From the sequence record PV357172.2: a stretch of 64,000 nucleotides of DNA; one strand, 5' to 3'. The position numbers and the translations under genes are program-made. Of the stretch, positions 1 through 64,000 are shown one piece after another. Each line of letters opens with the position of its first letter. Positions within the stretch are counted from its first letter, which is position 1. The notes beneath the pieces are model-generated. The model was not told where the DNA came from. It was given only the letters and a program-made list of their open reading frames with translations, and did not search any database. The DNA is from a phage.

Positions 1-119
1 GTATGGCTGAACGTCAATCAGGTATCCAGAAAATCTTTGATCTGTTAAATCGTGCTAATCCTAAAATTGATAACAGTAAAGATACTGTTCTGCGTACCTT
101 ACTGGCAATGGGTCTGTAA
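1..119 (+). CDS. 3' end of an upstream gene (partial)
   Basis: Open frame entering the window and ending at TAA 117-119; function unknown. Confidence 0.3.
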   Translation, partial: MAERQSGIQKIFDLLNRANPKIDNSKDTVLRTLLAMGL

Positions 120-171
120 TAGACCAACTTTAAACAAATTCAAATCTTAAACTTCATATAAGGAAGAAACA

Positions 172-810
172 ATGACTACTCGTATTTCTAAAACTCGCGA
201 TCTGGCAACTATCAAATCTCTGGAAGCTAAAATCCGTAAAGCTACTGAACAACAGCTTCTGATCGCTGTTGGTGAAGGTAAGGATAAAAATAAGGTTGTA
301 GTTGGCGCTGCAATCGAAGTAGACGATCTGTCTGCTCGTATTAAGGCAGATTTCCAATCTCTCCTAGATATGATGTCCCAGCGTGATCGTATCAAAGCTG
401 CTCTGATTAAGAGCAATGCGGAAACAGTAGTTGAGATTGGTTCTCGTAAAATGACTGTTGCAGAAGCAATTGAAGCTAAGCGTTCTATGGAGCTTAAAGC
501 TCAGTTGCTGGCTAATATGCGTAAGCAGTTCCATGCCGCTACGGTTAAGTTTAATACGCAGAAAGCACAGTTTGATGCTAAATATGAGCGTTTGCAGGAT
601 AGCATGGCTACCCGCGATAAGAAAACTTCCGAAGATGAAGTTAAAATGCAGCTCAACCTGCTGGAACTCAAGAATACTCCATTCTTGATTGATCCGCTGG
701 AGCTGGAGAAGCTGATCAAGCAGCACGACGAAGAATATCAGGACTTTGCAACTAATGTTGACTTTGTTCTGTCTGAGTCTAATGCCTCTACTTTCATTGA
801 AGTAGAGTAA
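172..810 (+). CDS. hypothetical protein (212 aa, helical)
   Basis: Track ORF with GGAAG SD-like motif upstream; no recognisable domain. Confidence 0.55.
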   Translation: MTTRISKTRDLATIKSLEAKIRKATEQQLLIAVGEGKDKNKVVVGAAIEVDDLSARIKADFQSLLDMMSQRDRIKAALIKSNAETVVEIGSRKMTVAEAIEAKRSMELKAQLLANMRKQFHAATVKFNTQKAQFDAKYERLQDSMATRDKKTSEDEVKMQLNLLELKNTPFLIDPLELEKLIKQHDEEYQDFATNVDFVLSESNASTFIEVE

Positions 811-1193
811 TAATTTAAAAGCTAGTAAATCGGTAGACGAAAGCCCAAGCATCTTACCTCGCAGCAGCGGTTGAAATACGAGGTTAAATAAGACCGCTGA
901 CCATACTATAAAGTATAATCTATTGGAGATTATGTTTATTACATCAGACATTTAATCTGACACGTAAAAACAAAGAGTCGTTGATATTACCGACACAACT
1001 TCAAAGATCAACATTTAAGTATGAAAGCTGAAAAGTTTAAAGAACTCAAACTTCTAAACTTCTAAAGCTAAAAGATGCAAAGTATTCGTTGATGATTCAA
1101 ACCCTAGATCAAAGGTACATGGCTCATAAGATATGGCCTGTGGCGCCTCTAGGCTGTTTATCGGTTTACTAGTTTCACAATTTAAAAATGTAT

Positions 1194-1222
1194 TTGCTAA
1201 TCTACTAAATTATATGTATAAT
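1194..1222 (+). promoter_or_regulatory. sigma70-like early promoter (TTGCTA, 17-bp spacer, TATAAT)
   Basis: -35 TTGCTA 1194-1199 and -10 TATAAT 1217-1222, upstream A-tract; first member of a repeated promoter family. Confidence 0.6.
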
Positions 1223-1252
1223 ATATTTTTAAATTGATGAAACGAGGCTATT

Positions 1253-2074
1253 ATGGGTAAATTACAAAAACAAATACTACCACATATAGATTATATTCGA
1301 GAAATTATAGAGTATAATCCTTATACTGGTAAATTATTTTATAAGCCTAATAAATACAAGAATAAAACTTGGCACACCCTATATGCTGGGAGAGAAATAT
1401 GTAGTAAGAACTCTGATGGGTATATCAGAGTTAGTTTGCTCTTAGATAATAAACCCACAATTATTTATGGACACCGAATAGCGTGGTTGCTCCATTATGG
1501 TGAAGAGCCTCCTTATATGATCGACCATATAAATACCATACCGTGGGATAACAGAATTGTTAATCTAAGAGAGACAAATTTTAAGTTAAATAGGATTAAT
1601 ACTAATAAAACCGTAGGTGTAGAACTCCTCCCCGAGGGTTTTGTGTATAGCATTACATTAGGTGGAAAGTTTTTCGTATCTCCTGGCTTCACCACTTTCG
1701 AACAAGCTAAAGGGGAAAGAGAAAAACTAGTAAATGGTTTATGTAATGCAGAAATTGGGAAGCAGACCAATATTCTAATAGACGATGTTAGAGATCTACC
1801 TGAAATGTCCATTATTTGTCGTACAGTTATAGGTGCGCTGGAACTATCAGATATGTTTAGTTTTACTGGTTCCTACCTATTTATGGACTCAGATCTAGGA
1901 GACCCAGAAGTACAAGGAAAAGACTTATTAGATTATATACTCTTTTTAGGTCAAAGACCTTTGAAAGTAGTTCTAGTAACATCCAACCCTGTTGACGCAG
2001 AGTACATGAGAGGTACTCTTACGTCTTATGGTTATCGAGAAAATCCCAATAGGTTAGAATATGACCTATTTTAA
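1253..2074 (+). CDS. HNH homing endonuclease
   Basis: Motif GHRIAWLLHYGE...IDHIN...DNRIVNLRETN typical of the HNH family; sits beside the tRNA cluster. Confidence 0.8.
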   Translation: MGKLQKQILPHIDYIREIIEYNPYTGKLFYKPNKYKNKTWHTLYAGREICSKNSDGYIRVSLLLDNKPTIIYGHRIAWLLHYGEEPPYMIDHINTIPWDNRIVNLRETNFKLNRINTNKTVGVELLPEGFVYSITLGGKFFVSPGFTTFEQAKGEREKLVNGLCNAEIGKQTNILIDDVRDLPEMSIICRTVIGALELSDMFSFTGSYLFMDSDLGDPEVQGKDLLDYILFLGQRPLKVVLVTSNPVDAEYMRGTLTSYGYRENPNRLEYDLF

Positions 2075-2086
2075 GGAGTAAAAAGA

Positions 2087-2536
2087 ATGAAGGCAGCTTT
2101 GCTTTTAGTAGCTGCCCTTACCTTCAGCTTTAGTAGTCAGGCATCGCACGATGCAAAAGAAATAGATTGCATTGCTAAAAATATCTATTTTGAAAGTCGT
2201 GGTGAGGGCATAAATGGAATGATGGCGATTGCACATGTTACTAAAAACCGTGTAAACTCCGGTAAATTCCCAGATTCCTACTGTAAAGTAGTATATCAGT
2301 CTACCCAGTTCTCTTGGGTATCTAAGAGACCAAAAGTTGATAAAACGGATGAGGCTTGGCAAACCGCTAAGAATTTAGCTAGAGTGATATACTACGTTGA
2401 TTTACCACAAGATCCAACACATGGAGCACTATACTTCCATAGTGGTAAAGATAAACCTTACTGGACAAAGAAGTTTAAGAAAACAACGAAGATTCAAGGC
2501 CATACGTTCTACAAGCCTGCGGTCACTAAAACTTAA
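2087..2536 (+). CDS. SleB-like cell wall hydrolase with signal peptide
   Basis: N-terminal signal peptide; pattern NIYFESRGE...AIAHVTKNR...QFSW resembles the SleB / Hydrolase_2 family. Confidence 0.6.
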   Translation: MKAALLLVAALTFSFSSQASHDAKEIDCIAKNIYFESRGEGINGMMAIAHVTKNRVNSGKFPDSYCKVVYQSTQFSWVSKRPKVDKTDEAWQTAKNLARVIYYVDLPQDPTHGALYFHSGKDKPYWTKKFKKTTKIQGHTFYKPAVTKT

Positions 2537-2544
2537 AAATTTAT

Positions 2545-2573
2545 TTGCTTAAATACTTAAACTTCTGTATAAT
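2545..2573 (+). promoter_or_regulatory. sigma70-like early promoter
   Basis: TTGCTT 2545-2550, TATAAT 2568-2573, 17-bp spacer. Confidence 0.6.
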
Positions 2574-2604
2574 ACTTTCATAAATTAATGAGAGGAAGCG
2601 AAAT

Positions 2605-2775
2605 ATGAAGAACTTGATCGTCATTGGTGTTAACACTCGCGGTATTCGTACTACGAAAACTATTAAAACTTCTAACGTTGCTGAAATCACTACGAACCCT
2701 AAAAAGTTTGATTTCGCCAAAGTCTCAGCAGTTATGACGGAGCAATCTTTTAACCAAGCGTTAGGACTGAAATAA
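2605..2775 (+). CDS. small hypothetical protein (56 aa)
   Basis: ATG 2605 after promoter and GAGAGGAAG SD; stop overlaps next start (TAATG); below the track length cutoff. Confidence 0.4.
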   Translation: MKNLIVIGVNTRGIRTTKTIKTSNVAEITTNPKKFDFAKVSAVMTEQSFNQALGLK

Positions 2776-3218
2776 TGGAAGAGAATATTTTAGATGTTTT
2801 GCGTAGAGCTTTGCAGGATTCTAAGTTTAATGGTTCTGATAAAGAAGTCGCTAAAAGCTATCAGACCATAATCGGGGATCTTCAGCGTATTGATAAAGAT
2901 TTCATCACTTCTGAACAATTTGTGTCTTATCTCAAAGCTCAACTAAAAAGCATTAACCAGATGAAAGCTAAACTTCATGGTCAAGATCTTGATAGTTATA
3001 GCTTGCAGTCCGCTCAGTATGAATACATTCTAAATAAGTGGTTGCAGGAGTATCTGCCTCCTCAGTTATCTGATACTGAGATTCGTAAATACTTTGCAGA
3101 ATTAGTTAAGCTAAACCCTGGAATTACAAAAGGTATGCTGATGAAAGCGATTAAGGAAGAATTTCCTGGGCGTTATGATGGTGGTACTGCTGCTCAGATT
3201 GCTGGCGAATTTAATTAA
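2775..3218 (+). CDS. GatB/YqeY-domain protein
   Basis: C-terminal pattern EYLPPQLS...G...GMLMKAI......DGG matches YqeY/GatB-like domain proteins. Confidence 0.6.
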   Translation: MEENILDVLRRALQDSKFNGSDKEVAKSYQTIIGDLQRIDKDFITSEQFVSYLKAQLKSINQMKAKLHGQDLDSYSLQSAQYEYILNKWLQEYLPPQLSDTEIRKYFAELVKLNPGITKGMLMKAIKEEFPGRYDGGTAAQIAGEFN

Positions 3219-3226
3219 AAATTTAC

Positions 3227-3255
3227 TTGCTAAATGCTTATAAATTCTGTATAAT
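3227..3255 (+). promoter_or_regulatory. sigma70-like early promoter
   Basis: TTGCTA 3227-3232, TATAAT 3250-3255. Confidence 0.6.
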
Positions 3256-3262
3256 ATATTCA

Positions 3263-4050
3263 TAAATTAGGGAACAGCGAGCCGATTACGCTGAGTGCAG
3301 AATCCCAACCGGAGCGCATTGAATAGAGTCGGTGGGTTAGTTGTAAAACTAGTACACAGGGGGCGGCAATCCCGGTTAGTGGCTAGAACGTGTAAAATGA
3401 GGCGTCTGAAACCTCTCCCCTAAACTCTTCTCTAATTTATAAATAGTGGGGTGTGGAAATCACTTATGTAGTAACACTGCCGTCCTAGTATAATTGGTAT
3501 TATCAAGCCGTAACTGGTGGAAGATGTAGGTTCGAATCCTACGGTCGGTAAGAACTGGATAACTGATGCTTTTAACGTAAAAGCTTCCGAGGTTAGTTGC
3601 GCACTGCCTAAACCACGCGGTAGTTGGTTCCAGACTAACCAACCAGTCTGCTGAATAGTTTTATTACGATTTAACTATGCCCAGGCTAAAGAAGAACTTT
3701 AGAAGGTATTCTAGGATAGTGAAGTTCTTTCTCCATATCGGAGTAGTTTTTCAAGCTATCCACAAAGTGGGAAATGCTGACATGAGAGATGTCACTAATG
3801 GTGCACAATAGCACAGGTAATTCGCGATAACCCCTGTTGAGTAGCAGCAAAAGGCGGGAAGTCATGACCCCAAGCCTAACCGAGTCCTCAATATACCGCA
3901 GGACATAACCACTAAGTCCCCCTGACTTAAACTGGAAAATAATAGACGTTACTGTATTTTGTCTTGAAATACTTAATGAGTGAGACTTATGACTCTCCCG
4001 GTATCGTCTGTATTTTTAAGAGTTTTTACGAGAGTTCTTAAAAATACTTA
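3263..4050 (+). ncRNA. promoter-driven untranslated region upstream of tRNA-Arg; candidate structured RNA(s)
   Basis: About 790 nt between a consensus promoter and tRNA-Arg with no plausible ORF; contains one tRNA-like T-arm. Confidence 0.3.
3479..3550 (+). tRNA. tRNA-like element (T-arm and acceptor stem only)
   Basis: GTAGG-TTCGAAT-CCTAC T-arm with 6/7 acceptor pairing; D and anticodon arms weak. Confidence 0.25.
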
Positions 4051-4052
4051 AA

Positions 4053-4124
4053 CGGGGTGTAGTCTAAGGGAGAGGCAGGAGTCTTCTAAATTCCTTTATG
4101 CAGGTTCGAATCCTGTCACCTCGG
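4053..4124 (+). tRNA. tRNA-Arg (anticodon TCT)
   Basis: Acceptor CGGGGTG/CACCTCG, anticodon loop CTTCTAA, T-arm GCAGG-TTCGAAT-CCTGT, encoded CCA. Confidence 0.8.
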
Positions 4125-4161
4125 CCAATTTTATTAACTGTAGCTAAAACAAAGGAAATAT

Positions 4162-5109
4162 ATGTTTAATACTAAAAATATGAAAGAACTGACTTCTGAG
4201 CAGAAAGTAATTCGTACTATTAAACGTTGGGGTATTGGTGCTGTAGTTGGTTTAGCAGGTTTAATCCTAGCTTTTAATTCATATACTGTTGTTCAAGACG
4301 GTACTGTTAAAACCCAGACTTTCCTGGGTAAAGTTGACCCTAGCCCAGTATTACCCGGCTTTCATATTGTAAATCCTTTTGCTTCTTTCGATACTTTTAG
4401 TACTAAAGATATTGCCCTAAAATTAGATAAACTTCAGGTTCCTAGCCAGGATAAGTTTAAATCCACTGTTGACCTGACTGTTATGTTGCAGTTTGATGGT
4501 TCTAAGGCACCAATTAACCGTATTAACGCAGGTACTCAGGATCAGGCGTTAGACAAGTATGTAACTGAAAAATTACTGTCTACTATTCGTGAGTTTGGTA
4601 AGTCTGTACCTAAAGCACAAGATTTGTTTGATGCTAAAATTCAGGCTCAATTGCAAACTGCAATTCAACAGGAAGTTGAAGAGTATGCACGCCCATATGG
4701 TTACACAGTTAAGCAGGTATTCCTTCAGGATATTACTTTGCCACCGGTAATCATGGAACAGGTACAGAATACCAAAGTTCGTGAAGAGCAAGTTAATGCT
4801 GCGAAAGCTGAACTGGCCCGCGTTGAACAAGAAGCGCAGCAAAAGGTTAAACAAGCAGAAGCAGACCGTGAAGCTCGCAACAACCAAGCTATTGCTAATG
4901 AACGTGACGCAGATGCTAAACTGTACGCAGCTAAGAAAGAAGCTGAAGCTAACGCCGCATTGCAACGTACCATTACTCCTGAGATGATTCGCTGGAAGCA
5001 ACTGGAAGTTGAAATGCTTCGTGCTGAAAAATACCAAGGTGGTGTACCGCAAACAGTAGTGGGAACTGGTTACGATGGCCAGATGATCATGGATATGCGT
5101 AATAAGTAA
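4162..5109 (+). CDS. SPFH/band-7 (prohibitin-like) membrane protein
   Basis: N-terminal TM segment then long Ala/Glu/Gln-rich coiled coil; overall SPFH-like architecture. Confidence 0.55.
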   Translation: MFNTKNMKELTSEQKVIRTIKRWGIGAVVGLAGLILAFNSYTVVQDGTVKTQTFLGKVDPSPVLPGFHIVNPFASFDTFSTKDIALKLDKLQVPSQDKFKSTVDLTVMLQFDGSKAPINRINAGTQDQALDKYVTEKLLSTIREFGKSVPKAQDLFDAKIQAQLQTAIQQEVEEYARPYGYTVKQVFLQDITLPPVIMEQVQNTKVREEQVNAAKAELARVEQEAQQKVKQAEADREARNNQAIANERDADAKLYAAKKEAEANAALQRTITPEMIRWKQLEVEMLRAEKYQGGVPQTVVGTGYDGQMIMDMRNK

Positions 5110-5133
5110 TATCCGCATGTAATCTCTGAAGTA

Positions 5134-5168
5134 AGCCCTGTGTTCCCTGGAGAGCGCAGGGCTTTTCT
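5134..5168 (+). terminator. rho-independent terminator
   Basis: GCCCTG...CAGGGC hairpin followed by TTTT. Confidence 0.6.
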
Positions 5169-5314
5169 GTATTTAAGGCAAAAGAAAAAGCCCATAAGTT
5201 ATTCAACTAAGGTCTTTAGTATTTAATTCTTTAGAATCATATAATATTATTGCAGCAACAACGTGCTAACCTTAAGTGCCCTGCAATTTTCCTCTAAAAA
5301 GTTAAAAAATTCGA

Positions 5315-5343
5315 TTGCTTGAATGCTAAATTCTCTGTATAAT
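5315..5343 (+). promoter_or_regulatory. sigma70-like early promoter
   Basis: TTGCTT 5315-5320, TATAAT 5338-5343. Confidence 0.6.
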
Positions 5344-5373
5344 ATATTTATAAATTTGAGAGAGGAATCAAAT

Positions 5374-6429
5374 ATGATTAAGACTGGTCTAGTAATTGGT
5401 AAGTTCGCACCATTAACGCGTGGTCATATTAACCTAATAAACACAGCAGCAACTATGTGTGAACGAGTTATTGTTGTAGTTAGTCATGATAATCGTTGGC
5501 TGGATAAGCAGAACACACGTGATCAGGAAGTATTACAGTTAAAGAATCGACTTCGTTGGTTAGAACAAACTTACGCGGATATTGAGCACATTTCGGTAGA
5601 GTACATTATTGAAGATGATATTCCTGAATATCCGAATGGTTGGCCGGAATATGCTAGAATCCTTAATGAAAATTACGGACATTTGCCTGAGATCACCGTT
5701 TTCTCTAGCGAACTAGACTATGATGCAGAATATAAGAAATATCTGCCGAAGTTTGGTCATTATATTGTAGATTCTGATCGGACTCGTGTTCCAATCTCAG
5801 CTACAATGATTCGTAATGATCTTATGAAGTATTGGGAGTTTCTTCCTAGCTTAGTTCGTAAAGATTACGTGCGTAAGGTTGTAATCATTGGGACTGAAAG
5901 CTCGGGAAAGACTACTTTAACAAAATACCTTGCGAAGCTATACAACACTTCGTGGGTAGAAGAATATGGCCGAACGTATTGTGAAGTTGATCTAGTTGGT
6001 AACGAAAATCTACTTACCAGTGAAGATTACAGTAAAATTGCGTTCAGACACAAAGAGCTAGAGTTTGAAGCAGAACGTACTGCAAATAAGATCATGTTTG
6101 TGGATACAAATGCTTTTATTACTGAGTTCTACCACAGACTTTATGAACATAGTAAGAACCCTGTGGTTACAGCAATTGCAAAAGTAGAACATTACGATTT
6201 AGTAATTGTTCTAGCGCCTACTGTCAAGTGGGTAGATGATGATTTACGTATTAACTCCGATCGTTCAATTACTTCTGAACTGTTCGAGCAGATGAAGAAA
6301 GAATTTCCAAATCAGTTCCCTGAAGGGCGTACTGTTTACATCGACTCTCCGGACTACAAAGTTCGTATGGACGAAGCAGTAAACGCAGTAGACTGGCTGA
6401 TTCATCACTTTAACGTTGGAGAGTTTTAA
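5374..6429 (+). CDS. nadR: NadR-like NMN adenylyltransferase / ribosylnicotinamide kinase
   Basis: N-terminal nucleotidyltransferase motif (GKFAPLTRGHINLI) plus C-terminal Walker A (GTESSGKTT); ATG 5374 after SD AGAGGAA. Confidence 0.7.
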   Translation: MIKTGLVIGKFAPLTRGHINLINTAATMCERVIVVVSHDNRWLDKQNTRDQEVLQLKNRLRWLEQTYADIEHISVEYIIEDDIPEYPNGWPEYARILNENYGHLPEITVFSSELDYDAEYKKYLPKFGHYIVDSDRTRVPISATMIRNDLMKYWEFLPSLVRKDYVRKVVIIGTESSGKTTLTKYLAKLYNTSWVEEYGRTYCEVDLVGNENLLTSEDYSKIAFRHKELEFEAERTANKIMFVDTNAFITEFYHRLYEHSKNPVVTAIAKVEHYDLVIVLAPTVKWVDDDLRINSDRSITSELFEQMKKEFPNQFPEGRTVYIDSPDYKVRMDEAVNAVDWLIHHFNVGEF

Positions 6430-6430
6430 T

Positions 6431-7108
6431 ATGACTAACTATCTCGTAAATGACTTTAAAAACTGGAAACCTCTGGAATATCTGTGGCTGCTCATAGCGG
6501 TTGTCTTCATTAGTTTAGCAAACTATAATGGTACAGCTCTAGATTGGGCTACTGCAATAACCAATGTGGTTTGTGTTATTCTGGTTGCAAAAGGACGTGT
6601 TTCCAACTATATTTGGGGCTTAGTGGGTGTTCTTACATATGGTATTACAGCTTTAAACGCAGATCTTTATGGTAACGCTGCACTAAACCTGCTATACTAC
6701 GTTCCTATGCAGTTTTATGGAATGTACTTATGGCATAAAAATAAACCAAGTAATCTGCCAGACGTTCCAACTAAGGTTCTGACTAAAGCTCAGGCTTTAT
6801 TAACTCTTGGGATTCTAGCAGTAGCTACTCTAGGCTATGGCAGCTTCCTCGCTACCACAGCAGATCCGTTCCCAATGCTCGATGCATTTACTGCGGTTGG
6901 TAGTGTAATTGCTATGTGGCTTATGGTCAAGCAGTATGCTGAACAATGGCTAATCTGGATTGCCATTAATATTGGTACTGTATACATTTGGTTTGTAACT
7001 GCTCAGTCTACAGGTGCTTCTTATGCAATCCTAGCAATGTGGCTGGTATTCTTTGGTAACTCTGTACTTGGAGCCTATAAAGGGTACTTTGTACGCGTTA
7101 ACAAATAA
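6431..7108 (+). CDS. pnuC: PnuC-like nicotinamide riboside transporter
   Basis: About 225-aa polytopic membrane protein immediately after the NadR-like gene, Trp-rich helices as in PnuC. Confidence 0.6.
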   Translation: MTNYLVNDFKNWKPLEYLWLLIAVVFISLANYNGTALDWATAITNVVCVILVAKGRVSNYIWGLVGVLTYGITALNADLYGNAALNLLYYVPMQFYGMYLWHKNKPSNLPDVPTKVLTKAQALLTLGILAVATLGYGSFLATTADPFPMLDAFTAVGSVIAMWLMVKQYAEQWLIWIAINIGTVYIWFVTAQSTGASYAILAMWLVFFGNSVLGAYKGYFVRVNK

Positions 7109-7115
7109 AATAGTT

Positions 7116-7138
7116 ATAGCCCTCAAAGCGAGGGCTAT
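7116..7138 (+). terminator. terminator-like hairpin
   Basis: ATAGCCCTC-AAAGC-GAGGGCTAT hairpin after the PnuC-like gene. Confidence 0.45.
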
Positions 7139-7155
7139 TATCCAGAAAATTTCAC

Positions 7156-7184
7156 TTGCTAAATGCCGAGATTTTCTGTATAAT
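7156..7184 (+). promoter_or_regulatory. sigma70-like early promoter
   Basis: TTGCTA 7156-7161, TATAAT 7179-7184. Confidence 0.6.
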
Positions 7185-7198
7185 ATATTTATAAATTC

Positions 7199-7290
7199 GG
7201 AAGATTAACCCTAATTGGTAAGGGAGCATCTTGCTAAGTTGCCAGTAGCTGTGGAAACACGGTGTATCGGTTCAAGTCCGATATCTTCCT
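7199..7290 (+). tRNA. tRNA-Ser (GCT), long variable arm
   Basis: Perfect acceptor GGAAGAT/ATCTTCC, anticodon loop TTGCTAA, T-loop TTCAAGT, encoded CCA. Confidence 0.75.
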
Positions 7291-7298
7291 CCAAATTT

Positions 7299-7373
7299 GG
7301 TTCTCAAGCTCATTTGGTATGAGCCGTCGCCTCATAAGCGAAAGGTAGGTAGGTTCGAATCCTCCGGGAGCCA
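7299..7373 (+). tRNA. tRNA-Met/fMet/Ile2 (CAT)
   Basis: D-stem GCTC/GAGC, anticodon loop CTCATAA, T-loop TTCGAAT, encoded CCA. Confidence 0.7.
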
Positions 7374-7393
7374 CCAGATAACTAGGAGACTTT

Positions 7394-7582
7394 ATGTCAC
7401 GCTTTCACGAAATTAAGCAAGAACTGGAAGAACTCGCCTGTCCTGAATGCTTTGGGACAGGTGAATGGAATGATGCTGAACCCGGGGATACGCGGTTTAA
7501 CACTTACGTTTGCACTCACTGTGAAGGTACTGGTGTAAACCCTCTTTACACTATTTCTCTTTTTGTAGGGGTTGCTAAATAA
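7394..7582 (+). CDS. small zinc-ribbon protein (CPEC...CTHCEG)
   Basis: 62-aa ORF with two CxxC pairs and AGGAG SD. Confidence 0.5.
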   Translation: MSRFHEIKQELEELACPECFGTGEWNDAEPGDTRFNTYVCTHCEGTGVNPLYTISLFVGVAK

Positions 7583-7588
7583 TGCACT

Positions 7589-7936
7589 TTGAAGATGATG
7601 AAAAAAGAAGCGTTCTACACTGTCCCAGCAATTAATCTGCTCGGTACTGTACTATTTCAGATTAAGTTCTACCTGCGAGACGACTACACTGAAGTGGTAA
7701 ACGCTATTGTACCTGAGTTCTTCGTAAATAATTTCCAAAAGGACTTTAAGTTCTTTATTGATGATGTTTACGATGGTGTGGTTGATCCGGCAGTAGCTCC
7801 AGCTATATACAATGTATTTAATTCTCTGCCAGATCTAGATTTTGATCTAGGACTTATTGAGTCTGGTGAGATTATCTGGGCACTTAATGTTCCAGTGACT
7901 GGATTCCCTGGTTGGCTGCAAGGTTACGAACTCTAA
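7589..7936 (+). CDS. hypothetical protein (115 aa)
   Basis: Track ORF; alternative start codon; no domain recognised. Confidence 0.45.
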   Translation: MKMMKKEAFYTVPAINLLGTVLFQIKFYLRDDYTEVVNAIVPEFFVNNFQKDFKFFIDDVYDGVVDPAVAPAIYNVFNSLPDLDFDLGLIESGEIIWALNVPVTGFPGWLQGYEL

Positions 7937-7944
7937 CAAAATTT

Positions 7945-8027
7945 GGATCTGTGGTGGAATTGGCAATACACACCATGCTTAAAACGTGGCGCTTAAATGA
8001 TTGAGGGTTCGAGCCCCTCCAGATCCA
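7945..8027 (+). tRNA. tRNA-Leu (TAA), long variable arm
   Basis: Acceptor GGATCTG/CAGATCC, anticodon loop CTTAAAA, T-arm GAGGG-TTCGAGC-CCCTC, encoded CCA. Confidence 0.7.
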
Positions 8028-8182
8028 CCAAATTAAGGAAGTAAAAATGAAATCTATTAAGAAAGCACTGCGTAAATTTATGTATTGTCGTTTTCATAGC
8101 ATCAAGGCTTCAACTAATGGTACTACTTACGATCGCTATGATCCTAAGTTTGGCTTACATTCTAAATAACTGGAGAAAACAA

Positions 8183-8389
8183 ATGGCTAATCCTGAAATT
8201 ACGGCACAACGCTTTATGCTGAAAGGAATTATTGCTGAAGCAGGCATGACAGAAGAAGTTGCAGATTTTCAAAAGCAATTCCTCAATATTCTCACTCAAG
8301 CCAAAGAGCTAGGAGAGAAAGAACATGGCGCGGCTATTATGGCAATCACATTGGTTGGGCTTGATCTGGCTGAAGAATCAGGAGTTTAA
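8183..8389 (+). CDS. hypothetical protein
   Basis: ATG 8183 preceded by GGAG; in frame with track ORF 8117-8389. Confidence 0.45.
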   Translation: MANPEITAQRFMLKGIIAEAGMTEEVADFQKQFLNILTQAKELGEKEHGAAIMAITLVGLDLAEESGV

Positions 8390-8419
8390 CTCCTCCAAGC
8401 AGAAATTTTAAAAATGTAC

Positions 8420-8449
8420 TTGCTTTTTACTTAAGATTTCTGCTATAAT
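8420..8449 (+). promoter_or_regulatory. sigma70-like early promoter
   Basis: TTGCTT 8420-8425, TATAAT 8444-8449. Confidence 0.55.
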
Positions 8450-8478
8450 AGTTATATAAGTTGATGAGAGGAATCAGA

Positions 8479-8754
8479 ATGTTAAAACGTTTTGCAGCAA
8501 CTGGTATTGAAAGCTCAGTATGTAAATCCTGGGGTGGTTGGGAAGGTGAGATCGAGTGGCTTTATTTCTACAATGTAGAACTTCTTCCAGAGATCAAAGC
8601 TCAATGTATTGAGGCTGGTATGGCTCCTGATGCTACGGCTGATGTTGAAATCAGCATGAATAAGCTAGAGGGTCGAGTAGTCACTGTTACTGATGAAGGT
8701 GAAGAGGTATTCGAACTTCCATTCACTTTGAAAGTCACTCCTTCATTTGATTAA
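8479..8754 (+). CDS. hypothetical protein
   Basis: ATG 8479 after conserved GATGAGAGG leader; in frame with track ORF. Confidence 0.5.
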   Translation: MLKRFAATGIESSVCKSWGGWEGEIEWLYFYNVELLPEIKAQCIEAGMAPDATADVEISMNKLEGRVVTVTDEGEEVFELPFTLKVTPSFD

Positions 8755-8785
8755 CTGATACAGCACTGAGCAAGTTCTTTAAAAT

Positions 8786-8819
8786 TTGACTTGCTCAGTA
8801 CCTTAAAACTTGGTATAAT
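8786..8819 (+). promoter_or_regulatory. sigma70-like early promoter
   Basis: TTGACT/TTGCTC 8786-8796, TATAAT 8814-8819. Confidence 0.55.
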
Positions 8820-8889
8820 AGTTATCTAATTTGGAAACATATTTAAAAGTATTCAAATACTAGTTTAAACACTTTTAAATGTACATCGT

Positions 8890-8963
8890 TGGCAGAATGG
8901 CTATTGTAGCGGTCTGTAAATCCGTGCCCTTCGGGATTGGTGGTTCGAATCTTACACGGCCCG
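8890..8963 (+). tRNA. tRNA-like element with Tyr-type anticodon loop (CTGTAAA); possible pseudogene
   Basis: GGTTCGAATC T-loop and CCA end are present but acceptor and T-stems do not pair canonically. Confidence 0.2.
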
Positions 8964-9068
8964 CCAAATTCTGTGTAGAGTTAAGTAAACCGGTAGCCAA
9001 CCAGCTATCATTGCTGACATCGAATTCAGCCACAGATACCATTTTCATTAATAACTGAGGAAATAGAT

Positions 9069-9254
9069 ATGACAACTCGTGCAATTGCTCGACTAGAAGC
9101 TGATCGTGATAATCTGATTAATAATATTAAGGTTCGTGGTAATATTATTAAGGCTCTGAAAGCTGAACTTCTTGAAGAACTTCAAGGTCAAGTAGAGCGT
9201 CGTGAAGCTCTAAAAGAGGTTGAGGAAGCTATCGAAAAACTCAAAGCTGAGTAA
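9069..9254 (+). CDS. small coiled-coil protein (61 aa)
   Basis: Track ORF with GAGGAAATAG SD-like sequence. Confidence 0.45.
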   Translation: MTTRAIARLEADRDNLINNIKVRGNIIKALKAELLEELQGQVERREALKEVEEAIEKLKAE

Positions 9255-9257
9255 ATT

Positions 9258-9839
9258 ATGCACGGAATATCCTTACCAATTCCAGGGTTTGAGGAGTACT
9301 TAGTAAGTTTGGATGGGTTAGTATTTAGTATCAAATCAAACAAAATACTAACCCCAATAACCAGTAATTACGGATACTTATCTATACGTCTCCATAAAAA
9401 TGGTCAACAGAGAAATACCGGTGTACATAGGATTTTAGCATGTGCATTTAAGAAATTACCAAGTCTAGACTCTGAACTAGAAGTTGACCATATTAACACA
9501 GACATTACTTATTGGGGTCTTAATAACTTACAAGTGCTCACAAAAGAGCAGCATCTAGAAAAGACTTTAAAAGATAAAGGATTTAGTAAACTAAACCATG
9601 ATAATTGTTGTAAGGATTGTGGTAAAGCTATTTCTTTAAAAGCTGAAAAATGTCAGGAGTGCTCTTCACATAAACCAAAAGATATCTCTATAACTAAAGA
9701 AATAATCGAGGTTACAGTAAGAGAGCTAGGCTGGTCAGGTGCAGGGAGAAAGTTAAGTTATTCAGATAATGGGTTGCGTAAAAGATACACTTCTTTAGGA
9801 GGCAATCCTAAAGAACTTAAAAAGTTAAAGGTACTATAG
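9258..9839 (+). CDS. HNH homing endonuclease
   Basis: LEVDHINTD...NNLQVLTKEQH HNH motif plus C-terminal Cys-rich region; stop codon overlaps the start of tRNA-Asp. Confidence 0.8.
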   Translation: MHGISLPIPGFEEYLVSLDGLVFSIKSNKILTPITSNYGYLSIRLHKNGQQRNTGVHRILACAFKKLPSLDSELEVDHINTDITYWGLNNLQVLTKEQHLEKTLKDKGFSKLNHDNCCKDCGKAISLKAEKCQECSSHKPKDISITKEIIEVTVRELGWSGAGRKLSYSDNGLRKRYTSLGGNPKELKKLKVL

Positions 9840-9901
9840 TCTAACGGTTAGGATACTCCCCTGTCACGGGAGAGGTAGGGTTTCGATTACCCTTAGTACC
9901 G
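9830..9901 (+). tRNA. tRNA-Asp (GTC)
   Basis: Perfect acceptor GGTACTA/TAGTACC, anticodon stem CTCCC/GGGAG, loop CTGTCAC, T-arm AGGGT-TTCGATT-ACCCT, CCA. Confidence 0.85.
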
Positions 9902-9910
9902 CCAAATTAT

Positions 9911-9984
9911 ACATCCATAGCTCAATTGGTTAGAGCTACCGCCTCTTAAGCGGTAGGTTCTAGGTTCAAGTCCTAGTGGGTGTA
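9911..9984 (+). tRNA. tRNA-Lys (CTT)
   Basis: D-stem GCTC/GAGC, anticodon stem ACCGC/GCGGT, loop CTCTTAA, T-arm CTAGG-TTCAAGT-CCTAG, CCA. Confidence 0.85.
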
Positions 9985-10114
9985 CCAAACATCAGAGCAG
10001 CGTGATGTACTGCAAAGACCCAAAGTCCGGGGTGGACTTCTTGATTCAAAGGAGCAGGCACTAATTATCATTCTAGCGTGGTGGAGAGGGGACACCAGCT
10101 TGCCGAGGGTAGAA

Positions 10115-10191
10115 GCTCGTTCGATTCGAGTGAAAGAATGGTTCTCGTAAATCCGCACAAGTGATAGCAGGTTCAAGTCCTGCCTAGATTG
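10115..10191 (+). other. two tRNA-like T-arm elements without canonical acceptor stems
   Basis: GCTCG-TTCGATT-CGAGT and GCAGG-TTCAAGT-CCTGC; no complementary 5' acceptor found. Confidence 0.2.
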
Positions 10192-10200
10192 ACTTATTAT

Positions 10201-10271
10201 GCGTTCGTAGTTAAAAGGTATAATTTTTGGTTGCCAACCAGAAGTTGAGGGTTCGATTCCCTCCGACCGCA
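10201..10271 (+). tRNA. tRNA-Gly (GCC)
   Basis: Anticodon loop TTGCCAA, T-arm GAGGG-TTCGATT-CCCTC, acceptor 6/7 paired, CCA. Confidence 0.75.
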
Positions 10272-10527
10272 CCAAATTTAGGTTTCTGCTTCCTAGAGAA
10301 CGGACTCCTAGATAAACAAGGCGATGAGTTTCCGGCCGGTTCTAGTCGCTGAAAATCCTCCCGACCAGGTAGGTGTAAGTAAATGAAAGTTTACTTATTG
10401 AGTAGGTTCCGATAGACCGGCGGGTCTATTCTGGCATTTAAGAGAGGTCTCGCAAACTTCTTTGTCAGCCGTGGGGTTGGTAGCCTCCAGGTGGCCTACA
10501 CAATAAGTAAATTTATTAAAAATTCAT

Positions 10528-10556
10528 TTGCTATTCTGCTTAATTCTCTGTATAAT
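10528..10556 (+). promoter_or_regulatory. sigma70-like early promoter
   Basis: TTGCTA 10528-10533, TATAAT 10551-10556. Confidence 0.6.
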
Positions 10557-10587
10557 ATATTTTATAAAGTGAGTTAACAAAAATTAA

Positions 10588-10660
10588 CAGTGCGTAGCGC
10601 AGTTGGTAGCGTGGGAGCCTTGGGTGCTTCGGGTCGCAGGTTCGAGTCCTGCCGCACTGA
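10588..10660 (+). tRNA. tRNA-Pro (TGG)
   Basis: Perfect acceptor CAGTGCG/CGCACTG, anticodon loop CTTGGGT, T-arm GCAGG-TTCGAGT-CCTGC, CCA. Confidence 0.85.
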
Positions 10661-10669
10661 CCAAACAAT

Positions 10670-10744
10670 TGCGGGTTAGATCTCTGGTAGAGATCGCTAG
10701 TCTCATAAGCTAGAAAGAGGTAGGTTCGATTCCTGCACCCGCTT
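10670..10744 (+). tRNA. tRNA with CAT anticodon (Met/fMet/Ile2)
   Basis: Anticodon stem CTAGT/GCTAG, loop CTCATAA, T-loop TTCGATT, 1:72 U-U mismatch, CCA. Confidence 0.75.
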
Positions 10745-10921
10745 CCATTTTAATAGAGGATTTCGAAATGAAAGTATTTCGATTAGTAGTAAGTGACAAA
10801 CGGTTAGGTAAGAATACATCAAAATCCTTACTTGCTCATTATGGTAAAAATTGGGATGAAGTAATGGCAGAGTTTAATACTAATCACCCTTACTTGAAAG
10901 TTCACTCTATTAAGGAAGTTT

Positions 10922-11395
10922 ATGCTTATTAACAGGGTGCTTCAAGCTCTAGATCTTCCAGAGCTCTTTACTATTACCGACCCCTTAATACATCGGTATA
11001 TGGAAAAGTATAATGAAATCTCTGGTAAAAAAGGGAAACTAAAATCCTCAGAATTTAAGTTCTGTTATAGAATGGCAGCATTAAACCTCTTAAAGTACAA
11101 GAGGGAGCATAAAATCCCTATAACAGAAGGATTTGTCTATGTAATAGGTAGTCCAGCATGGCCTGGACTATATAAGATAGGTATGACAGTAGATGTGAAT
11201 GAAAGACTGTCTAGTTATCAAACATATTCGCCTTATCGTGATTACAAGTTATACCATTTCAGATTCTCCTCGGACAAGAGAAGAACTGAAAAAGCATTAC
11301 ATAACCTTCTGAAGGACTACAAAGTATCAGGAGAATGGTTTGAAGTACCTCTGTTAGACGCCTTCAAACTATTAGTAGAAAATTTGGATTGCTAA
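10922..11395 (+). CDS. GIY-YIG-like (T5orf172-domain) homing endonuclease
   Basis: GFVYVIGS...YKIGMT...ERLSSY...EWFEV matches the T5orf172 pattern; stop overlaps tRNA-Lys start. Confidence 0.65.
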   Translation: MLINRVLQALDLPELFTITDPLIHRYMEKYNEISGKKGKLKSSEFKFCYRMAALNLLKYKREHKIPITEGFVYVIGSPAWPGLYKIGMTVDVNERLSSYQTYSPYRDYKLYHFRFSSDKRRTEKALHNLLKDYKVSGEWFEVPLLDAFKLLVENLDC

Positions 11396-11460
11396 CTCAA
11401 CTGGATAAGAGTACCGGACCTTTAATCCGTCAGTTCTGGGTTCGAATCCCAGGCAATCCA
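11386..11460 (+). tRNA. tRNA-Lys (TTT)
   Basis: Perfect acceptor GGATTGC/GCAATCC, D-stem ACTC/GAGT, loop CCTTTAA (unusual C33), T-arm CTGGG-TTCGAAT-CCCAG, CCA. Confidence 0.75.
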
Positions 11461-11481
11461 CCAATTTCAAGAAAAACTCAG

Positions 11482-11511
11482 TTGCTTGATGCTTAATTTC
11501 TTGTTATAATA
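11482..11511 (+). promoter_or_regulatory. sigma70-like early promoter
   Basis: TTGCTT 11482-11487, TATAAT 11506-11511. Confidence 0.55.
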
Positions 11512-11748
11512 TTTATATAAATTGATGAGGAGAAATCCTCATCATAGTTCACTAAGGTATTAGCTCGACCTAGGACTGGCTGCCAAAAAGCACGATCCCT
11601 ACGATTTGGGAGAAGTTCTAGATTAGTCCACTAGATTCAGCGGCAACTGAATAGTGTATCGGTTTTGCGAGATGACGCGGTTCCTTCCGCTCGAAGCGAA
11701 GGTGCTGTAGTTACGCCGAGCTAATAGCCTTAGTAAACTAAGGAATTT

Positions 11749-11819
11749 GGGGATATAGTTTAATGGTAGAACATCTGCTTTGCACGCAGAAGACGAGGGT
11801 TCAACTCCCTCTTTCTCCA
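11749..11819 (+). tRNA. tRNA-Ala (TGC)
   Basis: Anticodon stem TCTGC/GCAGA, loop TTTGCAC, T-arm GAGGG-TTCAACT-CCCTC, CCA. Confidence 0.75.
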
Positions 11820-11827
11820 CCAAATTT

Positions 11828-11909
11828 GGGGCTATGCTGGAACTGGTAGACAATACGGCCTTAGATTCCGTAGCTTAAATGCGTGGGAGTTCGAGTCTCC
11901 CTAGCCCCA
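11828..11909 (+). tRNA. tRNA-Leu (TAG), long variable arm
   Basis: Perfect acceptor GGGGCTA/TAGCCCC, anticodon TAG in the loop, T-arm GGGAG-TTCGAGT-CTCCC, CCA. Confidence 0.65.
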
Positions 11910-11928
11910 CCAACTTATAGGGTAATGT

Positions 11929-12513
11929 ATGCAGTTTGTACCAATAAAAGATGCACCAGGGTATTTAGTAAATGAAACAGGGGATGTGTTATCTACATTT
12001 ACTAATAAAATCTTATCAAGATATATAGTTGATGGGTACCCTGCTGTAAAATTACAGATAAATGGTAAGCAAACTTCGGTACTTATACACCGAATTATTT
12101 CTCATGTATTTGGGGACTTATATAATCTATTTGACCCTGAATTAGAAGTAGATCACAAGGATAGAGATAGGCTGAATCTATCTAAAGATAATCTTCAAGT
12201 TTTATCAAAAATAGAACATCAGAAGAAAACTAATAAAGATAATGGATGGTCTGATAGTAGAGTACCTTGCCCCTTATGTGGAAATCTAATGCTTCAGAGA
12301 TCAGTAACATGTACAAATTGTAAGCCAAAACCTACAGGAAAGTTAATAAAACCAGAATTGTCCTTAGAAGACATAACTGAAAAGGTTTTATTAATGGGGT
12401 GGGTTAAGGCAGCTAAAGATCTAGAAGTATCAGAGTCCACTTTACGTAGACGATATACTAAACTAACCGGATTAAGCCCGAAAGTATTAACAGAACAACG
12501 GAAAAGCAAATAG
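11929..12513 (+). CDS. HNH homing endonuclease
   Basis: HRIISHVFG...LEVDHKDRDRLNLSKDNLQVL HNH motif plus CxxC pairs; 3' end overlaps tRNA-Ser. Confidence 0.8.
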   Translation: MQFVPIKDAPGYLVNETGDVLSTFTNKILSRYIVDGYPAVKLQINGKQTSVLIHRIISHVFGDLYNLFDPELEVDHKDRDRLNLSKDNLQVLSKIEHQKKTNKDNGWSDSRVPCPLCGNLMLQRSVTCTNCKPKPTGKLIKPELSLEDITEKVLLMGWVKAAKDLEVSESTLRRRYTKLTGLSPKVLTEQRKSK

Positions 12514-12590
12514 ACTGGTGACTAAACCCGATTGGAAATCGGTTGAGTGGTAGCAATACCGCCTTATGGGTTCAACTCCCATCTTTTCCG
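12500..12590 (+). tRNA. tRNA-Ser (GGA), long variable arm
   Basis: Perfect acceptor GGAAAAG/CTTTTCC, anticodon loop TTGGAAA, T-arm ATGGG-TTCAACT-CCCAT, CCA. Confidence 0.7.
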
Positions 12591-12605
12591 CCAAACAATT
12601 TATAT

Positions 12606-12697
12606 GGTAGGTCAATCCAATGGCTGGCGCTGGACTCCGACTTGAAATCGGTTGATCGTAGTGATACGGTGTAAGGGTTCGATCCCCTTACCTACCT
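12606..12697 (+). tRNA. tRNA-Ser (TGA), long variable arm
   Basis: Perfect acceptor GGTAGGT/ACCTACC, anticodon loop CTTGAAA, T-arm AAGGG-TTCGATC-CCCTT, CCA. Confidence 0.7.
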
Positions 12698-12712
12698 CCA
12701 AATCTTGAAGTA

Positions 12713-12837
12713 TGCCGGAATCGGTAGACGGGGCTGCCTAAAAGGTTTATAGGGAACATCCACTCCCTGCAACATACCTCATAAAGCGGCTGAGATAAAT
12801 GGTCTATCTCGTGAAGGTTCAAGTCCTTCTGCTTCTT
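12713..12837 (+). other. tRNA-like element (type-II D-arm and a T-arm, no canonical acceptor stem)
   Basis: GGAATCGGTAGACGG D-arm-like segment and GAAGG-TTCAAGT-CCTTC T-arm separated by about 80 nt. Confidence 0.2.
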
Positions 12838-13066
12838 GATACATCTATGGCTCAAAGTGTAACGGTGCTATTTGATGCTCTTGGTAAGACTTCCCCGACA
12901 TGCGTTCGGGAGTAAGCTGCTAAGACTAGAGTAGAAGAGTTTCTGAGAGCCGCCACAATTGAAAATTCGTACTCGTCTTGAGCTGCGTGCAATAGGAGAT
13001 AACTTGATTAGTATTCTAGAACATGCTAATTGAGGATGGTTTCGCTAACCCTGCGAGTTTTCAATT

Positions 13067-13140
13067 GTGGCTATATCATAATTGGTTAATGATCCTGATT
13101 GTGAATCAGGCCTATGTGGATTCGAATTCCACTAGCCACC
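13067..13140 (+). tRNA. tRNA-His (GTG)
   Basis: Perfect acceptor GTGGCTA/TAGCCAC, anticodon stem CCTGA/TCAGG, loop TTGTGAA, T-arm GTGGA-TTCGAAT-TCCAC, CCA. Confidence 0.8.
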
Positions 13141-13168
13141 CCAAATTAACTTAAATAGGAAATAAAAT

Positions 13169-13369
13169 ATGGCTGATTTCTGCAAGCAATGCTCCCTTGA
13201 TATGTGGGGCAGAGATACTGGTGACTTATCTGGTCTGATTACAGAAGCCGAAGTCAAAGAAGGTTATAGTGCAGTTGTGATTTGTGAAGGCTGCGGTGTT
13301 ATCCGTGTAGACCACACCGGTAAGCGTTTGGAAGAACCAGTTCCAATTGCGCAAGTTCCTGTAGAATAA
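13169..13369 (+). CDS. small zinc-ribbon protein (66 aa)
   Basis: CKQC ... CEGCG Cys pairs. Confidence 0.5.
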   Translation: MADFCKQCSLDMWGRDTGDLSGLITEAEVKEGYSAVVICEGCGVIRVDHTGKRLEEPVPIAQVPVE

Positions 13370-13377
13370 AAAATTAT

Positions 13378-13450
13378 TGGAGTGTAGCTCAACTGGCAGA
13401 GCGACGGTTTCTGACACCGTAGGTTTCTAGTTCGATCCTAGACATTCCAG
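13378..13450 (+). tRNA. tRNA-Gln (CTG)
   Basis: D-stem GCTC/GAGC, anticodon stem ACGGT/ACCGT, loop TTCTGAC, T-arm TCTAG-TTCGATC-CTAGA, CCA. Confidence 0.85.
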
Positions 13451-13459
13451 CCAAACAAT

Positions 13460-13534
13460 TGGGGATTAGCTTAGCTTGGCCTAAAGCTTCGGCCTTTGAA
13501 GTCGAGATCATTGGTTCAAATCCAATATCCCCTG
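13460..13534 (+). tRNA. tRNA-Gln (TTG)
   Basis: Anticodon stem TCGGC/GTCGA, loop CTTTGAA, T-arm ATTGG-TTCAAAT-CCAAT, 1:72 U-U, CCA. Confidence 0.75.
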
Positions 13535-13545
13535 CCAAACAATAA

Positions 13546-13618
13546 GCGATTAAGCACACGGGTTGTGCCGCAGGCCTTCCAAGCCCCGCTGAGTAGGGTT
13601 CGATTCCCTCTAGCCGCT
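13546..13618 (+). tRNA. tRNA, anticodon uncertain (possibly Trp CCA)
   Basis: Good T-arm (TTCGATT), acceptor with one mismatch and CCA end; anticodon stem pairs poorly. Confidence 0.5.
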
Positions 13619-13638
13619 CCAACTTTAAGGAAACATTT

Positions 13639-13860
13639 ATGCACGTTTTTGAGTTTCGTGATAAAAGTAACAATAAACGAGTTATTGTTATTGGAGAAAC
13701 ATACCTAGCATACGAACAAACTGATGGCTCTGTTATCTTGAATGATGAGAAAGCAAATTTTAGCTTTTATCCAGAAGAACCTTATGAAGAGTTTCGTACT
13801 AAGTTTCTTTTACCAGACTGGCTAGCAGTAGCCGAGCAACGAGAATCCGAAGATGGCTGA
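13639..13860 (+). CDS. hypothetical protein (73 aa)
   Basis: Track ORF with AAGGAAA SD-like sequence. Confidence 0.5.
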   Translation: MHVFEFRDKSNNKRVIVIGETYLAYEQTDGSVILNDEKANFSFYPEEPYEEFRTKFLLPDWLAVAEQRESEDG

Positions 13861-14025
13861 TAACCTAAAATTAAGGGTTGACAAACAAAAGAAATACGTT
13901 GAGGTTGAATTAGGCGAAGAACGCTTAAAGCTAACTTTCGAGTTTCTTCAGCAGTTGGCTATGACAGTCATGACTGATAAGTCTCCTGTTATTGAAAAAG
14001 AAATCCCGTTGAAATAGGAAGCAAC

Positions 14026-14418
14026 ATGGAGTTTACTTGTTTAAATTGCGGAATCACAAAACCTAAAAGTAGGGGTTCCGCAGGTAAGTATTGTGGTGCT
14101 GCTTGTCAGCAGGAGTACCAGACAAAGCAAAAAGTATTAAAGTGGCTGGCAGGTGAAGAACCTGGTTATACTGGTAAAGCTGCACAATTAAAACCTTTTG
14201 TTAGGAAGTGGCTGTGGGATACTCGTGGTACTGCTTGTGAAGTATGTGGTTGGGATGGGAAACATCCAATTGACGGAGCAGTTTTAACTGAGGTAGATCA
14301 TATAGATGGAGATGCAACTAACTGTTCTCCAGAAAATCTAAAGATTCTCTGCCCTAACTGTCACTCTATGACACCTACGCATAGGGCCAGAAATAGAGTT
14401 TCAACAAGACAACGATAG
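14026..14418 (+). CDS. HNH endonuclease (zinc-binding)
   Basis: VDHIDGD...NLKILCPNCH HNH motif plus N-terminal CxxC pairs; stop TAG supplies G1 of tRNA-Thr. Confidence 0.75.
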   Translation: MEFTCLNCGITKPKSRGSAGKYCGAACQQEYQTKQKVLKWLAGEEPGYTGKAAQLKPFVRKWLWDTRGTACEVCGWDGKHPIDGAVLTEVDHIDGDATNCSPENLKILCPNCHSMTPTHRARNRVSTRQR

Positions 14419-14489
14419 CTCTTAAAGCATTGCTGGCGATGCAACGGTCTTGTAAACCGTGGAACCGGGTTCGATTCCTGGTGGGAGCA
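14418..14489 (+). tRNA. tRNA-Thr (TGT)
   Basis: Acceptor GCTCTTA/TGGGAGC, anticodon stem ACGGT/ACCGT, loop CTTGTAA, T-arm CCGGG-TTCGATT-CCTGG, CCA. Confidence 0.8.
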
Positions 14490-14507
14490 CCAAAATTAAA
14501 AAATTCA

Positions 14508-14537
14508 TTTGCCTTCTCTCTTATTTCTTGTTATAAT
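14508..14537 (+). promoter_or_regulatory. sigma70-like early promoter
   Basis: TTTGCC -35-like 14508-14513, TATAAT 14532-14537. Confidence 0.5.
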
Positions 14538-14567
14538 ATTTATATAAATTAATGAGAGGGAAACCAA

Positions 14568-14861
14568 ATGAAACGTTATCTTTCTGTCGTGTTCCAAACT
14601 GGTGGTCAACGCTACACTTATGAATTTCCTGAGTCCTGGAAAATTAAAGAAGGTGATCAAGTTGTTGTATTAACACCTCGTGAAGGCTTCAAAGTAGTAA
14701 CGGTTAAACAAGTATTTCCAAAAGATCACGAACCATCTAAGGCTATTCAGTACAAGATGATTCATGGTCTGGTACGAAAAGTACCTAGAACAGAAGTCGA
14801 AGTAGATAAAACTGGGGAAGCTAAATACCAGTATACCTCTTACTTAGATGAAATGATGTAA
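14568..14861 (+). CDS. hypothetical protein (97 aa)
   Basis: Track ORF after promoter and GAGAGGGAAACC leader. Confidence 0.5.
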   Translation: MKRYLSVVFQTGGQRYTYEFPESWKIKEGDQVVVLTPREGFKVVTVKQVFPKDHEPSKAIQYKMIHGLVRKVPRTEVEVDKTGEAKYQYTSYLDEMM

Positions 14862-14862
14862 T

Positions 14863-14935
14863 GCTCTGATAGTTCAACAGGTTAGAACAGACGACCGATA
14901 ATCGTCAAATCTTGGTTCGATCCCAAGTCGGAGTA
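14863..14935 (+). tRNA. tRNA-Ile (GAT)
   Basis: Anticodon stem GACGA/TCGTC, loop CCGATAA, T-arm CTTGG-TTCGATC-CCAAG, CCA. Confidence 0.8.
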
Positions 14936-14944
14936 CCAAATTAT

Positions 14945-15017
14945 AGTTAGTTGGCAGAGTGGTTATGCACCTCCTTCATACGGAGCGACTACAGTGGTTC
15001 AAATCCACTACTAACTA
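14945..15017 (+). tRNA. tRNA with CAT anticodon (Met/fMet/Ile2)
   Basis: Perfect acceptor AGTTAGT/ACTAACT, loop TTCATAC, T-arm AGTGG-TTCAAAT-CCACT, CCA. Confidence 0.8.
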
Positions 15018-15023
15018 CCAAAC

Positions 15024-15062
15024 AGAGGATCTGGTCATTGTACCAGATCTCTGTGTTTATTA
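15024..15062 (+). terminator. rho-independent terminator closing the tRNA cluster
   Basis: AGAGGATCTGGT...ACCAGATCTCT hairpin followed by a T-rich run. Confidence 0.6.
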
Positions 15063-15203
15063 AACTGAATGGGACTATCAATCCACAAGCCGGACTACGA
15101 GCGATTATCGGGTATTCACTTAATAAACAGCCTGCCCCCCAGTTTTTATCTTGCTTCTGGGTTAACAAAAAGCTGAGCCAAATTCTAATATCAGGGAGAT
15201 CTA

Positions 15204-15572
15204 ATGAAAGCATATCAAAATCTTAAATCCGGCGTAATTAACCTTGTTCATGAAAATCAGATCATTCAGCTATACTCTAAAGACGGTGAACTTAAACAGA
15301 AAGTTCTAGTTGAAGATCTAGAAGGTATCACACCTCACTTTGACCCTGAAGCCTTTCGCATTGTAGATGTGGAAGTGGTTCCCCAAGTCGAGGGTGGTCA
15401 GCACCTAAATGTCAATGTGTTAAGCCGTGATCAGCTTTTAGATGCACAGAAACATCCTGAAAAATATCCTCAGTTGACCATCCGTGTCTCTGGCTATGCT
15501 GTTCGATTTAACGCATTGACGCGTGAACAACAGAACGACGTTATTAGTCGTACATTTACTCAGGCGATATAA
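15204..15572 (+). CDS. grcA: GrcA-like autonomous glycyl-radical cofactor
   Basis: C-terminal [12 protein letters not shown]...[20 protein letters not shown] matches the glycyl-radical motif of E. coli GrcA/YfiD and the pyruvate formate-lyase C-terminus. Confidence 0.8.
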
Positions 15573-15653
15573 TGGGGTTTGGATACGATTTCTCCCAGCT
15601 ACGCAAGGTAGTCGAGCAAACTCCGTTTATCTCCCAAGTTTTAGGAGAAATGT

Positions 15654-15968
15654 GTGGATCGAGCATTAAGACGCCATCACCGGCAACGTGTGAAGAACAA
15701 CCGCAAGAAGTATTGGACAGTCTTTCCACATGAAGAAAGCCCTAAGCGATTAGGTATTATCACTACTACTCCTTGCATCTGTTCTTGCTGGATGTGTGGG
15801 AACCCTCGCAAATATTATAAGAATAGTAAAGCAGGTATGAAAACCTCGGAGATCAGGAAAATGGGAGCAATGATTATGGGCATCTCAAATGATGAATTTG
15901 ATGGCTTTGTAGGATTCGGAGAAGGAACTAGCTCAGGCTGTTTCGAATATGAACTCCCCGATCTGTGA
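15654..15968 (+). CDS. hypothetical Cys-rich protein (104 aa)
   Basis: Track ORF with CICSCWMC cluster. Confidence 0.45.
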   Translation: MDRALRRHHRQRVKNNRKKYWTVFPHEESPKRLGIITTTPCICSCWMCGNPRKYYKNSKAGMKTSEIRKMGAMIMGISNDEFDGFVGFGEGTSSGCFEYELPDL

Positions 15969-15976
15969 TTAACAAC

Positions 15977-16014
15977 AAACCCCAGCTATGGAATAAGTAG
16001 TCTGGGGTTTTTCT
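15977..16014 (+). terminator. rho-independent terminator
   Basis: AACCCCAG...CTGGGGTT hairpin followed by TTTT. Confidence 0.6.
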
Positions 16015-16089
16015 ATATACAGGTAAATAATTTATGTATAATAAAATTCACCCACATTAGGTTAATTCAAAAGACTTAATGGAGGTAAT

Positions 16090-16437
16090 ATGAGCCGTAC
16101 TTATCGTAGACAAACTGGTGATCAGTGGTGGAAGTCTAAAGCTAATTACACCCAGGGGTATACTTTCCTCAAAGCAAGTGGCTACTGGATTCGTGTTATT
16201 TATGCTAAATCCTGGGATGATGTAGAACAGGAAATGAAGGAAGCAACTGTTCGTAATGAGAAAAAGGATGGTTATAACTGGAATTCTATTAGTAAGAATG
16301 TTAAGTGGCATTCTAATAAAATGGTTCGTCAAGGGAATCGTCAAGAACTCCACCGCGTGATGAAAGATCCAGAAAATTATGATTATAATCGCGATCATGA
16401 CATGCGTAAGCGTGGATTATGGTGGTGCTATGACTAA
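16090..16437 (+). CDS. hypothetical protein (115 aa)
   Basis: Track ORF with GGAGG SD. Confidence 0.5.
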   Translation: MSRTYRRQTGDQWWKSKANYTQGYTFLKASGYWIRVIYAKSWDDVEQEMKEATVRNEKKDGYNWNSISKNVKWHSNKMVRQGNRQELHRVMKDPENYDYNRDHDMRKRGLWWCYD

Positions 16438-16454
16438 ATTCTGAAATAATTCAT

Positions 16455-16483
16455 TTGCTAAACCTCTCTTTTCTTGCTATAAT
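16455..16483 (+). promoter_or_regulatory. sigma70-like early promoter
   Basis: TTGCTA 16455-16460, TATAAT 16478-16483. Confidence 0.6.
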
Positions 16484-16513
16484 ATATTTATAAATTGATG
16501 AGAGAGGTTTGAA

Positions 16514-16795
16514 ATGAAAACTCGTCTAGACTGTGCTGTTCATGTTCTTGAACATGATGTTGTGGGAACCTGTATGTCTTACCACGAAGCAGGTCGTTTA
16601 ATTAAAGAACGTGTGGCAGATGTGTGCGGATTGAAGATTACTGCTGAGGAAGCTGATGATCTTTTAGGTCAAGCACTAGAGAAAACCGAAATGTTTCTCT
16701 GCGATTCTTGTTCTTGGTGGTGTGAAGCTCACGAACGTTCTTTCAACGATTATGATGTATGTCGTGATTGTAGTGGGGAGGATGAAGATGAATAA
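16514..16795 (+). CDS. hypothetical Cys-rich protein (93 aa)
   Basis: Track ORF after conserved GATGAGAGAGG leader; several CxxC motifs. Confidence 0.5.
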   Translation: MKTRLDCAVHVLEHDVVGTCMSYHEAGRLIKERVADVCGLKITAEEADDLLGQALEKTEMFLCDSCSWWCEAHERSFNDYDVCRDCSGEDEDE

Positions 16796-17087
16796 GTTTA
16801 TTATTGCACTGATGATCTCCGCAGTTAGTTTCGGTTCTCTGGCATCTACCAAAGTTTCTATGAAAAATGGTAATGTTAAAGTCCAACAGAACGGCATTAT
16901 TACTGAGTATGGTAAAGTTCGTGATGTTAAGGAACGTAACGGCAGAGTAGAAATATATACTAATAAAAACTTCTCTACTCCGGCTGTTACTGTTAGCAAA
17001 CGTGGTGAGATAACTACTCAACGTACTAATAGCTCTAGTTCTTTTACTTGTCGTTATGATTGCGACTTTGAAGGTGAAGATGAATAA
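16788..17087 (+). CDS. small secreted protein (signal peptide)
   Basis: ATG 16788 overlaps the previous stop; N-terminal MNKFIIALMISAVSFGSLA signal-like sequence. Confidence 0.5.
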   Translation: MNKFIIALMISAVSFGSLASTKVSMKNGNVKVQQNGIITEYGKVRDVKERNGRVEIYTNKNFSTPAVTVSKRGEITTQRTNSSSSFTCRYDCDFEGEDE

Positions 17088-17475
17088 TTTAGATCCTAGA
17101 ATTAAATTTGCAATTACAGAAATCCAAGATCAAATTGATGAGGATTTCACTGTTTGGTCAAGGTCTGGTAATGGAGAATATTGCCAGCTTTATAGCATGA
17201 AAATGGGTATCTCAATTGAGCTTAATATCAACTCTGAAGGTAGAGTAGAAGCCCAACCCATGTTCAGTGTTCCAGGCTTCTCTGGGTTTGTTGCGGGTAT
17301 GAAATTATGCCTACCAAATAACCATCTTCATCGAGTTATTTGTCAGCTAGAGACTATTAAGCATTTCTTGCCAGAAGATAATATTAATGACTACTATCAT
17401 GAAGTTGTAGCAGCTCATATGATGAAAGAATGCAAACGTCGGAGAGAAGAGCGTGAAAAAGCTAAACATCAATAG
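17080..17475 (+). CDS. hypothetical protein
   Basis: ATG 17080 with AAGGTGAAG SD; overlaps the previous stop. Confidence 0.45.
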   Translation: MNNLDPRIKFAITEIQDQIDEDFTVWSRSGNGEYCQLYSMKMGISIELNINSEGRVEAQPMFSVPGFSGFVAGMKLCLPNNHLHRVICQLETIKHFLPEDNINDYYHEVVAAHMMKECKRRREEREKAKHQ

Positions 17476-17749
17476 CACAGTGCAGATTCCAGCAACTAAG
17501 GACATCTTAACATTCCTGCGTAGTGAGAATGCACAATTTTGGCATGATCATGTTACAAAGAATGGTAGCACTCCAGATGTAGTTGCCTTTGCTAAAAAAC
17601 GTATCGAGGAGTATAAAGATCCAGAGATTAAAGATGGCATGATTACTATGCAGTTGTGGGTAGCTATGCAAACTTTTGGCCCCACCATGTGTTTAGGAAA
17701 TACTCCATTATTTACAAATATTTTAATTAATGAAAAGGATCTGAAATGA
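17453..17749 (+). CDS. hypothetical protein (98 aa)
   Basis: Track ORF, translationally coupled to neighbours. Confidence 0.45.
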   Translation: MKKLNINSTVQIPATKDILTFLRSENAQFWHDHVTKNGSTPDVVAFAKKRIEEYKDPEIKDGMITMQLWVAMQTFGPTMCLGNTPLFTNILINEKDLK

Positions 17750-18030
17750 TTGTTTCTCCATTTGCTCTTTGGTTCGTCATTGGATCTGTGGTTGCTATTT
17801 ACAGTCTAATAGATGATTTATTCATCTCCAAGAATAAAGATGTAATATTATACGTTATACATAAAACTCGACCGTTAGATCTGCCACCTCTTGATGACAA
17901 AACATTACTCAGATGTGCTAGATCTGTGATATTTATTGTGGATATTCTTCTAGGCCCAACATCTGTGTTTTTCTTTTATAGAAAAACTCGTAATATGAAA
18001 AAATTTAAAGCTGAAATGCAGAATACTTAA
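17746..18030 (+). CDS. small membrane protein
   Basis: Two hydrophobic segments. Confidence 0.45.
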   Translation: MIVSPFALWFVIGSVVAIYSLIDDLFISKNKDVILYVIHKTRPLDLPPLDDKTLLRCARSVIFIVDILLGPTSVFFFYRKTRNMKKFKAEMQNT

Positions 18031-18140
18031 AGAACTCGCGTAGGACCGAGTTGCGTCACCTGCAACTGTTACGGATAAGGGAGTCGTGCCCCTTAGTGCG
18101 GTAAGTGGTGAGGTGGCTGCTAGCCCTAACTGGAGATAAT

Positions 18141-18485
18141 ATGACTATATTACTAATTCTTGTTACAACTTGGTTTTTAATCGGTGCTGGATATGCAATA
18201 GCTATTATTAGACATTTGGATGAACATTCTGCTGAATGGTTTGTTAAATATCTACGCATTGATGATCAAGAACAGAAGTTTAAAGATGAAAAGCAGAAAA
18301 AAGCAGTAAATAATATGACAGCCAAAGAATGCTTGTTCTACATGCGTATTGTAGGGTTCTTTGGACTATTAGTTGCTGGCCCAATTGGTTCTACCATTGC
18401 TCCATATAAAGAAACAGTTGCTGACATCAAGTTGTGGAGAAATGCAGGGGTACTACGCAAAGCTAGAGAAACTAATATTACATAA
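18141..18485 (+). CDS. small membrane protein
   Basis: ATG 18141 after GGAG; hydrophobic helices. Confidence 0.45.
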   Translation: MTILLILVTTWFLIGAGYAIAIIRHLDEHSAEWFVKYLRIDDQEQKFKDEKQKKAVNNMTAKECLFYMRIVGFFGLLVAGPIGSTIAPYKETVADIKLWRNAGVLRKARETNIT

Positions 18486-18579
18486 GATTGACACTAAGTC
18501 AGCTTACTAGCAAAAGCAAATAATGACAAAGCCCAGCCTGCACTTTTGCGACTGGGCTATTTTTATAATAAAATTTTAG

Positions 18580-18608
18580 TTGCTTAGATGCCCAAACTTT
18601 TGTATAAT
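18580..18608 (+). promoter_or_regulatory. sigma70-like early promoter
   Basis: TTGCTT 18580-18585, TATAAT 18603-18608, preceded by a terminator hairpin. Confidence 0.6.
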
Positions 18609-18639
18609 ATGTTTATAGATTGAGGCAAGAGGATTAAAT

Positions 18640-19338
18640 ATGAGGATTATTTCTAAGTTCGCCGATGTGTATGATTTGCAGAACAGTTTGTTCGACCCAG
18701 ATCGTGTGTGGGAACGTAAAACTGAGGAGTTGCTGGTTAAAGTAACCGATGATGCAGAAAAGAATATTGTGCATACTCGCCAGGTATTTCGTGATGGTTC
18801 GCTATCTTTCCGTGGTGATTTCGAATACTTCGTAAACCCCCTATTTGTTGCAGGTGAAGTTTACTGGTTACATGAGCTGTACTGCTGGCATCCAGCATTT
18901 AGCTTCAAAACGTTCGACCTCGACACTATGTTCGATAAAATGGAAGAGATGGGATTGCATGCTCGCTCTTACTTAATGGATAAGAGTCGTGGAGATGTTC
19001 GTGAAACAATGCGTGATCTGCTCGCTGAAGCAAAACCTAAAGCAGAACGTATCTTATCCGAACTGCGTGTACCGATTGCATATGTGAAAGGTATTAAAAA
19101 GAACGATAACGATGATGTTCGTAACTTCGTAATTCAGACTAACATTCGTTTCCATCAGTCCGGTATTCCGTGGCAGGAAATTGAAAGTAACTTATACCGT
19201 TTACACCAAGTTCTCGAACAGTATATCTTCGGTGTACTAGGAACTGGTGAGCCTGATATGATTAAAGTATCAGATAAAGACAGGTTAGCAGCGCATGGAT
19301 TTGATACAAAAACTTCTTTCAGGAATATGGCACGGTAA
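18640..19338 (+). CDS. hypothetical protein (232 aa)
   Basis: Track ORF with GAGG SD. Confidence 0.55.
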   Translation: MRIISKFADVYDLQNSLFDPDRVWERKTEELLVKVTDDAEKNIVHTRQVFRDGSLSFRGDFEYFVNPLFVAGEVYWLHELYCWHPAFSFKTFDLDTMFDKMEEMGLHARSYLMDKSRGDVRETMRDLLAEAKPKAERILSELRVPIAYVKGIKKNDNDDVRNFVIQTNIRFHQSGIPWQEIESNLYRLHQVLEQYIFGVLGTGEPDMIKVSDKDRLAAHGFDTKTSFRNMAR

Positions 19339-19744
19339 GTGGTATATCCTGGGAGCAGGTCTAGCGATAGGCATCGGGTTCGGTGCTTATCACTTAGTAG
19401 ATAAAGTGGAGACTTTAGCAGGAGATCTTGCGGTAGCTACTAAAAAGATTTCTTCTCTAGAGACTTCCCTCAATAAGGTGAAAGCTGAAAGCGAACTTCG
19501 TGAGACTAGAATGAATCAGTATTTCACAATGAATAATATTTTGCAAGCAGATCTAGACAAAAAGATTAAGCAGTTAGACAAAGCTCTTAGTCGCCAAGAT
19601 ATTATAGCTGCAAAGCCTGGATTGGTAACATTAATTGCTAAAAAGCAGAGTAAAGAGTTCGAGGAAAGATTAGCGTGTTTAACTGGAAACTTGGAATACT
19701 GCTCGCAGCCGCAATCACAATCACAGGCTGTGCAGAAGAAATAA
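19295..19744 (+). CDS. membrane-anchored coiled-coil protein; i-spanin candidate
   Basis: N-terminal TM helix (WYILGAGLAIGIGFGAY) followed by a long coiled coil. Confidence 0.4.
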   Translation: MDLIQKLLSGIWHGKWYILGAGLAIGIGFGAYHLVDKVETLAGDLAVATKKISSLETSLNKVKAESELRETRMNQYFTMNNILQADLDKKIKQLDKALSRQDIIAAKPGLVTLIAKKQSKEFEERLACLTGNLEYCSQPQSQSQAVQKK

Positions 19745-20028
19745 AACCAGAGCCATCTCATGAGTTAAAGCAAGCTCATGTAGACTGGCCTAAAGGACTT
19801 CAGCCTTGTAGCTTTGATTTCAAATTCGAAAAGAAATTAGCTACAAATGGCGAAGATGGCGTAGTAGTTGTTGTACCATATAAAGATTGGAATGCAAAAG
19901 CAAAATGTGAGGAAGCAGTTTACTCTTACATTTCACGACTGACTGGTATGGTCTGCTTCTATCGTCAAGATTTACAAGAAAAACGTTGCTTAGTTTACTA
20001 TCCACCCATTACAAATAGGAAAGATTAA
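19675..20028 (+). CDS. lipoprotein; o-spanin candidate
   Basis: Signal peptide with lipobox ITGC; gene overlaps the 3' end of the preceding gene in another frame. Confidence 0.4.
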   Translation: MFNWKLGILLAAAITITGCAEEIKPEPSHELKQAHVDWPKGLQPCSFDFKFEKKLATNGEDGVVVVVPYKDWNAKAKCEEAVYSYISRLTGMVCFYRQDLQEKRCLVYYPPITNRKD

Positions 20029-20699
20029 TGTCAGTATTAGTCGGTTTACATGGTGAAGCTGGTTCGGGAAAAGATACCGTTGCAAAATTAATTATCGATT
20101 GGTGTAATGACACGTATCCAACGTGTTTACCCCGTCGTTACAGTTTTGCTAAGCCCGTTTATGAACTTGCATCCGTAATCCTCGGTGTAACTCCAGAGTT
20201 TCTAGGAGAGCGCAGGGGAAAAGAGATTGATCAATGGTTTACGGTCACACAATCTCAATTGGAGCGAGCCAGAGATGTGTGGTTTAAGTACGGTATCGAT
20301 AAGTTTGAAGACTTCTCGTACGTTTGGCCTATTTTTGAGGAAAAATATCTTAATCCCCAACAACTTATCTCAGAGAGTAAAGAAGACGGACTTTATAGTT
20401 TATTTATTTCTCCGAGAAAAATGTTACAGCTCGTAGGAACAGAGCTAGGAAGGCAGCTGGTGCATGAACGCATTTGGCTCATAATTCTGGAGCAATCCAT
20501 CGCTAAAGACGACCCAGACGTCGCCGTAATAACAGATGTTAGATTCCCCAATGAAGGAAAGCTACTCAGAGAAACAAACCATTTAGATATGGATTCTTTG
20601 ATAGTAAATGTAGTACCGCTGAGCAGAAGTTTACTATTAAATCAGATCATCCATCTGAAAGTGGTATTCCTGCAAATATATTACTCACGAATTAGTTAA
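20028..20699 (+). CDS. P-loop kinase, dNMP kinase-like
   Basis: Walker A GLHGEAGSGKDT at the N-terminus. Confidence 0.5.
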   Translation: MSVLVGLHGEAGSGKDTVAKLIIDWCNDTYPTCLPRRYSFAKPVYELASVILGVTPEFLGERRGKEIDQWFTVTQSQLERARDVWFKYGIDKFEDFSYVWPIFEEKYLNPQQLISESKEDGLYSLFISPRKMLQLVGTELGRQLVHERIWLIILEQSIAKDDPDVAVITDVRFPNEGKLLRETNHLDMDSLIVNVVPLSRSLLLNQIIHLKVVFLQIYYSRIS

Positions 20700-20790
20700 T
20701 AAATTCGATGGTATCAATAACCTTAAACTAGAAGTTTATAACTTCTGTGACTTAGAGCTAGAACCACTAGTTGGATAATCAAGGATCGCT

Positions 20791-21390
20791 ATGACTAATA
20801 AAAAAGAAGAAAAGACTAACCTGTTTCACTCCATTCGCCAATCTAACGAGTATACCTTTTTCTTTGATGAAGAGTTAGGCCCGCCGGATGAATACCGTGA
20901 TTTATCAATGGTACTTATGCAGGCACATGAGGACGACGAAATTAATCTGATGATTAATGGCCCGGGTGGTTATGTTGATACTGCTGCACAGTTATCTAAC
21001 TTAATTGCTAATTGCCGTGGAACAGTTATAGGACACCTGATTGGTCCTAGTGCTTCTGCTTACTGCACAATTTTCCTATCCTGTCATGGATGGGTAGTAC
21101 ATCCACATGCTACGCTAATGGGACACACGTTCTCTGGCGGATTCTGTGAGAAGGGTCAAGAAATCAAGAAAGCCTATGAATCTTACAACAAGTTCGTAGA
21201 AGATATGATGCTAGATGTCTACTATCCGTTCTTCTCAATAGACGAAATCGACGAGATGGTAAAAGACAACAAAAATATCTATCTAGATAGCAAAGAAATC
21301 CATAAGCGTATTGAAATCTTGGCAAAATATCGATCTGAGCAATATAATAAAGCCCAGTTACCTCAATCAGAGGAGCATAACGAAGAGTAA
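20791..21390 (+). CDS. ClpP-like serine protease
   Basis: INGPGG...AAQ...GHLIGPSASAY resembles the ClpP active-site region. Confidence 0.5.
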   Translation: MTNKKEEKTNLFHSIRQSNEYTFFFDEELGPPDEYRDLSMVLMQAHEDDEINLMINGPGGYVDTAAQLSNLIANCRGTVIGHLIGPSASAYCTIFLSCHGWVVHPHATLMGHTFSGGFCEKGQEIKKAYESYNKFVEDMMLDVYYPFFSIDEIDEMVKDNKNIYLDSKEIHKRIEILAKYRSEQYNKAQLPQSEEHNEE

Positions 21391-21400
21391 GTAATTTTAA

Positions 21401-21431
21401 GCCAGGGTTTAACGACCCTGGCTTTTCTTTT
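21401..21431 (+). terminator. rho-independent terminator
   Basis: GCCAGGGTTTAACGACCCTGGC hairpin followed by a T-run. Confidence 0.65.
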
Positions 21432-21546
21432 ATCTAAAATTCTTCTTGACAACGACAAAATTTTATGCTCCAGAAGTGATCTTTAAAAACACATTGTAAT
21501 TTTCCTCCAAAATTAGTATAATGGTACTGGTTAGAGGAGGTTACAA

Positions 21547-22203
21547 TTGGAAAAGTTCTTACAATTATTAACGGTACTGCTCCAAGAAGCGAAAGATCCA
21601 GCATCGCTTCTTAAACGTCTGCTAACTATCTTAGTTGCTGTCATTATTTTCTTATTTGTTAGTAATACTAGCGAGGTGATGTCATTCTTAAAGACTTTCT
21701 CCACGTCTGCGGTTCTACAGGATGTTCAAACTCAAAGGATAGATAACTTTCCTAATGTAGCTAGAGAAAAGAGCATGGTACTTTTTTCTCAAACGGGTGC
21801 GGATGCTGTTTTTGTCGTCAAGTATAAACCAGATGCTATTAATGATTATTCTAACATTATTGCATGGGAAAGCAATGCGCAATTAGATAGGGCTGACTTG
21901 GCCGATAAAGCGGTAAATAAAACGTCTGAGCTATATAGACGTCACTTGGAGGGCTTTAACTACGCATCGGATTTAAGTGTAAAAGTAAATAAATACATGG
22001 GGTTAAATATACCTGCGTTTAAGAACGTTACTTTTAATTACATATACACTTGTCCGTATTTCAATCTAAACAATATCTATGCTGGATATATTGGTATTGC
22101 TTGGAAAGATAACCCTGTAGATGCAGCCGATTCTGAGAAATTTAAGGAATATTTAACAAAGCTCTGTTCACCACAACAGAGATCTTTAGGTAGATCAATA
22201 TGA
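21547..22203 (+). CDS. holin (218 aa)
   Basis: TTG start 7 nt after GGAGG; N-terminal TM helix; immediately upstream of and overlapping the endolysin gene. Confidence 0.55.
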   Translation: MEKFLQLLTVLLQEAKDPASLLKRLLTILVAVIIFLFVSNTSEVMSFLKTFSTSAVLQDVQTQRIDNFPNVAREKSMVLFSQTGADAVFVVKYKPDAINDYSNIIAWESNAQLDRADLADKAVNKTSELYRRHLEGFNYASDLSVKVNKYMGLNIPAFKNVTFNYIYTCPYFNLNNIYAGYIGIAWKDNPVDAADSEKFKEYLTKLCSPQQRSLGRSI

Positions 22204-22613
22204 GTTTTAAATTTGGTAAAAATAGCGAAAAACAATTAGCTACCGTTAAGCCAGAGCTACAAAAAGTAGCTCGTAGAGCTTTAGAATTATCTCCATATGA
22301 TTTCACGATCGTACAAGGTATTCGTACAGTAGCACAAAGTGCCCAGAATATTGCTAATGGTACTTCATTTTTAAAAGATCCTAGTAAAAGTAAGCATATT
22401 ACTGGGGATGCCCTTGATTTTGCTCCATACATTAATGGCAAAATTGATTGGAATGACTTAGAAGCATTTTGGGCAGTTAAAAAGGCTTTTGAACAGGCCG
22501 GTAAAGAACTAGGCGTTAAACTTCGTTTTGGTGCTGATTGGAATGCTTCGGGAGATTATCACGATGAAATAAAACGTGGTACCTATGATGGCGGTCATGT
22601 CGAACTAGTTTAA
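22200..22613 (+). CDS. lys: endolysin, L-alanyl-D-glutamate peptidase (M15-type)
   Basis: 137 aa; sequence (MSFKFGKNSEKQ...DGGHVELV) matches the T5 endolysin as I recall it. Confidence 0.85.
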   Translation: MSFKFGKNSEKQLATVKPELQKVARRALELSPYDFTIVQGIRTVAQSAQNIANGTSFLKDPSKSKHITGDALDFAPYINGKIDWNDLEAFWAVKKAFEQAGKELGVKLRFGADWNASGDYHDEIKRGTYDGGHVELV

Positions 22614-22624
22614 TTAATAACTGA

Positions 22625-22647
22625 GGCGGGAATACTCCCGCCTTTTT
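22625..22647 (+). terminator. rho-independent terminator
   Basis: GGCGGGAATACTCCCGCC hairpin followed by TTTTT. Confidence 0.65.
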
Positions 22648-22690
22648 AGGCAAAGGGGGCTTTAATAATTTTTAAAGATAGGAGAAAGCC

Positions 22691-23107
22691 ATGTTTGCAG
22701 AACTATTCACTATGATGCTGCTAGGTATCTGGAAAATAAGTCTAGTAGTATTCGTTTTAATGATAGTCTTTACTATCCTTGCATTAACTACCCGAAATAG
22801 CTTATTAATAAAGGTTATTCACGGACTAGAGTATATAATTATGGGTTCATTCGGCGTTTGTAAATGCAATTGCCATAGAGATACGAAATATTGTTGGTTA
22901 TGGATGGAACTAGAGAATCCTATATCCATAGCTTTGGCTGTTTCATTCGGTATGATTCTTATGGCCCTTACTCTAGCATTAATACCTTTGATGTTAGCTG
23001 GGGGAGTTACAGCGTATTTCACCCTTTTCTCCCCGATACTTATGTACTCAATTTACCCAATAACTATGTATCTAGTTAGGAAAAGATTTATACATGCAGT
23101 AGATTAA
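22691..23107 (+). CDS. polytopic membrane protein (138 aa)
   Basis: Four hydrophobic segments; downstream of the lysis genes. Confidence 0.5.
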   Translation: MFAELFTMMLLGIWKISLVVFVLMIVFTILALTTRNSLLIKVIHGLEYIIMGSFGVCKCNCHRDTKYCWLWMELENPISIALAVSFGMILMALTLALIPLMLAGGVTAYFTLFSPILMYSIYPITMYLVRKRFIHAVD

Positions 23108-23120
23108 GATAAAAAAGTAG

Positions 23121-23149
23121 TTGACTTTTAGCCCTAGTTATTATATAAT
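23121..23149 (+). promoter_or_regulatory. sigma70-like early promoter
   Basis: TTGACT 23121-23126, TATAAT 23144-23149, 17-bp spacer. Confidence 0.6.
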
Positions 23150-23182
23150 ATATACATAAATTAGTTAAGAGAGGTATATATT

Positions 23183-23614
23183 ATGTCTGATCGTTTCTAT
23201 ACTCAAATGGCGGAACATTTTCGTATACCACATTACGAGCTAAACATTGCACTCCGTGATCATGACTCTCCTGAGTACAAAAAGCTCGAAAAGAAAGCGG
23301 AAAAATCTATTGATACAAAGGTAGGTGCATCTATGTCTAAGGGCAAAAAGTTAACTCGTCTTGATCTTAATAAAATTTTAACTGAACTTTTGGGTACTGA
23401 TATTGAAGGTGCTAAATTACCGCTTCTTGTACTAGAGACTATGATTAAAAAGGTCAAAAATAAAGAGTATAAAAAGGTAGAAGTCCCAGAAGGCAGATTG
23501 AAAGCTCCTTATCAGGAGGCATTAACCGAGTGTTTGGGTGTAAATCTTGATCTAAGCACCGCAACCGTAAAAACTATGAGAAACTTCTTAGAGGCCATTA
23601 ATAACTATGAGTAA
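23183..23614 (+). CDS. hypothetical protein (143 aa)
   Basis: Track ORF with GAGAGG SD. Confidence 0.5.
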   Translation: MSDRFYTQMAEHFRIPHYELNIALRDHDSPEYKKLEKKAEKSIDTKVGASMSKGKKLTRLDLNKILTELLGTDIEGAKLPLLVLETMIKKVKNKEYKKVEVPEGRLKAPYQEALTECLGVNLDLSTATVKTMRNFLEAINNYE

Positions 23615-23897
23615 ATTAGTATATCTATTAAAAGGTTCCACCTGTAACCCGTGTAAACTTTTCGAGCCAGTATTTGATAAAGTAGTCAATGAATATAATT
23701 TGGAAGTCCATAAAGAGACTGATAATACAGAATTAATGCAGAAATTTGGCGTACGCCAAGTTCCTGTAGTAGTTCTGGCGGATCGCTTACCTAATGGTCG
23801 AGTAGAAGCTAATCATATTTTGATTGGACGTCAGCTTCGTAAAGAAACTATGCACGAAGCTATTAAAAATTTCCTGGATGATAATCCAGAGGATTAA
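23607..23897 (+). CDS. thioredoxin/glutaredoxin-like protein (CxxC)
   Basis: CNPC redox-type motif near the N-terminus; 96 aa. Confidence 0.5.
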   Translation: MSKLVYLLKGSTCNPCKLFEPVFDKVVNEYNLEVHKETDNTELMQKFGVRQVPVVVLADRLPNGRVEANHILIGRQLRKETMHEAIKNFLDDNPED

Positions 23898-23902
23898 TAA
23901 AC

Positions 23903-23936
23903 CAAGCCTGATCTTAGCGGATCAGGCTTTTATTTT
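23903..23936 (+). terminator. rho-independent terminator
   Basis: AAGCCTGATC...GATCAGGCTT hairpin followed by a T-run. Confidence 0.65.
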
Positions 23937-23938
23937 AC

Positions 23939-23967
23939 TTGCTTTCAGCTAAAAATTTTGGTATAAT
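23939..23967 (+). promoter_or_regulatory. sigma70-like early promoter
   Basis: TTGCTT 23939-23944, TATAAT 23962-23967. Confidence 0.55.
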
Positions 23968-23994
23968 ACTTATATAAATTGATAGGAGGATTAA

Positions 23995-24240
23995 ATGTTA
24001 GCGGAACAAGCAAAACGTTTAGCTAGGATAAATAGAGCCGCGTCCCTCAAGAGCCGAAAGAAAACGTATAGATGGGTTAAGCGGAGGATAGTATCTTCTG
24101 TCGAGATTGGAGGTTCTTTTGTACAGCTTAATCGTGACGAAATTAGTTATGAAGCTATAAAAGCCCTCAATAAAGAGGGTTATACTCTCAAACTATCAAA
24201 TAATTATGGTACAACTATTTTAAATGTTATTTGGGAATAA
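23995..24240 (+). CDS. hypothetical protein (81 aa)
   Basis: Track ORF with GGAGG SD. Confidence 0.45.
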   Translation: MLAEQAKRLARINRAASLKSRKKTYRWVKRRIVSSVEIGGSFVQLNRDEISYEAIKALNKEGYTLKLSNNYGTTILNVIWE

Positions 24241-24242
24241 TT

Positions 24243-25106
24243 ATGAAAAAAGAATTTAATGTGCATAAAACACTAGTAGTACCTGATGATGTTAACTTAT
24301 TCTTTGTTGGTGATATTCATGGATGCAACGATTTACTAGAAGATGCACTACAATTAGCTGGCTATAACGGCAAGAAAGATTGCGTTGTATGCGTGGGAGA
24401 TTTAATTGATCGAGGCACGCAGAACCTACAAGTTTTAGCCAAATTCCTGTATAATCCACGCTTTATCAGTGTACGTGGTAATCATGACCAATTTATGATT
24501 GTGGGAGATTGGGCTAACTGGATGTATAACGGTGGTATGTGGGCCATGAATGAACTAGATGCAGATACCATTAAAAATATTGCTGAAGACATGGCTGAAA
24601 AAATGCCAGTATTTCTGACTGTATTGCATCGTGGTAAAAAGTATGGTGTTGTTCATGGTGGTGTACCTTTTACGTACAAAGAATGCGGTAACGAAGTAGA
24701 AACCCCAGTATGGGATAGCCTTATTGCACAAGTAGAAGCAGCTAAGGAAGACCCACATGACCATCCTGGATACCATGTTGAGCCATACTTATGGGATCGA
24801 GATGTAATCCAAGAAATAGGTTTTCACTTAGCTAAAAATGGTGAAGAACACTCACATTTCCAGCGTTATGCAGGGTTTAAAGAGAAATACATGGTAGAAG
24901 TACCTCCGGTTAATGGAGTAGACTTTGTATTTCATGGGCATACCGGAGTACCTTACCCGATTTTATACCAGAACCGTGTTTACCTAGATACTGGCGGTGT
25001 TTTCAACGGGCAGTTGACGGTTGCGCAGGTTAACGATGAAACTGGCAAAATCACCACATTTACCACAGACAAAAATGATAGCTGCGGTGTACAGAGGATC
25101 CTTTAA
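24243..25106 (+). CDS. serine/threonine protein phosphatase (calcineurin-like)
   Basis: GDIHGC, GDLIDRG and GNHD metallophosphatase motifs in the canonical order. Confidence 0.7.
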   Translation: MKKEFNVHKTLVVPDDVNLFFVGDIHGCNDLLEDALQLAGYNGKKDCVVCVGDLIDRGTQNLQVLAKFLYNPRFISVRGNHDQFMIVGDWANWMYNGGMWAMNELDADTIKNIAEDMAEKMPVFLTVLHRGKKYGVVHGGVPFTYKECGNEVETPVWDSLIAQVEAAKEDPHDHPGYHVEPYLWDRDVIQEIGFHLAKNGEEHSHFQRYAGFKEKYMVEVPPVNGVDFVFHGHTGVPYPILYQNRVYLDTGGVFNGQLTVAQVNDETGKITTFTTDKNDSCGVQRIL

Positions 25107-25393
25107 TGAATGATAGAATGAAAGAAGTACAAGAAGAATTACGAGCAATGCGTATTGATGCCCTTCGTTGGAGGGCATTAGTTAATGCTTTCGTCAAAGG
25201 AGATACCGGAGTAATATATTCTGGAATAGCAGTCAATTTTTGTTTTAATTCTCCTGCTGAAATAGAGATAGAAACAAGGCTTACTACCTACCTTAATGAG
25301 GTAGACCTTAAGGAAGGAGAGACTCCCGAGGAGTTTAAAACTAGAGTATTAACTACCTGGGTTGATAATTTAATACAAAAAAGGAGTAAGTGA
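25106..25393 (+). CDS. hypothetical protein (95 aa)
   Basis: Track ORF, translationally coupled. Confidence 0.45.
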   Translation: MNDRMKEVQEELRAMRIDALRWRALVNAFVKGDTGVIYSGIAVNFCFNSPAEIEIETRLTTYLNEVDLKEGETPEEFKTRVLTTWVDNLIQKRSK

Positions 25394-25983
25394 TGAAGGT
25401 TAAATTCTGGTCAGACTTGCACTTAGACCACCCTGGAGCACTACGTTTCCGTCCGTGGTTTAAGAACATGAAAGAGCACGATGAGTATATTCTAGATACT
25501 TTGTCCAAGCATATTGGTAAACGAACAAAACTTATTTTGCTAGGAGATATTGCAGTAGGTCGTGAAGGTCTGGCCAAATTAAAGTCGGTTATCCACAATG
25601 TCCCTAATCAACTCATTATGGGTAATCATGATGCGGAGCGTCAAGGACTGAGTATTAGGGACTTAGCGGAAGTTTATGATGATATTCAGGCTCTAGGTAA
25701 ACAGACTGGAGGTGGCAAAAAGTTTTGGCTATCTCACTGCCCTTTGCATCCCAATGAACTTCGTGGCAAACTAAATATTCATGGACACGTACATACTACT
25801 TCTCTACGTGATCCACGTTATATCAATGTTTCATTTGAAATGAGTAAAACTCCAATTCCTCTAGAGGATATTGTGTCTGGTAAGTTTACTAGCTATGATA
25901 AAGTAGTTAATTGTACTACCGGCGAGGTATTACAAATAGGGGAAGACGTAGCTGCTGTATTACGTGGGGATATAAATGTCTGA
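25393..25983 (+). CDS. metallophosphoesterase
   Basis: GDIAVG, MGNHD and HGHVH motifs. Confidence 0.6.
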   Translation: MKVKFWSDLHLDHPGALRFRPWFKNMKEHDEYILDTLSKHIGKRTKLILLGDIAVGREGLAKLKSVIHNVPNQLIMGNHDAERQGLSIRDLAEVYDDIQALGKQTGGGKKFWLSHCPLHPNELRGKLNIHGHVHTTSLRDPRYINVSFEMSKTPIPLEDIVSGKFTSYDKVVNCTTGEVLQIGEDVAAVLRGDINV

Positions 25984-26091
25984 GTATATAGCTGAGGCTA
26001 TTATTAAACGAATCATACAAGCGATAGCAATACTTATAATCATTTGTATTGCTATTGGTACAGGATTAGGCATTTTAATTAAAAGTTTTAT

Positions 26092-26120
26092 TTGCTAAAA
26101 TGCTTAAGTTTCTGTATAAT
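26092..26120 (+). promoter_or_regulatory. sigma70-like early promoter
   Basis: TTGCTA 26092-26097, TATAAT 26115-26120. Confidence 0.6.
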
Positions 26121-26150
26121 TACTTTATAAATTGATGAGAAGGAATCAAA

Positions 26151-26582
26151 ATGAACAAAGTTGATAAAGCTCTAGTTTTCGCAGCAGCAGATAAGTTTGA
26201 ACAAGTTAAGGCAACTTTCCGAACCTTGTTCCAGTCTTACGTTCAGGATAAGTCTAATCCTATCTCTGAACGTTTGATGGTCTGGGAATGTCATGCTTGC
26301 AATGCCCTATTAATTGCGGATTATCGTAGCGATATAGATAAAGATCTGTGCGAAATTCTTATCGCTGAGGAGGCAGAACGTTATCAGTTAATCTCTTTCC
26401 AAGATTTGGCGGAGCATATCATTCCTGATGATCTTTGGGATAAATACTACGGTGATCCTGAGGACGAAGGATTGACTCCAGAAGCCTGTATTGAGCTAAT
26501 CTGCAAAGATCATCCTGAAATTGCAGAGAAATTTGAAAAAGTTTTTGCTTCTGAGTTCTCCGGCGTTGTTAACGATTGGTAA
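26151..26582 (+). CDS. hypothetical protein (143 aa)
   Basis: Track ORF after conserved GATGAGAAGG leader. Confidence 0.5.
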   Translation: MNKVDKALVFAAADKFEQVKATFRTLFQSYVQDKSNPISERLMVWECHACNALLIADYRSDIDKDLCEILIAEEAERYQLISFQDLAEHIIPDDLWDKYYGDPEDEGLTPEACIELICKDHPEIAEKFEKVFASEFSGVVNDW

Positions 26583-26599
26583 GTAATTAAAAAATTCAG

Positions 26600-26628
26600 T
26601 TGCTTTAAGCCTTAAAATTCTGTATAAT
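26600..26628 (+). promoter_or_regulatory. sigma70-like early promoter
   Basis: TTGCTT 26600-26605, TATAAT 26623-26628. Confidence 0.6.
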
Positions 26629-26660
26629 AAGTTCATAAATTAATGAGAGAGGAAATTCTA

Positions 26661-26939
26661 ATGGAAAACATGACTAAAGACTTCGACGCCTCTAACCTTA
26701 CCAAGACTGAAATGGCCAATGTATTAGCAATTCTCCTCGACATGCAAGGATTTGAGGGGCAACTGATGAAAATGTCTATTCCGGCGATGAAGAAGATGTA
26801 TGATTCTCTTAACAAGAACGCTATGGCCTTTAACTTAGCAAAACAAGAGGCACGCTTTGCTAAGGAGCATCAAGCAGTGGCAGAACGCCGAGCAGCTAGC
26901 TTTGAGCGTGAAGTCAAGCAATTAAAGAAAAAATGCTAA
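26661..26939 (+). CDS. hypothetical protein
   Basis: ATG 26661 after AATGAGAGAGG leader. Confidence 0.45.
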   Translation: MENMTKDFDASNLTKTEMANVLAILLDMQGFEGQLMKMSIPAMKKMYDSLNKNAMAFNLAKQEARFAKEHQAVAERRAASFEREVKQLKKKC

Positions 26940-27346
26940 CACAAGAAAGATTAAAAGAGTTATTTGAATACCGCCCGGAAACGGGCGAGTTTATAAGGAA
27001 AGTCAGTAGAGGACGAGGTAAAGCAGGTAGTATTGCTGGTAGTCCTGATAGGGATGGTTATATATTTATTGGGATAAATAGAAAAAGATATGCAGCCCAT
27101 AGGTTAGCCTTTTTGTACATGGAGGGGTATATTCCAAATCTAGTACACCACTTAAATAATATAAGAAAAGATAATAGATGGTGTAATTTAAAAGATTGTA
27201 CGTCCCAAGAAAATAATCGTAGCAAAATCGCTCAATCTAATTCGGGGTACTTAGGAGTTACCTGGAAAAAGATCGACAACAATGGAGAGTCCAGGCCAGA
27301 AGCGCCGAAAGCATTACAGTACACGGAGGCTATTTTAGGTATCTAG
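26933..27346 (+). CDS. HNH homing endonuclease
   Basis: YAAHRLAFLYMEG...HHLNNIRKDNRWCNL HNH motif. Confidence 0.75.
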   Translation: MLTQERLKELFEYRPETGEFIRKVSRGRGKAGSIAGSPDRDGYIFIGINRKRYAAHRLAFLYMEGYIPNLVHHLNNIRKDNRWCNLKDCTSQENNRSKIAQSNSGYLGVTWKKIDNNGESRPEAPKALQYTEAILGI

Positions 27347-27464
27347 ATTTAGAGTTGGCAGTTCAAAGAGCTAATGAACTACGTTTAGAACTACATGGGC
27401 CTAATGCTGTTATAGAAACTTTTGATCATACAAAACCCTTACCTACTTTAGAGGACTTAAATAA

Positions 27465-27746
27465 ATGATTACAGAAATTCTCATTGGATTGCTAGTTCTT
27501 ACTACACTAGTAGCGATTGGCGGAGTTATTGGGATTGTGAATGCACGAAAAAGCATGGAAAATATGCTTATTACTAATGATGGACTACACCACCGTTTGC
27601 TAGAGCAAGAGCAGGATATTGAATTAGCACAAAGACGCTCGGATATTCTTAAGGAAAAATTAAATAATATAGAAGCAATAGTTGGGAATAATAAATTACC
27701 TGCTAAAGTAATGCGTACCCAGATAATCACGGAGATTAAAAAATGA
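27465..27746 (+). CDS. membrane-anchored coiled-coil protein (93 aa)
   Basis: N-terminal TM helix. Confidence 0.45.
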   Translation: MITEILIGLLVLTTLVAIGGVIGIVNARKSMENMLITNDGLHHRLLEQEQDIELAQRRSDILKEKLNNIEAIVGNNKLPAKVMRTQIITEIKK

Positions 27747-27988
27747 TGATGTTTATTCTAGCACTTTACCTAATCGTGGTGGGAGTTCTAGTTACTAAGT
27801 ATCACACATGGACACCAAAGAATATAGCTAAGGTAGCATTATTTGTTATTCCAGTACCACTTATTATCTTTTCTATGTTACTGGTGATGTTAATTGGTAG
27901 AGTAACAAAGACCGATGTTAAGCGCATTGCTGACGAATTGCAACAGTCCTGTGATATGATTGAGGATATTATTAAAGATGAAACTTAA
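27743..27988 (+). CDS. small membrane protein (81 aa)
   Basis: Two TM helices; overlaps the neighbouring gene. Confidence 0.45.
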   Translation: MMMFILALYLIVVGVLVTKYHTWTPKNIAKVALFVIPVPLIIFSMLLVMLIGRVTKTDVKRIADELQQSCDMIEDIIKDET

Positions 27989-28304
27989 TTTCAATGAGTT
28001 AAATACTTTGCATGAGCTGTTACAGTTTGTAAATAATAATATTAGTATTCCAGATGATACACTAGAAGTTCTCATGTTAATCGAGAAAAAGGTAGGGGTT
28101 GAAATTGAGGATTCTTGGAAACCACTTTCTACATTAACACCTCTTAATATGAAAGTGATTGTTAAAAATATTCATACTGGTGAAGAGTATGAAATGACTC
28201 GTAAAGAATTAGCTAACAGCTATTCACCAGAGTCTGTAGTGATGCACCATAGTGATACCCCTACGGTTCTACAGACAGCTAATTACGTATGGCGTCTCCC
28301 ATGA
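27978..28304 (+). CDS. hypothetical protein
   Basis: Internal ATG of track ORF 27960-28304. Confidence 0.4.
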   Translation: MKLNFNELNTLHELLQFVNNNISIPDDTLEVLMLIEKKVGVEIEDSWKPLSTLTPLNMKVIVKNIHTGEEYEMTRKELANSYSPESVVMHHSDTPTVLQTANYVWRLP

Positions 28305-28403
28305 TTGATTTAGTACCAATTACTGCGGGGCTAATAGCACTATTAGTGCTCACAGTTTTCATTATTGTGGAGCAGGCCAAAGTAATAAGGAGACTTAAAA
28401 ACA

Positions 28404-28604
28404 ATGATAAAACGTCTTGTTTATCAGGCACCAAAGATTGTAACTGAGTATTTTGTATTACTGCCTCAGATTGTATTTCTAACAGCGTTATTTAACATAC
28501 TTTTTCGACATCTAGGAATAACGGAAAATATATTCTATACTTCTGGGTTACTTCCTTTTATGTATGAAGGCATTATCATGGCAATTAACGGGGTTCGTAA
28601 ATGA
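28404..28604 (+). CDS. small membrane protein (66 aa)
   Basis: Hydrophobic core; GGAG SD. Confidence 0.4.
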   Translation: MIKRLVYQAPKIVTEYFVLLPQIVFLTALFNILFRHLGITENIFYTSGLLPFMYEGIIMAINGVRK

Positions 28605-29062
28605 CAGCACTACAACAACTACAGAATTACTGGTTTGATAACCAATTTAACGATCTTTTCATCCAGTTGTTTGTCGAAACGAACGGACGCTTCAACTACC
28701 GATTCTTTAATAAGTTTCATGAAACAAAATTCTCACATACGGAAATTAACGCAGCGATCCAAGACCTAACTGGTTCTAAAGTAGTTCAATATCGCGAAGT
28801 AGACTTTACTCCAGATTGTTTTGGATTTGAATTGTTTAAGAAAGCATATAAATTTGGTAAGTTTGAAGATGCTCGTCAATGGGTTCACGATTTTTGGTAT
28901 AACACCGATATTGTTCCTAGTCGCGTGCTGATTCTTAACTGGATTGCTAAGCAACATCCACCTAAAACGCAATCATCCTTCTTACCGACTGACACAGGAA
29001 ACCTCTACCATGACAGAAAAGAAAAATCCATTATTGGAGCAGATGAAGGAGTGGGAGAGTAA
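28601..29062 (+). CDS. hypothetical protein (153 aa)
   Basis: Track ORF. Confidence 0.5.
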   Translation: MTALQQLQNYWFDNQFNDLFIQLFVETNGRFNYRFFNKFHETKFSHTEINAAIQDLTGSKVVQYREVDFTPDCFGFELFKKAYKFGKFEDARQWVHDFWYNTDIVPSRVLILNWIAKQHPPKTQSSFLPTDTGNLYHDRKEKSIIGADEGVGE

Positions 29063-29381
29063 TATTGAAACTGGTCTAATAGACGGTGAAGATATTGTCA
29101 ACTCCATGCTAGAAGTAACAGTAGATAATATTAATCCTATTTTGGCCGGAGAAACCTCAGATCTTATAGGACTCTCTAGCACATTTGATTCTTTGGCTAA
29201 ATTAGCTTTAGACGATGAAGAGATAACCAAAGAAGATCTCGCTACAGCTATGAATATGGCTATTAATGCTTACATCAGTAAACGTACTGATGAACTTGGT
29301 AAACAGATCAATAAGCGTGATGCTACGCTAGGTCTTATGGAAACGGCCACTATGTTAAGAAGTGGTAAACAACTTCATTAA
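29010..29381 (+). CDS. hypothetical acidic protein
   Basis: Internal ATG of track ORF 28944-29381; start uncertain. Confidence 0.4.
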   Translation: MTEKKNPLLEQMKEWESNIETGLIDGEDIVNSMLEVTVDNINPILAGETSDLIGLSSTFDSLAKLALDDEEITKEDLATAMNMAINAYISKRTDELGKQINKRDATLGLMETATMLRSGKQLH

Positions 29382-29437
29382 TTTTAGGAGGCCAGGACTT
29401 ATTTGTTCTGGCCTTTTATGTTTTCAAGGAACTTCAA

Positions 29438-29641
29438 ATGCAAGTATATGTCCTTACCAGAGATATAAATGAGTATAATCAGGATGGTGAGTATTTTGTA
29501 AAAGTATTCGCTGAAAAGCCAAGTAAACAACAGTTATTAGATGCTGGAGTACCGGAAGACCAAGCTAAGTGTTTACTACAAGATAAAGAGTTTACTGGAG
29601 ATGCTTACGAATGCTTCTACCTTAACTGTGAGACTATTTAA
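29438..29641 (+). CDS. hypothetical protein (67 aa)
   Basis: Track ORF after a terminator-like hairpin. Confidence 0.45.
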   Translation: MQVYVLTRDINEYNQDGEYFVKVFAEKPSKQQLLDAGVPEDQAKCLLQDKEFTGDAYECFYLNCETI

Positions 29642-29642
29642 T

Positions 29643-30089
29643 ATGAGAGAGAAAGTAAATGAATTATTAATCGAGGAAGCTAACAACTTTCCAATAAATA
29701 GGTTCATTAAATCGGATGGTTCTATTAATAGAACTAAGATTAAGCAGCTACATCCCGACTTTCAACAAGAAGCGCTAAACCTTATATTTATCAAGAAAGC
29801 TGTTGCAGCTCATGGGGCTTTCTTCGGGTATGAGCGTGTAAATTATAAGACAATGCAACAGCAAGTCGAGATCTATTGTCCAGACCATGATGGCTATTAC
29901 TGGCAAACTGCTAGATCTCATTTAGAAGGGCATGGTTGTCGACTGTGTGCACACAAGGTTGTGCAGCGTGTCACGGATTATGGAACTTATACCGTACCAG
30001 CATGTTACCATAAATTTGTAATTGACGATAATCACATAGTTTGGTATAATAAGTTTTCAAAGCTAAGAATGGAGATAAGTAGTGAGTAG
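29643..30089 (+). CDS. hypothetical protein with C-terminal Cys/His cluster
   Basis: ATG 29643 overlaps the previous stop; CPDHDG...HGCRLCAHK motif. Confidence 0.45.
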   Translation: MREKVNELLIEEANNFPINRFIKSDGSINRTKIKQLHPDFQQEALNLIFIKKAVAAHGAFFGYERVNYKTMQQQVEIYCPDHDGYYWQTARSHLEGHGCRLCAHKVVQRVTDYGTYTVPACYHKFVIDDNHIVWYNKFSKLRMEISSE

Positions 30090-30372
30090 CTATATTATAT
30101 GGTCAAATCCATTAGCAGCACTTAGTAACAAACTATTTAAAACAACGTGGGGGTATAATGAAATAGACTTAGGTAGTCGCCCAATACCAAACAAACACCC
30201 CTTAGTTCCAGAGCTGTATAGGGTAGTAATAAATGACACAGAGTATTTGGTTGATAAATTTGACAGAAAACGTTTACTAGAGGGTATCTACGATAATTCT
30301 ATATCGATAAATGAATTAGTAGAACATGCCCAAATATACGATAAGAGCTGGATGTTAATATGGAGATCATAG
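30082..30372 (+). CDS. hypothetical protein (96 aa)
   Basis: Track ORF. Confidence 0.45.
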   Translation: MSSYIIWSNPLAALSNKLFKTTWGYNEIDLGSRPIPNKHPLVPELYRVVINDTEYLVDKFDRKRLLEGIYDNSISINELVEHAQIYDKSWMLIWRS

Positions 30373-30593
30373 TAATTATTTTAGCAGTTATGTTATTTAT
30401 TGTAACATTAGTATCGTTTGCTATTATGCGCAGAGCTAAAGAACTAGCGGAAGATCTAACAAAATTACGCGGTGAGTTAGCTGCTCTTAAATTACAGCGT
30501 GAGGCTTTAAAGTTGTTTGTGGTTCAGGGTAGCGTAGAACATACAACGGAAGACTTCATCACGTATCTCAAACGTTACATGGGAATTAAATAA
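30360..30593 (+). CDS. membrane-anchored coiled-coil protein (77 aa)
   Basis: N-terminal TM helix. Confidence 0.45.
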   Translation: MEIIVIILAVMLFIVTLVSFAIMRRAKELAEDLTKLRGELAALKLQREALKLFVVQGSVEHTTEDFITYLKRYMGIK

Positions 30594-30778
30594 TGGAAAC
30601 TCTTTTTCTTTTAATGCTAGTAGGTTCCTTGCTAGTTATATTAGCACTTCTACTGATCTGCAATATTCTTAATAATAAGAATCTAGAGCTAAAGTGTGAA
30701 AACCAAATCCTTAATCGTGAACTTAAACAATATAACATAGCAGCGCACAAGCTACTAGACAAATTGGAGAATAAGTAA
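30593..30778 (+). CDS. membrane-anchored coiled-coil protein (61 aa)
   Basis: N-terminal TM helix; same architecture as the upstream ORF. Confidence 0.45.
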   Translation: METLFLLMLVGSLLVILALLLICNILNNKNLELKCENQILNRELKQYNIAAHKLLDKLENK

Positions 30779-31383
30779 TGACTTTATATGCACAACAACC
30801 TGTTCAAGTAGTACCAGACCATGAATTAAATACATGGGATTATGATTTTAAAGACTTAACTGCCACTGTACAGTTCAAATCTATGAAATTAACCTTTGCG
30901 CACACTGATATTAAAGCCTGTAAAGATCTTGAGCATAAATTAAAAGAAGCTCGTAAGATCTTTGGCAAGGCTCGGATTCCAGCTGATAACCTTATTAACG
31001 CATTAATAGATGCTGGTTATAAACTCGTAAAGACTGAGGTGAACCGCCCTAGTACTCCTGTGACTGTTGGAGGTTCCTGGACCAAAAGTGGTATCGCATT
31101 TAATCCTAAAATAACGTCGGATTTGCACAATGTTCCATGTGGTGGCGTTATAGAAAATAATTCCTCATATCGAGTTGGTGAAGATTACGGCCCTTCTGTA
31201 CAGTTGCAACATACTCAAGAAGCTTTTGAATCTGATATGCGAAGCGTAGCACCTGTGGATACTGAAGGTTTTAGAAGTCCCAGCTATGTTACTCACTTTA
31301 ATAATCTTAGGCCTGGGAGTATAAATGATACTATCCTTGAGGCGTTGGGAGCTGCTCTTAACGAAGATAAGAGAGGTAGTTAA
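30778..31383 (+). CDS. hypothetical protein (201 aa)
   Basis: Track ORF. Confidence 0.5.
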   Translation: MTLYAQQPVQVVPDHELNTWDYDFKDLTATVQFKSMKLTFAHTDIKACKDLEHKLKEARKIFGKARIPADNLINALIDAGYKLVKTEVNRPSTPVTVGGSWTKSGIAFNPKITSDLHNVPCGGVIENNSSYRVGEDYGPSVQLQHTQEAFESDMRSVAPVDTEGFRSPSYVTHFNNLRPGSINDTILEALGAALNEDKRGS

Positions 31384-31460
31384 TCCTCTAATACATGAGC
31401 CTCTACAGAGGCTCTAAAATAAAAAGAAGGTCGTCCAGACCTTAAAAACGGGAGATAATA

Positions 31461-32345
31461 ATGTATAACTTTAAAGATAAACTAAGACAAAATGCTGGTA
31501 AAACAAAACCTAAAGAGAACAATAATGTTCCTAATGCCAAAGTATTACCATTTCCAGAACTATCCCAAGAAGAAAAAGATAAGTTAGCATTTATGTTTGA
31601 TGCACTTATAGGGCTAAATGGACGTTTATATTCCTCTCTCAATATTAATGAGAAACGTTTAGTAGAGATGTTTTGTAAACGTTACCAAGTTACTTCAAAG
31701 GGCAATTCTTATAAAGAAGGTGAGAAAGCATTTACAGTCTTAAAGATTAGCGCATATGCACATCGTTTCTTAGTTTATGGGTTGCAAATGGAATACTTTA
31801 CTATCCCATCATTTAGCTCTTTCCATATCTTTGAAGATGAACGAATGAATATTGATGATCTCTACGGGGATACATACAAATACTCAGGAAGTCCATTCCA
31901 CGATGCATTAAGGAGTTACCCATCTAACTATTTACCCATTAGAGCATCTCAAGGTAAAGCTAGCATCTTTGCTGTATACTCAGGATCTAAAGCATCGGAT
32001 CTAGAAACTTATATATTTAAAGAGCGTAAATCTGTGCTTCCAGATGAAGCATTGTATAACAATCCATTGCTTCCAGAAAAAGAACCAGAAAAAATTGATG
32101 TAACCCCACCAATACCGTCTGACTCTCAGTATTTAATTTATGAGAAACAAGTTAAGTTATCCCTAGAAATTGGATTAGTTACACCGCTTGCTGCAGCATT
32201 CATAAATAGATATCTAGAAATTCCTGATGAGTTCCACACACGTTATAATACGAATATTCAGATAACGGATGAACTAATTGCGTTAGCAAAAGATACACCT
32301 ACAGATACTGAGGCGTATCAAAAAGCATACCAAGAGTTACTATAA
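31461..32345 (+). CDS. hypothetical protein (294 aa)
   Basis: Track ORF with GGGAG SD; followed by a hairpin at about 32355-32385. Confidence 0.55.
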   Translation: MYNFKDKLRQNAGKTKPKENNNVPNAKVLPFPELSQEEKDKLAFMFDALIGLNGRLYSSLNINEKRLVEMFCKRYQVTSKGNSYKEGEKAFTVLKISAYAHRFLVYGLQMEYFTIPSFSSFHIFEDERMNIDDLYGDTYKYSGSPFHDALRSYPSNYLPIRASQGKASIFAVYSGSKASDLETYIFKERKSVLPDEALYNNPLLPEKEPEKIDVTPPIPSDSQYLIYEKQVKLSLEIGLVTPLAAAFINRYLEIPDEFHTRYNTNIQITDELIALAKDTPTDTEAYQKAYQELL

Positions 32346-32792
32346 TACTCTGCATGTCTCGGTGCACAATACCTGTACCGAGACTCAAATACAAACTCTC
32401 GTTGACAGATAGCTAAATGTATGTTATCATAACTCTATGAGTTAATAGAATTAACCATTTAGAGTTGCCACACAGAAGGTGTGGTGGTTCAGTAATTTAA
32501 AATTACTAACTTGTAGCGGAGGATACGGAGCGACAGGACAAGTTAATAAGTAATTTAATATAAATTACTAGAAACATCACGAGACCTTCTGGCGGGGGGC
32601 AAAGCTCTATATGAGAACCCTGGGGGATCTTATATTTAAAATAAAAGTAAAACTTTTGACCACATAATTTACATTCAAGATGATACACCTGTTGCCGCTC
32701 ATCTGCTAGGATGGCACAACACTTTCTTCTAGACTCCTAAGTTTCTAGGAAATTGATAAGCACAAATTCTAGAGATCACACAAAAATATTCA

Positions 32793-33529
32793 TCGGATTT
32801 GCACATATTCTAGGGCAGTTTTCACTGTTCCTAGAAACTCCAGCAATAGGCGGTTAATACAGGGCGGTTATAGGGAGGGCGGTTATTTCTAGGAGACATT
32901 TTTTGAAAACACATTTCCAGAAATTACTGTCGGATTTGCACATTGTGTTTCTAGAAATTTATGGTCGGATTTGCACAAACGCCTAAGTTTTTAGGAACTC
33001 TTACTCTCCTGAAAATAGCAGCATTATTTCGGGCCGAAGGCCCATGATTGCCTGAGTTTTTAGAGCCACAAGAATTTTCACTTGTCAAGCTATTTTGCCC
33101 CATTTTGCTAATAAAATTTTACTTTTTCTGCACCTATCTCAAATTTCCCCAAATTATCTCAACTCTTCCCCAAAATCCCCGCAAATCAGGTGCTCCGCAC
33201 CAATCCTGCGCCTACTTCCTTCTAGTCCCAAAATTTCTCTCACTCTCTCATCCTCTCCTCAAACCTATACAATCACACACCCTCTCATCGAAGTCATAAA
33301 AATCTTGTCGGATTCGCACATCTCAACACATGTCGGATTTGCACATACTCTAGCTAATCCCACAGGATTCGAACGCAGTTCGTGATTGCTGGAGTTTTTG
33401 GGAAAATTCATTGTCGGATTTGCACACTATAAAAATTTTTCGGGTCGGATTTGCACACTACCAAAAATTGTCGGATTCGCACATACACGCCCACGCGTAA
33501 TCCATGGGGGCAAATGTCGGTTTTGCACA
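32793..33529. repeat. dispersed array of 10 copies of GTCGGATTTGCACA in non-coding DNA
   Basis: Copies near 32793, 32928, 32964, 33307, 33332, 33413, 33444, 33470, 33516 (two as GTCGGATTCGCACA, one GTCGGTTTTGCACA); irregular spacing. Confidence 0.8.
33100..33300 (+). repeat. about 200-nt pyrimidine-rich (C/T) tract with strand asymmetry
   Basis: Plus strand almost lacks G across this interval. Confidence 0.7.
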
Positions 33530-33559
33530 AAAGCGCAGGGCAATTGCCCTGCTCGCCTG

Positions 33560-33735
33560 AATGCGAATAAAAATAAGAATCATTCTCATTTAAAAAGTGG
33601 AATGCGAATGAGAATCATTATCATTTAGAAAACGGAATGAGAACTATTCAAGAAGTGAAATGATTCTCATTTAAAAAGTGGAGTGATTATCGATTAGCTA
33701 GTGAAATGCGAATGATAATGATTCGCATTTAAAAA
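33560..33735. repeat. tandem about 35-bp repeats with Fur-box-like palindromes
   Basis: Four to five units such as AATGCGAATGAGAATCATTATCATTTAGAAAACGG; GAGAATCATTATC matches 12 of 13 positions of the Fur consensus. Confidence 0.6.
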
Positions 33736-33762
33736 CGGAAGTGAGAAACACTGCTATTTAAG

Positions 33763-33872
33763 TTATCCACAGACTTATTAACAGCACGATTTGACTTGAC
33801 AGAATCCTAGCCATTTTGAGGCGTTATCCACAGACTTATCCCCAGGTTATTCTACTGTATAAATATACAGTA
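33763..33872. repeat. left arm of inverted repeat carrying DnaA boxes
   Basis: TTATCCACAGACTTAT twice (33763, 33824) followed by CTGTATAAATATACAG palindrome. Confidence 0.7.
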
Positions 33873-33987
33873 TTCCTATGCAGTGAATAATTCTAATATA
33901 GGCTTAAAACGTCCTGAGTGGTGGTACTAAAACAAAGGGGTATTTATCTGAAGGACTGAAAAACTGGGATCTGCTCCCCGCTTGTTA

Positions 33988-34182
33988 TCAGTCCGGTAAT
34001 TGATGCGTGATCTTCTCCTCCTCCCCGTAGGAATCCACCAAATGCTGATAATACCCATCGTTATCATAAATCACTTTATCATAATCGCCACGCTCGACCG
34101 CTTGCCGATTTTCCAGCGTATCAGGCACAAAGAAAGTATCAACGGTAACAGTAGTTTTAGTTACAACAATTTTATCACTCAT
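33988..34182 (-). CDS. hypothetical protein (64 aa)
   Basis: Minus-strand ORF in the IR-flanked cassette; Fur-like motif in its upstream region (34196-34216). Confidence 0.45.
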   Translation of the reverse strand: MSDKIVVTKTTVTVDTFFVPDTLENRQAVERGDYDKVIYDNDGYYQHLVDSYGEEEKITHQLPD

Positions 34183-34308
34183 AACGCCATCGCCCCTAGA
34201 ATGAGAATGATTATTATTACCATTACAAGCCCGTTACTAAATCGTAAACGCTGGGAATGTTTACCAGCGGTATTATTAGATTTATGGGATTGCGTTTTAC
34301 GCCACCAG

Positions 34309-34509
34309 CTATTCACGGTAGACACGCCAGCCGTCTAGCTTCCATTCTTCCCCCTTGCGAATATTGAAAAACCAATCATTAAAATTGTAACCATCTTCTG
34401 ACATGATCACGCCGTTTTCTTTCATGTACAAAAATTCATTGCTAGTAAAATATTGATTACTAACTTTAAAACCTTGTTTCATTTTTTCTAGTGCTTCATC
34501 TTTAGTCAT
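34309..34509 (-). CDS. small protein with DUF2829-like pattern (possible Tad2-like sponge)
   Basis: EALEKMKQGFKV...DW...EEW...GW pattern resembles DUF2829 proteins as I recall them; AGGTGG SD. Confidence 0.4.
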   Translation of the reverse strand: MTKDEALEKMKQGFKVSNQYFTSNEFLYMKENGVIMSEDGYNFNDWFFNIRKGEEWKLDGWRVYRE

Positions 34510-34850
34510 TGCGCCACCTTTCGAAACGCTGTTTCAATACTATCCGCAGTGGATTGAATATACGCGCCTTTCATTATCAGGCGCTCGGTACATACCTTGC
34601 GGAAAATATTAATAAAATCATCTTCGTTTTCTGCAATTAATGCTTCACCCATAACCTGAACGTCACAAGATGCAAAGGTCAAAAATTGAAACGCTAGTTC
34701 ACGGGCAACGACCGCATTAATTTTATAGTGCGCCTTGCCCTCATAAATATTAATAACGCCCTTATATTCAGGGGAAAGCTGATTTAAATAGTTTGCTAAT
34801 AATGCCGGACGGCAATTAGCAACAAAACGATTGCCCTCATAAATTACCAT
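34506..34850 (-). CDS. hypothetical protein (114 aa)
   Basis: ATG at 34850 with GGAG SD. Confidence 0.5.
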   Translation of the reverse strand: MVIYEGNRFVANCRPALLANYLNQLSPEYKGVINIYEGKAHYKINAVVARELAFQFLTFASCDVQVMGEALIAENEDDFINIFRKVCTERLIMKGAYIQSTADSIETAFRKVAQ

Positions 34851-34851
34851 T

Positions 34852-35064
34852 TTATAACACTCCACGAAAGGCCGCGTAAAAGGTGGCAAAATGTTTAACC
34901 GTCTCAGCGATCACGTTGCCCCGTTTATCGAATTTCTTTTCTGTAACACGAAAGGCGTTTTTGTTGCGTGCTACATATTCGATTTTACAATCTGGACGCT
35001 CGAACGTGTTAACGTCCACCAGCTTAAAGCCTTTCGAACGTGTAAGGGAAACGTTACGGATCAT
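34852..35064 (-). CDS. hypothetical basic protein (70 aa)
   Basis: AGGAG SD; translationally coupled. Confidence 0.5.
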   Translation of the reverse strand: MIRNVSLTRSKGFKLVDVNTFERPDCKIEYVARNKNAFRVTEKKFDKRGNVIAETVKHFATFYAAFRGVL

Positions 35065-35066
35065 TT

Positions 35067-35255
35067 TTATTCTCCTTTACTAGTCATGCAGCCCAGCAGA
35101 TAAGAAAAAACGGCGATACCCGCGCCAATAATAACCATTGGTTTTGTATTTACTAAACCACAATAGGAATCCTGAATACCATAAGCGGTGGCGAAAAGAG
35201 TCAGAATAGCGCCCAAGATACCTGCTAGAATAGCTCGAAAAATAACCATTTTCAT
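35067..35255 (-). CDS. small membrane protein (63 aa)
   Basis: ATG 35255 after TTTCTAGGAGAATGAAA; two hydrophobic helices. Confidence 0.45.
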   Translation of the reverse strand: MKMVIFRAILAGILGAILTLFATAYGIQDSYCGLVNTKPMVIIGAGIAVFSYLLGCMTSKGE

Positions 35256-35296
35256 TCTCCTAGAAATTAGAGGCGAAAGTAACGCCCAGTTATTGG

Positions 35297-35524
35297 TTAC
35301 ATTAAAACGATTTTGGCGGCTTGTTTTTTGGTGCAATGTTCCGCTTTCAATTCATCCAGCAAAAATCCAGCTGTTTGCTGATCAATCTTGTCATTATTGT
35401 AAAGCTCCTGAATGGTAACATAAGTTTTAGCAATCCCAAATTCAGAAACCATAACGCTTACAATAGCGGGAACGGATACCCATTCCATACCATTAAAAAT
35501 TGCAGAAGATGATGAATGTACCAT
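35297..35524 (-). CDS. hypothetical protein (75 aa)
   Basis: AGGAGG SD after TTTCTAGG motif; first gene of the minus-strand cassette. Confidence 0.5.
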   Translation of the reverse strand: MVHSSSSAIFNGMEWVSVPAIVSVMVSEFGIAKTYVTIQELYNNDKIDQQTAGFLLDELKAEHCTKKQAAKIVLM

Positions 35525-35646
35525 TTTAACGCCTCCTAGAAATCAGGGAAAATTTTCAATCCACCGTTTTGGTGTAAAGGCATTATAACAAAAAAGGCCA
35601 CCATAAAAGGCGACCTTTACAAAACTTTACATTAGGTTAATTATTA

Positions 35647-35760
35647 CTCGCTTTCGGTGCTAACGGTAAAAGTAGAAATATCAATACCTTTCACCATTTC
35701 CAGCATTGCCGCCACCTGGCCGCCGCGTTGGGTCTTTACTTTAATATTACCCCACAGCGT
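35647..35760 (-). pseudogene. 38-codon gene remnant (3' end only)
   Basis: Open frame between stops encoding ...TLWGNIKVKTQRGGQVAAMLEMVKGIDISTFTVSTESE with no start or RBS; a hairpin and T-run follow on the minus strand. Confidence 0.3.
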
Positions 35761-35825
35761 TTAGCTCGTTAGAAAGCGATTTAGGCCGCTTATTTTGGGC
35801 ATCATTATAGTATGCTTCCCATTTA

Positions 35826-35935
35826 CCCTGTATATTTATACAGTGGAATAACCTGTGGATAAGTCTGTGTAAAAGTGCTGTAAAGCCTTCCTATTGTGTC
35901 AATCAAATTTACAAAATGTATAAACCTGTGGATAA
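35826..35935. repeat. right arm of inverted repeat carrying DnaA boxes
   Basis: Reverse complement of the left arm: CTGTATATTTATACAG palindrome and TGTGGATAA twice (35854, 35927). Confidence 0.7.
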
Positions 35936-36126
35936 CTTAAATGATAGTGGTTCTCACTAACTAATTTATACAGTTATTATATAACAAAATATAGTTAGTT
36001 GGCTAATAGGATTTTAAAGTGATTATGAGTCTGCTAAGTAAACCTGAAAAACTCATTAGGTAGTCTGCTAATGATTTTGATATAATATAATAGAGATTAA
36101 ACTAATAACATAAGGAAACAATAACA

Positions 36127-36645
36127 ATGGGTCTATTTAAAGATATAGATTATTCGCTTGCTAATGATAACTTTTATTATGATGAAACATCCCCATCATT
36201 TCTAAGATGGAAAGTACAGAAAGGTAATAGTAAGGTGGGGGATATTGCAGGGCATTATAGTAACACAGGTTACTATCGAGTAAAGTTAGCAGGCGAACAA
36301 TACGCAGTGCATAGAATAATATGGGTATTATTTAATGGTGAGATTGATAGCAATCTAACAATCGATCATAATGATCGTAACCGTGCTAATAATAACATTA
36401 ATAATCTTCGCTTAGTAGATCATAAGCAGAATACGAATAACAAGAAAGATTATAAGCGTGCTAATAAGTTGCCTAAGCATATCTATTATAATGGTTCTAG
36501 AGTTGATAATAACGGAAGAAACTATTTGCGCGCTATAGTTAAAGATCCTACTAGTAACAAAAGTGTTAGTAAATCAGGTTATGATTTACAAGAGTTATTA
36601 TTATGGGTAGAAACTAAAAAAGCTGAATTTGGGATTGTCAATTAA
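36127..36645 (+). CDS. HNH homing endonuclease
   Basis: HRIIWVLFNGEIDSNLTIDHNDRN...NNLRLVDHKQN HNH motif. Confidence 0.8.
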   Translation: MGLFKDIDYSLANDNFYYDETSPSFLRWKVQKGNSKVGDIAGHYSNTGYYRVKLAGEQYAVHRIIWVLFNGEIDSNLTIDHNDRNRANNNINNLRLVDHKQNTNNKKDYKRANKLPKHIYYNGSRVDNNGRNYLRAIVKDPTSNKSVSKSGYDLQELLLWVETKKAEFGIVN

Positions 36646-37033
36646 TTTATTTTATAAATTAACGCAATGCCACTTGATTTTAAAAAGTCAATACCTTTTC
36701 CAACTATTTTTCAATTTTGCTTTTGTTAAATATTTGTTAAATCGAAAATGGGCCGCCTAAAACGCCCTAGAAAGCGGTAAAATTTTCAGGTATGCCATTG
36801 CATTGCCTACCCTCGTTTATCGCTACCACGAGCTTTCTAGATTTTGTCAATATCCCCAAAGCAAATATAAATGAAAAAATTACTTGCCTATCTGCTTGGT
36901 TTTATGGTATTCACGCGCCCGTTCCTTTTAATTTAGGTGAGCGCCGCACGCCGTCCGGTGAAACTGTATTAGCCATATTGCTAATAATTTTGGTATAATA
37001 TAATAACCAAATGAAACTAATAGGAGAATATTA

Positions 37034-37375
37034 ATGATTGAGCTAACAAAAGATATTGATTTAGAAACTGTGCTAGATAATCTTTACTATGATGAAACTA
37101 GTCCCAGTTGCCTACGGTGGAAAGTATCCCGCCCCGGTTGCGCCCTTCATGGGGTAGCAGGTACTAAAAGAAAGGATGGTTACTGGTCTGTACAGCTCAA
37201 TAAAGAGCGTTACCTAGCGCATCGTATCGTGTGGTTATTATTTAATTATAAAATAGATAGCAAACTAGTAATTGATCATATTGATCGTAACCCTAGTAAT
37301 AATTTTATTGATAACTTACGGTTAGTAACTCAAGCCGAAAACAACCAAAATAAGGGAGGCTATAGAAAGGCGTAA
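37034..37375 (+). CDS. HNH homing endonuclease (short paralog)
   Basis: HRIVWLLFNYKIDSKLVIDHIDRN...DNLRLVTQAEN; upstream leader similar to that of 36127. Confidence 0.75.
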   Translation: MIELTKDIDLETVLDNLYYDETSPSCLRWKVSRPGCALHGVAGTKRKDGYWSVQLNKERYLAHRIVWLLFNYKIDSKLVIDHIDRNPSNNFIDNLRLVTQAENNQNKGGYRKA

Positions 37376-37616
37376 AACTTACGTTTCTTTACAAAAATAA
37401 GGTTGCGCCCTTTTCGGGAATCTCCTATTATTTATCACGTAGGGCGGCAATGACGAACTACACGGCGGGAAGTTTACCGCCGCGCTCTTTAAAAATTGGG
37501 TACATCTTAAAGCCTATCGGCGGTAAACTTATTCATTATAAGGAATCGACGATATGAAACAAACTTTATTGATCACTGGCAAGCCTAGCAAGGCACTAGA
37601 TAGCAAAACAAAAAAT

Positions 37617-37650
37617 TTGTTGACAGTAGCGCAAAATTCTGTAAAATGGC
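37617..37650 (+). promoter_or_regulatory. near-consensus sigma70 promoter (TTGACA, about 17 bp, TAAAAT)
   Basis: Lies inside track ORF 37554-37757, which I regard as non-coding; a second TTGACA-type promoter sits at about 37745-37775. Confidence 0.5.
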
Positions 37651-37986
37651 GATTCAAGCAATATTTGCAAGGTCGCCAGCAAGGTTTAGAAATGATCTGG
37701 CGAAACATTATGATTGACCTGAAGGAAAATCATAAAAAATCTCAAAAAATTGTTTGACAGCCTAGCCGATAGGTTTTAAGATGTACCCAGTTCGAAAAGA
37801 GCGATAACTTGATAAAATTTGACGGTCGGCACTTACCATAATGTGCCCCGCCCCCTAACGGGATATAGCGGCCTACGTGGAGTTCTTTAAATTGATTATA
37901 TTGGCGAGCGGATTGTTACTTATTACCTGCTGTTACTTTCTAGCAGGTAATGCGGAACAATCCCCAAATAACTAGGAGTTTATATT

Positions 37987-38238
37987 ATGAAAAACGTTAT
38001 TACCGCGCCTAAAATTGGTCAATCCGTTTTCATCCCTTTCGTTACTAAAACGGATGAATTAACCGGAAAAGCCGAGCGCATCAAAGGCGCAGCGCTTATG
38101 CCATTTGATACAATCGACGCGGTATACGCTGAAACGGAACGAAGTAACAACGGAAAAACTATTTACAGCGTTCGGGTTAAATCCGGCGACGTTGTAAAGG
38201 TTGTTCAACGCAACGAAAAATGGGAAGCTGTATTGTAA
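37987..38238 (+). CDS. hypothetical pre-early-region protein (83 aa)
   Basis: AGGAG SD; followed by hairpin ATCCCCC...GGGGGAT. Confidence 0.5.
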   Translation: MKNVITAPKIGQSVFIPFVTKTDELTGKAERIKGAALMPFDTIDAVYAETERSNNGKTIYSVRVKSGDVVKVVQRNEKWEAVL

Positions 38239-38336
38239 TTTAGTGTTAACTTTATATCCCCCAGTAGTTCGGGGGATATAACGATTAACATTATGTTAAT
38301 CTAATCCCTTAAATTAAACTAATAGGAGTTTTTACC

Positions 38337-38744
38337 ATGACTAACGCAAAAACCGCAAAATTCGCATGGAATGAAGAAAACACTCAGAAAGCTGTTACCA
38401 TGTACCAGCAGTTAATCAACGAAAACGGTTTAGATTTTGCAAATAGCGACGGCCTGAAAGAGATTGCAAAAGCAGTAGGCGCGGCTTCTCCTGTGTCTGT
38501 TCGCTCAAAATTGACCAGTGCAAAAGCCTATCAAAAAAGCGATAAGCCGCGTAAAGTTGGCGGCGGTAGTTCAATCCGTAAAGCGCATTATGTGCGAGTA
38601 ATTGCAAAACACGCTATCGATTCCGGCATTATCAAAGACGCCGATGATCTGGCAAGCCTTGAAAGTGCTAAACTGGAAACGCTGGACGCAGTAGCGCAAC
38701 TGTTAGGCGTTGCCGATGAAGTAAAACAGGCCGCAGGTGAATAA
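38337..38744 (+). CDS. hypothetical pre-early-region protein (135 aa)
   Basis: AGGAG SD; followed by hairpin GCCCCCT...AGGGGGC. Confidence 0.5.
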   Translation: MTNAKTAKFAWNEENTQKAVTMYQQLINENGLDFANSDGLKEIAKAVGAASPVSVRSKLTSAKAYQKSDKPRKVGGGSSIRKAHYVRVIAKHAIDSGIIKDADDLASLESAKLETLDAVAQLLGVADEVKQAAGE

Positions 38745-38832
38745 TTATATACCTTGCCCCCTTTAGTGAGGGGGCAATAATATAACTGTTTAGCGATAGT
38801 TGTTATCTTCCCTTAAATCAGGAGTTTTAAAA

Positions 38833-39030
38833 ATGATTTTCTTTCCTACTGAGTCATTAATTTTAGGCTTGTTTATTATGGCGGCCTCGTTATTGTTCGC
38901 TTATTTTCAAAATGATTTAGATTCATATTATTTTAAACGTAAATCTAAATTAGCAAAACGTTTAGGTCTGCTTTGTTTTATCGCTGCCGTTGCTTGTGGT
39001 GTTAGTTCTAGCCTAGTGCCTTTAAATTAA
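38833..39030 (+). CDS. small membrane protein
   Basis: ATG 38833 after AGGAG; hydrophobic. Confidence 0.45.
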   Translation: MIFFPTESLILGLFIMAASLLFAYFQNDLDSYYFKRKSKLAKRLGLLCFIAAVACGVSSSLVPLN

Positions 39031-39120
39031 TGTTGCAAATTATAACGCCTATTGTTCGAGGCGTTATATTTGGCAATATTGCCGTTATTAACCTAATCCC
39101 TTTAATGGAGCTTTATTACT

Positions 39121-40791
39121 ATGATTATTTCCGCAGAAAAACAAACCGTTATCCTGAAAATGGCCGCTGACTTTAATTTCTATGGTAAACGTCTGCGCGC
39201 TACTAAACTGGAGGTCTGCGACGATATATCAAAAGCAGTCTACGATACAACGAAACATTCCACCGCCATTTGTGATTGGCTGGAAGCAAACAAACCAGCG
39301 AAACCAAAAGCGGCAAAAGTAGCAAAAGCCATTAAAAACGATGAGCGCCCCGAAGCGGCGGGGATTGTTTCTAGCACGGTTGAACAGTGGGAAGTAAAAC
39401 AGGGTAAACGCTTTATTATTACGTCGATTCAGAATAATACTTTCCCGCATAAAAACTTTTTAGCCTCGCTTGAACAATTTGCTAAATATATCGGCGCTGA
39501 TTTGCTTGTTTCTAAGTATATTTATAATAAAAACGGTTTTCAAAATGGCGAGGGCGCGGATGGAATAAAGTATGATTCCGCGTTCGATAAATATATTTGC
39601 AGCAAAAACGTGTTTTTACATAACCGCCGTTTTGCTTTCATGGCTGAAATTAATGTTTTGCCAACCGCAGATTATCCGCTTTCTGGATTCGCAGAAACTG
39701 CTACCGCGCTCAATATTGAAGGGCTGGCAATTGGTCACGCTAAAATTACCGCCGAAAGCGTGCCAGCTTTAAAAGGTGAAGTAGTGCGCCGTATGTATTC
39801 AACCGGAACGGCAACGCTCAAAAACTACATTCAGCAGAAAGCAGGACAAAAGGCCGAGGCGCTGCATAACTTCGGTGCGCTTATTGTTGAGTTCGATGAT
39901 GATGGGGAATTTTTTGTTCGCCAGCTTGAAACAATGGACGAAAGCGGGGTGTTTTATGATCTGAATGTTTGCGCTACTCCTGCCGGATGCTATGAAACAT
40001 CGGGGCATGTTTTAGGCTTGCAGTATGGCGATATTCACGCCGAAAAATTAGATGAGGAGTGCGCCGCCGCATCTTGGGGGCATGGTGATACCTATGGGCT
40101 AGTAGATATTCTTAAACCAAAATATCAGTTTGTGCATGACGTGCATGATTTTACATCGCGCAATCATCATAACCGCGCATCCGGTGTATTCCTAGCGAAA
40201 CAGTATGCCGCCGGACGTGATAAAGTTCTGGATGATCTTATCGATACCGGTCGCGTGCTGGAATCAATGGAACGTGATTTTAGTCAAACAATCATTGTTG
40301 AATCGAATCACGATTTGGCGCTATCCCGTTGGCTTGATGATCGTAATGCTAACATTAAGGACGATCCCGCCAACGCCGAACTATATCACCGCCTGAATGC
40401 TGCGATTTACGGAGCTATTGCAGAAAAAGACGACACCTTCAACGTGCTAGATTATGCGCTGCGCAAGGTTGCAGGTTGTGAATTTAACGCCATTTTCCTA
40501 ACGACTGACCAATCTTTCAAGATTGCAGGTATTGAATGCGGCGTACACGGTCACAATGGCATTAACGGGAGCCGTGGCAATCCGAAACAATTTAAGAAAT
40601 TGGGCAAATTAAACACCGGACACACTCATACCGCCAGCATTTACGGCGGCGTTTATACCGCTGGCGTGGCTGGTAGTCTGGATATGGGTTACAACGTTGG
40701 CGCGTCAAGCTGGACACAAACGCATTTAATTACCTATGCAAACGGTCAACGCACTTTGATTGACTTTAAAAACGGTAAATTCTTTGCGTAA
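39121..40791 (+). CDS. A1: A1-like pre-early protein, Mre11/SbcD-type metallophosphatase nuclease (556 aa)
   Basis: Metallophosphatase motifs GDIHA, ESNHD, GHNG and GHTHT; length equals T5 A1 as I recall it. Confidence 0.65.
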   Translation: MIISAEKQTVILKMAADFNFYGKRLRATKLEVCDDISKAVYDTTKHSTAICDWLEANKPAKPKAAKVAKAIKNDERPEAAGIVSSTVEQWEVKQGKRFIITSIQNNTFPHKNFLASLEQFAKYIGADLLVSKYIYNKNGFQNGEGADGIKYDSAFDKYICSKNVFLHNRRFAFMAEINVLPTADYPLSGFAETATALNIEGLAIGHAKITAESVPALKGEVVRRMYSTGTATLKNYIQQKAGQKAEALHNFGALIVEFDDDGEFFVRQLETMDESGVFYDLNVCATPAGCYETSGHVLGLQYGDIHAEKLDEECAAASWGHGDTYGLVDILKPKYQFVHDVHDFTSRNHHNRASGVFLAKQYAAGRDKVLDDLIDTGRVLESMERDFSQTIIVESNHDLALSRWLDDRNANIKDDPANAELYHRLNAAIYGAIAEKDDTFNVLDYALRKVAGCEFNAIFLTTDQSFKIAGIECGVHGHNGINGSRGNPKQFKKLGKLNTGHTHTASIYGGVYTAGVAGSLDMGYNVGASSWTQTHLITYANGQRTLIDFKNGKFFA

Positions 40792-40847
40792 TTAAATTAT
40801 TCCCCTAGCGGCTTGAAATATAGCCGCTATTATAGGAGCTAAATTAA

Positions 40848-41105
40848 ATGAAAGTTACATTACCCAAAACATTGGACGAAAAAGTATTTATTTCACCGGA
40901 TGAAATGGAATCTGATAAAGTTTACAGCTTCGGGCCTATCCTAGCCGCCAAAACTAATACGGATGGTATTATTTCCGTCGATTCCCGTGATAACGATATT
41001 GTTCCTTTTGATGATGATGGCGCTTTTTATGAGTGGCTAAGCGATAATAATTTACCCGTAAACGGTGAATTAACGCCATACCAGATGCAGATTATTATCA
41101 AATAA
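40848..41105 (+). CDS. hypothetical protein (85 aa)
   Basis: Track ORF with AGGAG SD. Confidence 0.5.
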   Translation: MKVTLPKTLDEKVFISPDEMESDKVYSFGPILAAKTNTDGIISVDSRDNDIVPFDDDGAFYEWLSDNNLPVNGELTPYQMQIIIK

Positions 41106-41143
41106 ATTAAATCCATTATTAAACTAATTGGAGTTTTATAAAT

Positions 41144-41536
41144 ATGAAAAAGCAAAATATTCCCTTCGATCGCGCTCAGTCCTCAATTGTTCTGGTTTAT
41201 TCCAACGGCGAACGTTACCACGTCGAGGCTGGACACGTTATTGATGACCTATTAGATTTCAATGACGCTTTGCAGGTTACTACCTTTGCATATACGCAGG
41301 GCAAACTAACCAGCCATATTAAAGCAAAAGGCGTTTATGTTGACACGGTGAAACAAGAAACGATTATCATCGACGCCGTAAAATCCGGCCTAGCCTTTGC
41401 AGTTGTCGCGCCTTGCCTCGCTTGCCTTGATGATCAATTGATTAGTGCAAAGGTCTACACATGTGCGGGGATTCGTTCTAGCGTATCCGGTGAGGATGTT
41501 AGTTTTATCGCTGATGCGTTGGCTTATGGTCTTTAA
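41144..41536 (+). CDS. A2 candidate (130 aa)
   Basis: Size and position next to the A1-like gene only. Confidence 0.35.
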   Translation: MKKQNIPFDRAQSSIVLVYSNGERYHVEAGHVIDDLLDFNDALQVTTFAYTQGKLTSHIKAKGVYVDTVKQETIIIDAVKSGLAFAVVAPCLACLDDQLISAKVYTCAGIRSSVSGEDVSFIADALAYGL

Positions 41537-41616
41537 TAGTTGATTTATTATTGCCCGCTTATAAATAGCGGGTAATGCTGAATTAATCTAATCCCTTAAA
41601 TGGAGAACGTAACAAA

Positions 41617-42351
41617 ATGAATCAAGTTAAAACGAATATTACCCGTAATTTCCCGCATATTTCCCGCGTCATGATTTGGGATCTTGATGGCACTATCGTT
41701 AATTCATTCCATCGTGTCGCGCCTTGCTTTGATAGCGACGGGAATTTAAATTTAAATAAGTATAAAAATGAGGCTTGCAAACATGATTTAATAATGCAAG
41801 ATACTTTATTGCCTTTGGTGGAATATATGCGCCAATGCATGAATGACGCAAATACTTTAAACATTATTTGCACCGCTCGACTGATGAGCAAATCAGACTA
41901 TTATTATTTGCGTAAACAAGGATTGCGCGGGCGTGGTGATAGTAATATCCGTGTATTTTCCCGCGATACACTGCATAAATATTTTGAGGCTGATAAGGTT
42001 AGCGAAATATACCACAGCAAAGACGCAGTTTATAAATCGTATTATTTTGAGCTATTCAAACAACTATATCCGAACGCTGATTTTACAATGATTGATGATC
42101 ATAAAGGTGTATTATCAGCGGCAGCGTCATACGGATTTAAAACGCTGGACGCGCAAGCCGTTAATGATATTCTATCAATCGGCGTGGCATTGATAGGCGG
42201 AACCTTTATTGATGAATCTCTCGATGATGATAATGATTATCAGTTCCTAGCGGACCGATTGAAATTATGTTGGGAAAGTATGACCGAGGAAGAACGCGCA
42301 GAATATAGTTGCAGCCCGCAACAATATATTGAGAAATTAAAAGTTGCGTAA
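41617..42351 (+). CDS. dmp: HAD-superfamily phosphatase, Dmp-like 5'-deoxyribonucleotidase (244 aa)
   Basis: HAD motif I DLDGT and motif IV IDDH; same length as T5 Dmp as I recall it. Confidence 0.6.
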   Translation: MNQVKTNITRNFPHISRVMIWDLDGTIVNSFHRVAPCFDSDGNLNLNKYKNEACKHDLIMQDTLLPLVEYMRQCMNDANTLNIICTARLMSKSDYYYLRKQGLRGRGDSNIRVFSRDTLHKYFEADKVSEIYHSKDAVYKSYYFELFKQLYPNADFTMIDDHKGVLSAAASYGFKTLDAQAVNDILSIGVALIGGTFIDESLDDDNDYQFLADRLKLCWESMTEEERAEYSCSPQQYIEKLKVA

Positions 42352-42513
42352 TAATTAAAGTTGAAATAGTCACGGTGTGTAATGATAACATGCCGTGACT
42401 ATTAGCTTGCTAAGTACCGGGCGGTAATGAGACTCATTCTCATCTGGGGGGCCACTGCACCCACCCACGCGTACGTAATCCAAAGAATTTGGCAAAAGTC
42501 ATTTTAGTGCTAA

Positions 42514-43053
42514 TTAACTGTTTAATTGGGCAACGTCTGGTATACTTCCTTTGAACATCTCCTGTATTGCAAAGTCACCATGAAATGTCCTTCTTAGTAA
42601 ATTTGCATAATTTACGGCATCTTCTAATCCGCTATAGGGAAAGTACTTAGTAGTACCCCTTATCAGCCCCTGTTTATCATGTAATCTTACCATCCACTTC
42701 TGAAGTTCTTTATGCCATGTAACATTTAGATAGCCTGATGATGCTCTTGAGATTCTGCCATTATGATTATTCTCTGTAATTGAAGCCTCTCTTAAATTTG
42801 ACCATCTATTATTTAGTTTATTCCTATCTATGTGGTCTACACATTCCTCTGGCCATCTATTCTCCATAATAACAAAAGCTACTTGATGTGCATAAGCTTT
42901 AAACCCTCGATACTTAAGCTGCCTATATCCCCTATTTAAAGTACCTGCTTCTTTACCCTTACGATTGCCTCTTTTCCAGGTAAAAACTCCGGTTTCGGGA
43001 TCATAAGCAAATACTTCTTGTATTTCCTGTATGTTTAAATTATTCTTCATCAC
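42514..43053 (-). CDS. HNH homing endonuclease
   Basis: HQVAFVIMENRWPEECVDHIDRNKLNNRWSNLRE HNH motif. Confidence 0.75.
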   Translation of the reverse strand: MMKNNLNIQEIQEVFAYDPETGVFTWKRGNRKGKEAGTLNRGYRQLKYRGFKAYAHQVAFVIMENRWPEECVDHIDRNKLNNRWSNLREASITENNHNGRISRASSGYLNVTWHKELQKWMVRLHDKQGLIRGTTKYFPYSGLEDAVNYANLLRRTFHGDFAIQEMFKGSIPDVAQLNS

Positions 43054-43285
43054 TCACCTTTGCCCGAAATCTCTTCCGCGACGCCCGAGATCCATCCGAC
43101 CACTCCCGCTCAAACTCCGCACGTTTCTCGTCAAACTTCCGCTCCCTTTCCGCAATCTTCCGCTCCCTTTCCGCAATCTCCCGCGATACTTCCGCAGTAT
43201 ACTTACGATGCTTGTTAATAGCCGCAGTCATTCCGAAAACTCCCGCAAGTACCCCGATAATAAAAGCAATTATAATACTAAACAT
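43040..43285 (-). CDS. small membrane protein with charged repeat tail (81 aa)
   Basis: N-terminal TM helix then IAERERK repeated, encoded by a 21-bp tandem DNA repeat (about 43140-43185). Confidence 0.5.
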   Translation of the reverse strand: MFSIIIAFIIGVLAGVFGMTAAINKHRKYTAEVSREIAERERKIAERERKFDEKRAEFEREWSDGSRASRKRFRAKVSDEE

Positions 43286-43472
43286 CTAATTCCCTCTCAA
43301 TTTGCAGAATACGGGTACTATCACAACGTTGGAGTTCTACTAATTTTTCTAGAGCAAATTGTTGTTGTTTTACCTGAGCTTCTAGAGTTTTTAGGCGAAC
43401 ATACGCGTTATAAGAAACAATGAAAGTTGCCCAGACTAGTATTACTATTAGTGTAGCTACTACTTCCATCAT
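43278..43472 (-). CDS. TM plus coiled-coil small protein (64 aa), paralog family
   Basis: ATGATG start overlaps the upstream stop. Confidence 0.5.
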   Translation of the reverse strand: MMEVVATLIVILVWATFIVSYNAYVRLKTLEAQVKQQQFALEKLVELQRCDSTRILQIERELDV

Positions 43473-43576
43473 TTACGTTTCTCCGTTAGTAAAGTTTCAA
43501 TTCTAGCTAAGTGATTATCTAAAATACATTGCCCAATAATCATAATTCCCAGTAATGAAATAATTACCCATTCCAT
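43469..43576 (-). CDS. TM plus coiled-coil mini-protein (35 aa), paralog
   Basis: MEWVII...ARIETLLTEKRK, same N- and C-terminal signatures as the 61-aa neighbour; below track cutoff. Confidence 0.4.
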   Translation of the reverse strand: MEWVIISLLGIMIIGQCILDNHLARIETLLTEKRK

Positions 43577-43761
43577 TATTTACGCTCCTCTAATAAAGTT
43601 TCAATTCTAGATAACCTATTACTCAACTGCATTAATTTAACCTCTACTTGGGTTACAGAGGTATCTATTACACGTAAGCCTACAAAGAGAAGTATCAGTA
43701 GGATGAATATGCCAATAATTACCCATTCCATTAAATCCACCCCGCCATAGCTGCTAACCAA
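43576..43761 (-). CDS. TM plus coiled-coil small protein (61 aa), paralog
   Basis: ...MEWVIIGIFILLILL...RIETLLEERK. Confidence 0.5.
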   Translation of the reverse strand: MVSSYGGVDLMEWVIIGIFILLILLFVGLRVIDTSVTQVEVKLMQLSNRLSRIETLLEERK

Positions 43762-43922
43762 AAACCTACGAAGATTAGGAATAATACAAAACCAAATCCG
43801 TAAATATTAATCCACGCTTCGTACACTTCTCCGCGTCTGTTCTTTCTTTTGTTTGACATATCTTTCCTGCTCCTATAAATATAGTATTTGGAATATTTTA
43901 TAATTTGCGCATAGCCAACCAT
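43731..43922 (-). CDS. small protein with C-terminal TM helix (63 aa)
   Basis: Basic N-terminus, hydrophobic C-terminus; first gene of the minus-strand array. Confidence 0.45.
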   Translation of the reverse strand: MVGYAQIIKYSKYYIYRSRKDMSNKRKNRRGEVYEAWINIYGFGFVLFLIFVGFWLAAMAGWI

Positions 43923-44035
43923 GCTCGTGATTTCCTAGAAGGGCTTTTCACTTTCTTGCATAGTGTTTTCTGCTAGTACACCATCCAAGAAATAAAAAAT
44001 TTAGTTTACTTGGATGTCTTTTTGCTTTATACTAA

Positions 44036-44302
44036 TTACAAGTAATTAGATTGCTCTAGTTTAAATTTACAATCACCATATTTAAGGTCAAACTGACTGA
44101 GATCCCACCATCCAAACTTAGTACGGAGCTGTACTACTGGAAAGCGATCTCCCTTAATACGAACTTTTTGAACCTTGAGACCGTAATGTTCTTCTCCCTC
44201 ACCACCAAAAGATTTTACAAATCCAGTACAAAATGGTTTGGGAGCAGGTGCACAACCAGATAACATAACTGCGGCAACTAGTGTAATCACAAACTTTTTC
44301 AT
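44036..44302 (-). CDS. llp: Llp-like lipoprotein (receptor-blocking candidate)
   Basis: Signal peptide with lipobox LSGC; divergent from the RBP gene as llp is from oad in T5. Confidence 0.6.
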   Translation of the reverse strand: MKKFVITLVAAVMLSGCAPAPKPFCTGFVKSFGGEGEEHYGLKVQKVRIKGDRFPVVQLRTKFGWWDLSQFDLKYGDCKFKLEQSNYL

Positions 44303-44387
44303 ATTTATCTCTCCATTTCTAATTTATGAATATATTATAGCAAAATAGAGAGATGAAAGCAAATACATTTTTATAATAGGAGATTAT

Positions 44388-46145
44388 ATGGGTTTTTTCG
44401 CTGGAAAATATAGCGATGGTAAGACCGTACTATCTTTAAATACTGAATCTGGTGGTGACATTAATCGTCACTATAGTCCAAATACCAATAGTATTTTTCA
44501 TAGTGATATGCCATTTGTCCTAGTTGATGGTACTTATGAGTCTGGGTTAGGTGATGCCGGTAATGGGTTTTTTGTATGTCAGATGCCCTCTGACATAATA
44601 AATATTAAATCCAATGACCCCGGTAGAGTTATATTAACTGCTATTGAGATTAATGGTACTCACAGAGCTTTTCTTAATGGTACTCAGAGTAAGGTGGGTC
44701 AAACTATAGTTGCCACTCAAGCAGATCCTTTTAGATCTTTTGCTAGTGTTTCCCAGACTAGTGGATTTGCATTTGGTAATAGCCTGGCATCTGGTACATA
44801 TAACTATAATCCATCTATAGGGCATGAAGAATCTATTTCTAGGAATGGTACAGGGGGTACTACCTTACATAGTACGTATCATGGTATAGTTAGGCCGGGT
44901 GCAGGAGCTCCAGTAGGTATTACTGTTGCAGAAGCTTTTGCACAGTTAGGATTCCCTACTAATAGTAGTACAGTACCTATAGATGGTAATAACCAATATT
45001 ACTGGGACCCAGGATGGATGTCTCCTTTAGGATCAGCACACAGAGGGCACGATTGGTTTTATGTTTGTAACTCTAACATACGTGGGTATGGTGGGGTAAG
45101 ACAAGGTCTTCCTGGTAATGTAAATACTATGTATCATGATGGAGGTAACAGATTTGTTTGTAGGGGGTCTACAACTAATTTAGCTAACCAATCTGGTAAC
45201 GCTACAATATTACAGGATTGGTATAACATAACCCCTACTAAAGTTATTTGGTATGTTCTGAATTTAAGATACTCAAATGGTGGTATGAGTATCTCTGGTA
45301 ATCCTTTTACTGGTTCAGATATTCTTATATCTCCTTCTAATTTCATAATTAAAGGGGTTAGTCTTCCCAATACTGGATACAAGTTTATTAACCAGAACGC
45401 TTTTGGTAACTTAGGTTATAGACCAGATATGGAGTATATAGGAAATAACGCAGCGTATACCGGGGTTTTTGGGGATACCACGGCAAGGTGTGAACTTGTA
45501 GGATCTAGTAATGGGGGTTTGTGGTCTCCTGTAGATTATGGAGGGGCTAAATCTCAAATTAGTATTTATAAATTCGGAGCTGGTAAGCAATGGTATGTAA
45601 ACTCTAGGGATAATACTATCGGTAATGAACACGGGGTTGTTTGGGGACCATCAGCAGTTCCATTACGACTTTTTGGTGGAAATGTAGGTAGCTCTTACAT
45701 GGGGGATGATATTACTCCCAGCTACCCGGGAACAGGGGATAGATACGTTGGTTTATCAACTATTGGGCTAGGTATACCGGGTGGCAATGCTACAGTAATT
45801 CTTACCACTGAAGTTATATCAGGTAACCTTAACTGTGCAGGTGTTCCTGCTAATACATGGAATAACGGTGTGTTTCAAGTGCAAGGAAGAAGAGCATATA
45901 GCTATAGTAATGGAGATGCAATATTCCACCAGATTTTAACATTACCAGTAGGGTATTTAGTACCTTTTCATACTACATCTGCTTTTAGATACACACCTAA
46001 CAATGCCCTAAGTAGAAATAGTTTTATATACACTGCTAAAAATCTGGGGAATGGAAATGTAGAGTTAGGGGTAGTTATGCACGTAAGTTTAGGTAGTGCA
46101 GTTTTCCTACCGAGATTAAGAGTAACAGTTCAACGCCTTACCTAA
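44388..46145 (+). CDS. receptor-binding protein, pb5-like (585 aa)
   Basis: N-terminus [17 protein letters not shown]...SGGDINRH...IFHSDM resembles T5 pb5 as I recall it; position upstream of terminase. Confidence 0.6.
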
Positions 46146-46155
46146 AGGAGGAAAT

Positions 46156-46638
46156 ATGGCAAATGATGTATTAGTACCAGATCTTATGTCCCCTGAAGGG
46201 ATGGATGTAATTGAAGCATATTTACAGTGTGGGAGTGATGTGCCTTCTGCCGCACGTAGTCTTGGAATGTCCGAAATTGCTTTTAGAGATATTATGAATC
46301 GTAGTGAAGTTAAGAACTACTTAAATGATATTTTTATGGAGAGTGGTTTCCGTAACAGAGATCGTTTATTTGGTGTTCTGGATGAAGTTATCAAGCGTAA
46401 ACTAGAGGAACTAGAAGAAACTGGCATGGGTTCTGACCAAGATATTATGGATATTCTCTGGAAAGCACATAAAATGAAAATGGAAGAAATGAAAATGATG
46501 GTAGAACTGGAGAAAGTTAAGGCAGCAGCCCGTACTCCAGCTAACCAGACCAACATCCAGAATAATATTATTGCTGGAGCTGGGGATCAAAACTACATGG
46601 ACTTAATTACTTCCCTAGCTACTGGAGGTAAGAAGTAA
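46156..46638 (+). CDS. terminase small subunit (160 aa)
   Basis: Directly upstream of and overlapping the large terminase gene. Confidence 0.55.
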
Positions 46639-47954
46639 TGGAAGTATCAAGACCTTACGTTAATACAGTAGATGTTATTGATTTCGGAATAGATAAACGT
46701 TTCTTTCGTCTACCTGTTTCGGGAATACTAGCACAAGAAGGTATTACACCTAATGGTCCTCAAATAGCGATTATTAATGCTCTAGAGGATCCTAGACATC
46801 GTTTTGTAACGGCGTGTGTATCACGCCGTGTAGGTAAATCCTTCATCGCATATACTCTTGGGTTCCTAAAATTGCTGGAACCTAATGTGAAGGTGTTAGT
46901 AGTTGCTCCTAACTATTCACTGGCCAACATCGGATGGTCTCAGATTCGTGGTCTTATTAAAAAATATGGCCTACAAACTGAACGTGAGAACGCTAAAGAT
47001 AAGGAAATTGAGTTAGCTAATGGTTCTCTGTTTAAACTAGCTTCCGCTGCTCAGGCTGACTCCGCAGTTGGACGTTCATATGATTTTATCATCTTTGACG
47101 AGGCGGCAATTTCCGATGTGGGTGGTGATGCCTTCAGGGTTCAGCTGCGTCCTACCCTAGATAAACCTAATTCTAAGGCTCTATTTATTTCCACCCCTCG
47201 TGGAGGTAACTGGTTTAAAGAGTTTTACGCCTACGGATTTGATGATACGTTGCCTAACTGGGTATCTATTCATGGTACATATCGTGATAACCCTCGTGCT
47301 GACCTGAATGATATAGAAGAAGCACGTCGTACGGTTAGTAAAAACTACTTCCGCCAGGAATATGAAGCTGACTTCTCTGTATTTGAAGGTCAGATTTTTG
47401 ATACTTTCAATGCTATTGACCATGTTAAAGACCTTAAGGGTATGCGTCATTTCTTTAAAGATGATGAAGCATTCGAAACGTTGCTTGGTATCGACGTTGG
47501 TTATCGTGATCCTACAGCAGTTCTTACTATTAAGTATCATTACGATACGGATACTTACTATGTATTAGAAGAGTACCAGCAGGCGGAGAAAACTACAGCT
47601 CAGCATGCTGCTTACATTCAGCACTGTATAGATCGTTATAAAGTTGATCGTATTTTTGTTGACTCCGCGGCAGCTCAGTTCCGTCAAGACTTAGCTTATG
47701 AGCATGAAATTGCATCAGCTCCAGCTAAAAAATCTGTCCTAGATGGCCTAGCATGCCTGCAAGCACTGTTCCAACAGGGTAAGATTATTGTAGATGCCTC
47801 ATGCTCCTCCTTAATTCATGCACTGCAGAACTATAAGTGGGATTTCCAAGAAGGTGAAGAAAAATTATCCCGTGAAAAACCACGTCATGATGCTAACTCT
47901 CACCTTTGTGATGCGCTGCGCTACGGAATTTACTCTATTTCCCGTGGTAAATAA
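46638..47954 (+). CDS. terminase large subunit (438 aa)
   Basis: Walker A-like VSRRVGKS and Walker B FIIFDEAA, with a C-terminal nuclease-type domain. Confidence 0.8.
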   Translation: MEVSRPYVNTVDVIDFGIDKRFFRLPVSGILAQEGITPNGPQIAIINALEDPRHRFVTACVSRRVGKSFIAYTLGFLKLLEPNVKVLVVAPNYSLANIGWSQIRGLIKKYGLQTERENAKDKEIELANGSLFKLASAAQADSAVGRSYDFIIFDEAAISDVGGDAFRVQLRPTLDKPNSKALFISTPRGGNWFKEFYAYGFDDTLPNWVSIHGTYRDNPRADLNDIEEARRTVSKNYFRQEYEADFSVFEGQIFDTFNAIDHVKDLKGMRHFFKDDEAFETLLGIDVGYRDPTAVLTIKYHYDTDTYYVLEEYQQAEKTTAQHAAYIQHCIDRYKVDRIFVDSAAAQFRQDLAYEHEIASAPAKKSVLDGLACLQALFQQGKIIVDASCSSLIHALQNYKWDFQEGEEKLSREKPRHDANSHLCDALRYGIYSISRGK

Positions 47955-48125
47955 ATAAGTATAGGATGGGATACTACTCAGTTGGTATCCCATTCCTGCA
48001 TTTTAAAATCCCCTTTACAAATTCGATATGATTATGTATACTATATTCATTGATCGGGAGAACTTCTCCCATAATAGAACGTAAACAAGAAAAATTAATG
48101 CTCTACATGAGGTGTAGGAGATTCT

Positions 48126-48764
48126 ATGGGTCGACAAAAGCTAACAATAAAAGATATAAATACTAGATTAGCTGATCGTGGAATCCAAATTGTCGGTGAA
48201 TATGTAAACCAGCGTACAAAAACAGTATTTAGATGCCAGAGAGCACACGTTTGGGAAGCAACACCACATTCTGTACTTCATATGAGGAGAGGTTGTCCAC
48301 ACTGCTCCAATAATACAATATCGTTAGATGAAGTTAGTAACAGAATATCTAATATAGGGTATACTCTGTTAAGCAGCTATACTAATGCTAAAACAAAACT
48401 ACATCTACGTTGCAATAATGGGCATGACTGTTTCATTACCCTAGATGGATTGACTCAAGGTAAAAGATGTCCTTATTGTTCTCTTAAATGGGAAAATGGC
48501 GGATTCCTCTATATCATGTCCTCCTGCAGAGGTACTAAAGTAGGCATAAGCTTATACCCTGAGAAGCGGCTGAACGAGGTTAAAAGAGAATCTGGATTTT
48601 CTGACATATACTTGTTCACCGTGTATTATCTGCCGGATAGAGAGACTGCTTTAGATTTAGAGAAGGAAGTTCACAGAAAATATTATAATAAAAACTGTGG
48701 GTTTTCTAATTTTACAGGAAGTACGGAATTTTTTAATGTTGCTCCTGAAGATGCTTTCAAATAG
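48126..48764 (+). CDS. T5orf172/GIY-YIG-like homing endonuclease with zinc-ribbon N-terminus
   Basis: CPHC and CPYC pairs then GGFLYIMSS...KVGIS...KRLNEV...TEFFNV. Confidence 0.6.
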   Translation: MGRQKLTIKDINTRLADRGIQIVGEYVNQRTKTVFRCQRAHVWEATPHSVLHMRRGCPHCSNNTISLDEVSNRISNIGYTLLSSYTNAKTKLHLRCNNGHDCFITLDGLTQGKRCPYCSLKWENGGFLYIMSSCRGTKVGISLYPEKRLNEVKRESGFSDIYLFTVYYLPDRETALDLEKEVHRKYYNKNCGFSNFTGSTEFFNVAPEDAFK

Positions 48765-48990
48765 GGAAGCATTCTACAAGAAATATGAGCATGAGTTAGT
48801 TAGGGACGTGGTAACATTGTGCCAGCACCATCACCAATTATTACATAAGGTTTACACAAAAGAACCTCCTTTATTTTCTGCTAATAAGCAAAAAGTGTGG
48901 GTTCAAAAGCAGAAAGACAAATTACAGAATCCTCAAGAAAAGACACAAGTCAAGACTGAAACAAAATCAGGATTCGCAAGGTTCTTATAA
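48697..48990 (+). CDS. hypothetical small ORF; possible frame-shifted C-terminal remnant of the endonuclease
   Basis: Overlaps the endonuclease 3' end in another frame; contains LCQHHHQLLH. Confidence 0.3.
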   Translation: MGFLILQEVRNFLMLLLKMLSNREAFYKKYEHELVRDVVTLCQHHHQLLHKVYTKEPPLFSANKQKVWVQKQKDKLQNPQEKTQVKTETKSGFARFL

Positions 48991-50090
48991 TGGGTTTTAA
49001 AAGCTGGATTACTGAAAAGCTAAATCCGGGTCAACGTATTATAAGAGACATGGAACCAGTTAGTCATCGCACTAACCGTAAGCCTTTTACCACTGGACAA
49101 GCCTACAGTAAAATTGAGATTCTCAATAGAACTGCTAATATGGTTATAGATAGTGCGGCGGAGTGTTCTTATACTACTCTCTTAAATGTACGACCTAATC
49201 CATTCATGGATATAAGCACATTCCGTAGACTTGTAGTCACTGACCTACTTTTTGAAGGTTGTGCATACATCTATTGGGATGGCACATCGCTTTACCATGT
49301 CCCTGCTGCACTGATGCAAGTAGAGGCAGATGCCAATAAGTTTATCAAAAAATTTATATTTAATAACCAGATAGACTATCGCGTAGATGAGATTATCTTT
49401 ATAAAAGATAACAGTTACGTGTGTGGCACAAATTCTCAAATTTCTGGACAATCTCGCGTTGCTACTGTTATTGACTCTCTTGAGAAGCGTTCTAAGATGC
49501 TTAACTTTAAAGAGAAATTCCTCGATAACGGAACTGTGATTGGTCTTATTCTTGAGACGGATGAAATCCTGAACAAGAAATTGCGTGAGCGTAAACAAGA
49601 AGAATTACAACTAGATTATAATCCTAGTACTGGTCAGTCCTCTGTCCTGATAGACTTTAAGGAAGACATCGAAGGATTTAATAAATCCATCTGTCTAGCC
49701 TTTGGTGTTCCGCAAGTGCTACTTGATGGCGGTAATAATGCGAACATTCGACCAAACATCGAATTGTTCTACTATATGACTATCATTCCTATGCTGAACA
49801 AGCTGACTAGTTCTCTTACTTTCTTTTTTGGTTATAAGATTACTCCTAATACTAAGGAAGTAGCTGCATTAACACCAGATAAAGAAGCTGAGGCTAAACA
49901 TTTAACCTCATTGGTTAATAATGGTATTATGACTGGTAACGAGGCTCGTTTAGAGCTGAACCTTGAACCTTTAGATGATGAGCAGATGAATAAGATTCGT
50001 ATTCCTGCTAACGTTGCTGGTTCTGCAACAGGTGTATCTGGTCAAGAAGGTGGTAGACCTCAAGGTTCCACCGAGGGAGATAAAGAATGA
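48990..50090 (+). CDS. portal protein (366 aa)
   Basis: Position between terminase and prohead protease. Confidence 0.65.
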   Translation: MGFKSWITEKLNPGQRIIRDMEPVSHRTNRKPFTTGQAYSKIEILNRTANMVIDSAAECSYTTLLNVRPNPFMDISTFRRLVVTDLLFEGCAYIYWDGTSLYHVPAALMQVEADANKFIKKFIFNNQIDYRVDEIIFIKDNSYVCGTNSQISGQSRVATVIDSLEKRSKMLNFKEKFLDNGTVIGLILETDEILNKKLRERKQEELQLDYNPSTGQSSVLIDFKEDIEGFNKSICLAFGVPQVLLDGGNNANIRPNIELFYYMTIIPMLNKLTSSLTFFFGYKITPNTKEVAALTPDKEAEAKHLTSLVNNGIMTGNEARLELNLEPLDDEQMNKIRIPANVAGSATGVSGQEGGRPQGSTEGDKE

Positions 50091-50581
50091 TTGATTATAA
50101 TGGTCTAAAGACCATTTTTGGTGAAAAACTGCCAGAATCTCATATCTTCTTTGCTACGGTTGCTGCGCATAAATATGTTCCTAGCTATGCTTTTCTGCGT
50201 AGAGAACTAGGGCTTTCATCTGCGCATACTAACCGTAAAGTATGGAAGAAATTTGTAGAGGCTTATGGTGAAGCAGTTCCTCCGGCCCCACCGGCCCCAC
50301 CATTAACTCTTTCTAAAGATTTAACTGCTAGCATGTCAGTTGAAGAGGGAGCAGCATTAACACTTTCTGTTACTGCAACTGGTGGTACTGGTCCATATAC
50401 TTATGCATGGACTAAAGATGGTTCTCCTATTCCGGATGCTTCAGGAGCTACCTATACTAAACCTACAGCAGCAGCTGAGGATGCCGGCTCTTATAAAGTA
50501 ACTGTAACAGATAGTAAGCAAGTAAGTAAGGATTCTACTGCATGTGCTGTGACAGTTAATCCTACTGTTCCTGGAGGCTAA
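50087..50581 (+). CDS. capsid decoration protein with C-terminal Ig-like domain (164 aa)
   Basis: PPAPPAPP linker then Ig-like beta-rich domain; same length as T5 pb10 as I recall it. Confidence 0.55.
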   Translation: MIDYNGLKTIFGEKLPESHIFFATVAAHKYVPSYAFLRRELGLSSAHTNRKVWKKFVEAYGEAVPPAPPAPPLTLSKDLTASMSVEEGAALTLSVTATGGTGPYTYAWTKDGSPIPDASGATYTKPTAAAEDAGSYKVTVTDSKQVSKDSTACAVTVNPTVPGG

Positions 50582-50584
50582 TAA

Positions 50585-51217
50585 ATGACACAAGCTGCTA
50601 TTGACTATAACAAGTTAAAATCAGCACCCGTTCATTTAGATGCTTATATTAAATCTATTGATAGCGAATCCAAAGAGGGCGTTGTAAAAATCCGTGGATT
50701 CGCTAATACAATTAGTAAAGATCGCGCTGGTGATGTAATTCCTGCTTCTGCGTGGAAAACATCTAATGCACTTGCTAACTATATGAAAAACCCGATTATT
50801 CTTTTCGGACACGATCATCGTCGTCCAATCGGCAAGTGTATTGATCTTAACCCTACTGAAATGGGTCTCGAAATCGAATGCGAGATCTATGAAAGTTCTG
50901 ACCCGGCTATCTTTTCTCTAATTAAAAACGGTGTACTGAAAACTTTTAGTATCGGATTCCGCTGCCTAGATGCAGAGTGGGATGAAGCTACTGATATATT
51001 TATTATTAAAGATTTAGAACTATACGAAGTTTCGGTAGTTTCTGTACCTTGTAATCAGGACTCAACGTTCAATCTCGCTAAGAGTATGAATGGTCATGAT
51101 TATACTGAATGGCGTAAATCTTTTACTGCAATAAGTTCTAAAGCTGTCCCAGCTCAAGAACGTAATCTTTCTGAACTAGAAAAACTTGCGATAGCTTTAG
51201 GCTACGTTAAAGAATAA
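50585..51217 (+). CDS. prohead protease (210 aa)
   Basis: Immediately upstream of the capsid gene; length matches T5 pb11 as I recall it. Confidence 0.6.
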   Translation: MTQAAIDYNKLKSAPVHLDAYIKSIDSESKEGVVKIRGFANTISKDRAGDVIPASAWKTSNALANYMKNPIILFGHDHRRPIGKCIDLNPTEMGLEIECEIYESSDPAIFSLIKNGVLKTFSIGFRCLDAEWDEATDIFIIKDLELYEVSVVSVPCNQDSTFNLAKSMNGHDYTEWRKSFTAISSKAVPAQERNLSELEKLAIALGYVKE

Positions 51218-51234
51218 CGGAGAATTATTTAAAA

Positions 51235-52468
51235 ATGACTATTGATATTAATAAGCTGAAAGAAGAACTTGGTCTGGGTGATCTGGCTAAATCTCTGGAA
51301 GGTCTGACCGCTGCTCAGAAAGCTCAGGAAGCTGAACGTATGCGTAAAGAGCAGGAAGAAAAAGAACTGGCTCGTATGAATGACTTGGTTTCTAAAGCAG
51401 TTGGCGAAGATCGTCAGAAACTGGAACAAGCTCTGGAACTGGTTAAGTCCCTGGATGAAAAATCTAAGAAGAGCGCAGAACTGTTTGCACAGACTGTAGA
51501 AAAGCAGCAGGAAACTATTGTTGGTCTCCAGGACGAAATCAAATCTCTGCTGGCAGCTCGTGAAGGGCGTTCCTTCGTCGGTGATAGTGTGGCTAAAGCA
51601 CTGTACGGTACTCAAGAAAACTTTGAAGACGAAGTGGAGAAACTGGTTCTTCTGTCCTACGTGATGGAAAAAGGTGTATTTGATACCGAACATGGTCAGA
51701 GACACTTGAAAGCTGTAAACCAGTCTTCTTCTGTAGAAGTTTCTAGTGAAAGCTATGAAACTATTTTCTCCCAGCGTATCATCCGTGACTGAGGTTAAAG
51801 GTGCTCTGACTGAAATCCACTTCAGTACTTACAAACTGGCTGCTAAGTCCTTCATTACTGATGAAACTGAAGAAGATGCAATCTTCTCCCTGCTGCCGCT
51901 GCTGCGTAAACGTCTGATTGAAGCACACGCTGTTTCTATCGAAGAAGCGTTTATGACTGGTGATGGTACTGGTAAACCTAAAGGTCTATTGACTCTTGCT
52001 AGCGAAGATGGTGCTAAAGTTACTACTGAAGCTAAAGCTGATGGTTCTGTTCTGGTAACTGCTAAGACTATCTCTAAACTGCGTCGTAAACTGGGCCGTC
52101 ATGGTTTGAAACTGTCCAAACTGGTACTGATTGTATCTATGGATGCTTACTACGATCTGCTGGAAGATGAAGAATGGCAGGATGTTGCTCAAGTTGGTAA
52201 TGATGCTGTTAAACTGCAGGGTCAGGTTGGTCGTATTTATGGTCTGCCGGTTGTAGTTTCTGAATACTTCCCAGCTAAAGCGGTTGATAAAGAGTTCGCA
52301 GTTATTGTTTATAAAGATAACTTCGTAATGCCACGTCAGCGTGCTGTTACTGTTGAACGTGAGCGTCAAGCTGGTAAACAGCGTGATGCATACTACGTTA
52401 CTCAGCGTGTTAACCTGCAACGTTACTTTAGTAATGGCGTTGTATCTGGTGCTTACGCTGCATCTTAA
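51235..52468 (+). CDS. major capsid protein precursor, reading frame interrupted by an apparent +1 frameshift
   Basis: Frame 1 (51235-51792) encodes a coiled-coil scaffold-like domain; frame 2 (from 51737) encodes the HK97-fold body with GDGTGKPKGLL; the frames overlap only at 51737-51789. Confidence 0.7.
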
Positions 52469-52489
52469 TACAGGCTTTTCAGCCGATAA

Positions 52490-52512
52490 GGAGAGCTTCG
52501 GCTCTCCTTTTT
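52490..52512 (+). terminator. rho-independent terminator
   Basis: GGAGAGCTTCGGCTCTCC hairpin followed by TTTTTT. Confidence 0.7.
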
Positions 52513-52527
52513 TATTGGGAAAAATAA

Positions 52528-53040
52528 ATGCAAATAATCACAGCTGAAGACTATAGATTATATGGCGGGTTAAAACGACCTGAACTAGAATCTGGAGTAG
52601 AGATGATGATTACTGCTGCCAATGCGCTGATTACTAGCCTTTTAGGTATGGATGATGCTGATGCGGTAGACCAGTTAATCAATACAAAACCTACTCGTAA
52701 AAAATACTTTTTAAGTTCTCCCTCGGCTACTTCAGTAACCAAAATGACTATTAACGACAAGGAGATAGATCCTGAACAGTATAAGTTGTATTCTGATGGG
52801 GTTATACTTCTTAAATTTAACCCTCCAGAAGGTTATATGGACGTAGAATATACACAAGGTGGATTTAATCCAATTCCTGAAGATCTCAAACTTGCAGCAT
52901 GTATGTTAGTAGATCATTGGCACAAACAGGATTATCGCCAAGCTAAAACAATTGGCGGAGAAACAGTTACTTTTAATAATACTAAGTCTGGTATTCCAGA
53001 GCATATTCGTACTATTATTGAAGTTTACAGGAGAGTATAA
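52528..53040 (+). CDS. head completion / head-tail adaptor candidate (170 aa)
   Basis: Position after the capsid gene. Confidence 0.45.
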   Translation: MQIITAEDYRLYGGLKRPELESGVEMMITAANALITSLLGMDDADAVDQLINTKPTRKKYFLSSPSATSVTKMTINDKEIDPEQYKLYSDGVILLKFNPPEGYMDVEYTQGGFNPIPEDLKLAACMLVDHWHKQDYRQAKTIGGETVTFNNTKSGIPEHIRTIIEVYRRV

Positions 53041-53807
53041 TGTCTCTTTCTGATTTAGCTACACAAATTATTAAGGAGCAGCTAGATAATGTTGGGCGTT
53101 CCGAGAACAATAAGAATACTGTTGTATATTCTGTTGAAACAGGACTGAAAGATCCTACTAGAGATGGTACTGTTGCTCAGGTATCTTTTAAATTCTCAAA
53201 ACCTGTATCCCAAGACCTCCTTAATGTTAGGACCGCTTCTATTCTAAAAGCAGTTTCTTCTAGCTTAGATCTAACAGGAGACTTAGGTGCTTTAGAAAGT
53301 CTTATTCAAGCAACCGCCGGTAAAAAATCCTCTGTAGGTAAAAAACGTTCTACTGGTAGAGTTCAAGTAAACTTTGGGGATCCTAGAGATGTAGAAGATG
53401 GATATTCTGGTGCAGTAACAGGTGCTTCTGGTCGTTTTGTATCTAATAGCAATATGAAGGTTATTCTGGAGTTGGTTGCTAAAGAATACTTAATAAAGGA
53501 TATGAAAAAAGCAGGAGCTCCACTTAAATTTAGAACAGGTCGTTTTGCAAATTCTCTGAAAATTAAGGATGTTATGCTTAGAGATGCAGAGACTAGTAAA
53601 GGTGCTCCTGAACTAAACGTGACATATAAGTATATGGTACGTCCATATTCTGTATTTAATCCAGCAGTATCTACATATCGAAGATTATCTCTACGACCTT
53701 ACCCAGGCGCTAGAAACCCCCAAAAACTTATTGGTGAGGCTATAGCAAAAGCTGCAAGAGACCTGATTCACTCTAGATATAAAATCAAGGTTAATCAAGG
53801 AACCTAA
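53040..53807 (+). CDS. head-tail connector / structural protein candidate (255 aa)
   Basis: Position; translationally coupled. Confidence 0.45.
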   Translation: MSLSDLATQIIKEQLDNVGRSENNKNTVVYSVETGLKDPTRDGTVAQVSFKFSKPVSQDLLNVRTASILKAVSSSLDLTGDLGALESLIQATAGKKSSVGKKRSTGRVQVNFGDPRDVEDGYSGAVTGASGRFVSNSNMKVILELVAKEYLIKDMKKAGAPLKFRTGRFANSLKIKDVMLRDAETSKGAPELNVTYKYMVRPYSVFNPAVSTYRRLSLRPYPGARNPQKLIGEAIAKAARDLIHSRYKIKVNQGT

Positions 53808-53810
53808 TAA

Positions 53811-54296
53811 ATGGATCATAGAACAAGTATTGCACAAGCTCTGGTTGACCGTATATCTAAACAGTTGGACGGTTCTCAACCCGACGAATATTTTAATAAC
53901 CTATATGGAAACGTTTCTCGTCAAACTTATAAATTTGAGGAAATACGAGAGTTTCCTTATGTGGCAGTTCATATCGGAACTGAAACTGGGCAGTATCTTC
54001 CTTCGGGCCAACAGTGGATGTTTTTAGAACTTCCAATCCTGGTGTACGATAAAGAGAAAACAGACATTCAAGAGCAACTTGAAAAACTCGTAGCGGATAT
54101 AAAAACCGTTATTGACACAGGTGGAAATTTAGAATATACTGTTAGTAAACCTAATGGATCGACCTTCCCATGTGAGGCAACTGATATGATCATTACATCA
54201 GTTAGTACAGATGAGGGTCTACTGGCCCCATATGGTTTAGCAGAAATAAATGTAACAGTGAGGTATCAGCCTCCACGTAGGTCACTTCGCAGATAA
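53811..54296 (+). CDS. tail completion / tail terminator candidate (161 aa)
   Basis: Immediately upstream of the tail tube gene. Confidence 0.45.
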   Translation: MDHRTSIAQALVDRISKQLDGSQPDEYFNNLYGNVSRQTYKFEEIREFPYVAVHIGTETGQYLPSGQQWMFLELPILVYDKEKTDIQEQLEKLVADIKTVIDTGGNLEYTVSKPNGSTFPCEATDMIITSVSTDEGLLAPYGLAEINVTVRYQPPRRSLRR

Positions 54297-54322
54297 GTTA
54301 CAGATTAGGAGAAAATAATTAA

Positions 54323-55720
54323 ATGTCTTTACAACTATTACGTAATACTCGAATCTTCGTGTCTACGGTTAAGACTGGTCATAATAAGACCAACACGCAA
54401 GAGATTCTAGTTCAGGATGATATTTCTTGGGGTCAGGACAGTAACTCAACAGATATTACTGTTAATGAAGCTGGTCCGCGTCCAACTCGTGGTTCTAAAC
54501 GTTTTAACGACTCTTTAAACGCGGCTGAGTGGAGTTTCTCTACTTATATCCTGCCATATAAAGATAAAACTACTAACAAACAGATTGTCCCTGACTATAT
54601 GTTATGGCATGCTCTTTCTAGTGGTAAAGCTCTTAACCTAGAAGGTGCTACAGGAGCACATAATAACGAAACCAATTTTATGGTTAACTTTAAAGATAAC
54701 GCGTACCACGAACTGGCAATGCTGCATATCTACATCCTGACTGACAAAGCATGGAGTTACATCGACTCTTGCCAGATCAACCAGGCAGAAGTTAACGTTG
54801 ATATTGAGGATATTGGTCGTGTAACTTGGTCAGGTAATGGTAACCAGCTTATTCCTTTGGATGAGCAACCATTTGACCCTGATACTGTAGGTATTGATGA
54901 TGAAACTTATATGACTATTCAGAGTTCTTATATCAAGAACAAGTTGACTATCCTGAAAATTAAGGATATGGATTCTGATAAGGCATATGATATCCCTATT
55001 ACTGGGGGTACTTTCACCATTAATAACAATATTACGTACCTAACCCCGAATATTATGTCTCGTGTTAATATTCCAATTGGTTCTTTTACTGGTGCTTTTG
55101 AATTAACGGGTTCATTAACTGCTTATCTGAATGATAAATCTCTTGGTTCTATGGAGCTGTACAAAGATCTTATCAAGACTCTGAAGGTAGTTAACCGCTT
55201 CGAAATTGCTCTAGTACTTGGTGGTGAATACGATGAAGAACGTCCTGCTGCTATTCTGGTAGCTAAACAAGCACACGTTAATATTCCTACTATTGAAACT
55301 GATGATGTACTTGGTACTTCAGTAGAGTTTAAAGCTATTCCATCTGATCTGGATGCTGGTGATGAAGGTTACTTAGGCTTCTCTAGTAAATATACCAAAA
55401 CAACTATTAATAACTTGATTGTTAATGGTGATGGTGCTACTAATGCTGTAACCGCAATTACTGTTAAATCTGCTGGTGATGCTACTACAGTAAACAACTC
55501 GGCTACTCTTCAAATGAGTGTTGAAGTTACTCCTCCTTCCGCAAAGAATAAGGAAGTTACTTGGGCTATCACCGCCGGTGATGCAGCCACAATTGATCCA
55601 GAATCTGGCCTATTAACTGCGGACACCACTAAAACTGGTGAAGTAACTGTAGAAGCTACTGCTAAAGATGGTTCTGGAGTTAAAGGTACTAAACAGATTA
55701 CTGTAGCAGCAGGTGGCTAA
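54323..55720 (+). CDS. tail tube protein pb6-like with C-terminal Ig-like (Big_2-type) domain (465 aa)
   Basis: Length close to T5 pb6 as I recall it; C-terminal 110 aa show an Ig-like pattern (TVKSAGDATTV...TWAITAGDAATID). Confidence 0.7.
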   Translation: MSLQLLRNTRIFVSTVKTGHNKTNTQEILVQDDISWGQDSNSTDITVNEAGPRPTRGSKRFNDSLNAAEWSFSTYILPYKDKTTNKQIVPDYMLWHALSSGKALNLEGATGAHNNETNFMVNFKDNAYHELAMLHIYILTDKAWSYIDSCQINQAEVNVDIEDIGRVTWSGNGNQLIPLDEQPFDPDTVGIDDETYMTIQSSYIKNKLTILKIKDMDSDKAYDIPITGGTFTINNNITYLTPNIMSRVNIPIGSFTGAFELTGSLTAYLNDKSLGSMELYKDLIKTLKVVNRFEIALVLGGEYDEERPAAILVAKQAHVNIPTIETDDVLGTSVEFKAIPSDLDAGDEGYLGFSSKYTKTTINNLIVNGDGATNAVTAITVKSAGDATTVNNSATLQMSVEVTPPSAKNKEVTWAITAGDAATIDPESGLLTADTTKTGEVTVEATAKDGSGVKGTKQITVAAGG

Positions 55721-55724
55721 TTAA

Positions 55725-56624
55725 ATGTACTACTCTCTAATGAGAGAGTCAAAAGTTATAGTTGAGTATGATGGTAGGGCATTTCATTTTGATGCCCTAT
55801 CAAACTATGATATACAGACTTCCTACGAGGAATTCAAGACTCTTCGTAGGACTGTTCATCGTAGAACTAACTATGCAGACTCTATTATAAATGCTCAAAC
55901 CCCCTCTTCTATCTCTCTAGCAGTAAATTTCAGTAATACTCTTACTGAGGCTAACTTCTTTGAATGGTTAGGTTTTGATAGAAAAGGTAATACTTTCTTA
56001 CTCCCGCTATATAGTAGTAATATTGAACCTATTATGTTCAATATCTATATAGTAAATAAAGATAATAACTGTGTATATTTTGAAAACTGTTATGTATCTA
56101 CAGTAGATTTTTCTTTAGATAAGAACATACCAATTCTTAATGTTGGTATTGAGTCTGGGAAATTCTCAGAAGTATCTACGTATAGAGAAGCAGCTTCTAT
56201 TATACAGGGTGAAGTAATGTCTTACAGCCCAGTAATAGCTTCTACTAATGGCAGCATCTTACCCGGTCTTATTTCTGCCTCTTTATCTTTCCAGCAGCAG
56301 TGCTCCTGGAGAGAGGATAAGAGTGTTTTTGATATAAATAAAATTTATAATAATAAAAGAGCCTATGTAACTGAAATGAATGCTTCGGCAACCATTTCTC
56401 TGTACTACTTAAAACGTTTTGCAGGAGATATGGTTTATAATATAGAACCGGAGACAGATGTACCTTTAATGATAAGAAATAATAATATTTCTATAGATTT
56501 TCCTTCAGCACGTATTACAAAACGCCTAGAGTTCTCAGATGTGTATAGAGTTGAGTGGGATATTATACCTATTGCTTCTTCAGACCCAGTGAGAATAGAT
56601 TTCTTTGGAGAAATTAAAAAATGA
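55725..56624 (+). CDS. tail structural protein (collar p140-like candidate, 299 aa)
   Basis: Position between the tube gene and the chaperones. Confidence 0.4.
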   Translation: MYYSLMRESKVIVEYDGRAFHFDALSNYDIQTSYEEFKTLRRTVHRRTNYADSIINAQTPSSISLAVNFSNTLTEANFFEWLGFDRKGNTFLLPLYSSNIEPIMFNIYIVNKDNNCVYFENCYVSTVDFSLDKNIPILNVGIESGKFSEVSTYREAASIIQGEVMSYSPVIASTNGSILPGLISASLSFQQQCSWREDKSVFDINKIYNNKRAYVTEMNASATISLYYLKRFAGDMVYNIEPETDVPLMIRNNNISIDFPSARITKRLEFSDVYRVEWDIIPIASSDPVRIDFFGEIKK

Positions 56625-57025
56625 TTAATTTAAAAGATATTACTCTTGATACTCGTACTATTACTCTTTCCTACCCAGGTATGCCGAACTTTAAACTAGA
56701 ACTTAACTATATGTCTCGTGCTACCTCTAAACGTGTTATTTCTTCTGCTAAACGCGATGAATGGGTTAATGGTACTTTGGTTCAGGTACAGGATGATGAT
56801 AAGTTCATTGAAGCCTTTGTTGACGCAGCTATTAAAGGTTGGACTGGTTTGACTGTAGGTGACGTTGAAAAACTGATGCTGATTGAAACAGACGCTGATC
56901 CTGCTACTGAAGTTCCATTTAGTCGTGATAATGCTGTAATGCTTATGCAGAACTCTGCTGCGTTTGATTCTTGGATCAACCAGACAGTGTTCCATTTAGA
57001 CACTTTTCGTAGCTCAAAAGCGTAA
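56621..57025 (+). CDS. tail assembly chaperone candidate (134 aa)
   Basis: Position upstream of the tape measure gene. Confidence 0.5.
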   Translation: MINLKDITLDTRTITLSYPGMPNFKLELNYMSRATSKRVISSAKRDEWVNGTLVQVQDDDKFIEAFVDAAIKGWTGLTVGDVEKLMLIETDADPATEVPFSRDNAVMLMQNSAAFDSWINQTVFHLDTFRSSKA

Positions 57026-57035
57026 AGAATTACTA

Positions 57036-57455
57036 GATGCTGTTGCTGACTTTGCTGATAAATGTATTAAAAGCTCAGCATCTAAAATGACTAAACAACA
57101 ATATTTAATACTTTGTGAATCAATGGGTATAGAACCTGATCCTAAGGCTATGCCTGTTGAACTTGAAGACTTTCCACCTATTGTAGCTATTAGTATGAAT
57201 ATTTATAATAGTCTAGTTGACTGTTTCATACCTGGCGACTTTCCTATATTTATAGGTAAAGACAAGGCTGCTTTAGGTGTTTTATTCGATATTTATGGGA
57301 TTACTGATCCCATAGAAAAAGAATTTGTTCTACACATTATCAATATATTTGATTCTAAAGCTGTAGACGCTGCACGTAAACGTGCTGAGAAGCATAAGCC
57401 GCAAAACGGTAGAATACCTAACGTTAAGCCACATGCTAAATCTCGAGCACGGTAA
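57036..57455 (+). CDS. second tail assembly chaperone candidate
   Basis: Frame is open from ATG 57036 (track start 57087); directly upstream of the tape measure gene. Confidence 0.45.
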   Translation, partial: DAVADFADKCIKSSASKMTKQQYLILCESMGIEPDPKAMPVELEDFPPIVAISMNIYNSLVDCFIPGDFPIFIGKDKAALGVLFDIYGITDPIEKEFVLHIINIFDSKAVDAARKRAEKHKPQNGRIPNVKPHAKSRAR

Positions 57456-57490
57456 AAGTTTCCTCCAATGGGCGTTCCACGATGAGGCTT

Positions 57491-57521
57491 GGCTCTGGGT
57501 GATTTGCCCAGAGCCTTTTTT
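57491..57521 (+). terminator. rho-independent terminator
   Basis: GGCTCTGGG...CCCAGAGCC hairpin followed by TTTTTT. Confidence 0.7.
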
Positions 57522-57538
57522 ATTGGGAAAAATAAAAT

Positions 57539-60500
57539 ATGACTGATAAGCTAATACGAGAATTACTAATAGACGTTAAACAGAAGGGGGCAACCCGTAC
57601 TGCAAAGTCTATTGAAAACGTATCTGATGCATTAGAGAACGCTGCTGCTGCTTCTGAACTAACAAATGAACAGTTAGGTAAAATGCCCAAAACTCTATAC
57701 TCCATTGAGAGGGCAGCAGATAGAGCAGCGAAAAGTCTTACTAAAATGCAAGCTAGCAGAGGTATGCTTAGTATTACTAAATCTATTAATGATATAGGAG
57801 CTAAGTTAGATGATCTCGCTATTACAATGATTGAAGTAGCAGATAAATTAGAAATCGGATTTGATGGAGTTTCTAGATCTGTTAAAACAATGGGCAATGA
57901 TGTTGCAGCTGCAACAGAGAAAGTTCAAGATAGGCTGTATGATACTAATAGAGCCTTAGGTGGTACAGCTAGAGGTTTTAATGATACTACTGGTGCCGCT
58001 GGTAGAGCTTCTAGAGCTATCGGTAATACCTCTGGCTCAGCACGCGGTGCAACTCGTGATTTCGCGGCAATGGCTAAGATAGGGGGTGGTTTACCTATCC
58101 TGTATGCTGCAATTGCATCTAATATATTTGTTCTTCAGTCCGCTTTTGAGGGCCTAAAAGTAGGTGATCAATTAAACAGACTGGAACATTTTGGCACTAT
58201 CGTTGGGACTATAACGGGTACACCAGTACAGACGTTAGCTCTGGCACTACAAAACGCTACTAACGGTGCTGTATCCTTTGAAGAAGCTATGAGACAAGCG
58301 TCTTCTGCTTCAGCTTATGGATTTGATAGTAAACAATTAGAACAGTTCGGACTAGTAGCCCGTCGTGCTGCTGCTGTTCTTGGTGTTGACATGACCGACG
58401 CACTTAACCGTGTAATTAAAGGCGTATCTAAGCAAGAAATAGAACTTCTAGACGAACTTGGTGTTACTATTCGCCTTAACGATGCGTATGCAAATTATGT
58501 TAAACAGCTAAATGCTACCAGTACAGGCATTAAATATACTGTAGATAGCCTGACTACCTACCAGAGACAACAAGCATATGCAAATGAAGTTATAGCAGAA
58601 TCTACTAGACGTTTCGGATACCTAGATGATGCTCTTAAGTCAACTTCTTGGGAGCTATTTGCTGCTAATGCTAACTCTGCCCTAAGAAGCCTACAACAAA
58701 GCGCAGCAACATACTTAACCCCTGTTGTAGACACCATCAATGCTTTCTTATATCAAACTAAATCTTCTCAGATGAGGATTTCCGCAATGGCACGCAGTGC
58801 CTCTGCTAAAACCACTCCTACTGAAAATGTTACGGCTCTCATAGAAAACGCTGTAGGTGCACAAGAAGATCTAGATACTTACCTTAAAGAAAGTGATGCT
58901 CGTGTTAAGAAAGCTCAAGAGATTAAACAGCAGTTAGATGATCTCAAGGCAAAACAAGCTGTTACTGCTCCAGTAGCTAACGCACTTACTGCTGTGGGCA
59001 TTGGAGGCGATGAAAGTAATAAATTAGTAGTACAACTTACTAATGAACTGGCTCGTCAAAACCAAGAAATAGCAGAACGCGCTAAAACCGAAAAAGTTCT
59101 CAAACAAGCAGTGGAAGATACTGGGCAAGCCTTACTGCGTAATAGTAATCTAGCTAAGCAATTAGGAGCCAATATGCAGTATGCTGCCACTGCTATTCCT
59201 GGAGAGACCGGGGTATTTAAGATTGATCCTAATAATCTTAAAGCGGCTGCAGAGGTACAGAAGAACTATGACCAGCTAAAGAAAAGCTCTAGTGATACTG
59301 CAAATAATATAAAAATGGCAGCTACTAACATTACCACTGCCAAAAAAGCATCAGGTGACTTAGTTAGCATTATAAAAGCAGTAGGAGATACTGCTAAGGT
59401 AACAGGGCAAAATACAGATACTCTAGTTAAAAATCTGAATCTAGGCTTTGAAAATCTAGATCAAATGAAGGCTGCGCAGAAAGGTCTATCAGAATATGTA
59501 ACTGCTATGGATAAGAATGAGCAGAATGCACTGGAAGTAGCTAAACGTAAAGACGAGGTTTATAACCAGACTAAAGACAAAGCTAAAGCGGAGGCAGCAG
59601 CTAGAGAGGTGCTACTACGTCAGCAACAGGAACAGCTCACAGCAGCAAAAGCACTACTGGCTGTTAATCCAAACGATCCAGAGGCTCTAAAGCAGGTAGC
59701 TAAGATAGAAACAGAGATTCTTAATACTAAAGCTCAGGGATTTGAGAACGCTAAGAAAACTAAAGATCTGACAGATAAAATTCTTGGTGTAGATCGTGAG
59801 ATAGCTCTCCTGAATGACCGCACTATGACGAGTACTCAGTATCGTCTAGCACAATTAAGGCTAGAGCTACAATTAGAGCAGGAAAAAACGGAATTATATT
59901 CTAAACAAGCGGATGGCCAAGCTAAAGCAGAACAGTCTAGACGTGCCCAAGCACAAATAAGTAGAGAACTGTGGGAAGCAGAGAAACAAGCTACTGCCTC
60001 GCATGTGTCAGCTCTCATGGATGCCTTAGAAGTTAACCAAACTCAGAGAAATGTCACTGGTCAATCCCAGATTCTTACTGAAAGGTTATCCATTCTGCAA
60101 CAACAGCTGGAGTTGTCTAAAGGTAATACTGAAGAAGAAATTAAATATCGTAATGAGATTTATAAAACTTCAGCAGCCTTAGAACAGCTTAAAAAGCAAA
60201 GAGAGAGTCAGATGCAGCAACAGGTAGGATCTTCATTAGGTGCTGTGTACACTCCTACAACTGGTCTATCTGGGGCAGATAAAGATTTTGCTGATATGCA
60301 GAATAAGATGGCTTCTTATGACCAGGCTATTTCTAAGCTGTCTGAGTTAAATTCCGAAGCAACAGCTGTAGGTCAAAGCCTTGGTAATTTAACTAATGCT
60401 ATGATTCATTTCTCACGGGGATCTCTAGATACTACGTCTATGATTGCGGCAGGTATGCAAGCTGTATCTTCCGTAATTCAGTATAGTACTAGCCAGCAGG

Positions 60501-61198
60501 TAAGTGCTATTGATGCAGCTATTGCAGCAGAGCAAAAACGTGATGGTAAATCCGAGGAGTCTAAAGCTAAACTCAAGAAACTGGAAGCGGAAAAGGTTAA
60601 GATCCAGCAGGATGCAGCTAAGAAGCAAATCATTATTCAGACGGCAGTAGCAGTAATGCAAGCGGCAACAGCTGTACCATACCCGTTCTCTATTCCTTTG
60701 ATGGTGGCGGCAGGTTTGGCAGGTGCGTTGTCTCTTGCTCAAGCATCTTCTGCATCGAGTATGTCAAGTATTGCTGATTCTGGAGCGGATACAACAAGTT
60801 ATTTAACCTTAGGAGAGCGTCAAAAGAATATAGATGTGTCCATGTCTGCTAATGCAGGTGAACTATCTTATATCCGAGGCGATAAAGGAATAGGCGGTGC
60901 TAACTCTTTCGTTCCTCGTGCTGAGGGTGGTAATATGTACCCAGGGGTTAGTTACCAAATGGGTGAACATGGTACAGAAGTAGTTACCCCTATGGTTCCT
61001 ATGAAAGCTACACCTAATGATGAGCTAAAAACCTCATCTAACTCAACTTCAGGAAGACCTATCATCTTGAATATTAGTGCTATGGATGCTGCAAGTTTCA
61101 GAGAGTTTGCTTCTAGTAATAGTAGTGCTCTAAGAGACGCAGTAGAATTAGCTCTGAATGAGAACGGTGCTAGTCTGAAAACATTAGGAAATTCTTAA
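57539..61198 (+). CDS. tail tape measure protein pb2-like (1219 aa)
   Basis: Very long helical ORF with a hydrophobic segment and C-terminal metallopeptidase-like region; length equals T5 pb2 as I recall it. Confidence 0.8.
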   Translation: MTDKLIRELLIDVKQKGATRTAKSIENVSDALENAAAASELTNEQLGKMPKTLYSIERAADRAAKSLTKMQASRGMLSITKSINDIGAKLDDLAITMIEVADKLEIGFDGVSRSVKTMGNDVAAATEKVQDRLYDTNRALGGTARGFNDTTGAAGRASRAIGNTSGSARGATRDFAAMAKIGGGLPILYAAIASNIFVLQSAFEGLKVGDQLNRLEHFGTIVGTITGTPVQTLALALQNATNGAVSFEEAMRQASSASAYGFDSKQLEQFGLVARRAAAVLGVDMTDALNRVIKGVSKQEIELLDELGVTIRLNDAYANYVKQLNATSTGIKYTVDSLTTYQRQQAYANEVIAESTRRFGYLDDALKSTSWELFAANANSALRSLQQSAATYLTPVVDTINAFLYQTKSSQMRISAMARSASAKTTPTENVTALIENAVGAQEDLDTYLKESDARVKKAQEIKQQLDDLKAKQAVTAPVANALTAVGIGGDESNKLVVQLTNELARQNQEIAERAKTEKVLKQAVEDTGQALLRNSNLAKQLGANMQYAATAIPGETGVFKIDPNNLKAAAEVQKNYDQLKKSSSDTANNIKMAATNITTAKKASGDLVSIIKAVGDTAKVTGQNTDTLVKNLNLGFENLDQMKAAQKGLSEYVTAMDKNEQNALEVAKRKDEVYNQTKDKAKAEAAAREVLLRQQQEQLTAAKALLAVNPNDPEALKQVAKIETEILNTKAQGFENAKKTKDLTDKILGVDREIALLNDRTMTSTQYRLAQLRLELQLEQEKTELYSKQADGQAKAEQSRRAQAQISRELWEAEKQATASHVSALMDALEVNQTQRNVTGQSQILTERLSILQQQLELSKGNTEEEIKYRNEIYKTSAALEQLKKQRESQMQQQVGSSLGAVYTPTTGLSGADKDFADMQNKMASYDQAISKLSELNSEATAVGQSLGNLTNAMIHFSRGSLDTTSMIAAGMQAVSSVIQYSTSQQVSAIDAAIAAEQKRDGKSEESKAKLKKLEAEKVKIQQDAAKKQIIIQTAVAVMQAATAVPYPFSIPLMVAAGLAGALSLAQASSASSMSSIADSGADTTSYLTLGERQKNIDVSMSANAGELSYIRGDKGIGGANSFVPRAEGGNMYPGVSYQMGEHGTEVVTPMVPMKATPNDELKTSSNSTSGRPIILNISAMDAASFREFASSNSSALRDAVELALNENGASLKTLGNS

Positions 61199-61205
61199 AA
61201 CTGGA

Positions 61206-61232
61206 GGAGGACTTTGAGTCCTCCTTTTCTTT
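61206..61232 (+). terminator. rho-independent terminator
   Basis: GGAGGAC-TTTGA-GTCCTCC hairpin followed by a T-run. Confidence 0.7.
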
Positions 61233-61307
61233 ATGGAAAAATAAAAATTTCTTGATAAAATTTTCTAATACTATTATAATATTGTTATTAAAGAGGAGAA
61301 ATTAACT

Positions 61308-61922
61308 ATGAGATTACCAGACCCATACACGAATCCAGAACTTTCAGGCTTAGGATTCGAAAGTGTTAACCTGATTGATAATGACCCAGTAATTCGTGAT
61401 GAGTTACCAAATGGTAAAGTTAACGAAGTTAAGGTATCTGCTCAATACTGGGGTATAAATATTTCTTATCCAGAATTATTTCCAGATGAATATAGTGTTC
61501 TAGATGCTTTTATTCTAGAATACAAAAGGACTGGTGGTTATATAGATGTTATATTACCCCAATACGAAGCTTTTAGAGTTAGAGGTAATACTAGTCTAGT
61601 AAATATACCTGCTGGACAGAAGGGTTCTAATATAACTATGGATACAAAAGGGCTTCTTACAGGTACTCCAAAACCGGGGGATCTATTTAAGCTGTCTAGC
61701 CACCCAAAAGTATATAAAATAACATCATTTAACAAATCAGGTAATACATGGTCTATAAACTTATACCCTGATTTATTTATAACTACTACTGGAGCGGAGA
61801 AGCCAGTATTCAATGGAATACTATTTAGAACAAAACTCATGAATGGTGATGCTTTTGGATCTACACTAAATAATAACGGAACATACTCCAACATCTCATT
61901 AAATTTACGGGAAAGTCTATGA
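61308..61922 (+). CDS. distal tail protein pb9-like (204 aa)
   Basis: Position after the tape measure gene; same length as T5 pb9 as I recall it. Confidence 0.65.
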   Translation: MRLPDPYTNPELSGLGFESVNLIDNDPVIRDELPNGKVNEVKVSAQYWGINISYPELFPDEYSVLDAFILEYKRTGGYIDVILPQYEAFRVRGNTSLVNIPAGQKGSNITMDTKGLLTGTPKPGDLFKLSSHPKVYKITSFNKSGNTWSINLYPDLFITTTGAEKPVFNGILFRTKLMNGDAFGSTLNNNGTYSNISLNLRESL

Positions 61923-64000
61923 AAAAAATATTAGATAGTGCTAGAAACTACTTAAAAAATAATAGCAGAATAAAAACTGCTAGTCTAATTTCTCTAGAAT
62001 TACCCGGCTCTACTGGTACTAGTACTGCTTTTATTTACTTAACTGACTATTTTAGAGATGTACTATATAATGGTATTTTGTACCAGGCCGGTAAAGTTAA
62101 GTCTATTAGCACACATAAACAAAATAGAGATTTATCTATTGGCAGCCTATCTTTTACTATTACAGGTACAGCGCAGGATGAAGTACTGAAATTAGTGCAG
62201 AATGGTGTGTCTTTTTTAGATAGATTAGTATCAATTCACCAAGCAATTATTACAGAAGATGGTTCTATTTTACCTGTAGACCCAGACACAAATGGGCCTT
62301 TATTATACTTTAGAGGTAGAATTACTGGTGGAGGTATTAAGGATAATATTAGCACTTCGGGAGTTGGAACCTCCACAATTACTTGGAATTGTTCTAACCA
62401 ATTCTATGATTTTGATAGGGTTAATGGTAGATTTACTGATGATGCTTCTCATAGAGGGCTTGAAGTTGTAGCAGGGCAATTAGTTCCATCTAACGGGGCT
62501 AAAAGACTTGAGTATCAAGAAGATTATGGGTTCTTTCATGCCAATAAAAGTATCTCTATTCTAGCAAAATATCAGGTACAGGAAGAAAGATACAAGCTAA
62601 AGTCTAAGAAAAAGCTATTTGGCCTATCTAGAAGTTATAGTCTTAAAAAGTATTATGAGACTGTTACTAAAGAAGTAGATATAGATTTTAACCTTGCTGC
62701 TAAGTATCTACCAGTAGTTTATGGTGTACAGAAAATACCGGGAATACCTATTTTTGCGGATACGGAATTACACAATCCTAATATAGTTTACGTAGTATAT
62801 GCTTTTGCTGAAGGAGAGATAGACGGTTTTCTTGACTTTTCCTTTGGGGATAACCCTATGATTTGTATGGACTCTAATGATAGCTCTGCTAGAACCTGTT
62901 TCGGTGTTAAAAAAGTAGCCGGAGACACCATGCAAAGAATAGCATCAGGAACACCTTCTAGTAGTCCTTCCGTGCATGGGCAGGAGTATAAGTATAATGA
63001 TGGGAATGGTGACATAAGAATTTGGACGTATCATGGAAAACCTGACCAAACGGCTTCTGAAGTACTAGTAGATATAGCTAAAGAACGTGGGTTCTACCTT
63101 CAGAATATGAATGGCAATGGACCGGAGTACTGGGATGCTAGGTATAAACTACTAGATACTGCATACGCAGTGGTGCGCTTCACTATTAATGAAAATAGGA
63201 CTGAGATTCCTGAAGTTAGTGCTGAAATTCAAGGTAAAAAAGTAAAAGTCTATCATTCTGATGGTAGAGTAACTGCTAATAGTACTAGTTTAAATGGTAT
63301 TTGGCAAACACTTGATTACTTAACCTCTGATAGATATGGCGCTAATATTACCATTGATCAGTTCCCCCTTCAGCAATTAATACAGGAAGCAGATATTTTA
63401 GATATTATAGATGAATCCTATCAGGTATCTTGGCAGCCATATTGGAGATACGTTGGGTGGACTGATCCACTAGCAGAAAATAGACAAATAGTACAAATGA
63501 ATACTATTCTGGATACATCTGAATCAGTATTTAAAAATGTGCAAGGTTTGTTAGAGTCCTATGGTGGGGCTATTAACAATTTATCTGGCCAGTATAGGGT
63601 TACTGTAGAAAAATACTCTAATACTCCATTAGAGATTAATTTTCTAGACACTTACGGTGATTTGGAGCTATCTGATACTACCGGTAGAAATAAATTCAAC
63701 TCAGTTCAAGCATCTATTGTGGATCCCGCCCTTAGCTGGAAAACTAATTCCATTACCTTCTATAATTCCAAGTATAAGGAACAGGACAAAAACCTGGATA
63801 AAAAACTACAATTATCTTTTGCAAATATAACTAACTACTATACTGCTAGAAGTTTTGCAGACAGAGAACTTAAGAAATCTAGGTATTCTAGAACCCTCTC
63901 ATTCTCTTTACCATATCAATTCATTGGTATTGAGCCTAACGATGCTATTGCATTTACATACGACCGTTACGGATGGGATAAGAAGTACTTTTTAGTAGAT
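61919..64000 (+). CDS. baseplate hub protein pb3-like (5' part, runs off the window)
   Basis: ATG 61919 overlaps the upstream stop; frame appears open to the window end on manual reading. Confidence 0.6.
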   Translation, partial: MKKILDSARNYLKNNSRIKTASLISLELPGSTGTSTAFIYLTDYFRDVLYNGILYQAGKVKSISTHKQNRDLSIGSLSFTITGTAQDEVLKLVQNGVSFLDRLVSIHQAIITEDGSILPVDPDTNGPLLYFRGRITGGGIKDNISTSGVGTSTITWNCSNQFYDFDRVNGRFTDDASHRGLEVVAGQLVPSNGAKRLEYQEDYGFFHANKSISILAKYQVQEERYKLKSKKKLFGLSRSYSLKKYYETVTKEVDIDFNLAAKYLPVVYGVQKIPGIPIFADTELHNPNIVYVVYAFAEGEIDGFLDFSFGDNPMICMDSNDSSARTCFGVKKVAGDTMQRIASGTPSSSPSVHGQEYKYNDGNGDIRIWTYHGKPDQTASEVLVDIAKERGFYLQNMNGNGPEYWDARYKLLDTAYAVVRFTINENRTEIPEVSAEIQGKKVKVYHSDGRVTANSTSLNGIWQTLDYLTSDRYGANITIDQFPLQQLIQEADILDIIDESYQVSWQPYWRYVGWTDPLAENRQIVQMNTILDTSESVFKNVQGLLESYGGAINNLSGQYRVTVEKYSNTPLEINFLDTYGDLELSDTTGRNKFNSVQASIVDPALSWKTNSITFYNSKYKEQDKNLDKKLQLSFANITNYYTARSFADRELKKSRYSRTLSFSLPYQFIGIEPNDAIAFTYDRYGWDKKYFLVD

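What the first reader, a model, noticed from the sequence alone, without database searches (positions are those of the whole stretch)
15204..15572. GrcA-like glycyl-radical 'spare part' protein
The C-terminal 60 residues are nearly identical to the glycyl-radical domain of E. coli GrcA, including the RVSGYAVRF glycine-radical motif. A phage copy could repair oxygen-damaged pyruvate formate-lyase or support anaerobic metabolism in the gut.
Basis: established knowledge. Interest (0 to 1): 0.55.

Follow-up and report, generated by a model that had tools for sequence, protein, structure and literature searches.

The report
T5-phage GrcA-like glycyl-radical spare part
This is the ordinary, long-annotated T5-family copy of a small "spare part" protein that can replace the oxygen-broken radical-bearing tail of the host's pyruvate formate-lyase; the T4 homologue was shown to do this in 2001.

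Summary
The ORF at 15204-15572 (+) is real. It encodes 122 aa with a PFL-type glycyl-radical domain at residues 62-122 (Pfam PF01228, 66 bits against a cut-off of 22). The RVSGYAVRF motif is exact, with the radical glycine at G97. The best solved-structure match is E. coli GrcA/YfiD (E 2.4e-29). "Nearly identical" overstates it: the last 60 residues match GrcA 48/60, PflB 48/60 and TdcE 51/60. About 80% is the level many bacterial domains of this type show to this query.

The window is a T5-like phage (Tequintavirus). The gene is the ortholog of T5.056 and BF23 ORF trn2.21, sits in the early tRNA region, and occurs in about 440 T5-like records. It is under strong purifying selection (dN/dS 0.01-0.2). 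It is 51% identical over its full length to T4 vs.6 (Y06I), which has been shown biochemically to be activated by PFL activase and to rescue O2-cleaved PFL.

Two points are specific to the T5 lineage: an N-terminal half too diverged to pass the NCBIfam GrcA model, and no recent host donor, unlike T4 vs.6. No phage activase was found, so host PflA is presumably used. Function in T5 is untested.

The parts
15204..15572 (+). CDS of 122 aa including the stop codon; GrcA-like autonomous glycyl-radical protein, ortholog of T5.056
   Evidence: ORF; Pfam, NCBIfam, PHROG and PDB matches; 88-99% identical orthologs in T5-like phages; T5.056 annotation; dN/dS 0.01-0.2
15204..15386 (+). N-terminal half (aa 1-61). 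It is diverged from cellular GrcA and predicted to be beta-rich. By analogy with YfiD residues 1-60 it is the probable recognition region for damaged PFL
   Evidence: No match to the GrcA HMM before aa 54. hhalign gives only a weak link to other phage N-termini (prob 49%, E 1.7e-4, aa 1-50), whereas those match cellular GrcA N-termini (98%, 1e-14). AF2 pLDDT is 84-91 for aa 1-40. dN/dS is 0.02-0.45 in informative pairs, mostly 0.1-0.3. Role of the YfiD N-terminus: PMC8683613
15387..15569 (+). Glycyl-radical domain (aa 62-122), PFL C-terminal type
   Evidence: PF01228 covers aa 62-103 at 66 bits. Aligns to PflB 698-758 and GrcA 53-126. Foldseek top hit is 6owr, the YfiD NMR structure (E 5.5e-5, TM 0.76 on the target). 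dN/dS is 0-0.17 in pairs with enough synonymous change, mostly 0-0.05, with dS up to 0.68
15492..15494 (+). Codon GGC for G97, the predicted radical-bearing glycine (equivalent to G102 of GrcA and G734 of PflB)
   Evidence: Position of RVSGYAV; invariant in 25-36-sequence alignments
15194..15199 (+). Shine-Dalgarno sequence GGGAGA, 4 nt upstream of the ATG
   Evidence: Sequence. The same site is annotated as a ribosome-binding site in the BF23 and phage 5 records and is conserved in T5 and S131
14509..14537 (+). Sigma-70 promoter-like site (TTGCCT-17-TATAAT with TG). It is the positional equivalent of T5 promoter P11 and the likely start of the unit T5.058-like ORF / tRNA-Ile / tRNA-Met / grcA-like / T5.055-like
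   Evidence: Promoter scan; T5 annotation of P11; alignment with T5
15162..15191 (+). Weak promoter-like site (TTAACA-18-TAATAT, 9 of 12) just upstream of the gene; uncertain
   Evidence: consensus match only
15022..15054 (+). Strong hairpin at the start of a ~170-nt insert between tRNA-Met and the gene. It may be a terminator or processing site. T5 lacks it
   Evidence: fold at -17.5 kcal/mol, z -4.8; alignment with T5 and S131
15977..16013 (+). Rho-independent terminator-like hairpin plus T-run after the T5.055 ortholog; end of the transcription unit
   Evidence: Fold at -17.5 kcal/mol, z -4.0; a terminator is annotated at the equivalent place in T5

Best explanation
The gene encodes the T5-family member of the phage GrcA/Y06I spare-part proteins. 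Shown here: it is a conserved, purifying-selected 122-aa protein whose C-terminal 61 residues form a PFL-type glycyl-radical domain with the radical glycine (G97) and all invariant flanking residues. It sits in the tRNA-rich region, in a unit that runs from a P11-like promoter to a terminator. Inferred from the E. coli YfiD and T4 Y06I biochemistry: when oxygen cleaves activated host pyruvate formate-lyase at G734, the phage protein docks onto the cleaved enzyme, with its N-terminal half helping recognition. The host activase PflA (radical SAM) then installs a glycyl radical on G97. The complex resumes converting pyruvate and CoA to acetyl-CoA and formate, which keeps fermentative ATP supply running in an anaerobic or microaerobic infected cell. 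From my knowledge of T5 biology, not from a tool result: the tRNA region is expressed in the early class, and T5 degrades host DNA early, so the cell cannot make new PflB or GrcA. A phage-encoded spare part would fill that gap. The phage carries no activase of its own.
For: Domain and motif. Full-length membership of phrog_1209. 51% full-length identity to T4 vs.6, which RefSeq annotates as GrcA. T4 Y06I and YfiD are validated rescuers of O2-cleaved PFL, activated by PFL-AE (PMC8683613 citing Wagner 2001). The YfiD N-terminus is needed for cPFL binding and activation. The gene is conserved in about 439 phage records at >=80% identity. dN/dS is 0.01-0.2 overall and mostly ~0-0.05 in the radical domain despite dS up to 0.68. 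The structure model's C-domain matches the YfiD NMR structure and GRE radical domains. No PflA or NrdG homolog was found in the window or in the complete genome of close relative S131. RBS, promoter and terminator context.
Against: No experiment exists on any T5-family copy; I found no paper linking T5 phages to glycyl radicals or formate-lyase in the library. The N-terminal half does not match cellular GrcA, and the NCBIfam GrcA equivalog cut-off is missed (118 against 170 bits), so recognition of damaged PFL could differ. The tail after the radical glycine is closest to TdcE (24/26), not PflB (21/26). A strong hairpin lies between the upstream tRNAs and the gene in this particular phage, so its expression level is uncertain.
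Confidence: 0.8

Rival explanations
1. It works by the same spare-part mechanism, but the preferred client is the host 2-ketobutyrate/pyruvate formate-lyase TdcE, or both TdcE and PflB, rather than PflB alone.
For: The last 60 residues are 51/60 identical to E. coli TdcE, against 48/60 to PflB and GrcA. The segment that oxygen cleavage removes (G to the C-terminus) matches TdcE 24/26, PflB 21/26 and GrcA 19/26.
Against: The differences are few and conservative. Before the glycine the sequence is closest to GrcA (29/34 against 27/34), so the domain is a mosaic. About 77-88% identity is found to many bacterial GrcA, GrcA3 and PFL domains, so the small excess towards TdcE may carry no meaning. 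E. coli GrcA itself is only 48/60 to PflB yet rescues it.
Confidence: 0.1
2. It acts as a decoy or inhibitor. The protein binds host PflA or PFL without restoring activity, which either shuts down host fermentation or frees radical-SAM and flavodoxin capacity for the phage's own glycyl-radical enzyme (the NrdD-like anaerobic ribonucleotide reductase of T5-like phages).
For: T5-like phage S131 encodes an NrdD-like enzyme but no activase, so the phage depends on host radical-SAM machinery. The N-terminal half has diverged from cellular GrcA.
Against: Every residue invariant across functional GrcA and PFL radical domains is kept, and the domain evolves at dN/dS ~0-0.05 in most pairs. That is the pattern expected for a catalytically competent radical loop rather than a mere binder. 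The T4 homolog restores activity. There is no similarity to the NrdD radical domain (E 3.4).
Confidence: 0.05
3. It is a non-functional remnant of a captured host pflB, tdcE or grcA 3' end that is carried passively in the dispensable tRNA region.
For: Only the last ~60 codons resemble host genes. Several GenBank records label it merely as pyruvate formate-lyase or hypothetical.
Against: The ORF is intact and of constant length (122 aa) in all 9 orthologs examined and matches full-length in hundreds of other records. It shows strong purifying selection in both halves. The RBS is conserved. DNA identity to host genes is only 72-74%, with third positions about 50% identical, so it is an old lineage rather than a recent fragment. 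The same full-length architecture is shared with T4-like and jumbo phages.
Confidence: 0.03

Closest known systems
Bacteriophage T4 Y06I (gene vs.6), autonomous glycyl radical cofactor
   Same: Same size (120 against 122 aa). Same start (MKAYQ). Same two-part architecture. 51% identity over the full length. Same PHROG family. It is a standalone phage gene with no adjacent activase. Y06I is activated by PFL-AE and reconstitutes O2-fragmented PFL (Wagner 2001).
   Different: The radical domain of the T4-type vs.6 protein (RB51) is 60/60 identical in protein and 176/180 in DNA to E. coli grcA, which indicates a recent exchange with the host. The T5-type domain is 48/60 in protein and 72% in DNA, an old independent lineage. 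The T5-type N-terminal half is much more diverged. The genomic neighbourhoods are unrelated: the tRNA region here, the regB-denV region in T4. The downstream small ORFs are not homologous.
E. coli GrcA (YfiD), PDB 6owr; NCBIfam TIGR04365
   Same: Small standalone protein. The C-terminal glycyl-radical domain is 80% identical, including RVSGYAVRF. The linker [12 protein letters not shown] aligns with YREVPVEVKPEV. AlphaFold predicts a similar layout, a beta-rich N-domain, a low-confidence linker and the radical domain, for both this protein and a cellular GrcA.
   Different: Residues 1-50 show no detectable similarity. It scores 118 bits against the family cut-off of 170. It is phage-encoded and probably under an early phage promoter, rather than a host stress-induced gene (annotated as such).
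PflB / TdcE (formate C-acetyltransferases, glycyl radical enzymes)
   Same: The last ~61 residues are homologous (80-85% identical) to the C-terminal radical domain.
   Different: It lacks the ~700-residue barrel with the catalytic cysteines. It scores 84 bits against a cut-off of 994 for TIGR01255. GenBank product names such as 'pyruvate formate-lyase', '2-ketobutyrate formate-lyase', 'acetyltransferase-related protein' and 'ribonucleotide reductase subunit' for this gene are misnomers.

Membership tests
Pfam PF01228 Gly_radical domain | Score above the gathering threshold for the glycine-radical domain | tested here: met
   66.2 bits against a cut-off of 22.2, aa 62-103
Glycyl radical proteins (PFL type) | Radical glycine within the RVSGY(A/S)V fingerprint near the C-terminus | tested here: met
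   RVSGYAVRF is exact and G97 is invariant in the alignments
Autonomous glycyl radical cofactor GrcA (NCBIfam TIGR04365 equivalog) | Full-length HMM score above the curated cut-off | tested here: not met
   118.4 bits against a cut-off of 170; only aa 54-121 align. GrcA2 and GrcA3 models are also below their cut-offs (90 against 145; 116 against 158)
Spare-part proteins (YfiD/Y06I functional class) | Small (~14 kDa) standalone protein made of an N-terminal region plus a duplicated PFL C-terminal radical domain, including the strand preceding it | tested here: met
   122 aa. Aligns to PflB 698-758 and to GrcA 53-126, including the linker strand. The C-domain model matches 6owr
Spare-part proteins (YfiD/Y06I functional class) | Glycyl radical installed by PFL activating enzyme; restores activity to O2-cleaved PFL | not testable with these tools
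   Needs EPR and enzyme assays. Shown only for YfiD and T4 Y06I
Phage GrcA-like family (phrog_1209; T4 vs.6 group) | Full-length profile match | tested here: met
   160 bits, aa 1-122 on profile positions 1-121 of 121; 51% identity to T4 vs.6
Formate C-acetyltransferase (PflB/TdcE, TIGR01255) | Full-length enzyme with the catalytic barrel; score above cut-off | tested here: not met
   84 bits against a cut-off of 994; only profile positions 683-743 of 744 match
Anaerobic ribonucleotide reductase subunit (the label in some GenBank records) | Similarity to NrdD or NrdG | tested here: not met
   No significant BLASTP match to the S131 NrdD-like protein (E 3.4). Neither E. coli NrdD nor NrdG matches this ORF by tblastn against the window

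The most novel reading that the evidence does not exclude
The T5-lineage protein may not be a simple GrcA equivalent. It has an old, independently evolving radical domain with a TdcE-like tail after the glycine. Its N-terminal half is strongly diverged yet under purifying selection. Together these could give it a different client or a different activation logic from YfiD and Y06I. For example, it might rescue TdcE or several host GREs, or be activated without prior binding to cleaved PFL. It would act alongside the phage's activase-less NrdD as part of a dedicated anaerobic-infection module.
Probability: 0.12. Interest if true: 0.45.

Novelty: already known. Interest (0 to 1): 0.15.

Why it matters
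The gene confirms that T5-like phages, like T4-like and many jumbo phages, carry a cheap repair part for the host's main fermentative enzyme. This fits infection of enteric hosts at fluctuating oxygen levels. It adds nothing new in kind. The gene has been annotated since the T5 and BF23 sequences, and the family's biochemistry was established with T4 Y06I in 2001. There is modest residual value in three points. No T5-family copy has been tested. Its biological benefit to any phage is unmeasured. Many GenBank product names for it are wrong.

Tried and rejected
1. I asked whether the downstream small ORF forms a conserved two-gene module with the GrcA-like gene in both T5 and T4. It does not: there is no similarity between the 53-aa ORF and T4-type vs.5, and they fall in different PHROGs.

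2. I looked for a phage-encoded activase. There is no PflA or NrdG homolog in the window or in the complete genome of relative S131.

3. I tested the idea that it is a spare part for the phage NrdD. The radical domains are unrelated.

4. I tested for recent capture from an E. coli host gene. This is rejected for the T5 lineage, where DNA identity is 72-74% and third positions are near saturation. It is true for the T4-type vs.6 gene of RB51.

5. I searched for a closer cellular donor of the C-terminal domain in the 5.8-billion-protein set. Among the 120 hits listed, nothing outside the T5 group exceeded about 88% identity.

6. I asked whether a confident AlphaFold beta-domain for the N-terminus distinguishes it from YfiD, whose N-terminus is disordered by NMR. 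It does not: a cellular GrcA control gives an equally confident beta-rich N-domain. Foldseek found no significant match for the N-domain.

7. Literature searches for work on the T5 copy found none.

8. An Rfam scan of 12-18 kb found only tRNAs.

Full report
**Observation**

The window holds an ATG-to-TAA ORF at exactly 15204-15572 on the + strand, encoding 122 aa. A GGGAGA Shine-Dalgarno sequence lies 4 nt upstream. The translation ends ...[40 protein letters not shown].

- Pfam finds a glycine-radical domain (PF01228, 66.2 bits, cut-off 22.2).
- The best solved-structure relative by sequence is E. coli GrcA/YfiD (6owr, E 2.4e-29), followed by PflB (E 1.7e-26).
- The radical glycine is G97, equivalent to GrcA G102.

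So the feature is real and far beyond chance. The one overstatement is "nearly identical". I took the E. coli K-12 genes from RefSeq. The last 60 residues are 48/60 identical to GrcA, 48/60 to PflB and 51/60 to TdcE. After the glycine the tail matches TdcE 24/26, PflB 21/26 and GrcA 19/26. Before the glycine it is closest to GrcA, 29/34. A search with the domain alone shows that 77-88% identity is typical across bacterial GrcA, GrcA3 and PFL proteins. An identity of 80% therefore says "PFL-type radical domain", not "copy of E. coli GrcA".

**What the window is**

The region carries 19 tRNA genes. It is 90-97% identical in DNA to Tequintavirus genomes (Demerecviridae) such as Salmonella phage S131, NBEco002 and T5 relatives.

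The ORF is the ortholog of three annotated genes:
- T5.056, [quoted passage not shown];
- BF23 and phage 5 ORF trn2.21, "putative formate acetyltransferase";
- "gcrA putative autonomous glycyl radical cofactor GrcA" in T5_ev212.

A tblastn search of 50,697 phage records finds 439 records at >=80% identity, all full length in the rows listed. About 1,100 more records match at lower identity (1,005 of them below 60%, the listed ones around 52%), mostly T4-like phages, plus jumbo and Vibrio or Aeromonas phages. The closest protein is 99.2% identical, in Salmonella phage SA001, annotated "pyruvate formate-lyase".

**Is it a working gene?**

Nine T5-family orthologs all keep 122 codons. Pairwise Nei-Gojobori dN/dS is 0.01-0.2 for the whole gene. 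In pairs with enough synonymous change it is mostly 0-0.05 in the radical domain (up to 0.17), with dS up to 0.68. In the N-terminal half it is 0.02-0.45, mostly 0.1-0.3. Both halves are therefore under purifying selection.

Alignment with T5 and the T5 annotation place the gene in one unit:
1. a P11-like promoter (14509-14537, TTGCCT-17-TATAAT);
2. the T5.058-like ORF;
3. tRNA-Ile, then tRNA-Met;
4. this gene;
5. the T5.055-like ORF;
6. a terminator hairpin (15977-16013; -17.5 kcal/mol, z -4.0).

In this phage a ~170-nt insert separates tRNA-Met from the gene, and T5 lacks it. The insert starts with a strong hairpin (15022-15054, z -4.8). A weak promoter-like site (15162-15191) lies between that hairpin and the gene. 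Expression has not been measured.

**Relation to known proteins**

PHROG 1209 matches the whole protein (160 bits). T4 vs.6, annotated in RefSeq as GrcA, is 51% identical over the full length (E 7e-38).

From my own knowledge, vs.6 is the protein called Y06I. The position between regB and denV agrees with this. According to Andorfer et al. 2021 (PMC8683613), citing Wagner et al. 2001, YfiD and T4 Y06I are the only validated spare-part proteins. PFL-AE installs the radical on them, and the activated protein complexes with O2-cleaved PFL to restore activity. The same paper shows that the YfiD N-terminal 60 residues are needed for binding cleaved PFL and for efficient activation, but not for catalysis.

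**What is particular to the T5 lineage**

1. The N-terminal half. NCBIfam's GrcA equivalog model aligns only aa 54-121 and scores 118 against a cut-off of 170. Profile-profile comparison of N-terminal regions, excluding the linker, gives two results. T4-like and jumbo-phage N-termini are clearly homologous to cellular GrcA N-termini (98%, E 1e-14). The T5-type N-terminus links only weakly to other phage N-termini (49%, E 1.7e-4) and not at all to cellular ones. With the linker included, the T5-to-other-phage link is 95.9%, E 5.7e-9. It is thus a diverged member of the same architecture, not a new fusion.

2. AlphaFold predictions. AlphaFold gives a confident beta-rich N-domain (pLDDT 84-91 for aa 1-40), a low-confidence linker at EGGQHLNV, and the radical domain. 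A cellular GrcA control gives the same picture. The prediction therefore does not separate the two, and it says nothing about the disorder reported by NMR for free YfiD. The C-domain model hits 6owr and GRE radical domains. The N-domain has no significant structural match.

3. Origin. The last 180 nt of the T4-type vs.6 gene of RB51 are 176/180 identical to E. coli grcA, with 57/60 third positions identical. Its GC content is 0.49 there against 0.33 in its N-part. That indicates a recent exchange with the host. The T5-type gene is 72-74% identical to grcA, pflB and tdcE, with about half of third positions identical. No closer cellular donor appeared among the listed hits from the large protein database. 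It is an old phage lineage.

4. No activase. There is no PflA or NrdG homolog in the window or in the full genome of S131. S131 does encode an NrdD-like glycyl-radical ribonucleotide reductase, 54% identical to E. coli NrdD. The phage protein shows no similarity to that NrdD's radical domain.

**Mechanism (inferred)**

After oxygen cleaves activated host PflB at G734, the phage protein binds the cleaved enzyme. Host PflA abstracts the pro-S hydrogen of G97, and the hybrid enzyme resumes pyruvate cleavage.

A rationale from my knowledge of T5 biology, not from a tool result, is this. T5 destroys host DNA early, so the infected cell cannot induce grcA or resynthesise PflB, and a phage copy keeps fermentative energy supply going.

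The rivals are less likely because of the invariant radical-loop residues, the selection pattern, and the demonstrated activity of the T4 homolog. They are a TdcE-preferring variant (0.1), a decoy or inhibitor (0.05) and a dead remnant (0.03).

**Verdict**

The novelty is nil: the gene is already known and widely, if inconsistently, annotated. GenBank labels such as "pyruvate formate-lyase", "2-ketobutyrate formate-lyase", "acetyltransferase-related" and "ribonucleotide reductase subunit" are misnomers for a 122-aa radical-domain protein. The open questions are experimental: nobody appears to have tested the T5 copy, or the benefit of any phage copy during infection.

Noticed in passing
window 15021-15190: A ~170-nt insert lies between tRNA-Met and the grcA-like gene. 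T5 lacks it: there the RBS follows the tRNA directly. S131 has a different insert at the same spot, carrying a 65-aa ORF. This looks like an indel hot spot. The insert begins with a strong hairpin at 15022-15054 (-17.5 kcal/mol, z -4.8).
   Followed up: partly
window 12606-12696 (+): An Rfam tRNA-Sec-model match (37.6 bits, below the gathering score) sits right after tRNA-Ser(GGA) and was not called by ARAGORN. It is probably the second long-arm tRNA-Ser of the T5 Ser1/Ser2 pair, or a degenerate copy.
   Followed up: no
L003 4001-4360 (RB51 vs.6) compared with L002 (E. coli grcA): The last 180 nt of T4-type vs.6 are 98% identical to E. coli grcA DNA (57/60 third positions). GC content jumps from 0.33 in the N-part to 0.49 there. 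This is evidence of recent recombination between T4-like phages and the host grcA gene.
   Followed up: partly
proteins P0084, P0110, P0117 (short ENA metagenome contigs): These are 127-aa proteins with an enterobacterial GrcA N-terminus joined, exactly at [10 protein letters not shown], to a PflB-type C-terminus. They represent either real grcA/pflB gene conversion or assembly chimeras.
   Followed up: no
L009 1476-3350 (S131; region upstream of the window's start): T5-like phages encode an NrdD-like anaerobic ribonucleotide reductase (54% identical to E. coli NrdD) but no NrdG activase. Together with the GrcA-like gene, that makes two glycyl-radical proteins that depend on host activases.
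   Followed up: partly
window 14026-14418 (+): A 130-aa HNH endonuclease ORF (several HNH PHROGs, best E 1.7e-17) is inserted in the tRNA cluster just before tRNA-Thr. The S131 annotation lists no CDS between the orf93 equivalent and tRNA-Thr.
   Followed up: no
window 15572-15733 and 15654-15968 (+): A 53-aa ORF (phrog_31464) starts at the TAATG overlap with the grcA-like stop codon. It overlaps the 104-aa T5.055 ortholog (phrog_4499) out of frame by 80 nt. Some relatives annotate the 53-aa ORF (T5_ev212, smaug) but T5 does not. Which of the two is translated is unclear.
   Followed up: no
L012 301-666 (Salmonella phage 5, AJ604531): The ortholog reads RVSQSGSLP where all others read REVKVEVAP or RIVDVEVVP (aa 52-60). 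This looks like a compensated double frameshift or a sequencing error in an old record.
   Followed up: no

What the first reader, a model, noticed from the sequence alone, without database searches (positions are those of the whole stretch)
19295..20028. Possible two-component spanin pair located 1.5 kb from the holin-endolysin genes
A membrane-anchored coiled-coil protein is overlapped at its 3' end, out of frame, by a lipoprotein gene with lipobox ITGC. This is the classic i-spanin/o-spanin arrangement, but it is separated from the holin-endolysin pair by kinase-like and ClpP-like genes. The lipoprotein is Cys-rich rather than Pro-rich, so the call is tentative.
Basis: inference. Interest (0 to 1): 0.4.

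Follow-up and report, generated by a model that had tools for sequence, protein, structure and literature searches.

The report
Known T5-type two-component spanin genes
These two overlapping genes are the already catalogued spanin pair of T5-like phages, relatives of the tested phage T4 spanins, which break the host outer membrane in the last step of lysis; this is an ordinary, correctly read feature.

Summary
The window is a Tequintavirus (T5-like) genome, 98.6% identical in DNA to Salmonella phages vB_Sen-E22 and SaI_NFG_5581.

- **i-spanin:** ORF 19295-19744, 149 aa, with an N-terminal membrane helix, a heptad-repeat helix and a C-terminal CX7C motif.
- **o-spanin:** ORF 19675-20028, 117 aa, GTG start, lipobox ITG|C19 with Ala at +2. 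It overlaps the i-spanin by exactly 70 nt in another frame.
- **Both are real genes:** pN/pS is 0.21 and 0.14 in their own frames, against 1.6-2.5 in the wrong frames.
- **Family matches:** they hit PHROG 739 and 812 ('Rz-like spanin'), the same families as T4 PseT.3 and PseT.2. Profile-profile comparison with the T4 families gives 94.7% and 99.3% probability.
- **Prior record:** T5 genes T5.045/T5.044 are annotated as spanins. Kongari et al. 2018 list a 'T5 family' overlapping by 70 bp, and showed that the T4 homologues complement lambda Rz/Rz1.
- **The Cys-rich point:** this is the T4-type o-spanin signature. C94 and C105 align with the essential T4 C87 and C98.
- **The 1.5 kb gap:** the order spanins-dnk-ClpP-like, terminator, promoter, holin-endolysin is conserved across the sampled Demerecviridae genera.

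Function in T5-like phages is inferred, not tested.

The parts
19295..19744 (+). i-spanin gene (149 aa), the homologue of T5.045 and T4 PseT.3
   Evidence: ORF. PHROG 739 'Rz-like spanin', E 2e-37. BLASTP against T4 PseT.3: 28% identity, E 2e-5. hhalign against the T4 family: probability 94.7%, E 6e-8. pN/pS 0.21.
19343..19399 (+). N-terminal transmembrane helix of the i-spanin (residues about 17-35, YILGAGLAIGIGFGAYHLV). Lys6 and Lys15 on the N-terminal side suggest an N-in, C-out topology.
   Evidence: Hydropathy maximum, 1.55 over 19 residues from residue 17. The segment aligns with the T4 PseT.3 membrane helix. The topology is inferred from the positive-inside rule.
19400..19504 (+). Membrane-proximal periplasmic helix with a heptad (coiled-coil-like) repeat, residues 36-70
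   Evidence: L/I/V/M fill 70% of the a/d positions against 8% elsewhere; 7 of 2000 shuffles reach this. AlphaFold2 draws a helix over residues 3-101, but at low confidence (pLDDT 49.5).
19607..19627 (+). AAKPGLV linker motif between the two periplasmic helices (residues 105-111; Pro108 is invariant)
   Evidence: Pro108 is the only invariant column across 52 T5-type and T4-type i-spanins. The motif aligns with AHKPGLV of T4 PseT.3. The AlphaFold2 helix breaks at residues 102-111.
19676..19702 (+). C-terminal CX7C motif of the i-spanin (C128-LTGNLEY-C136). It is encoded by the same bases as the first nine codons of the o-spanin.
   Evidence: Cys positions. The motif is present in 22 of 52 family representatives and absent from the T4 PseT.3 sequence examined; 28 representatives have no cysteine. 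C128, T130, G131, N132 and C136 are invariant among the Demerecviridae sequences. The motif is kept even where a homing endonuclease has separated the two genes.
19661..19665 (+). Shine-Dalgarno-like GAGGA, 9 nt upstream of the o-spanin GTG
   Evidence: Read directly from the sequence.
19675..20028 (+). o-spanin gene (117 aa, GTG start), the homologue of T5.044 and T4 PseT.2
   Evidence: PHROG 812, E 3.5e-30. BLASTP against T4 PseT.2: 29% identity, E 2e-7. hhalign: probability 99.3%, E 1.2e-20. All database relatives carry Pfam PF26831. pN/pS 0.14. Foldseek matches are o-spanins and PseT.2.
19675..19744 (+). 70-nt dual-coding overlap: the i-spanin C-terminus in frame 0, and the o-spanin signal peptide plus 5 residues in frame +2
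   Evidence: The same 70 nt overlap occurs in 25 of 28 related contigs and is the value published for T5. In the overlap, pN/pS is 0.27 in the i frame and 1.5 in the o frame.
19720..19731 (+). Lipobox I-T-G-C19. Cys19 is the predicted lipidated first residue of the mature protein; Ala at +2 means no inner-membrane retention signal.
   Evidence: Sequence. ITITGC is identical in all 29 T5-like loci. G18 and C19 are invariant or nearly so in 59 family representatives, and none has Asp at +2.
19807..19908 (+). Span between the extra cysteine pair C45 (19807-19809) and C78 (19906-19908) of the o-spanin, flanking the predicted beta-hairpin. Probably an intramolecular disulfide.
   Evidence: Among 59 representatives both are present in 9 and both absent in 50; neither ever occurs alone. 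Strands at residues 50-55 and 61-66, and a helix at 69-96, are predicted with pLDDT about 80-93. The disulfide itself is inferred.
19954..19989 (+). C-terminal cysteine pair C94...C105 (CFYRQDLQEKRC), equivalent to T4 PseT.2 C87 and C98
   Evidence: Aligned with the T4 cysteines. Present in 58 of 59 representatives. In T4 both are essential for lysis (PMC6139136).
18546..18574 (+). Sigma-70-like promoter upstream of ORF 18640..19338, the likely start of the transcription unit that holds the spanins
   Evidence: 9 of 12 consensus match; this is weak evidence, because the region has no more such matches than shuffled sequence. T5 has an annotated promoter at the equivalent place, upstream of T5.047.
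21399..21424 (+). Intrinsic terminator after the ClpP-like gene. It ends the unit ORF232, i-spanin, o-spanin, dnk, ClpP-like.
   Evidence: An 11-bp stem followed by a T run. T5 has an annotated terminator at the same place.
21494..21522 (+). Promoter of the separate holin-endolysin unit
   Evidence: 10 of 12 match, TTGTAA-17-TATAAT. T5 has an annotated promoter upstream of the holin.
21547..22203 (+). T4-type holin (partner lysis gene)
   Evidence: Pfam Phage_holin_T, E 8e-114. PHROG 860 holin, E 2e-78.
22200..22613 (+). Endolysin, an M15-type peptidase (partner lysis gene)
   Evidence: PHROG 465 endolysin, E 3e-54. Pfam Peptidase_M15_4, E 1e-4, just below the curated cut-off. Homologue of T5 lys, T5.040.

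Best explanation
The two genes encode the two-component spanin of a T5-like phage. It belongs to the same protein families as the T4 spanins PseT.3 and PseT.2.

How the complex is built (inferred from sequence):
- The i-spanin is anchored in the inner membrane by one N-terminal helix. It reaches into the periplasm as a long helix with a coiled-coil segment, a conserved AAKPGLV hinge, a second helix and a CX7C tail.
- The o-spanin is exported, lipidated on Cys19 and sorted to the inner leaflet of the outer membrane, because it has Ala and not Asp at +2. It carries a flexible linker and a small beta-hairpin-plus-helix domain.
- That domain is probably stabilised by a C45-C78 disulfide, and it ends in the C94/C105 pair.

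How it acts (by analogy with lambda and T4):
- The two proteins bind through their C-terminal parts and span the periplasm, threaded through the peptidoglycan.
- The complexes are made from an operon shared with nucleotide-metabolism genes, and they wait.
- The T-type holin permeabilises the inner membrane, and the M15-type peptidase endolysin then removes the peptidoglycan.
- The complexes are then free to cluster and change shape, and they fuse or disrupt the outer membrane. This completes lysis.

Shown here: the gene structure, purifying selection on both frames, the targeting signals, homology to the T4 pair, and conserved synteny.
Inferred: localisation, disulfides, complex formation and the membrane-fusion step.
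For: - Identity of the window: a Tequintavirus, 98.6% DNA identity to phages in which these ORFs are annotated 'Rz-like spanin' or 'i-spanin'. The T5 reference genes T5.045 and T5.044 carry the same annotation, with notes citing T4 PseT.3 and PseT.2.
- Families: PHROG 739 (E 2e-37) and 812 (E 3.5e-30). T4 PseT.3 and PseT.2 hit the same PHROGs (E 1e-37 and 5e-42).
- Direct homology to T4: BLASTP E 2e-5 for the i-spanin and 2e-7 for the o-spanin. hhalign probabilities are 94.7% and 99.3%. The weakest tblastn hit of the o-spanin is an annotated pseT.2 in a T4-like phage.
- All 60 database relatives of the o-spanin carry one Pfam family, PF26831. The family has 293 representatives at 50% identity, all small proteins.
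- Defining signals: membrane helix, heptad repeat, lipobox, and no Asp at +2 in any of 59 representatives.
- The cysteines essential in T4 are conserved.
- Both frames are under purifying selection.
- The 70-nt overlap equals the published T5 value.
- The order spanins, dnk, ClpP-like, holin, endolysin is conserved in five Demerecviridae lineages, even where the endolysin type differs.
- The predicted o-spanin fold (beta-hairpin plus helix, core pLDDT 80-93) matches the published beta-alpha-beta description of PseT.2 and finds o-spanins by Foldseek.
- The T4 pair complements lambda RzamRz1am (PMC6139136).
Against: - No experiment on a T5-type spanin turned up in the searchable literature, so function rests on homology at 20-30% identity to the tested T4 pair.
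- The i-spanin structure prediction is of low confidence (pLDDT 49.5).
- The local Pfam and NCBIfam libraries gave no family hit for either protein.
- No solved structure resembles the o-spanin model (best PDB E 1.2).
- The genes lie in a different transcription unit from holin and endolysin, and their timing was not examined.
- The i-o interaction could not be modelled with the tools at hand.
Confidence: 0.93

Rival explanations
1. The pair is an envelope complex with a role other than lysis. One example would be a lytic-conversion or superinfection-exclusion lipoprotein, like T5 Llp or Cor, with a membrane partner expressed early to modify the host envelope.
For: The genes sit in an operon with nucleotide-metabolism and protease genes, not with holin and endolysin. 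T5 is known to make another lipoprotein, Llp, that blocks its receptor (mentioned in PMC4342426). No T5-type spanin has been tested directly.
Against: Both proteins are homologous to the T4 pair, which functionally replaces lambda Rz/Rz1. The cysteines essential for T4 spanin function are conserved. The genes always occur as an adjacent membrane-protein plus lipoprotein pair, next to the holin-endolysin unit. In T4 the spanin genes likewise lie apart from the other lysis genes.
Confidence: 0.04
2. The genes are spanin homologues that are dispensable or inactive in T5-like phages, where another factor breaks the outer membrane.
For: There is no experimental evidence either way for T5-type phages. 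The pair is often interrupted or flanked by homing endonuclease genes.
Against: There is strong purifying selection on both genes (pN/pS 0.14-0.21). The lipobox, the cysteines and the overlap register are conserved across genera that share only 35-45% identity. After an endonuclease insertion both genes stay intact, and the o-spanin has a rebuilt signal peptide.
Confidence: 0.02
3. The lipoprotein ORF is a chance out-of-frame ORF, and only the coiled-coil membrane protein is a real gene.
For: Many deposited genomes annotate only one of the two ORFs.
Against: pN/pS is 0.14 in the proposed frame against 1.8-2.1 in the other frames. The ORF matches a family of 293 representative proteins, with PHROG 812 at E 3.5e-30. 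The lipobox and cysteines are invariant. Missing annotation of overlapped o-spanins is a documented gene-caller bias (PMC6139136).
Confidence: 0.01

Closest known systems
Phage T5 spanins T5.045 (i-spanin) and T5.044 (o-spanin): the 'T5 family' of overlapped two-component spanins in Kongari et al. 2018 (PMC6139136)
   Same: Orthologues, 88% and 91% amino-acid identity. Same lengths (147-149 and 117 aa), the same 70-nt overlap, the same lipobox ITITGC, the same six periplasmic cysteines and the same neighbours, dnk and the ClpP-like gene.
   Different: T5 has the HNH homing endonuclease hegF directly upstream and a different i-spanin cytoplasmic N-terminus (MRKWFVDLVW...). In the window the i-spanin starts MDLIQKLLSGIW... 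and overlaps the 3' end of the upstream 232-aa ORF by 44 nt.
Phage T4 PseT.3 / PseT.2 spanins, shown experimentally to complement lambda Rz/Rz1
   Same: The same PHROG families (739 and 812) and, for the o-spanin, Pfam PF26831. Shared features are the AxKPGLV hinge, an i-spanin with an N-terminal membrane helix and a coiled-coil first helix, a structured o-spanin with a C-terminal CxYRxxLxExxC pair, and a location away from the holin and endolysin.
   Different: Only 20-30% identity. The T4 genes are 'separated' (a 4-nt overlap), while these overlap by 70 nt. T4 PseT.3 has no cysteine, whereas this i-spanin has a C-terminal CX7C extension. T4 PseT.2 has two periplasmic cysteines, whereas this o-spanin has four. 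Kongari et al. list the T4 and T5 groups as separate families.
Lambda Rz / Rz1, the prototype two-component spanin
   Same: The same logic: a type II inner-membrane protein with periplasmic coiled coils plus an outer-membrane lipoprotein, encoded in overlapping frames, with periplasmic cysteines, acting last in lysis (PMC6139136).
   Different: No detectable sequence similarity in these searches. Rz1 is fully embedded within Rz and is short, Pro-rich and unstructured. Here the o-spanin is only partly overlapped and is predicted to be folded and Cys-rich. The lambda genes sit directly after the holin and endolysin in one late transcript (established knowledge).

Membership tests
Two-component spanin (definition of Summer et al. 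2007 and Kongari et al. 2018) | i-spanin: a small protein with a single N-terminal transmembrane helix and a mostly helical periplasmic domain with coiled-coil propensity | tested here: met
   The hydropathy peak is at residues 17-35. Heptad pattern at residues 36-70, reached by 7 of 2000 shuffles. All-helical prediction, though at low confidence.
Two-component spanin (definition of Summer et al. 2007 and Kongari et al. 2018) | o-spanin: a small protein with a signal peptidase II signal, a lipobox Cys and no inner-membrane retention residue (Asp) at +2 | tested here: met
   MFNWK, then a hydrophobic core, then ITG|C19, then A20. Identical in 29 T5-like loci. No Asp at +2 in 59 representatives.
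Two-component spanin (definition of Summer et al. 2007 and Kongari et al. 2018) | The two genes are adjacent and co-oriented, in an embedded, overlapped or separated architecture | tested here: met
   Overlapped class: 70 nt shared, frame +2.
Two-component spanin (definition of Summer et al. 2007 and Kongari et al. 2018) | At least one periplasmic cysteine, able to form intermolecular disulfides | tested here: met
   Two in the i-spanin (C128, C136) and four in the o-spanin (C45, C78, C94, C105). Actual disulfide formation was not tested.
Two-component spanin (definition of Summer et al. 2007 and Kongari et al. 2018) | The phage also encodes a holin and an endolysin and infects a Gram-negative host | tested here: met
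   Holin T (E 8e-114) and an M15-type peptidase endolysin lie 1.5 kb downstream. The closest relatives infect Salmonella and E. coli.
Two-component spanin (definition of Summer et al. 2007 and Kongari et al. 2018) | The i- and o-spanin form a periplasm-spanning complex and are required for outer-membrane disruption (they complement lambda Rz/Rz1) | not testable with these tools
   This needs genetics and biochemistry. It has been done for the homologous T4 pair (PMC6139136) but, as far as the searchable literature shows, not for a T5-type pair.
T4 PseT.3 / PseT.2 protein families (PHROG 739 / 812; Pfam PF26831 for the o-spanin) | Significant sequence and profile similarity of both partners to the T4 proteins | tested here: met
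   PHROG E 2e-37 and 3.5e-30, the same PHROGs as T4. BLASTP E 2e-5 and 2e-7. hhalign 94.7% and 99.3%. PF26831 on all relatives.
T4 PseT.3 / PseT.2 protein families (PHROG 739 / 812; Pfam PF26831 for the o-spanin) | A conserved C-terminal cysteine pair in the o-spanin (T4 C87 and C98, both essential) | tested here: met
   C94 and C105 align with them. Present in 58 of 59 representatives.
T4 PseT.3 / PseT.2 protein families (PHROG 739 / 812; Pfam PF26831 for the o-spanin) | Predicted beta-alpha(-beta) folded periplasmic domain of the o-spanin | tested here: met
   AlphaFold2 gives strands at 50-55 and 61-66 and a helix at 69-96, with core pLDDT 80-93. Foldseek finds PseT.2 and o-spanin models.
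T5 spanin family (Kongari et al. 2018, overlapped class) | Close sequence identity to T5.045 and T5.044, with a 70-bp overlap | tested here: met
   88% and 91% identity to T5. 70-nt overlap.

The most novel reading that the evidence does not exclude
T5-type spanins may be a mechanistically distinct, more heavily disulfide-bonded branch of the T4-type family. Unlike T4, both partners carry cysteines near their C-terminal interaction ends: the i-spanin has CX7C and the o-spanin has C94/C105 plus the extra C45/C78 pair. They could therefore form a covalent heterotypic i-o link, a true covalent bridge from inner to outer membrane. This has not been seen in the two systems studied, lambda and T4. 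In addition, the first Cys codon of the i-spanin overlaps the o-spanin start codon in every genus examined, which would lock the CX7C motif and the signal peptide into one dual-coding module.
Probability: 0.1. Interest if true: 0.4.

Novelty: already known. Interest (0 to 1): 0.08.

Why it matters
Very little changes. The finding re-discovers from raw sequence a gene pair that is annotated in the T5 reference genome and listed in the curated spanin census.

Its practical value is for annotation. Many deposited T5-like genomes still call one or both ORFs 'hypothetical', or omit the overlapped lipoprotein gene.

The only mildly open points concern function. No T5-type spanin appears to have been tested. 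The role of the extra cysteines, the i-spanin CX7C and the o-spanin C45/C78, is also unknown.

Tried and rejected
- Pfam-A and NCBIfam scans of both proteins gave no meaningful family. The local Pfam copy evidently lacks PF26831, which the protein database lists for all relatives. The sub-threshold FtsL and LcrE hits were dismissed as coiled-coil noise.
- A Foldseek search of the o-spanin model against the PDB found nothing (best E 1.2), so no solved structure is available for comparison.
- The AlphaFold2 model of the i-spanin monomer was poor (pLDDT 49.5). Only its secondary-structure pattern was used, and with caution.
- The search for related loci with the diverse alignment failed for lack of a conserved stretch. 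The single protein was used instead, so that set of loci covers only close T5-like relatives. More distant genera came from the phage collection.
- Literature searches for an experimental test of a T5-type spanin found only genome announcements and the bioinformatic census.
- A chance ORF was rejected on the selection test. A Llp-like exclusion lipoprotein was rejected on homology to PseT.2. A sequencing-error artefact in the spanin region was rejected because there are no indels there relative to four relatives.
- Searches (term too short; file path) were technical errors with no result.
Full report
**What the window is.** The 901 bases around the finding match 447 phage records. The best matches are at 98.6% identity: Salmonella phages vB_Sen-E22 and SaI_NFG_5581, genus Tequintavirus, family Demerecviridae. 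The window is therefore a T5-like phage genome. It also holds the T5-style tRNA cluster, with 19 tRNAs at 4053-15020.

**Checking the observation.**
- ORF 19295..19744 (ATG start, 149 aa) has its hydropathy maximum at residues 17-35.
- It has a heptad pattern at residues 36-70: L/I/V/M fill 70% of the a/d positions against 8% elsewhere, a value reached by 7 of 2000 shuffles.
- ORF 19675..20028 begins at the only start codon, a GTG, after an in-frame stop at 19651, with GAGGA 9 nt upstream.
- It encodes 117 aa starting MFNWKLGILLAAAITITG|CAEE. That is a positively charged n-region, a hydrophobic core, the lipobox I-T-G-C19 and Ala at +2.
- The overlap is 70 nt and the frame offset is +2.
- The lipoprotein has four more cysteines (45, 78, 94, 105) and only 7 prolines. 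The membrane protein has two cysteines (128, 136).
- The o-spanin stop is 1518 nt upstream of the holin start.
- Between them lie a dNMP kinase (Pfam DNMK) and a ClpP-like protease (Pfam CLP_protease). They are followed by a holin (Phage_holin_T, E 8e-114) and an M15-type peptidase endolysin (PHROG 465, E 3e-54).

**More than chance.** I took 28 related viral contigs and located both genes in each.
- Twenty-five have the identical 70-nt overlap.
- Three have the genes about 670 nt apart, because another gene has been inserted between them.
- Across 26 distinct aligned sequences, pN/pS is 0.21 for the i-spanin-only part and 0.14 for the o-spanin-only part in the proposed frames. The same DNA read in the other frames gives 1.6-2.5. 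Both are genuine protein-coding genes.
- Inside the overlap, divergence is lower. The i-spanin frame looks constrained (0.27) and the o-spanin frame looks relaxed (1.5). This fits a signal peptide that only needs to stay hydrophobic.

**What it is.**
- The two proteins hit PHROG 739 (E 2e-37) and PHROG 812 (E 3.5e-30), both labelled 'Rz-like spanin'. T4 PseT.3 and PseT.2 hit the same two PHROGs (E 1e-37 and 5e-42).
- Direct BLASTP against the T4 proteins gives 28% identity (E 2e-5) for the i-spanin, including the AAKPGLV/AHKPGLV motif.
- For the o-spanin it gives 29% identity (E 2e-7), with the lipobox aligned and C94/C105 matched to T4 C87/C98.
- Profile-profile comparison of Demerecviridae against T4-like alignments gives 99.3% probability (E 1e-20) for the o-spanins and 94.7% (E 6e-8) for the i-spanins.
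- All 60 database relatives of the o-spanin carry one Pfam family, PF26831. An exhaustive profile search finds 293 representatives at 50% identity, all small proteins.
- AlphaFold2 with a 59-sequence alignment predicts a signal helix, an unstructured linker (residues 20-49), a beta-hairpin (50-55 and 61-66) and a long helix (69-96), with core pLDDT 80-93. This fits the published description of PseT.2.
- Foldseek against viral models returns o-spanins and PseT.2 proteins. Nothing in the PDB resembles the model.
- The i-spanin model is of low confidence (pLDDT 49.5). It shows a long helix, a break at residues 102-111 over the AAKPGLV motif, and a second helix.

**Already known.**
- The T5 reference genome annotates T5.045 and T5.044 as 'Rz-like spanin', with notes pointing to T4 PseT.3 and PseT.2.
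- The spanin census of Kongari et al. 2018 (PMC6139136) lists a T5 family among both i-spanins and o-spanins (T5, EPS7, Stitch, SPC35, AKFV33, FFH1, DT57C, My1, phiR201, Shivani).
- It states that 'the T5 spanins overlap by 70 bp'. [quoted passage not shown]
- The same paper shows that T4 pseT.3/pseT.2 complement lambda RzamRz1am, that both PseT.2 cysteines are essential, and that the T4 spanin genes are not near the holin or endolysin.
- Genome announcements for Shivani and Sugarland describe the same lysis gene set.
- I found no paper that tests a T5-type spanin experimentally.

*Cys-rich, not Pro-rich.* This is the hallmark of the T4-type o-spanin.
- Among 59 family representatives, C94 and C105 are present in 58.
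- C45 and C78 are both present in 9 and both absent in 50, and never occur singly. This points to an extra intramolecular disulfide bracing the beta-hairpin against the helix in the T5 branch. That is an inference.
- The CX7C motif of the i-spanin is present in 22 of 52 representatives and absent from the T4 PseT.3 sequence examined; 28 representatives have no cysteine at all.

*Distance from holin-endolysin.*
- The order ORF232, i-spanin, o-spanin, dnk, ClpP-like, then holin and endolysin recurs in Tequintavirus, Sugarlandvirus and Pantoea phage AAS21. Priunavirus and Novosibvirus keep the same order from the spanins onward but lack an ORF232-sized gene upstream.
- This holds even where the endolysin is a lysozyme instead of a peptidase.
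- In the window a strong terminator (21399-21424) and a promoter (21494-21522) separate the two units. T5 has annotated signals at the same places.

**Mechanism.** By homology and analogy, the i-spanin sits in the inner membrane and the o-spanin in the inner leaflet of the outer membrane. They bind through their C-terminal parts and span the periplasm within the peptidoglycan mesh. The T-type holin opens the inner membrane and the endolysin removes the wall. The complexes are then free to cluster and refold, and they fuse or rupture the outer membrane. Only the sequence-level parts are shown here; localisation, disulfides, complex formation and fusion are inferred.

**Small details seen on the way.**
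- The o-spanin start codon overlaps the first Cys codon of the i-spanin CX7C motif. The same bases therefore encode CLTGNLEYC in one frame and MFNWKLGIL in the other.
- Both strings stay recognisable in genera that share only 35-45% protein identity.
- The i-spanin cytoplasmic N-terminus comes in three versions, which track what lies upstream.
- The locus is a hot spot for homing endonucleases in relatives. The window has none.

**Verdict.** The feature is an already known member of the T5 spanin family, itself homologous to the tested T4 spanins. Interest is low.

Noticed in passing
window 20028..20780 (indels near 20616 and 20674): The dNMP kinase gene directly after the o-spanin is broken. 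There are two isolated 1-nt deletions in homopolymers (CCC to CC, and AAAA to AAA) relative to four close relatives and T5, giving a 223-aa ORF instead of 250 aa. This is either a homopolymer sequencing error or a real pseudogene. No such indels occur in the spanin genes.
   Followed up: partly
L003 (T5) 4246-4743; L034 (phage H8) 2412-2909, 3315-4013 and 4356-4892: In T5-like phages the spanin locus is a hot spot for homing endonuclease insertions. An HNH gene sits upstream of the i-spanin, a T5orf172/MUG113 plus zinc-finger gene sits between the i- and o-spanin, and another HNH gene sits between the o-spanin and dnk. The window carries none of them. After the middle insertion the o-spanin has a new N-terminus (MHKIK...) but the same lipobox.
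   Followed up: partly
window 19295..19342: The cytoplasmic N-terminus of the i-spanin exists in three unrelated versions among close relatives (MDLIQKLLSGIW, MIKNFI.SLW and MRKWFVDLVW). They correlate with whether the gene overlaps the upstream ORF, is spaced from it, or follows an HNH endonuclease.
   Followed up: partly
window 21547..22203: The holin is a clear member of the T4 holin T family (Pfam Phage_holin_T, E 8e-114). T5-like phages therefore combine a T4-type holin and T4-type spanins with an unrelated M15-type peptidase endolysin. Some Demerecviridae relatives have a lysozyme in that position instead.
   Followed up: partly
window 18640..19338: A conserved 232-aa protein of unknown function (PHROG 4243, no Pfam hit) lies directly upstream of the i-spanin, which overlaps it by 44 nt here. 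It appears to be the first gene of the same transcription unit. Genes of the same size sit in that position in Sugarlandvirus and in Pantoea phage AAS21.
   Followed up: no
window 22691..23107: A 138-aa multi-pass membrane protein lies directly after the endolysin. Its T5 counterpart is T5.039, annotated with four transmembrane domains. It has no Pfam family. Its position next to the lysis genes might suggest a role in lysis control, but this was not examined.
   Followed up: no
L008 3208-3549 (Providencia phage PR1) and L007 3181-3588 (Klebsiella phage Shiner): The annotated i-spanins of these relatives look N-terminally truncated. The PR1 product has no membrane helix as annotated and is mislabelled 'outer membrane lipoprotein i-spanin'. 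In Proteus phage PL1 the i-spanin is not annotated at all, although the ORF is present.
   Followed up: no
window 4053..15020 and 57539..61198: There is a cluster of 19 tRNA genes upstream of the lysis region. A 1219-aa ORF lies far downstream on the same strand. That length matches, from memory, the T5 tape-measure protein pb2, but the ORF was not searched. If so, the record joins the early region to the late region across the genome end.
   Followed up: no

What the first reader, a model, noticed from the sequence alone, without database searches (positions are those of the whole stretch)
32350..44030. Pre-early module sits between early and late genes, suggesting a collapsed terminal repeat
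In T5 the A1/A2/dmp genes and the injection-stop region lie in the roughly 10-kb terminal repeat at the genome ends. Here an A1-like, A2-candidate and Dmp-like block of about 11.6 kb is flanked by early genes on one side and the lipoprotein/RBP/terminase genes on the other. That is what a single-copy, circularised representation of a terminally redundant linear genome would look like, in reverse-complement orientation relative to T5 convention. Physical DNA termini would then lie near 43.9-44.0 kb and the repeat's inner boundary near 32.4 kb.
Basis: partly seen in the sequence, partly recalled or inferred. Interest (0 to 1): 0.6.

Follow-up and report, generated by a model that had tools for sequence, protein, structure and literature searches.

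The report
Single-copy T5-type terminal repeat, boundaries misplaced
This is the ordinary pre-early (first-step-transfer) terminal repeat of a T5-like phage, written once between the early and late genes as assemblers usually write it; by homology the repeat is about 9.4 kb (33063-42461), not the 11.7 kb proposed.

Summary
The window is a T5-like phage (Tequintavirus) in reverse-complement orientation relative to T5. A1 (39121-40791), A2 (38337-38744) and dmp (41617-42351) are 96-99% identical in protein to T5's, and the non-coding injection-stop region (33063-33990) carries T5's repeats, DnaA boxes and 7.9% nick motif. The block lies between the T5.018 homologue (early) and Llp/RBP/terminase (late). 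It is also well known: about three quarters of GenBank T5-like records look like this.

The boundaries are wrong. The ends of T5, BF23 (termini called from reads with PhageTerm) and NBSal005 all map to 33063 and 42460/42461, giving 9,399 bp. The stretches 32350-33062 (non-coding spacer) and 42462-44030 (a homing-endonuclease insertion plus small membrane-protein genes) are unique DNA in those phages. TerS and TerL are 100% identical to T5's, which supports the same cut sites.

Whether the repeat is physically duplicated in this phage's virions cannot be shown without reads. Verdict: ordinary and already known, with corrected coordinates.

The parts
31461..32345 (+). Homologue of T5.018, the last early-region gene. 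Lies outside the repeat.
   Evidence: tblastn with T5.018: 97.3% over 294 aa. In T5 this gene lies 717 bp beyond the end of the LTR.
32346..33062 (.). Non-coding spacer that is single-copy in T5 (T5 10220-10935). Holds DRD copies 7-9 (32792, 32929, 32964), a near-consensus sigma-70-like site (32402-32430) and a conserved structured stretch of about 200 nt.
   Evidence: Region 32563-33562 is 96.8% identical to T5. DRD copies 7-9 are annotated outside the LTR in AY587007. Motif positions, promoter-like site, fold z = -3.99.
33063..42461 (.). Predicted single copy of the long direct terminal repeat (first-step-transfer / pre-early region), 9,399 bp.
   Evidence: The last base of T5 (121750) and LTR ends 10219 / 10139 map to 33063. 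T5 position 1 maps to 42461. The two ends of NBSal005's exactly duplicated 10,822-bp repeat map to 33063 and 42460. BF23's right end, called with PhageTerm, maps to 33063, and its left end is homologous to T5 position 1. Single-repeat records JLBYU43, GEC_vB_N3/N5/N7 and SP15 are linearised at 42461/42462.
33063..33990 (.). Untranslated injection-stop (iss) region, T5's 'Repeat Region 3'. Contains DRD copies 1-6 (33307-33529), palindromes and DRC-type repeats (33560-33750), and IRD'-spacer-IRC' (33740-33870) with two TTATCCACA DnaA boxes (33763, 33824).
   Evidence: Same order of elements as annotated in AY587007 and described in bioRxiv 10.1101/866236, section 3.3.
33533..33540 (-). Homologue of the T5 major nick site 1 (7.9%), motif CCCTGCGC inside a palindrome.
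   Evidence: The motif is taken from the AY587007 feature 'major single-stranded nick 1'. It matches on the minus strand at 33533-33540.
33988..35524 (-). Leftward pre-early genes: T5.017 (33988-34182), a 66-aa ORF with no T5 match (34309-34509), T5.015 (34506-34850), T5.014 (34852-35064), T5.013 (35067-35249) and T5.012 (35297-35524). T5.011 is deleted, leaving a remnant at 35647-35718.
   Evidence: tblastn identities of 73-97%. T5 6345-7449 has no counterpart in the window.
35828..35958 (.). IRC-spacer-IRD (T5 'Repeat Region 2'), the inverted partner of 33740-33870, with three DnaA-type boxes.
   Evidence: Inverted-repeat pairs I1 and I3, DnaA-box pattern matches, self-BLAST 75% over 134 nt.
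36127..36645 (+). HNH homing endonuclease, hegG / T5.010 homologue.
   Evidence: Pfam HNH_3, E 3.3e-15. 99.4% aa identity to T5.010.
37034..37375 (+). Truncated second HNH endonuclease paralogue, inside an insertion of about 430 bp that T5 and NBSal005 lack.
   Evidence: Pfam HNH_3, E 6.8e-17. 52% identical to the first 112 aa of hegG. Alignment gap between T5 5093 and 5105.
37450..38238 (+). Homologues of T5.009, T5.008 and T5.007.
   Evidence: tblastn 82-94%.
38337..38744 (+). A2, DNA-binding protein required for second-step transfer.
   Evidence: phrog_1725, E 1e-51. 99.3% identity to T5 A2.
39121..40791 (+). A1, DNA transfer / host-DNA degradation protein.
   Evidence: phrog_1745, E 2.6e-244. 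96.9% identity to T5 A1.
41617..42351 (+). dmp, deoxynucleoside-5'-monophosphatase, the last gene before the predicted left terminus.
   Evidence: 95.9% identity to T5 dmp. The T5 terminus lies 123 bp beyond the dmp stop codon; here the distance is 110 bp.
42462..44030 (-). It holds a 36-bp conserved spacer, an HNH homing-endonuclease cassette (42498-43064; ORF 42514-43053) and homologues of the small membrane-protein genes T5.162-T5.159 (43040-43922).
   Evidence: Pfam HNH_3, E 7.6e-12 and phrog_99, E 7e-52. T5.159-162 tblastn 79-91%. These genes lie upstream of the RTR in T5 and BF23. The cassette is absent from T5 and NBSal005 and from BF23.
44036..47954 (.). Right-hand flank: Llp lipoprotein (44036-44302, minus strand), receptor-binding protein (44388-46145), TerS (46156-46638) and TerL (46638-47954).
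   Evidence: phrog_1119 and phrog_4815. TerS and TerL 100% aa identical to T5. Llp 98% and RBP 67% identical to BF23.

Best explanation
Window 33063-42461 is the single written copy of a T5-type long direct terminal repeat, the pre-early / first-step-transfer region. In virions of T5-like phages this segment sits at both ends of the linear DNA. In replicative concatemers, and in short-read assemblies that merge the two copies, it appears once, between the right-end unique genes (T5.162...llp, RBP, terminase) and the left-end unique genes (T5.018 and the early region). That is the arrangement seen here.

Inferred mechanism, taken from T5 biology:
- The terminase (TerS and TerL identical to T5's) cuts the concatemer at two fixed positions about 9.4 kb apart, at 33062|33063 and 42461|42462. 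The repeat is duplicated by strand-displacement synthesis.
- On infection the end carrying dmp, A1 and A2 enters first.
- Transfer pauses at the iss region (33063-33990).
- A1 and A2 then allow the rest of the DNA to enter.

Shown here: gene identities, synteny, conservation of every named iss element, and the mapping of known termini onto the window. Inferred: that this phage's virion DNA carries the repeat twice with those exact ends, and that the single copy comes from assembly collapse or an arbitrary linearisation.
For: - Gene content and order dmp-A1-A2 at 96-99% aa identity to T5.
- Alignments run unbroken from the repeat into T5's early side and into T5's late side.
- Termini of T5 (two independent records), NBSal005 and BF23 coincide within 1 nt at 33063 and 42460/42461. 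BF23's repeats were called from reads with PhageTerm (PMC10644984).
- The 130 nt inside the right terminus are nearly identical in T5, BF23 and the window. The flanks of 33063 are 97.7% identical to T5.
- TerS and TerL are 100% aa identical to T5.
- The iss architecture is conserved: nine DRD copies (six inside the repeat, three outside), as annotated in T5; the 131-bp inverted-repeat pair; the DnaA boxes; and the nick motif.
- Single-copy records are the norm. With a 1-kb probe across the inner boundary, 448 records gave 561 places. Records such as vB_Eco_mar004NP2 are collinear with the window across the block and the late genes.
- The literature states that assemblers merge or misplace T5-type repeats (bioRxiv 10.1101/866236 section 2.3; PMC10783031; PMC5557969).
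Against: - There are no reads, coverage data or virion-end data for this phage, so duplication and exact ends are not demonstrated.
- The 100 nt inside the left terminus are diverged from T5. BLASTN does not align T5 1-104. That boundary therefore rests on a MAFFT alignment and on NBSal005, which may itself have been trimmed by homology to T5.
- Other depositors annotate different repeat boundaries. chee24 maps to 33270 and 42367. Kenya-K16, K20 and K37 map to 33756, 33484 and 33092 on the inner side and to about 42428-42445 on the outer side. Either the ends vary among relatives or those annotations are approximate.
Confidence: 0.85

Rival explanations
1. One reading: the terminal repeat is the whole 11.7-kb block 32350-44030, with ends at about 32.4 kb and 43.9-44.0 kb.
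For: Both positions are gene boundaries or intergenic gaps. Repeat length varies among T5-like phages: 9,743 bp in BF23 and 10,822 bp in NBSal005.
Against: - In T5, BF23 and NBSal005 the homologues of 32350-33062 and of the T5.159-162 genes are single-copy.
- All annotated boundaries in relatives fall inside 33063-33756 and 42367-42461.
- The terminase is identical to T5's.
Confidence: 0.03
2. The phage has a T5-type repeat but with somewhat different ends from T5. The ends would lie within 33063-33760 and 42367-42461, as annotated for chee24 or the Kenyan phages.
For: Depositor annotations of DTRs in chee24, Kenya-K16, K20 and K37 map to those positions. The sequence near the left terminus is diverged from T5.
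Against: - The Kenyan boundaries disagree with one another by hundreds of bp, which suggests coverage-based approximations.
- Three genomes, including the read-based BF23, agree to within 1 nt.
- The window is 97-98% identical to T5 around 33063.
Confidence: 0.1
3. The block is truly internal and single-copy in packaged DNA. The phage would have lost terminal redundancy or would package from other ends, so nothing has been collapsed.
For: Nothing in the sequence alone proves duplication. Only one copy is present in the window.
Against: - Every characterised Tequintavirus has the repeat.
- TerS and TerL are identical to T5.
- The iss and nick elements, whose function depends on being near an end, are fully conserved.
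Confidence: 0.02

Closest known systems
Terminal repeats of Escherichia phage T5 (NC_005859/AY543070: 1-10219 and 111532-121750; AY587007: 10,139 bp)
   Same: Same genes in the same order: dmp, T5.002, A1, T5.005, A2, T5.007-009, hegG, then T5.012-015 and T5.017. Same iss repeat architecture, nick motif, flanking genes on both sides, and terminase (100% aa).
   Different: - The repeat equivalent here is 9,399 bp.
- T5.011 is deleted.
- The T5.003 and T5.016 positions hold unrelated small ORFs.
- An extra truncated HNH gene lies at 37034-37375.
- The 100 nt next to the left terminus are diverged.
- An HNH cassette sits 36 bp outside the left terminus.
- The receptor module (Llp and RBP) is BF23-like, not T5-like.
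Escherichia phage BF23 (OR083247), 9,743-bp DTRs determined with PhageTerm
   Same: The right terminus maps to window 33063 and the left terminus is homologous to T5 position 1. Llp is 98% identical and the RBP 67% identical.
   Different: BF23 has no HNH gene between its T5.162 homologue and the repeat. Its record carries both repeat copies.
Phage NBSal005 (MN994504), 10,822-bp exact repeats at both record ends
   Same: Same orientation as the window. Its repeat ends map to 33063 and 42460. The 150 nt inside the left terminus are 98% identical to the window.
   Different: It keeps the T5.011 homologue (a 1,011-bp ORF). It lacks both the HNH cassette at 42498-43064 and the truncated HNH at 37034-37375.
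Single-copy ('collapsed' or arbitrarily linearised) GenBank records of T5-like phages, e.g. vB_Eco_mar004NP2 LR027384.1, phiAPCEc03 KR422353.1, PNJ1902 OK254197.1
   Same: The dmp/A1/A2 block sits inside the record between the early and late genes, exactly as in the window. The literature describes this as a consequence of assembling long terminal repeats.
   Different: None in kind. The window is only about 87-94% identical to any of them, with mosaic coverage.

Membership tests
T5-type long direct terminal repeat / first-step-transfer region (Tequintavirus) | Carries dmp, A1 and A2 in that order next to the left terminus | tested here: met
   dmp 41617-42351, A1 39121-40791, A2 38337-38744; 96-99% aa identity to T5.
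T5-type long direct terminal repeat / first-step-transfer region (Tequintavirus) | Large untranslated iss region at the other end of the repeat, with IRD'-spacer-IRC' / IRC-spacer-IRD, DnaA boxes, DRD repeats and the 7.9% nick site | tested here: met
   Element order matches the AY587007 annotation and Davison's description.
T5-type long direct terminal repeat / first-step-transfer region (Tequintavirus) | Positions homologous to experimentally or read-defined termini exist and are conserved | tested here: met
   Ends of T5, BF23 and NBSal005 map to 33063 and 42460/42461.
T5-type long direct terminal repeat / first-step-transfer region (Tequintavirus) | T5-type terminase | tested here: met
   TerS (160 aa) and TerL (438 aa) are 100% identical to T5.156 and T5.155.
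T5-type long direct terminal repeat / first-step-transfer region (Tequintavirus) | The segment is physically present at both ends of virion DNA (two-fold coverage, read ends at the borders) | not testable with these tools
   No reads are available. The source contig was not found in IMG/VR, JGI metagenomes, GTDB genomes or the gene-position index.
Collapsed or circularised single-copy representation of a terminally redundant genome | The repeat is flanked on one side by genes next to the RTR and on the other by genes next to the LTR | tested here: met
   Homologues of T5.162-159, llp, pb5 and terminase on one side; T5.018/019 and the early region on the other.
Collapsed or circularised single-copy representation of a terminally redundant genome | Only one copy of the repeat in the record | tested here: inconclusive
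   One copy within the 64-kb window. The rest of the source record is not available.

The most novel reading that the evidence does not exclude
The non-coding DNA that straddles the predicted right-terminal cut (33062|33063) might be the packaging-initiation signal of T5-like phages. To my knowledge no such signal has been defined. The candidate elements are:
- nine same-strand copies of GTCGGATTTGCACA, three outside the repeat and six inside;
- a near-consensus promoter at 32402-32430;
- an almost invariant, strongly structured element of about 200 nt at 32437-32640.

A lesser alternative is that the HNH cassette 36 bp from the left cut shifts that terminus in this lineage. Neither reading is excluded by the data, and neither is supported beyond position and conservation.
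Probability: 0.1. Interest if true: 0.45.

Novelty: already known. Interest (0 to 1): 0.1.

Why it matters
The main value is for annotation. Anyone depositing or analysing this genome should re-orient it to the T5 convention, start it at the complement of 42461, and append a second copy of 33063-42461 at the right end. The termini should first be confirmed with reads. The virion genome is about 9.4 kb longer than the collapsed sequence, and 18-20 pre-early ORFs are diploid in the particle.

It also corrects two specific errors. The HNH gene with the small membrane-protein genes (42462-44030) and the spacer 32350-33062 should not be counted as part of the first-step-transfer DNA.

No new biology is implied.

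Tried and rejected
1. Finding the source contig. An exact 48-mer spanning the left junction gave no hit in IMG/VR, JGI metagenomes or GTDB genomes. The A1 protein is not in the gene-position index. Contig length and topology therefore could not be checked.

2. A shared cut-site motif. CCCACGCGTA..TAATCCA lies immediately outside the left terminus (42464). It also lies at 33490, exactly where Kenya-K20's DTR boundary is annotated, which looked like one terminase site used twice. I rejected this for three reasons:
- The internal copy is identical in T5 while T5's junction copy differs, and neither co-varies across NBSal005 or BF23.
- The Kenyan boundaries are mutually inconsistent: 33756, 33484 and 33092.
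- The local-alignment score is at background level.

3. Using the chee24 and Kenyan repeat annotations as boundary evidence. They scatter over hundreds of bp, so I treated them as approximate.

4. Promoter and terminator scan of 32000-44500. Counts were not above the shuffled expectation: 43 against 40.3, and 13 against 10.6.

5. Rfam at gathering thresholds. It found only tRNAs.

6. Covariation test of the structured element at 32437-32700. Only three homologues were in hand and they are almost invariant, so the test is uninformative.
Full report
**What the window is**

Megablast of 32350-44030 against 50,697 phage records hits 497 records. Nearly all are T5-like phages of Salmonella or Escherichia, at 76-86% coverage and 87-91% identity. 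The left 25 kb and the right 20 kb of the window behave the same way, with best matches of about 90-94% and mosaic coverage. The window is therefore a Tequintavirus that is not identical to any deposited genome.

**Checking the observation**

- The 556-aa ORF at 39121-40791 is A1 (phrog_1745, E 2.6e-244; 96.9% identical to T5 A1).
- 38337-38744 is A2 (99.3%).
- 41617-42351 is dmp (95.9%).
- Most other T5 pre-early ORFs have homologues in T5's order.
- To the left lies the T5.018 homologue (31461-32345, 97%), followed by the early region with 19 tRNA genes.
- To the right lie Llp, the receptor-binding protein, TerS and TerL.
- There is no second copy of the block in the window.

The gene content and the flanks are as described.

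**What the arrangement means**

In T5 the repeat is annotated at 1-10219 and 111532-121750. It carries dmp, A1, A2 and the injection-stop signal.

- One alignment runs unbroken from T5's LTR into its early genes (T5 9264-13000 to window 33991-30288).
- Another set of alignments runs from T5's RTR back into T5.162-T5.159 and on to the terminase.

The window is therefore T5's two ends overlapped through a single copy of the repeat. This is the structure of a replicative concatemer junction. It is also what assemblers produce.

- Davison notes that many GenBank T5-like records have dmp, A1 and A2 misplaced because assembly software has difficulty with the large terminal repeats (bioRxiv 10.1101/866236, section 2.3).
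- The Kenyan Salmonella-phage study describes a region of more than twice the average coverage that merges into a single segment in a circular assembly (PMC10783031).

In the database used here, a 1-kb probe across the inner boundary finds 448 records but only 561 places. Most records therefore carry one copy.

**Where the boundaries really are**

Inner boundary:
- T5's last base (121750) aligns to window 33063.
- The LTR end in the independently sequenced AY587007 (10139) also maps to 33063.
- NBSal005 has an exactly duplicated 10,822-bp repeat at both record ends. Those ends map to 33063 and 42460.
- BF23's 9,743-bp repeats were determined from reads with PhageTerm (PMC10644984). BF23 ends at the position homologous to 33063, with the terminal 130 nt nearly identical to T5 and to the window. 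It begins at the position homologous to T5 base 1.

Outer boundary:
- T5 base 1 aligns to window 42461.
- Several single-repeat records (JLBYU43, GEC_vB_N3/N5/N7, SP15) are linearised at 42461/42462.

The repeat equivalent is thus 33063-42461, or 9,399 bp.

- 32350-33062 corresponds to T5 10220-10935, a non-coding spacer.
- 42462-44030 holds a 36-bp conserved spacer, an HNH cassette (42498-43064) and the homologues of T5.162-T5.159. In T5 and BF23 these genes lie upstream of the RTR.

TerS and TerL are 100% identical in protein to T5's. This is the best available argument that the cut sites are the same.

Caveats on the boundaries:
- BLASTN does not align T5 1-104 to the window. The left boundary therefore rests on a multiple alignment and on NBSal005.
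- Other depositors annotate different repeat ends. chee24 maps to 33270 and 42367. Kenya-K16, K20 and K37 map to 33756, 33484 and 33092, and to about 42428-42445. Because these disagree with one another by hundreds of bases, I treat them as approximate.

**Anatomy of the repeat**

Elements of the untranslated region 33063-33990:
- The 14-mer GTCGGATTTGCACA occurs 10 times on the plus strand at two or fewer mismatches (11 matches in all, against 0.25 expected).
- Six copies lie inside the repeat (33307-33529) and three just outside it (32792-32977). This matches 'direct repeat D' copies 1-6 and 7-9 in AY587007. One more copy lies at 31116.
- The 131-bp IRD'-spacer-IRC' (33740-33870) pairs with IRC-spacer-IRD (35828-35958). 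Both carry TTATCCACA-type DnaA boxes, as Davison describes.
- T5's nick-1 motif CCCTGCGC is present at 33533-33540 on the minus strand.

Gene layout:
- Pre-early genes diverge from the 35525-36126 region. T5.012-017 homologues run leftward and hegG...A2, A1 and dmp run rightward. This accounts for the GC-skew reversals seen.
- Differences from T5 are loss of T5.011, unrelated ORFs at the T5.003 and T5.016 positions, and an extra truncated HNH gene.

**How it most likely works**

These steps are inferred from T5 biology, not shown here.
- The terminase cuts concatemers at two fixed sites about 9.4 kb apart. The repeat is duplicated by extension synthesis (mechanism as summarised in PMC5557969).
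- The dmp/A1/A2 end enters the cell first.
- Transfer stalls at iss.
- A1 and A2 then permit second-step transfer.

**A lead that failed**

A motif just outside the left terminus recurs at 33490, exactly where Kenya-K20's repeat boundary is annotated. This suggested one cut site used twice. I rejected it because the two copies do not co-vary across T5, NBSal005 and BF23, the Kenyan boundaries are mutually inconsistent, and the alignment score is at background level.

**Verdict**

This is an ordinary, already-known feature. The concept is supported by comparison and the coordinates are corrected. Physical duplication cannot be tested without reads; the source contig was not found.

Noticed in passing
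window 42498-43064 (ORF 42514-43053, minus strand): An HNH homing-endonuclease cassette is inserted 36 bp outside the predicted left terminus and replaces the last ~14 codons of the T5.162 homologue. It is absent from T5, BF23 and NBSal005. A 1.2-kb probe spanning it is covered at 80% or more in 13 relatives (e.g. NR01, ECOP18, SHSML-45, HildyBeyeler), and further relatives (SP15, JLBYU43) carry the cassette at the end of their records.
   Followed up: partly
window 36950-37379 (ORF 37034-37375, plus strand): A second, truncated HNH endonuclease lies beside hegG. It is 113 aa, 52% identical to the N-terminal 112 aa of hegG, and has lost the C-terminal part. It sits inside an insertion of about 430 bp that T5 and NBSal005 lack.
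   Followed up: partly
window 35647-35718: T5.011 (336 aa in T5; also present in NBSal005) is deleted. Only a remnant matching its last 25 residues remains.
   Followed up: partly
window 33533-33540, 20210-20217 and 5154-5161 (all minus strand): T5's nick-site motif CCCTGCGC occurs exactly three times in 64 kb, always on the same strand. Measured from the predicted left terminus the distances are about 8.9, 22.2 and 37.3 kb. These fit T5's major nicks at 7.9% and 18.5% and, approximately, at 32.6% (the percentages are from my own knowledge; the motif is from the AY587007 annotation).
   Followed up: partly
window 32792-33529, plus 31116: Ten same-strand copies of GTCGGATTTGCACA (T5's 'direct repeat D') straddle the predicted right-terminal cut at 33062|33063, three outside and six inside. 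A further copy lies inside the T5.019 homologue. The motif is a one-mismatch DnaA box, and the copy at 33521 matches TTWTNCACA exactly. Its function in T5 is unknown.
   Followed up: partly
window 32402-32700 (plus strand): A near-consensus sigma-70-like site lies at 32402-32430: TTGACA, 17 nt, TATCAT, with an extended -10 TG. It is followed by a stretch that folds far better than shuffled controls (z = -3.99). About 200 nt of that stretch are nearly invariant in T5 and Kenya-K20 although the flanks diverge. chee24 and NBSal005 lack it, and Rfam has no matching family. It could be an uncharacterised small RNA or a structured DNA element.
   Followed up: partly
window 44036-46145: The receptor module is BF23-like rather than T5-like. 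Llp is 98% identical to BF23's receptor-blocking protein. The RBP is 67% identical to BF23's and only 30% identical to T5 pb5. This suggests BtuB rather than FhuA as receptor (inference). Meanwhile the adjacent TerS and TerL are 100% identical to T5, so the region is a mosaic.
   Followed up: partly
window 43464-43761: The small membrane-protein ORFs at 43469-43576 and 43576-43761 share a 77%-identical stretch of about 65 nt. This looks like a tandem duplication of a T5.160-like gene.
   Followed up: no
window 3479-15020: A cluster of 19-20 tRNA genes lies on the plus strand, as expected for the T5 early region. Rfam adds one at 3479-3550 that ARAGORN did not call, and misses ARAGORN's tRNA-Ser at 12500-12593.
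   Followed up: no
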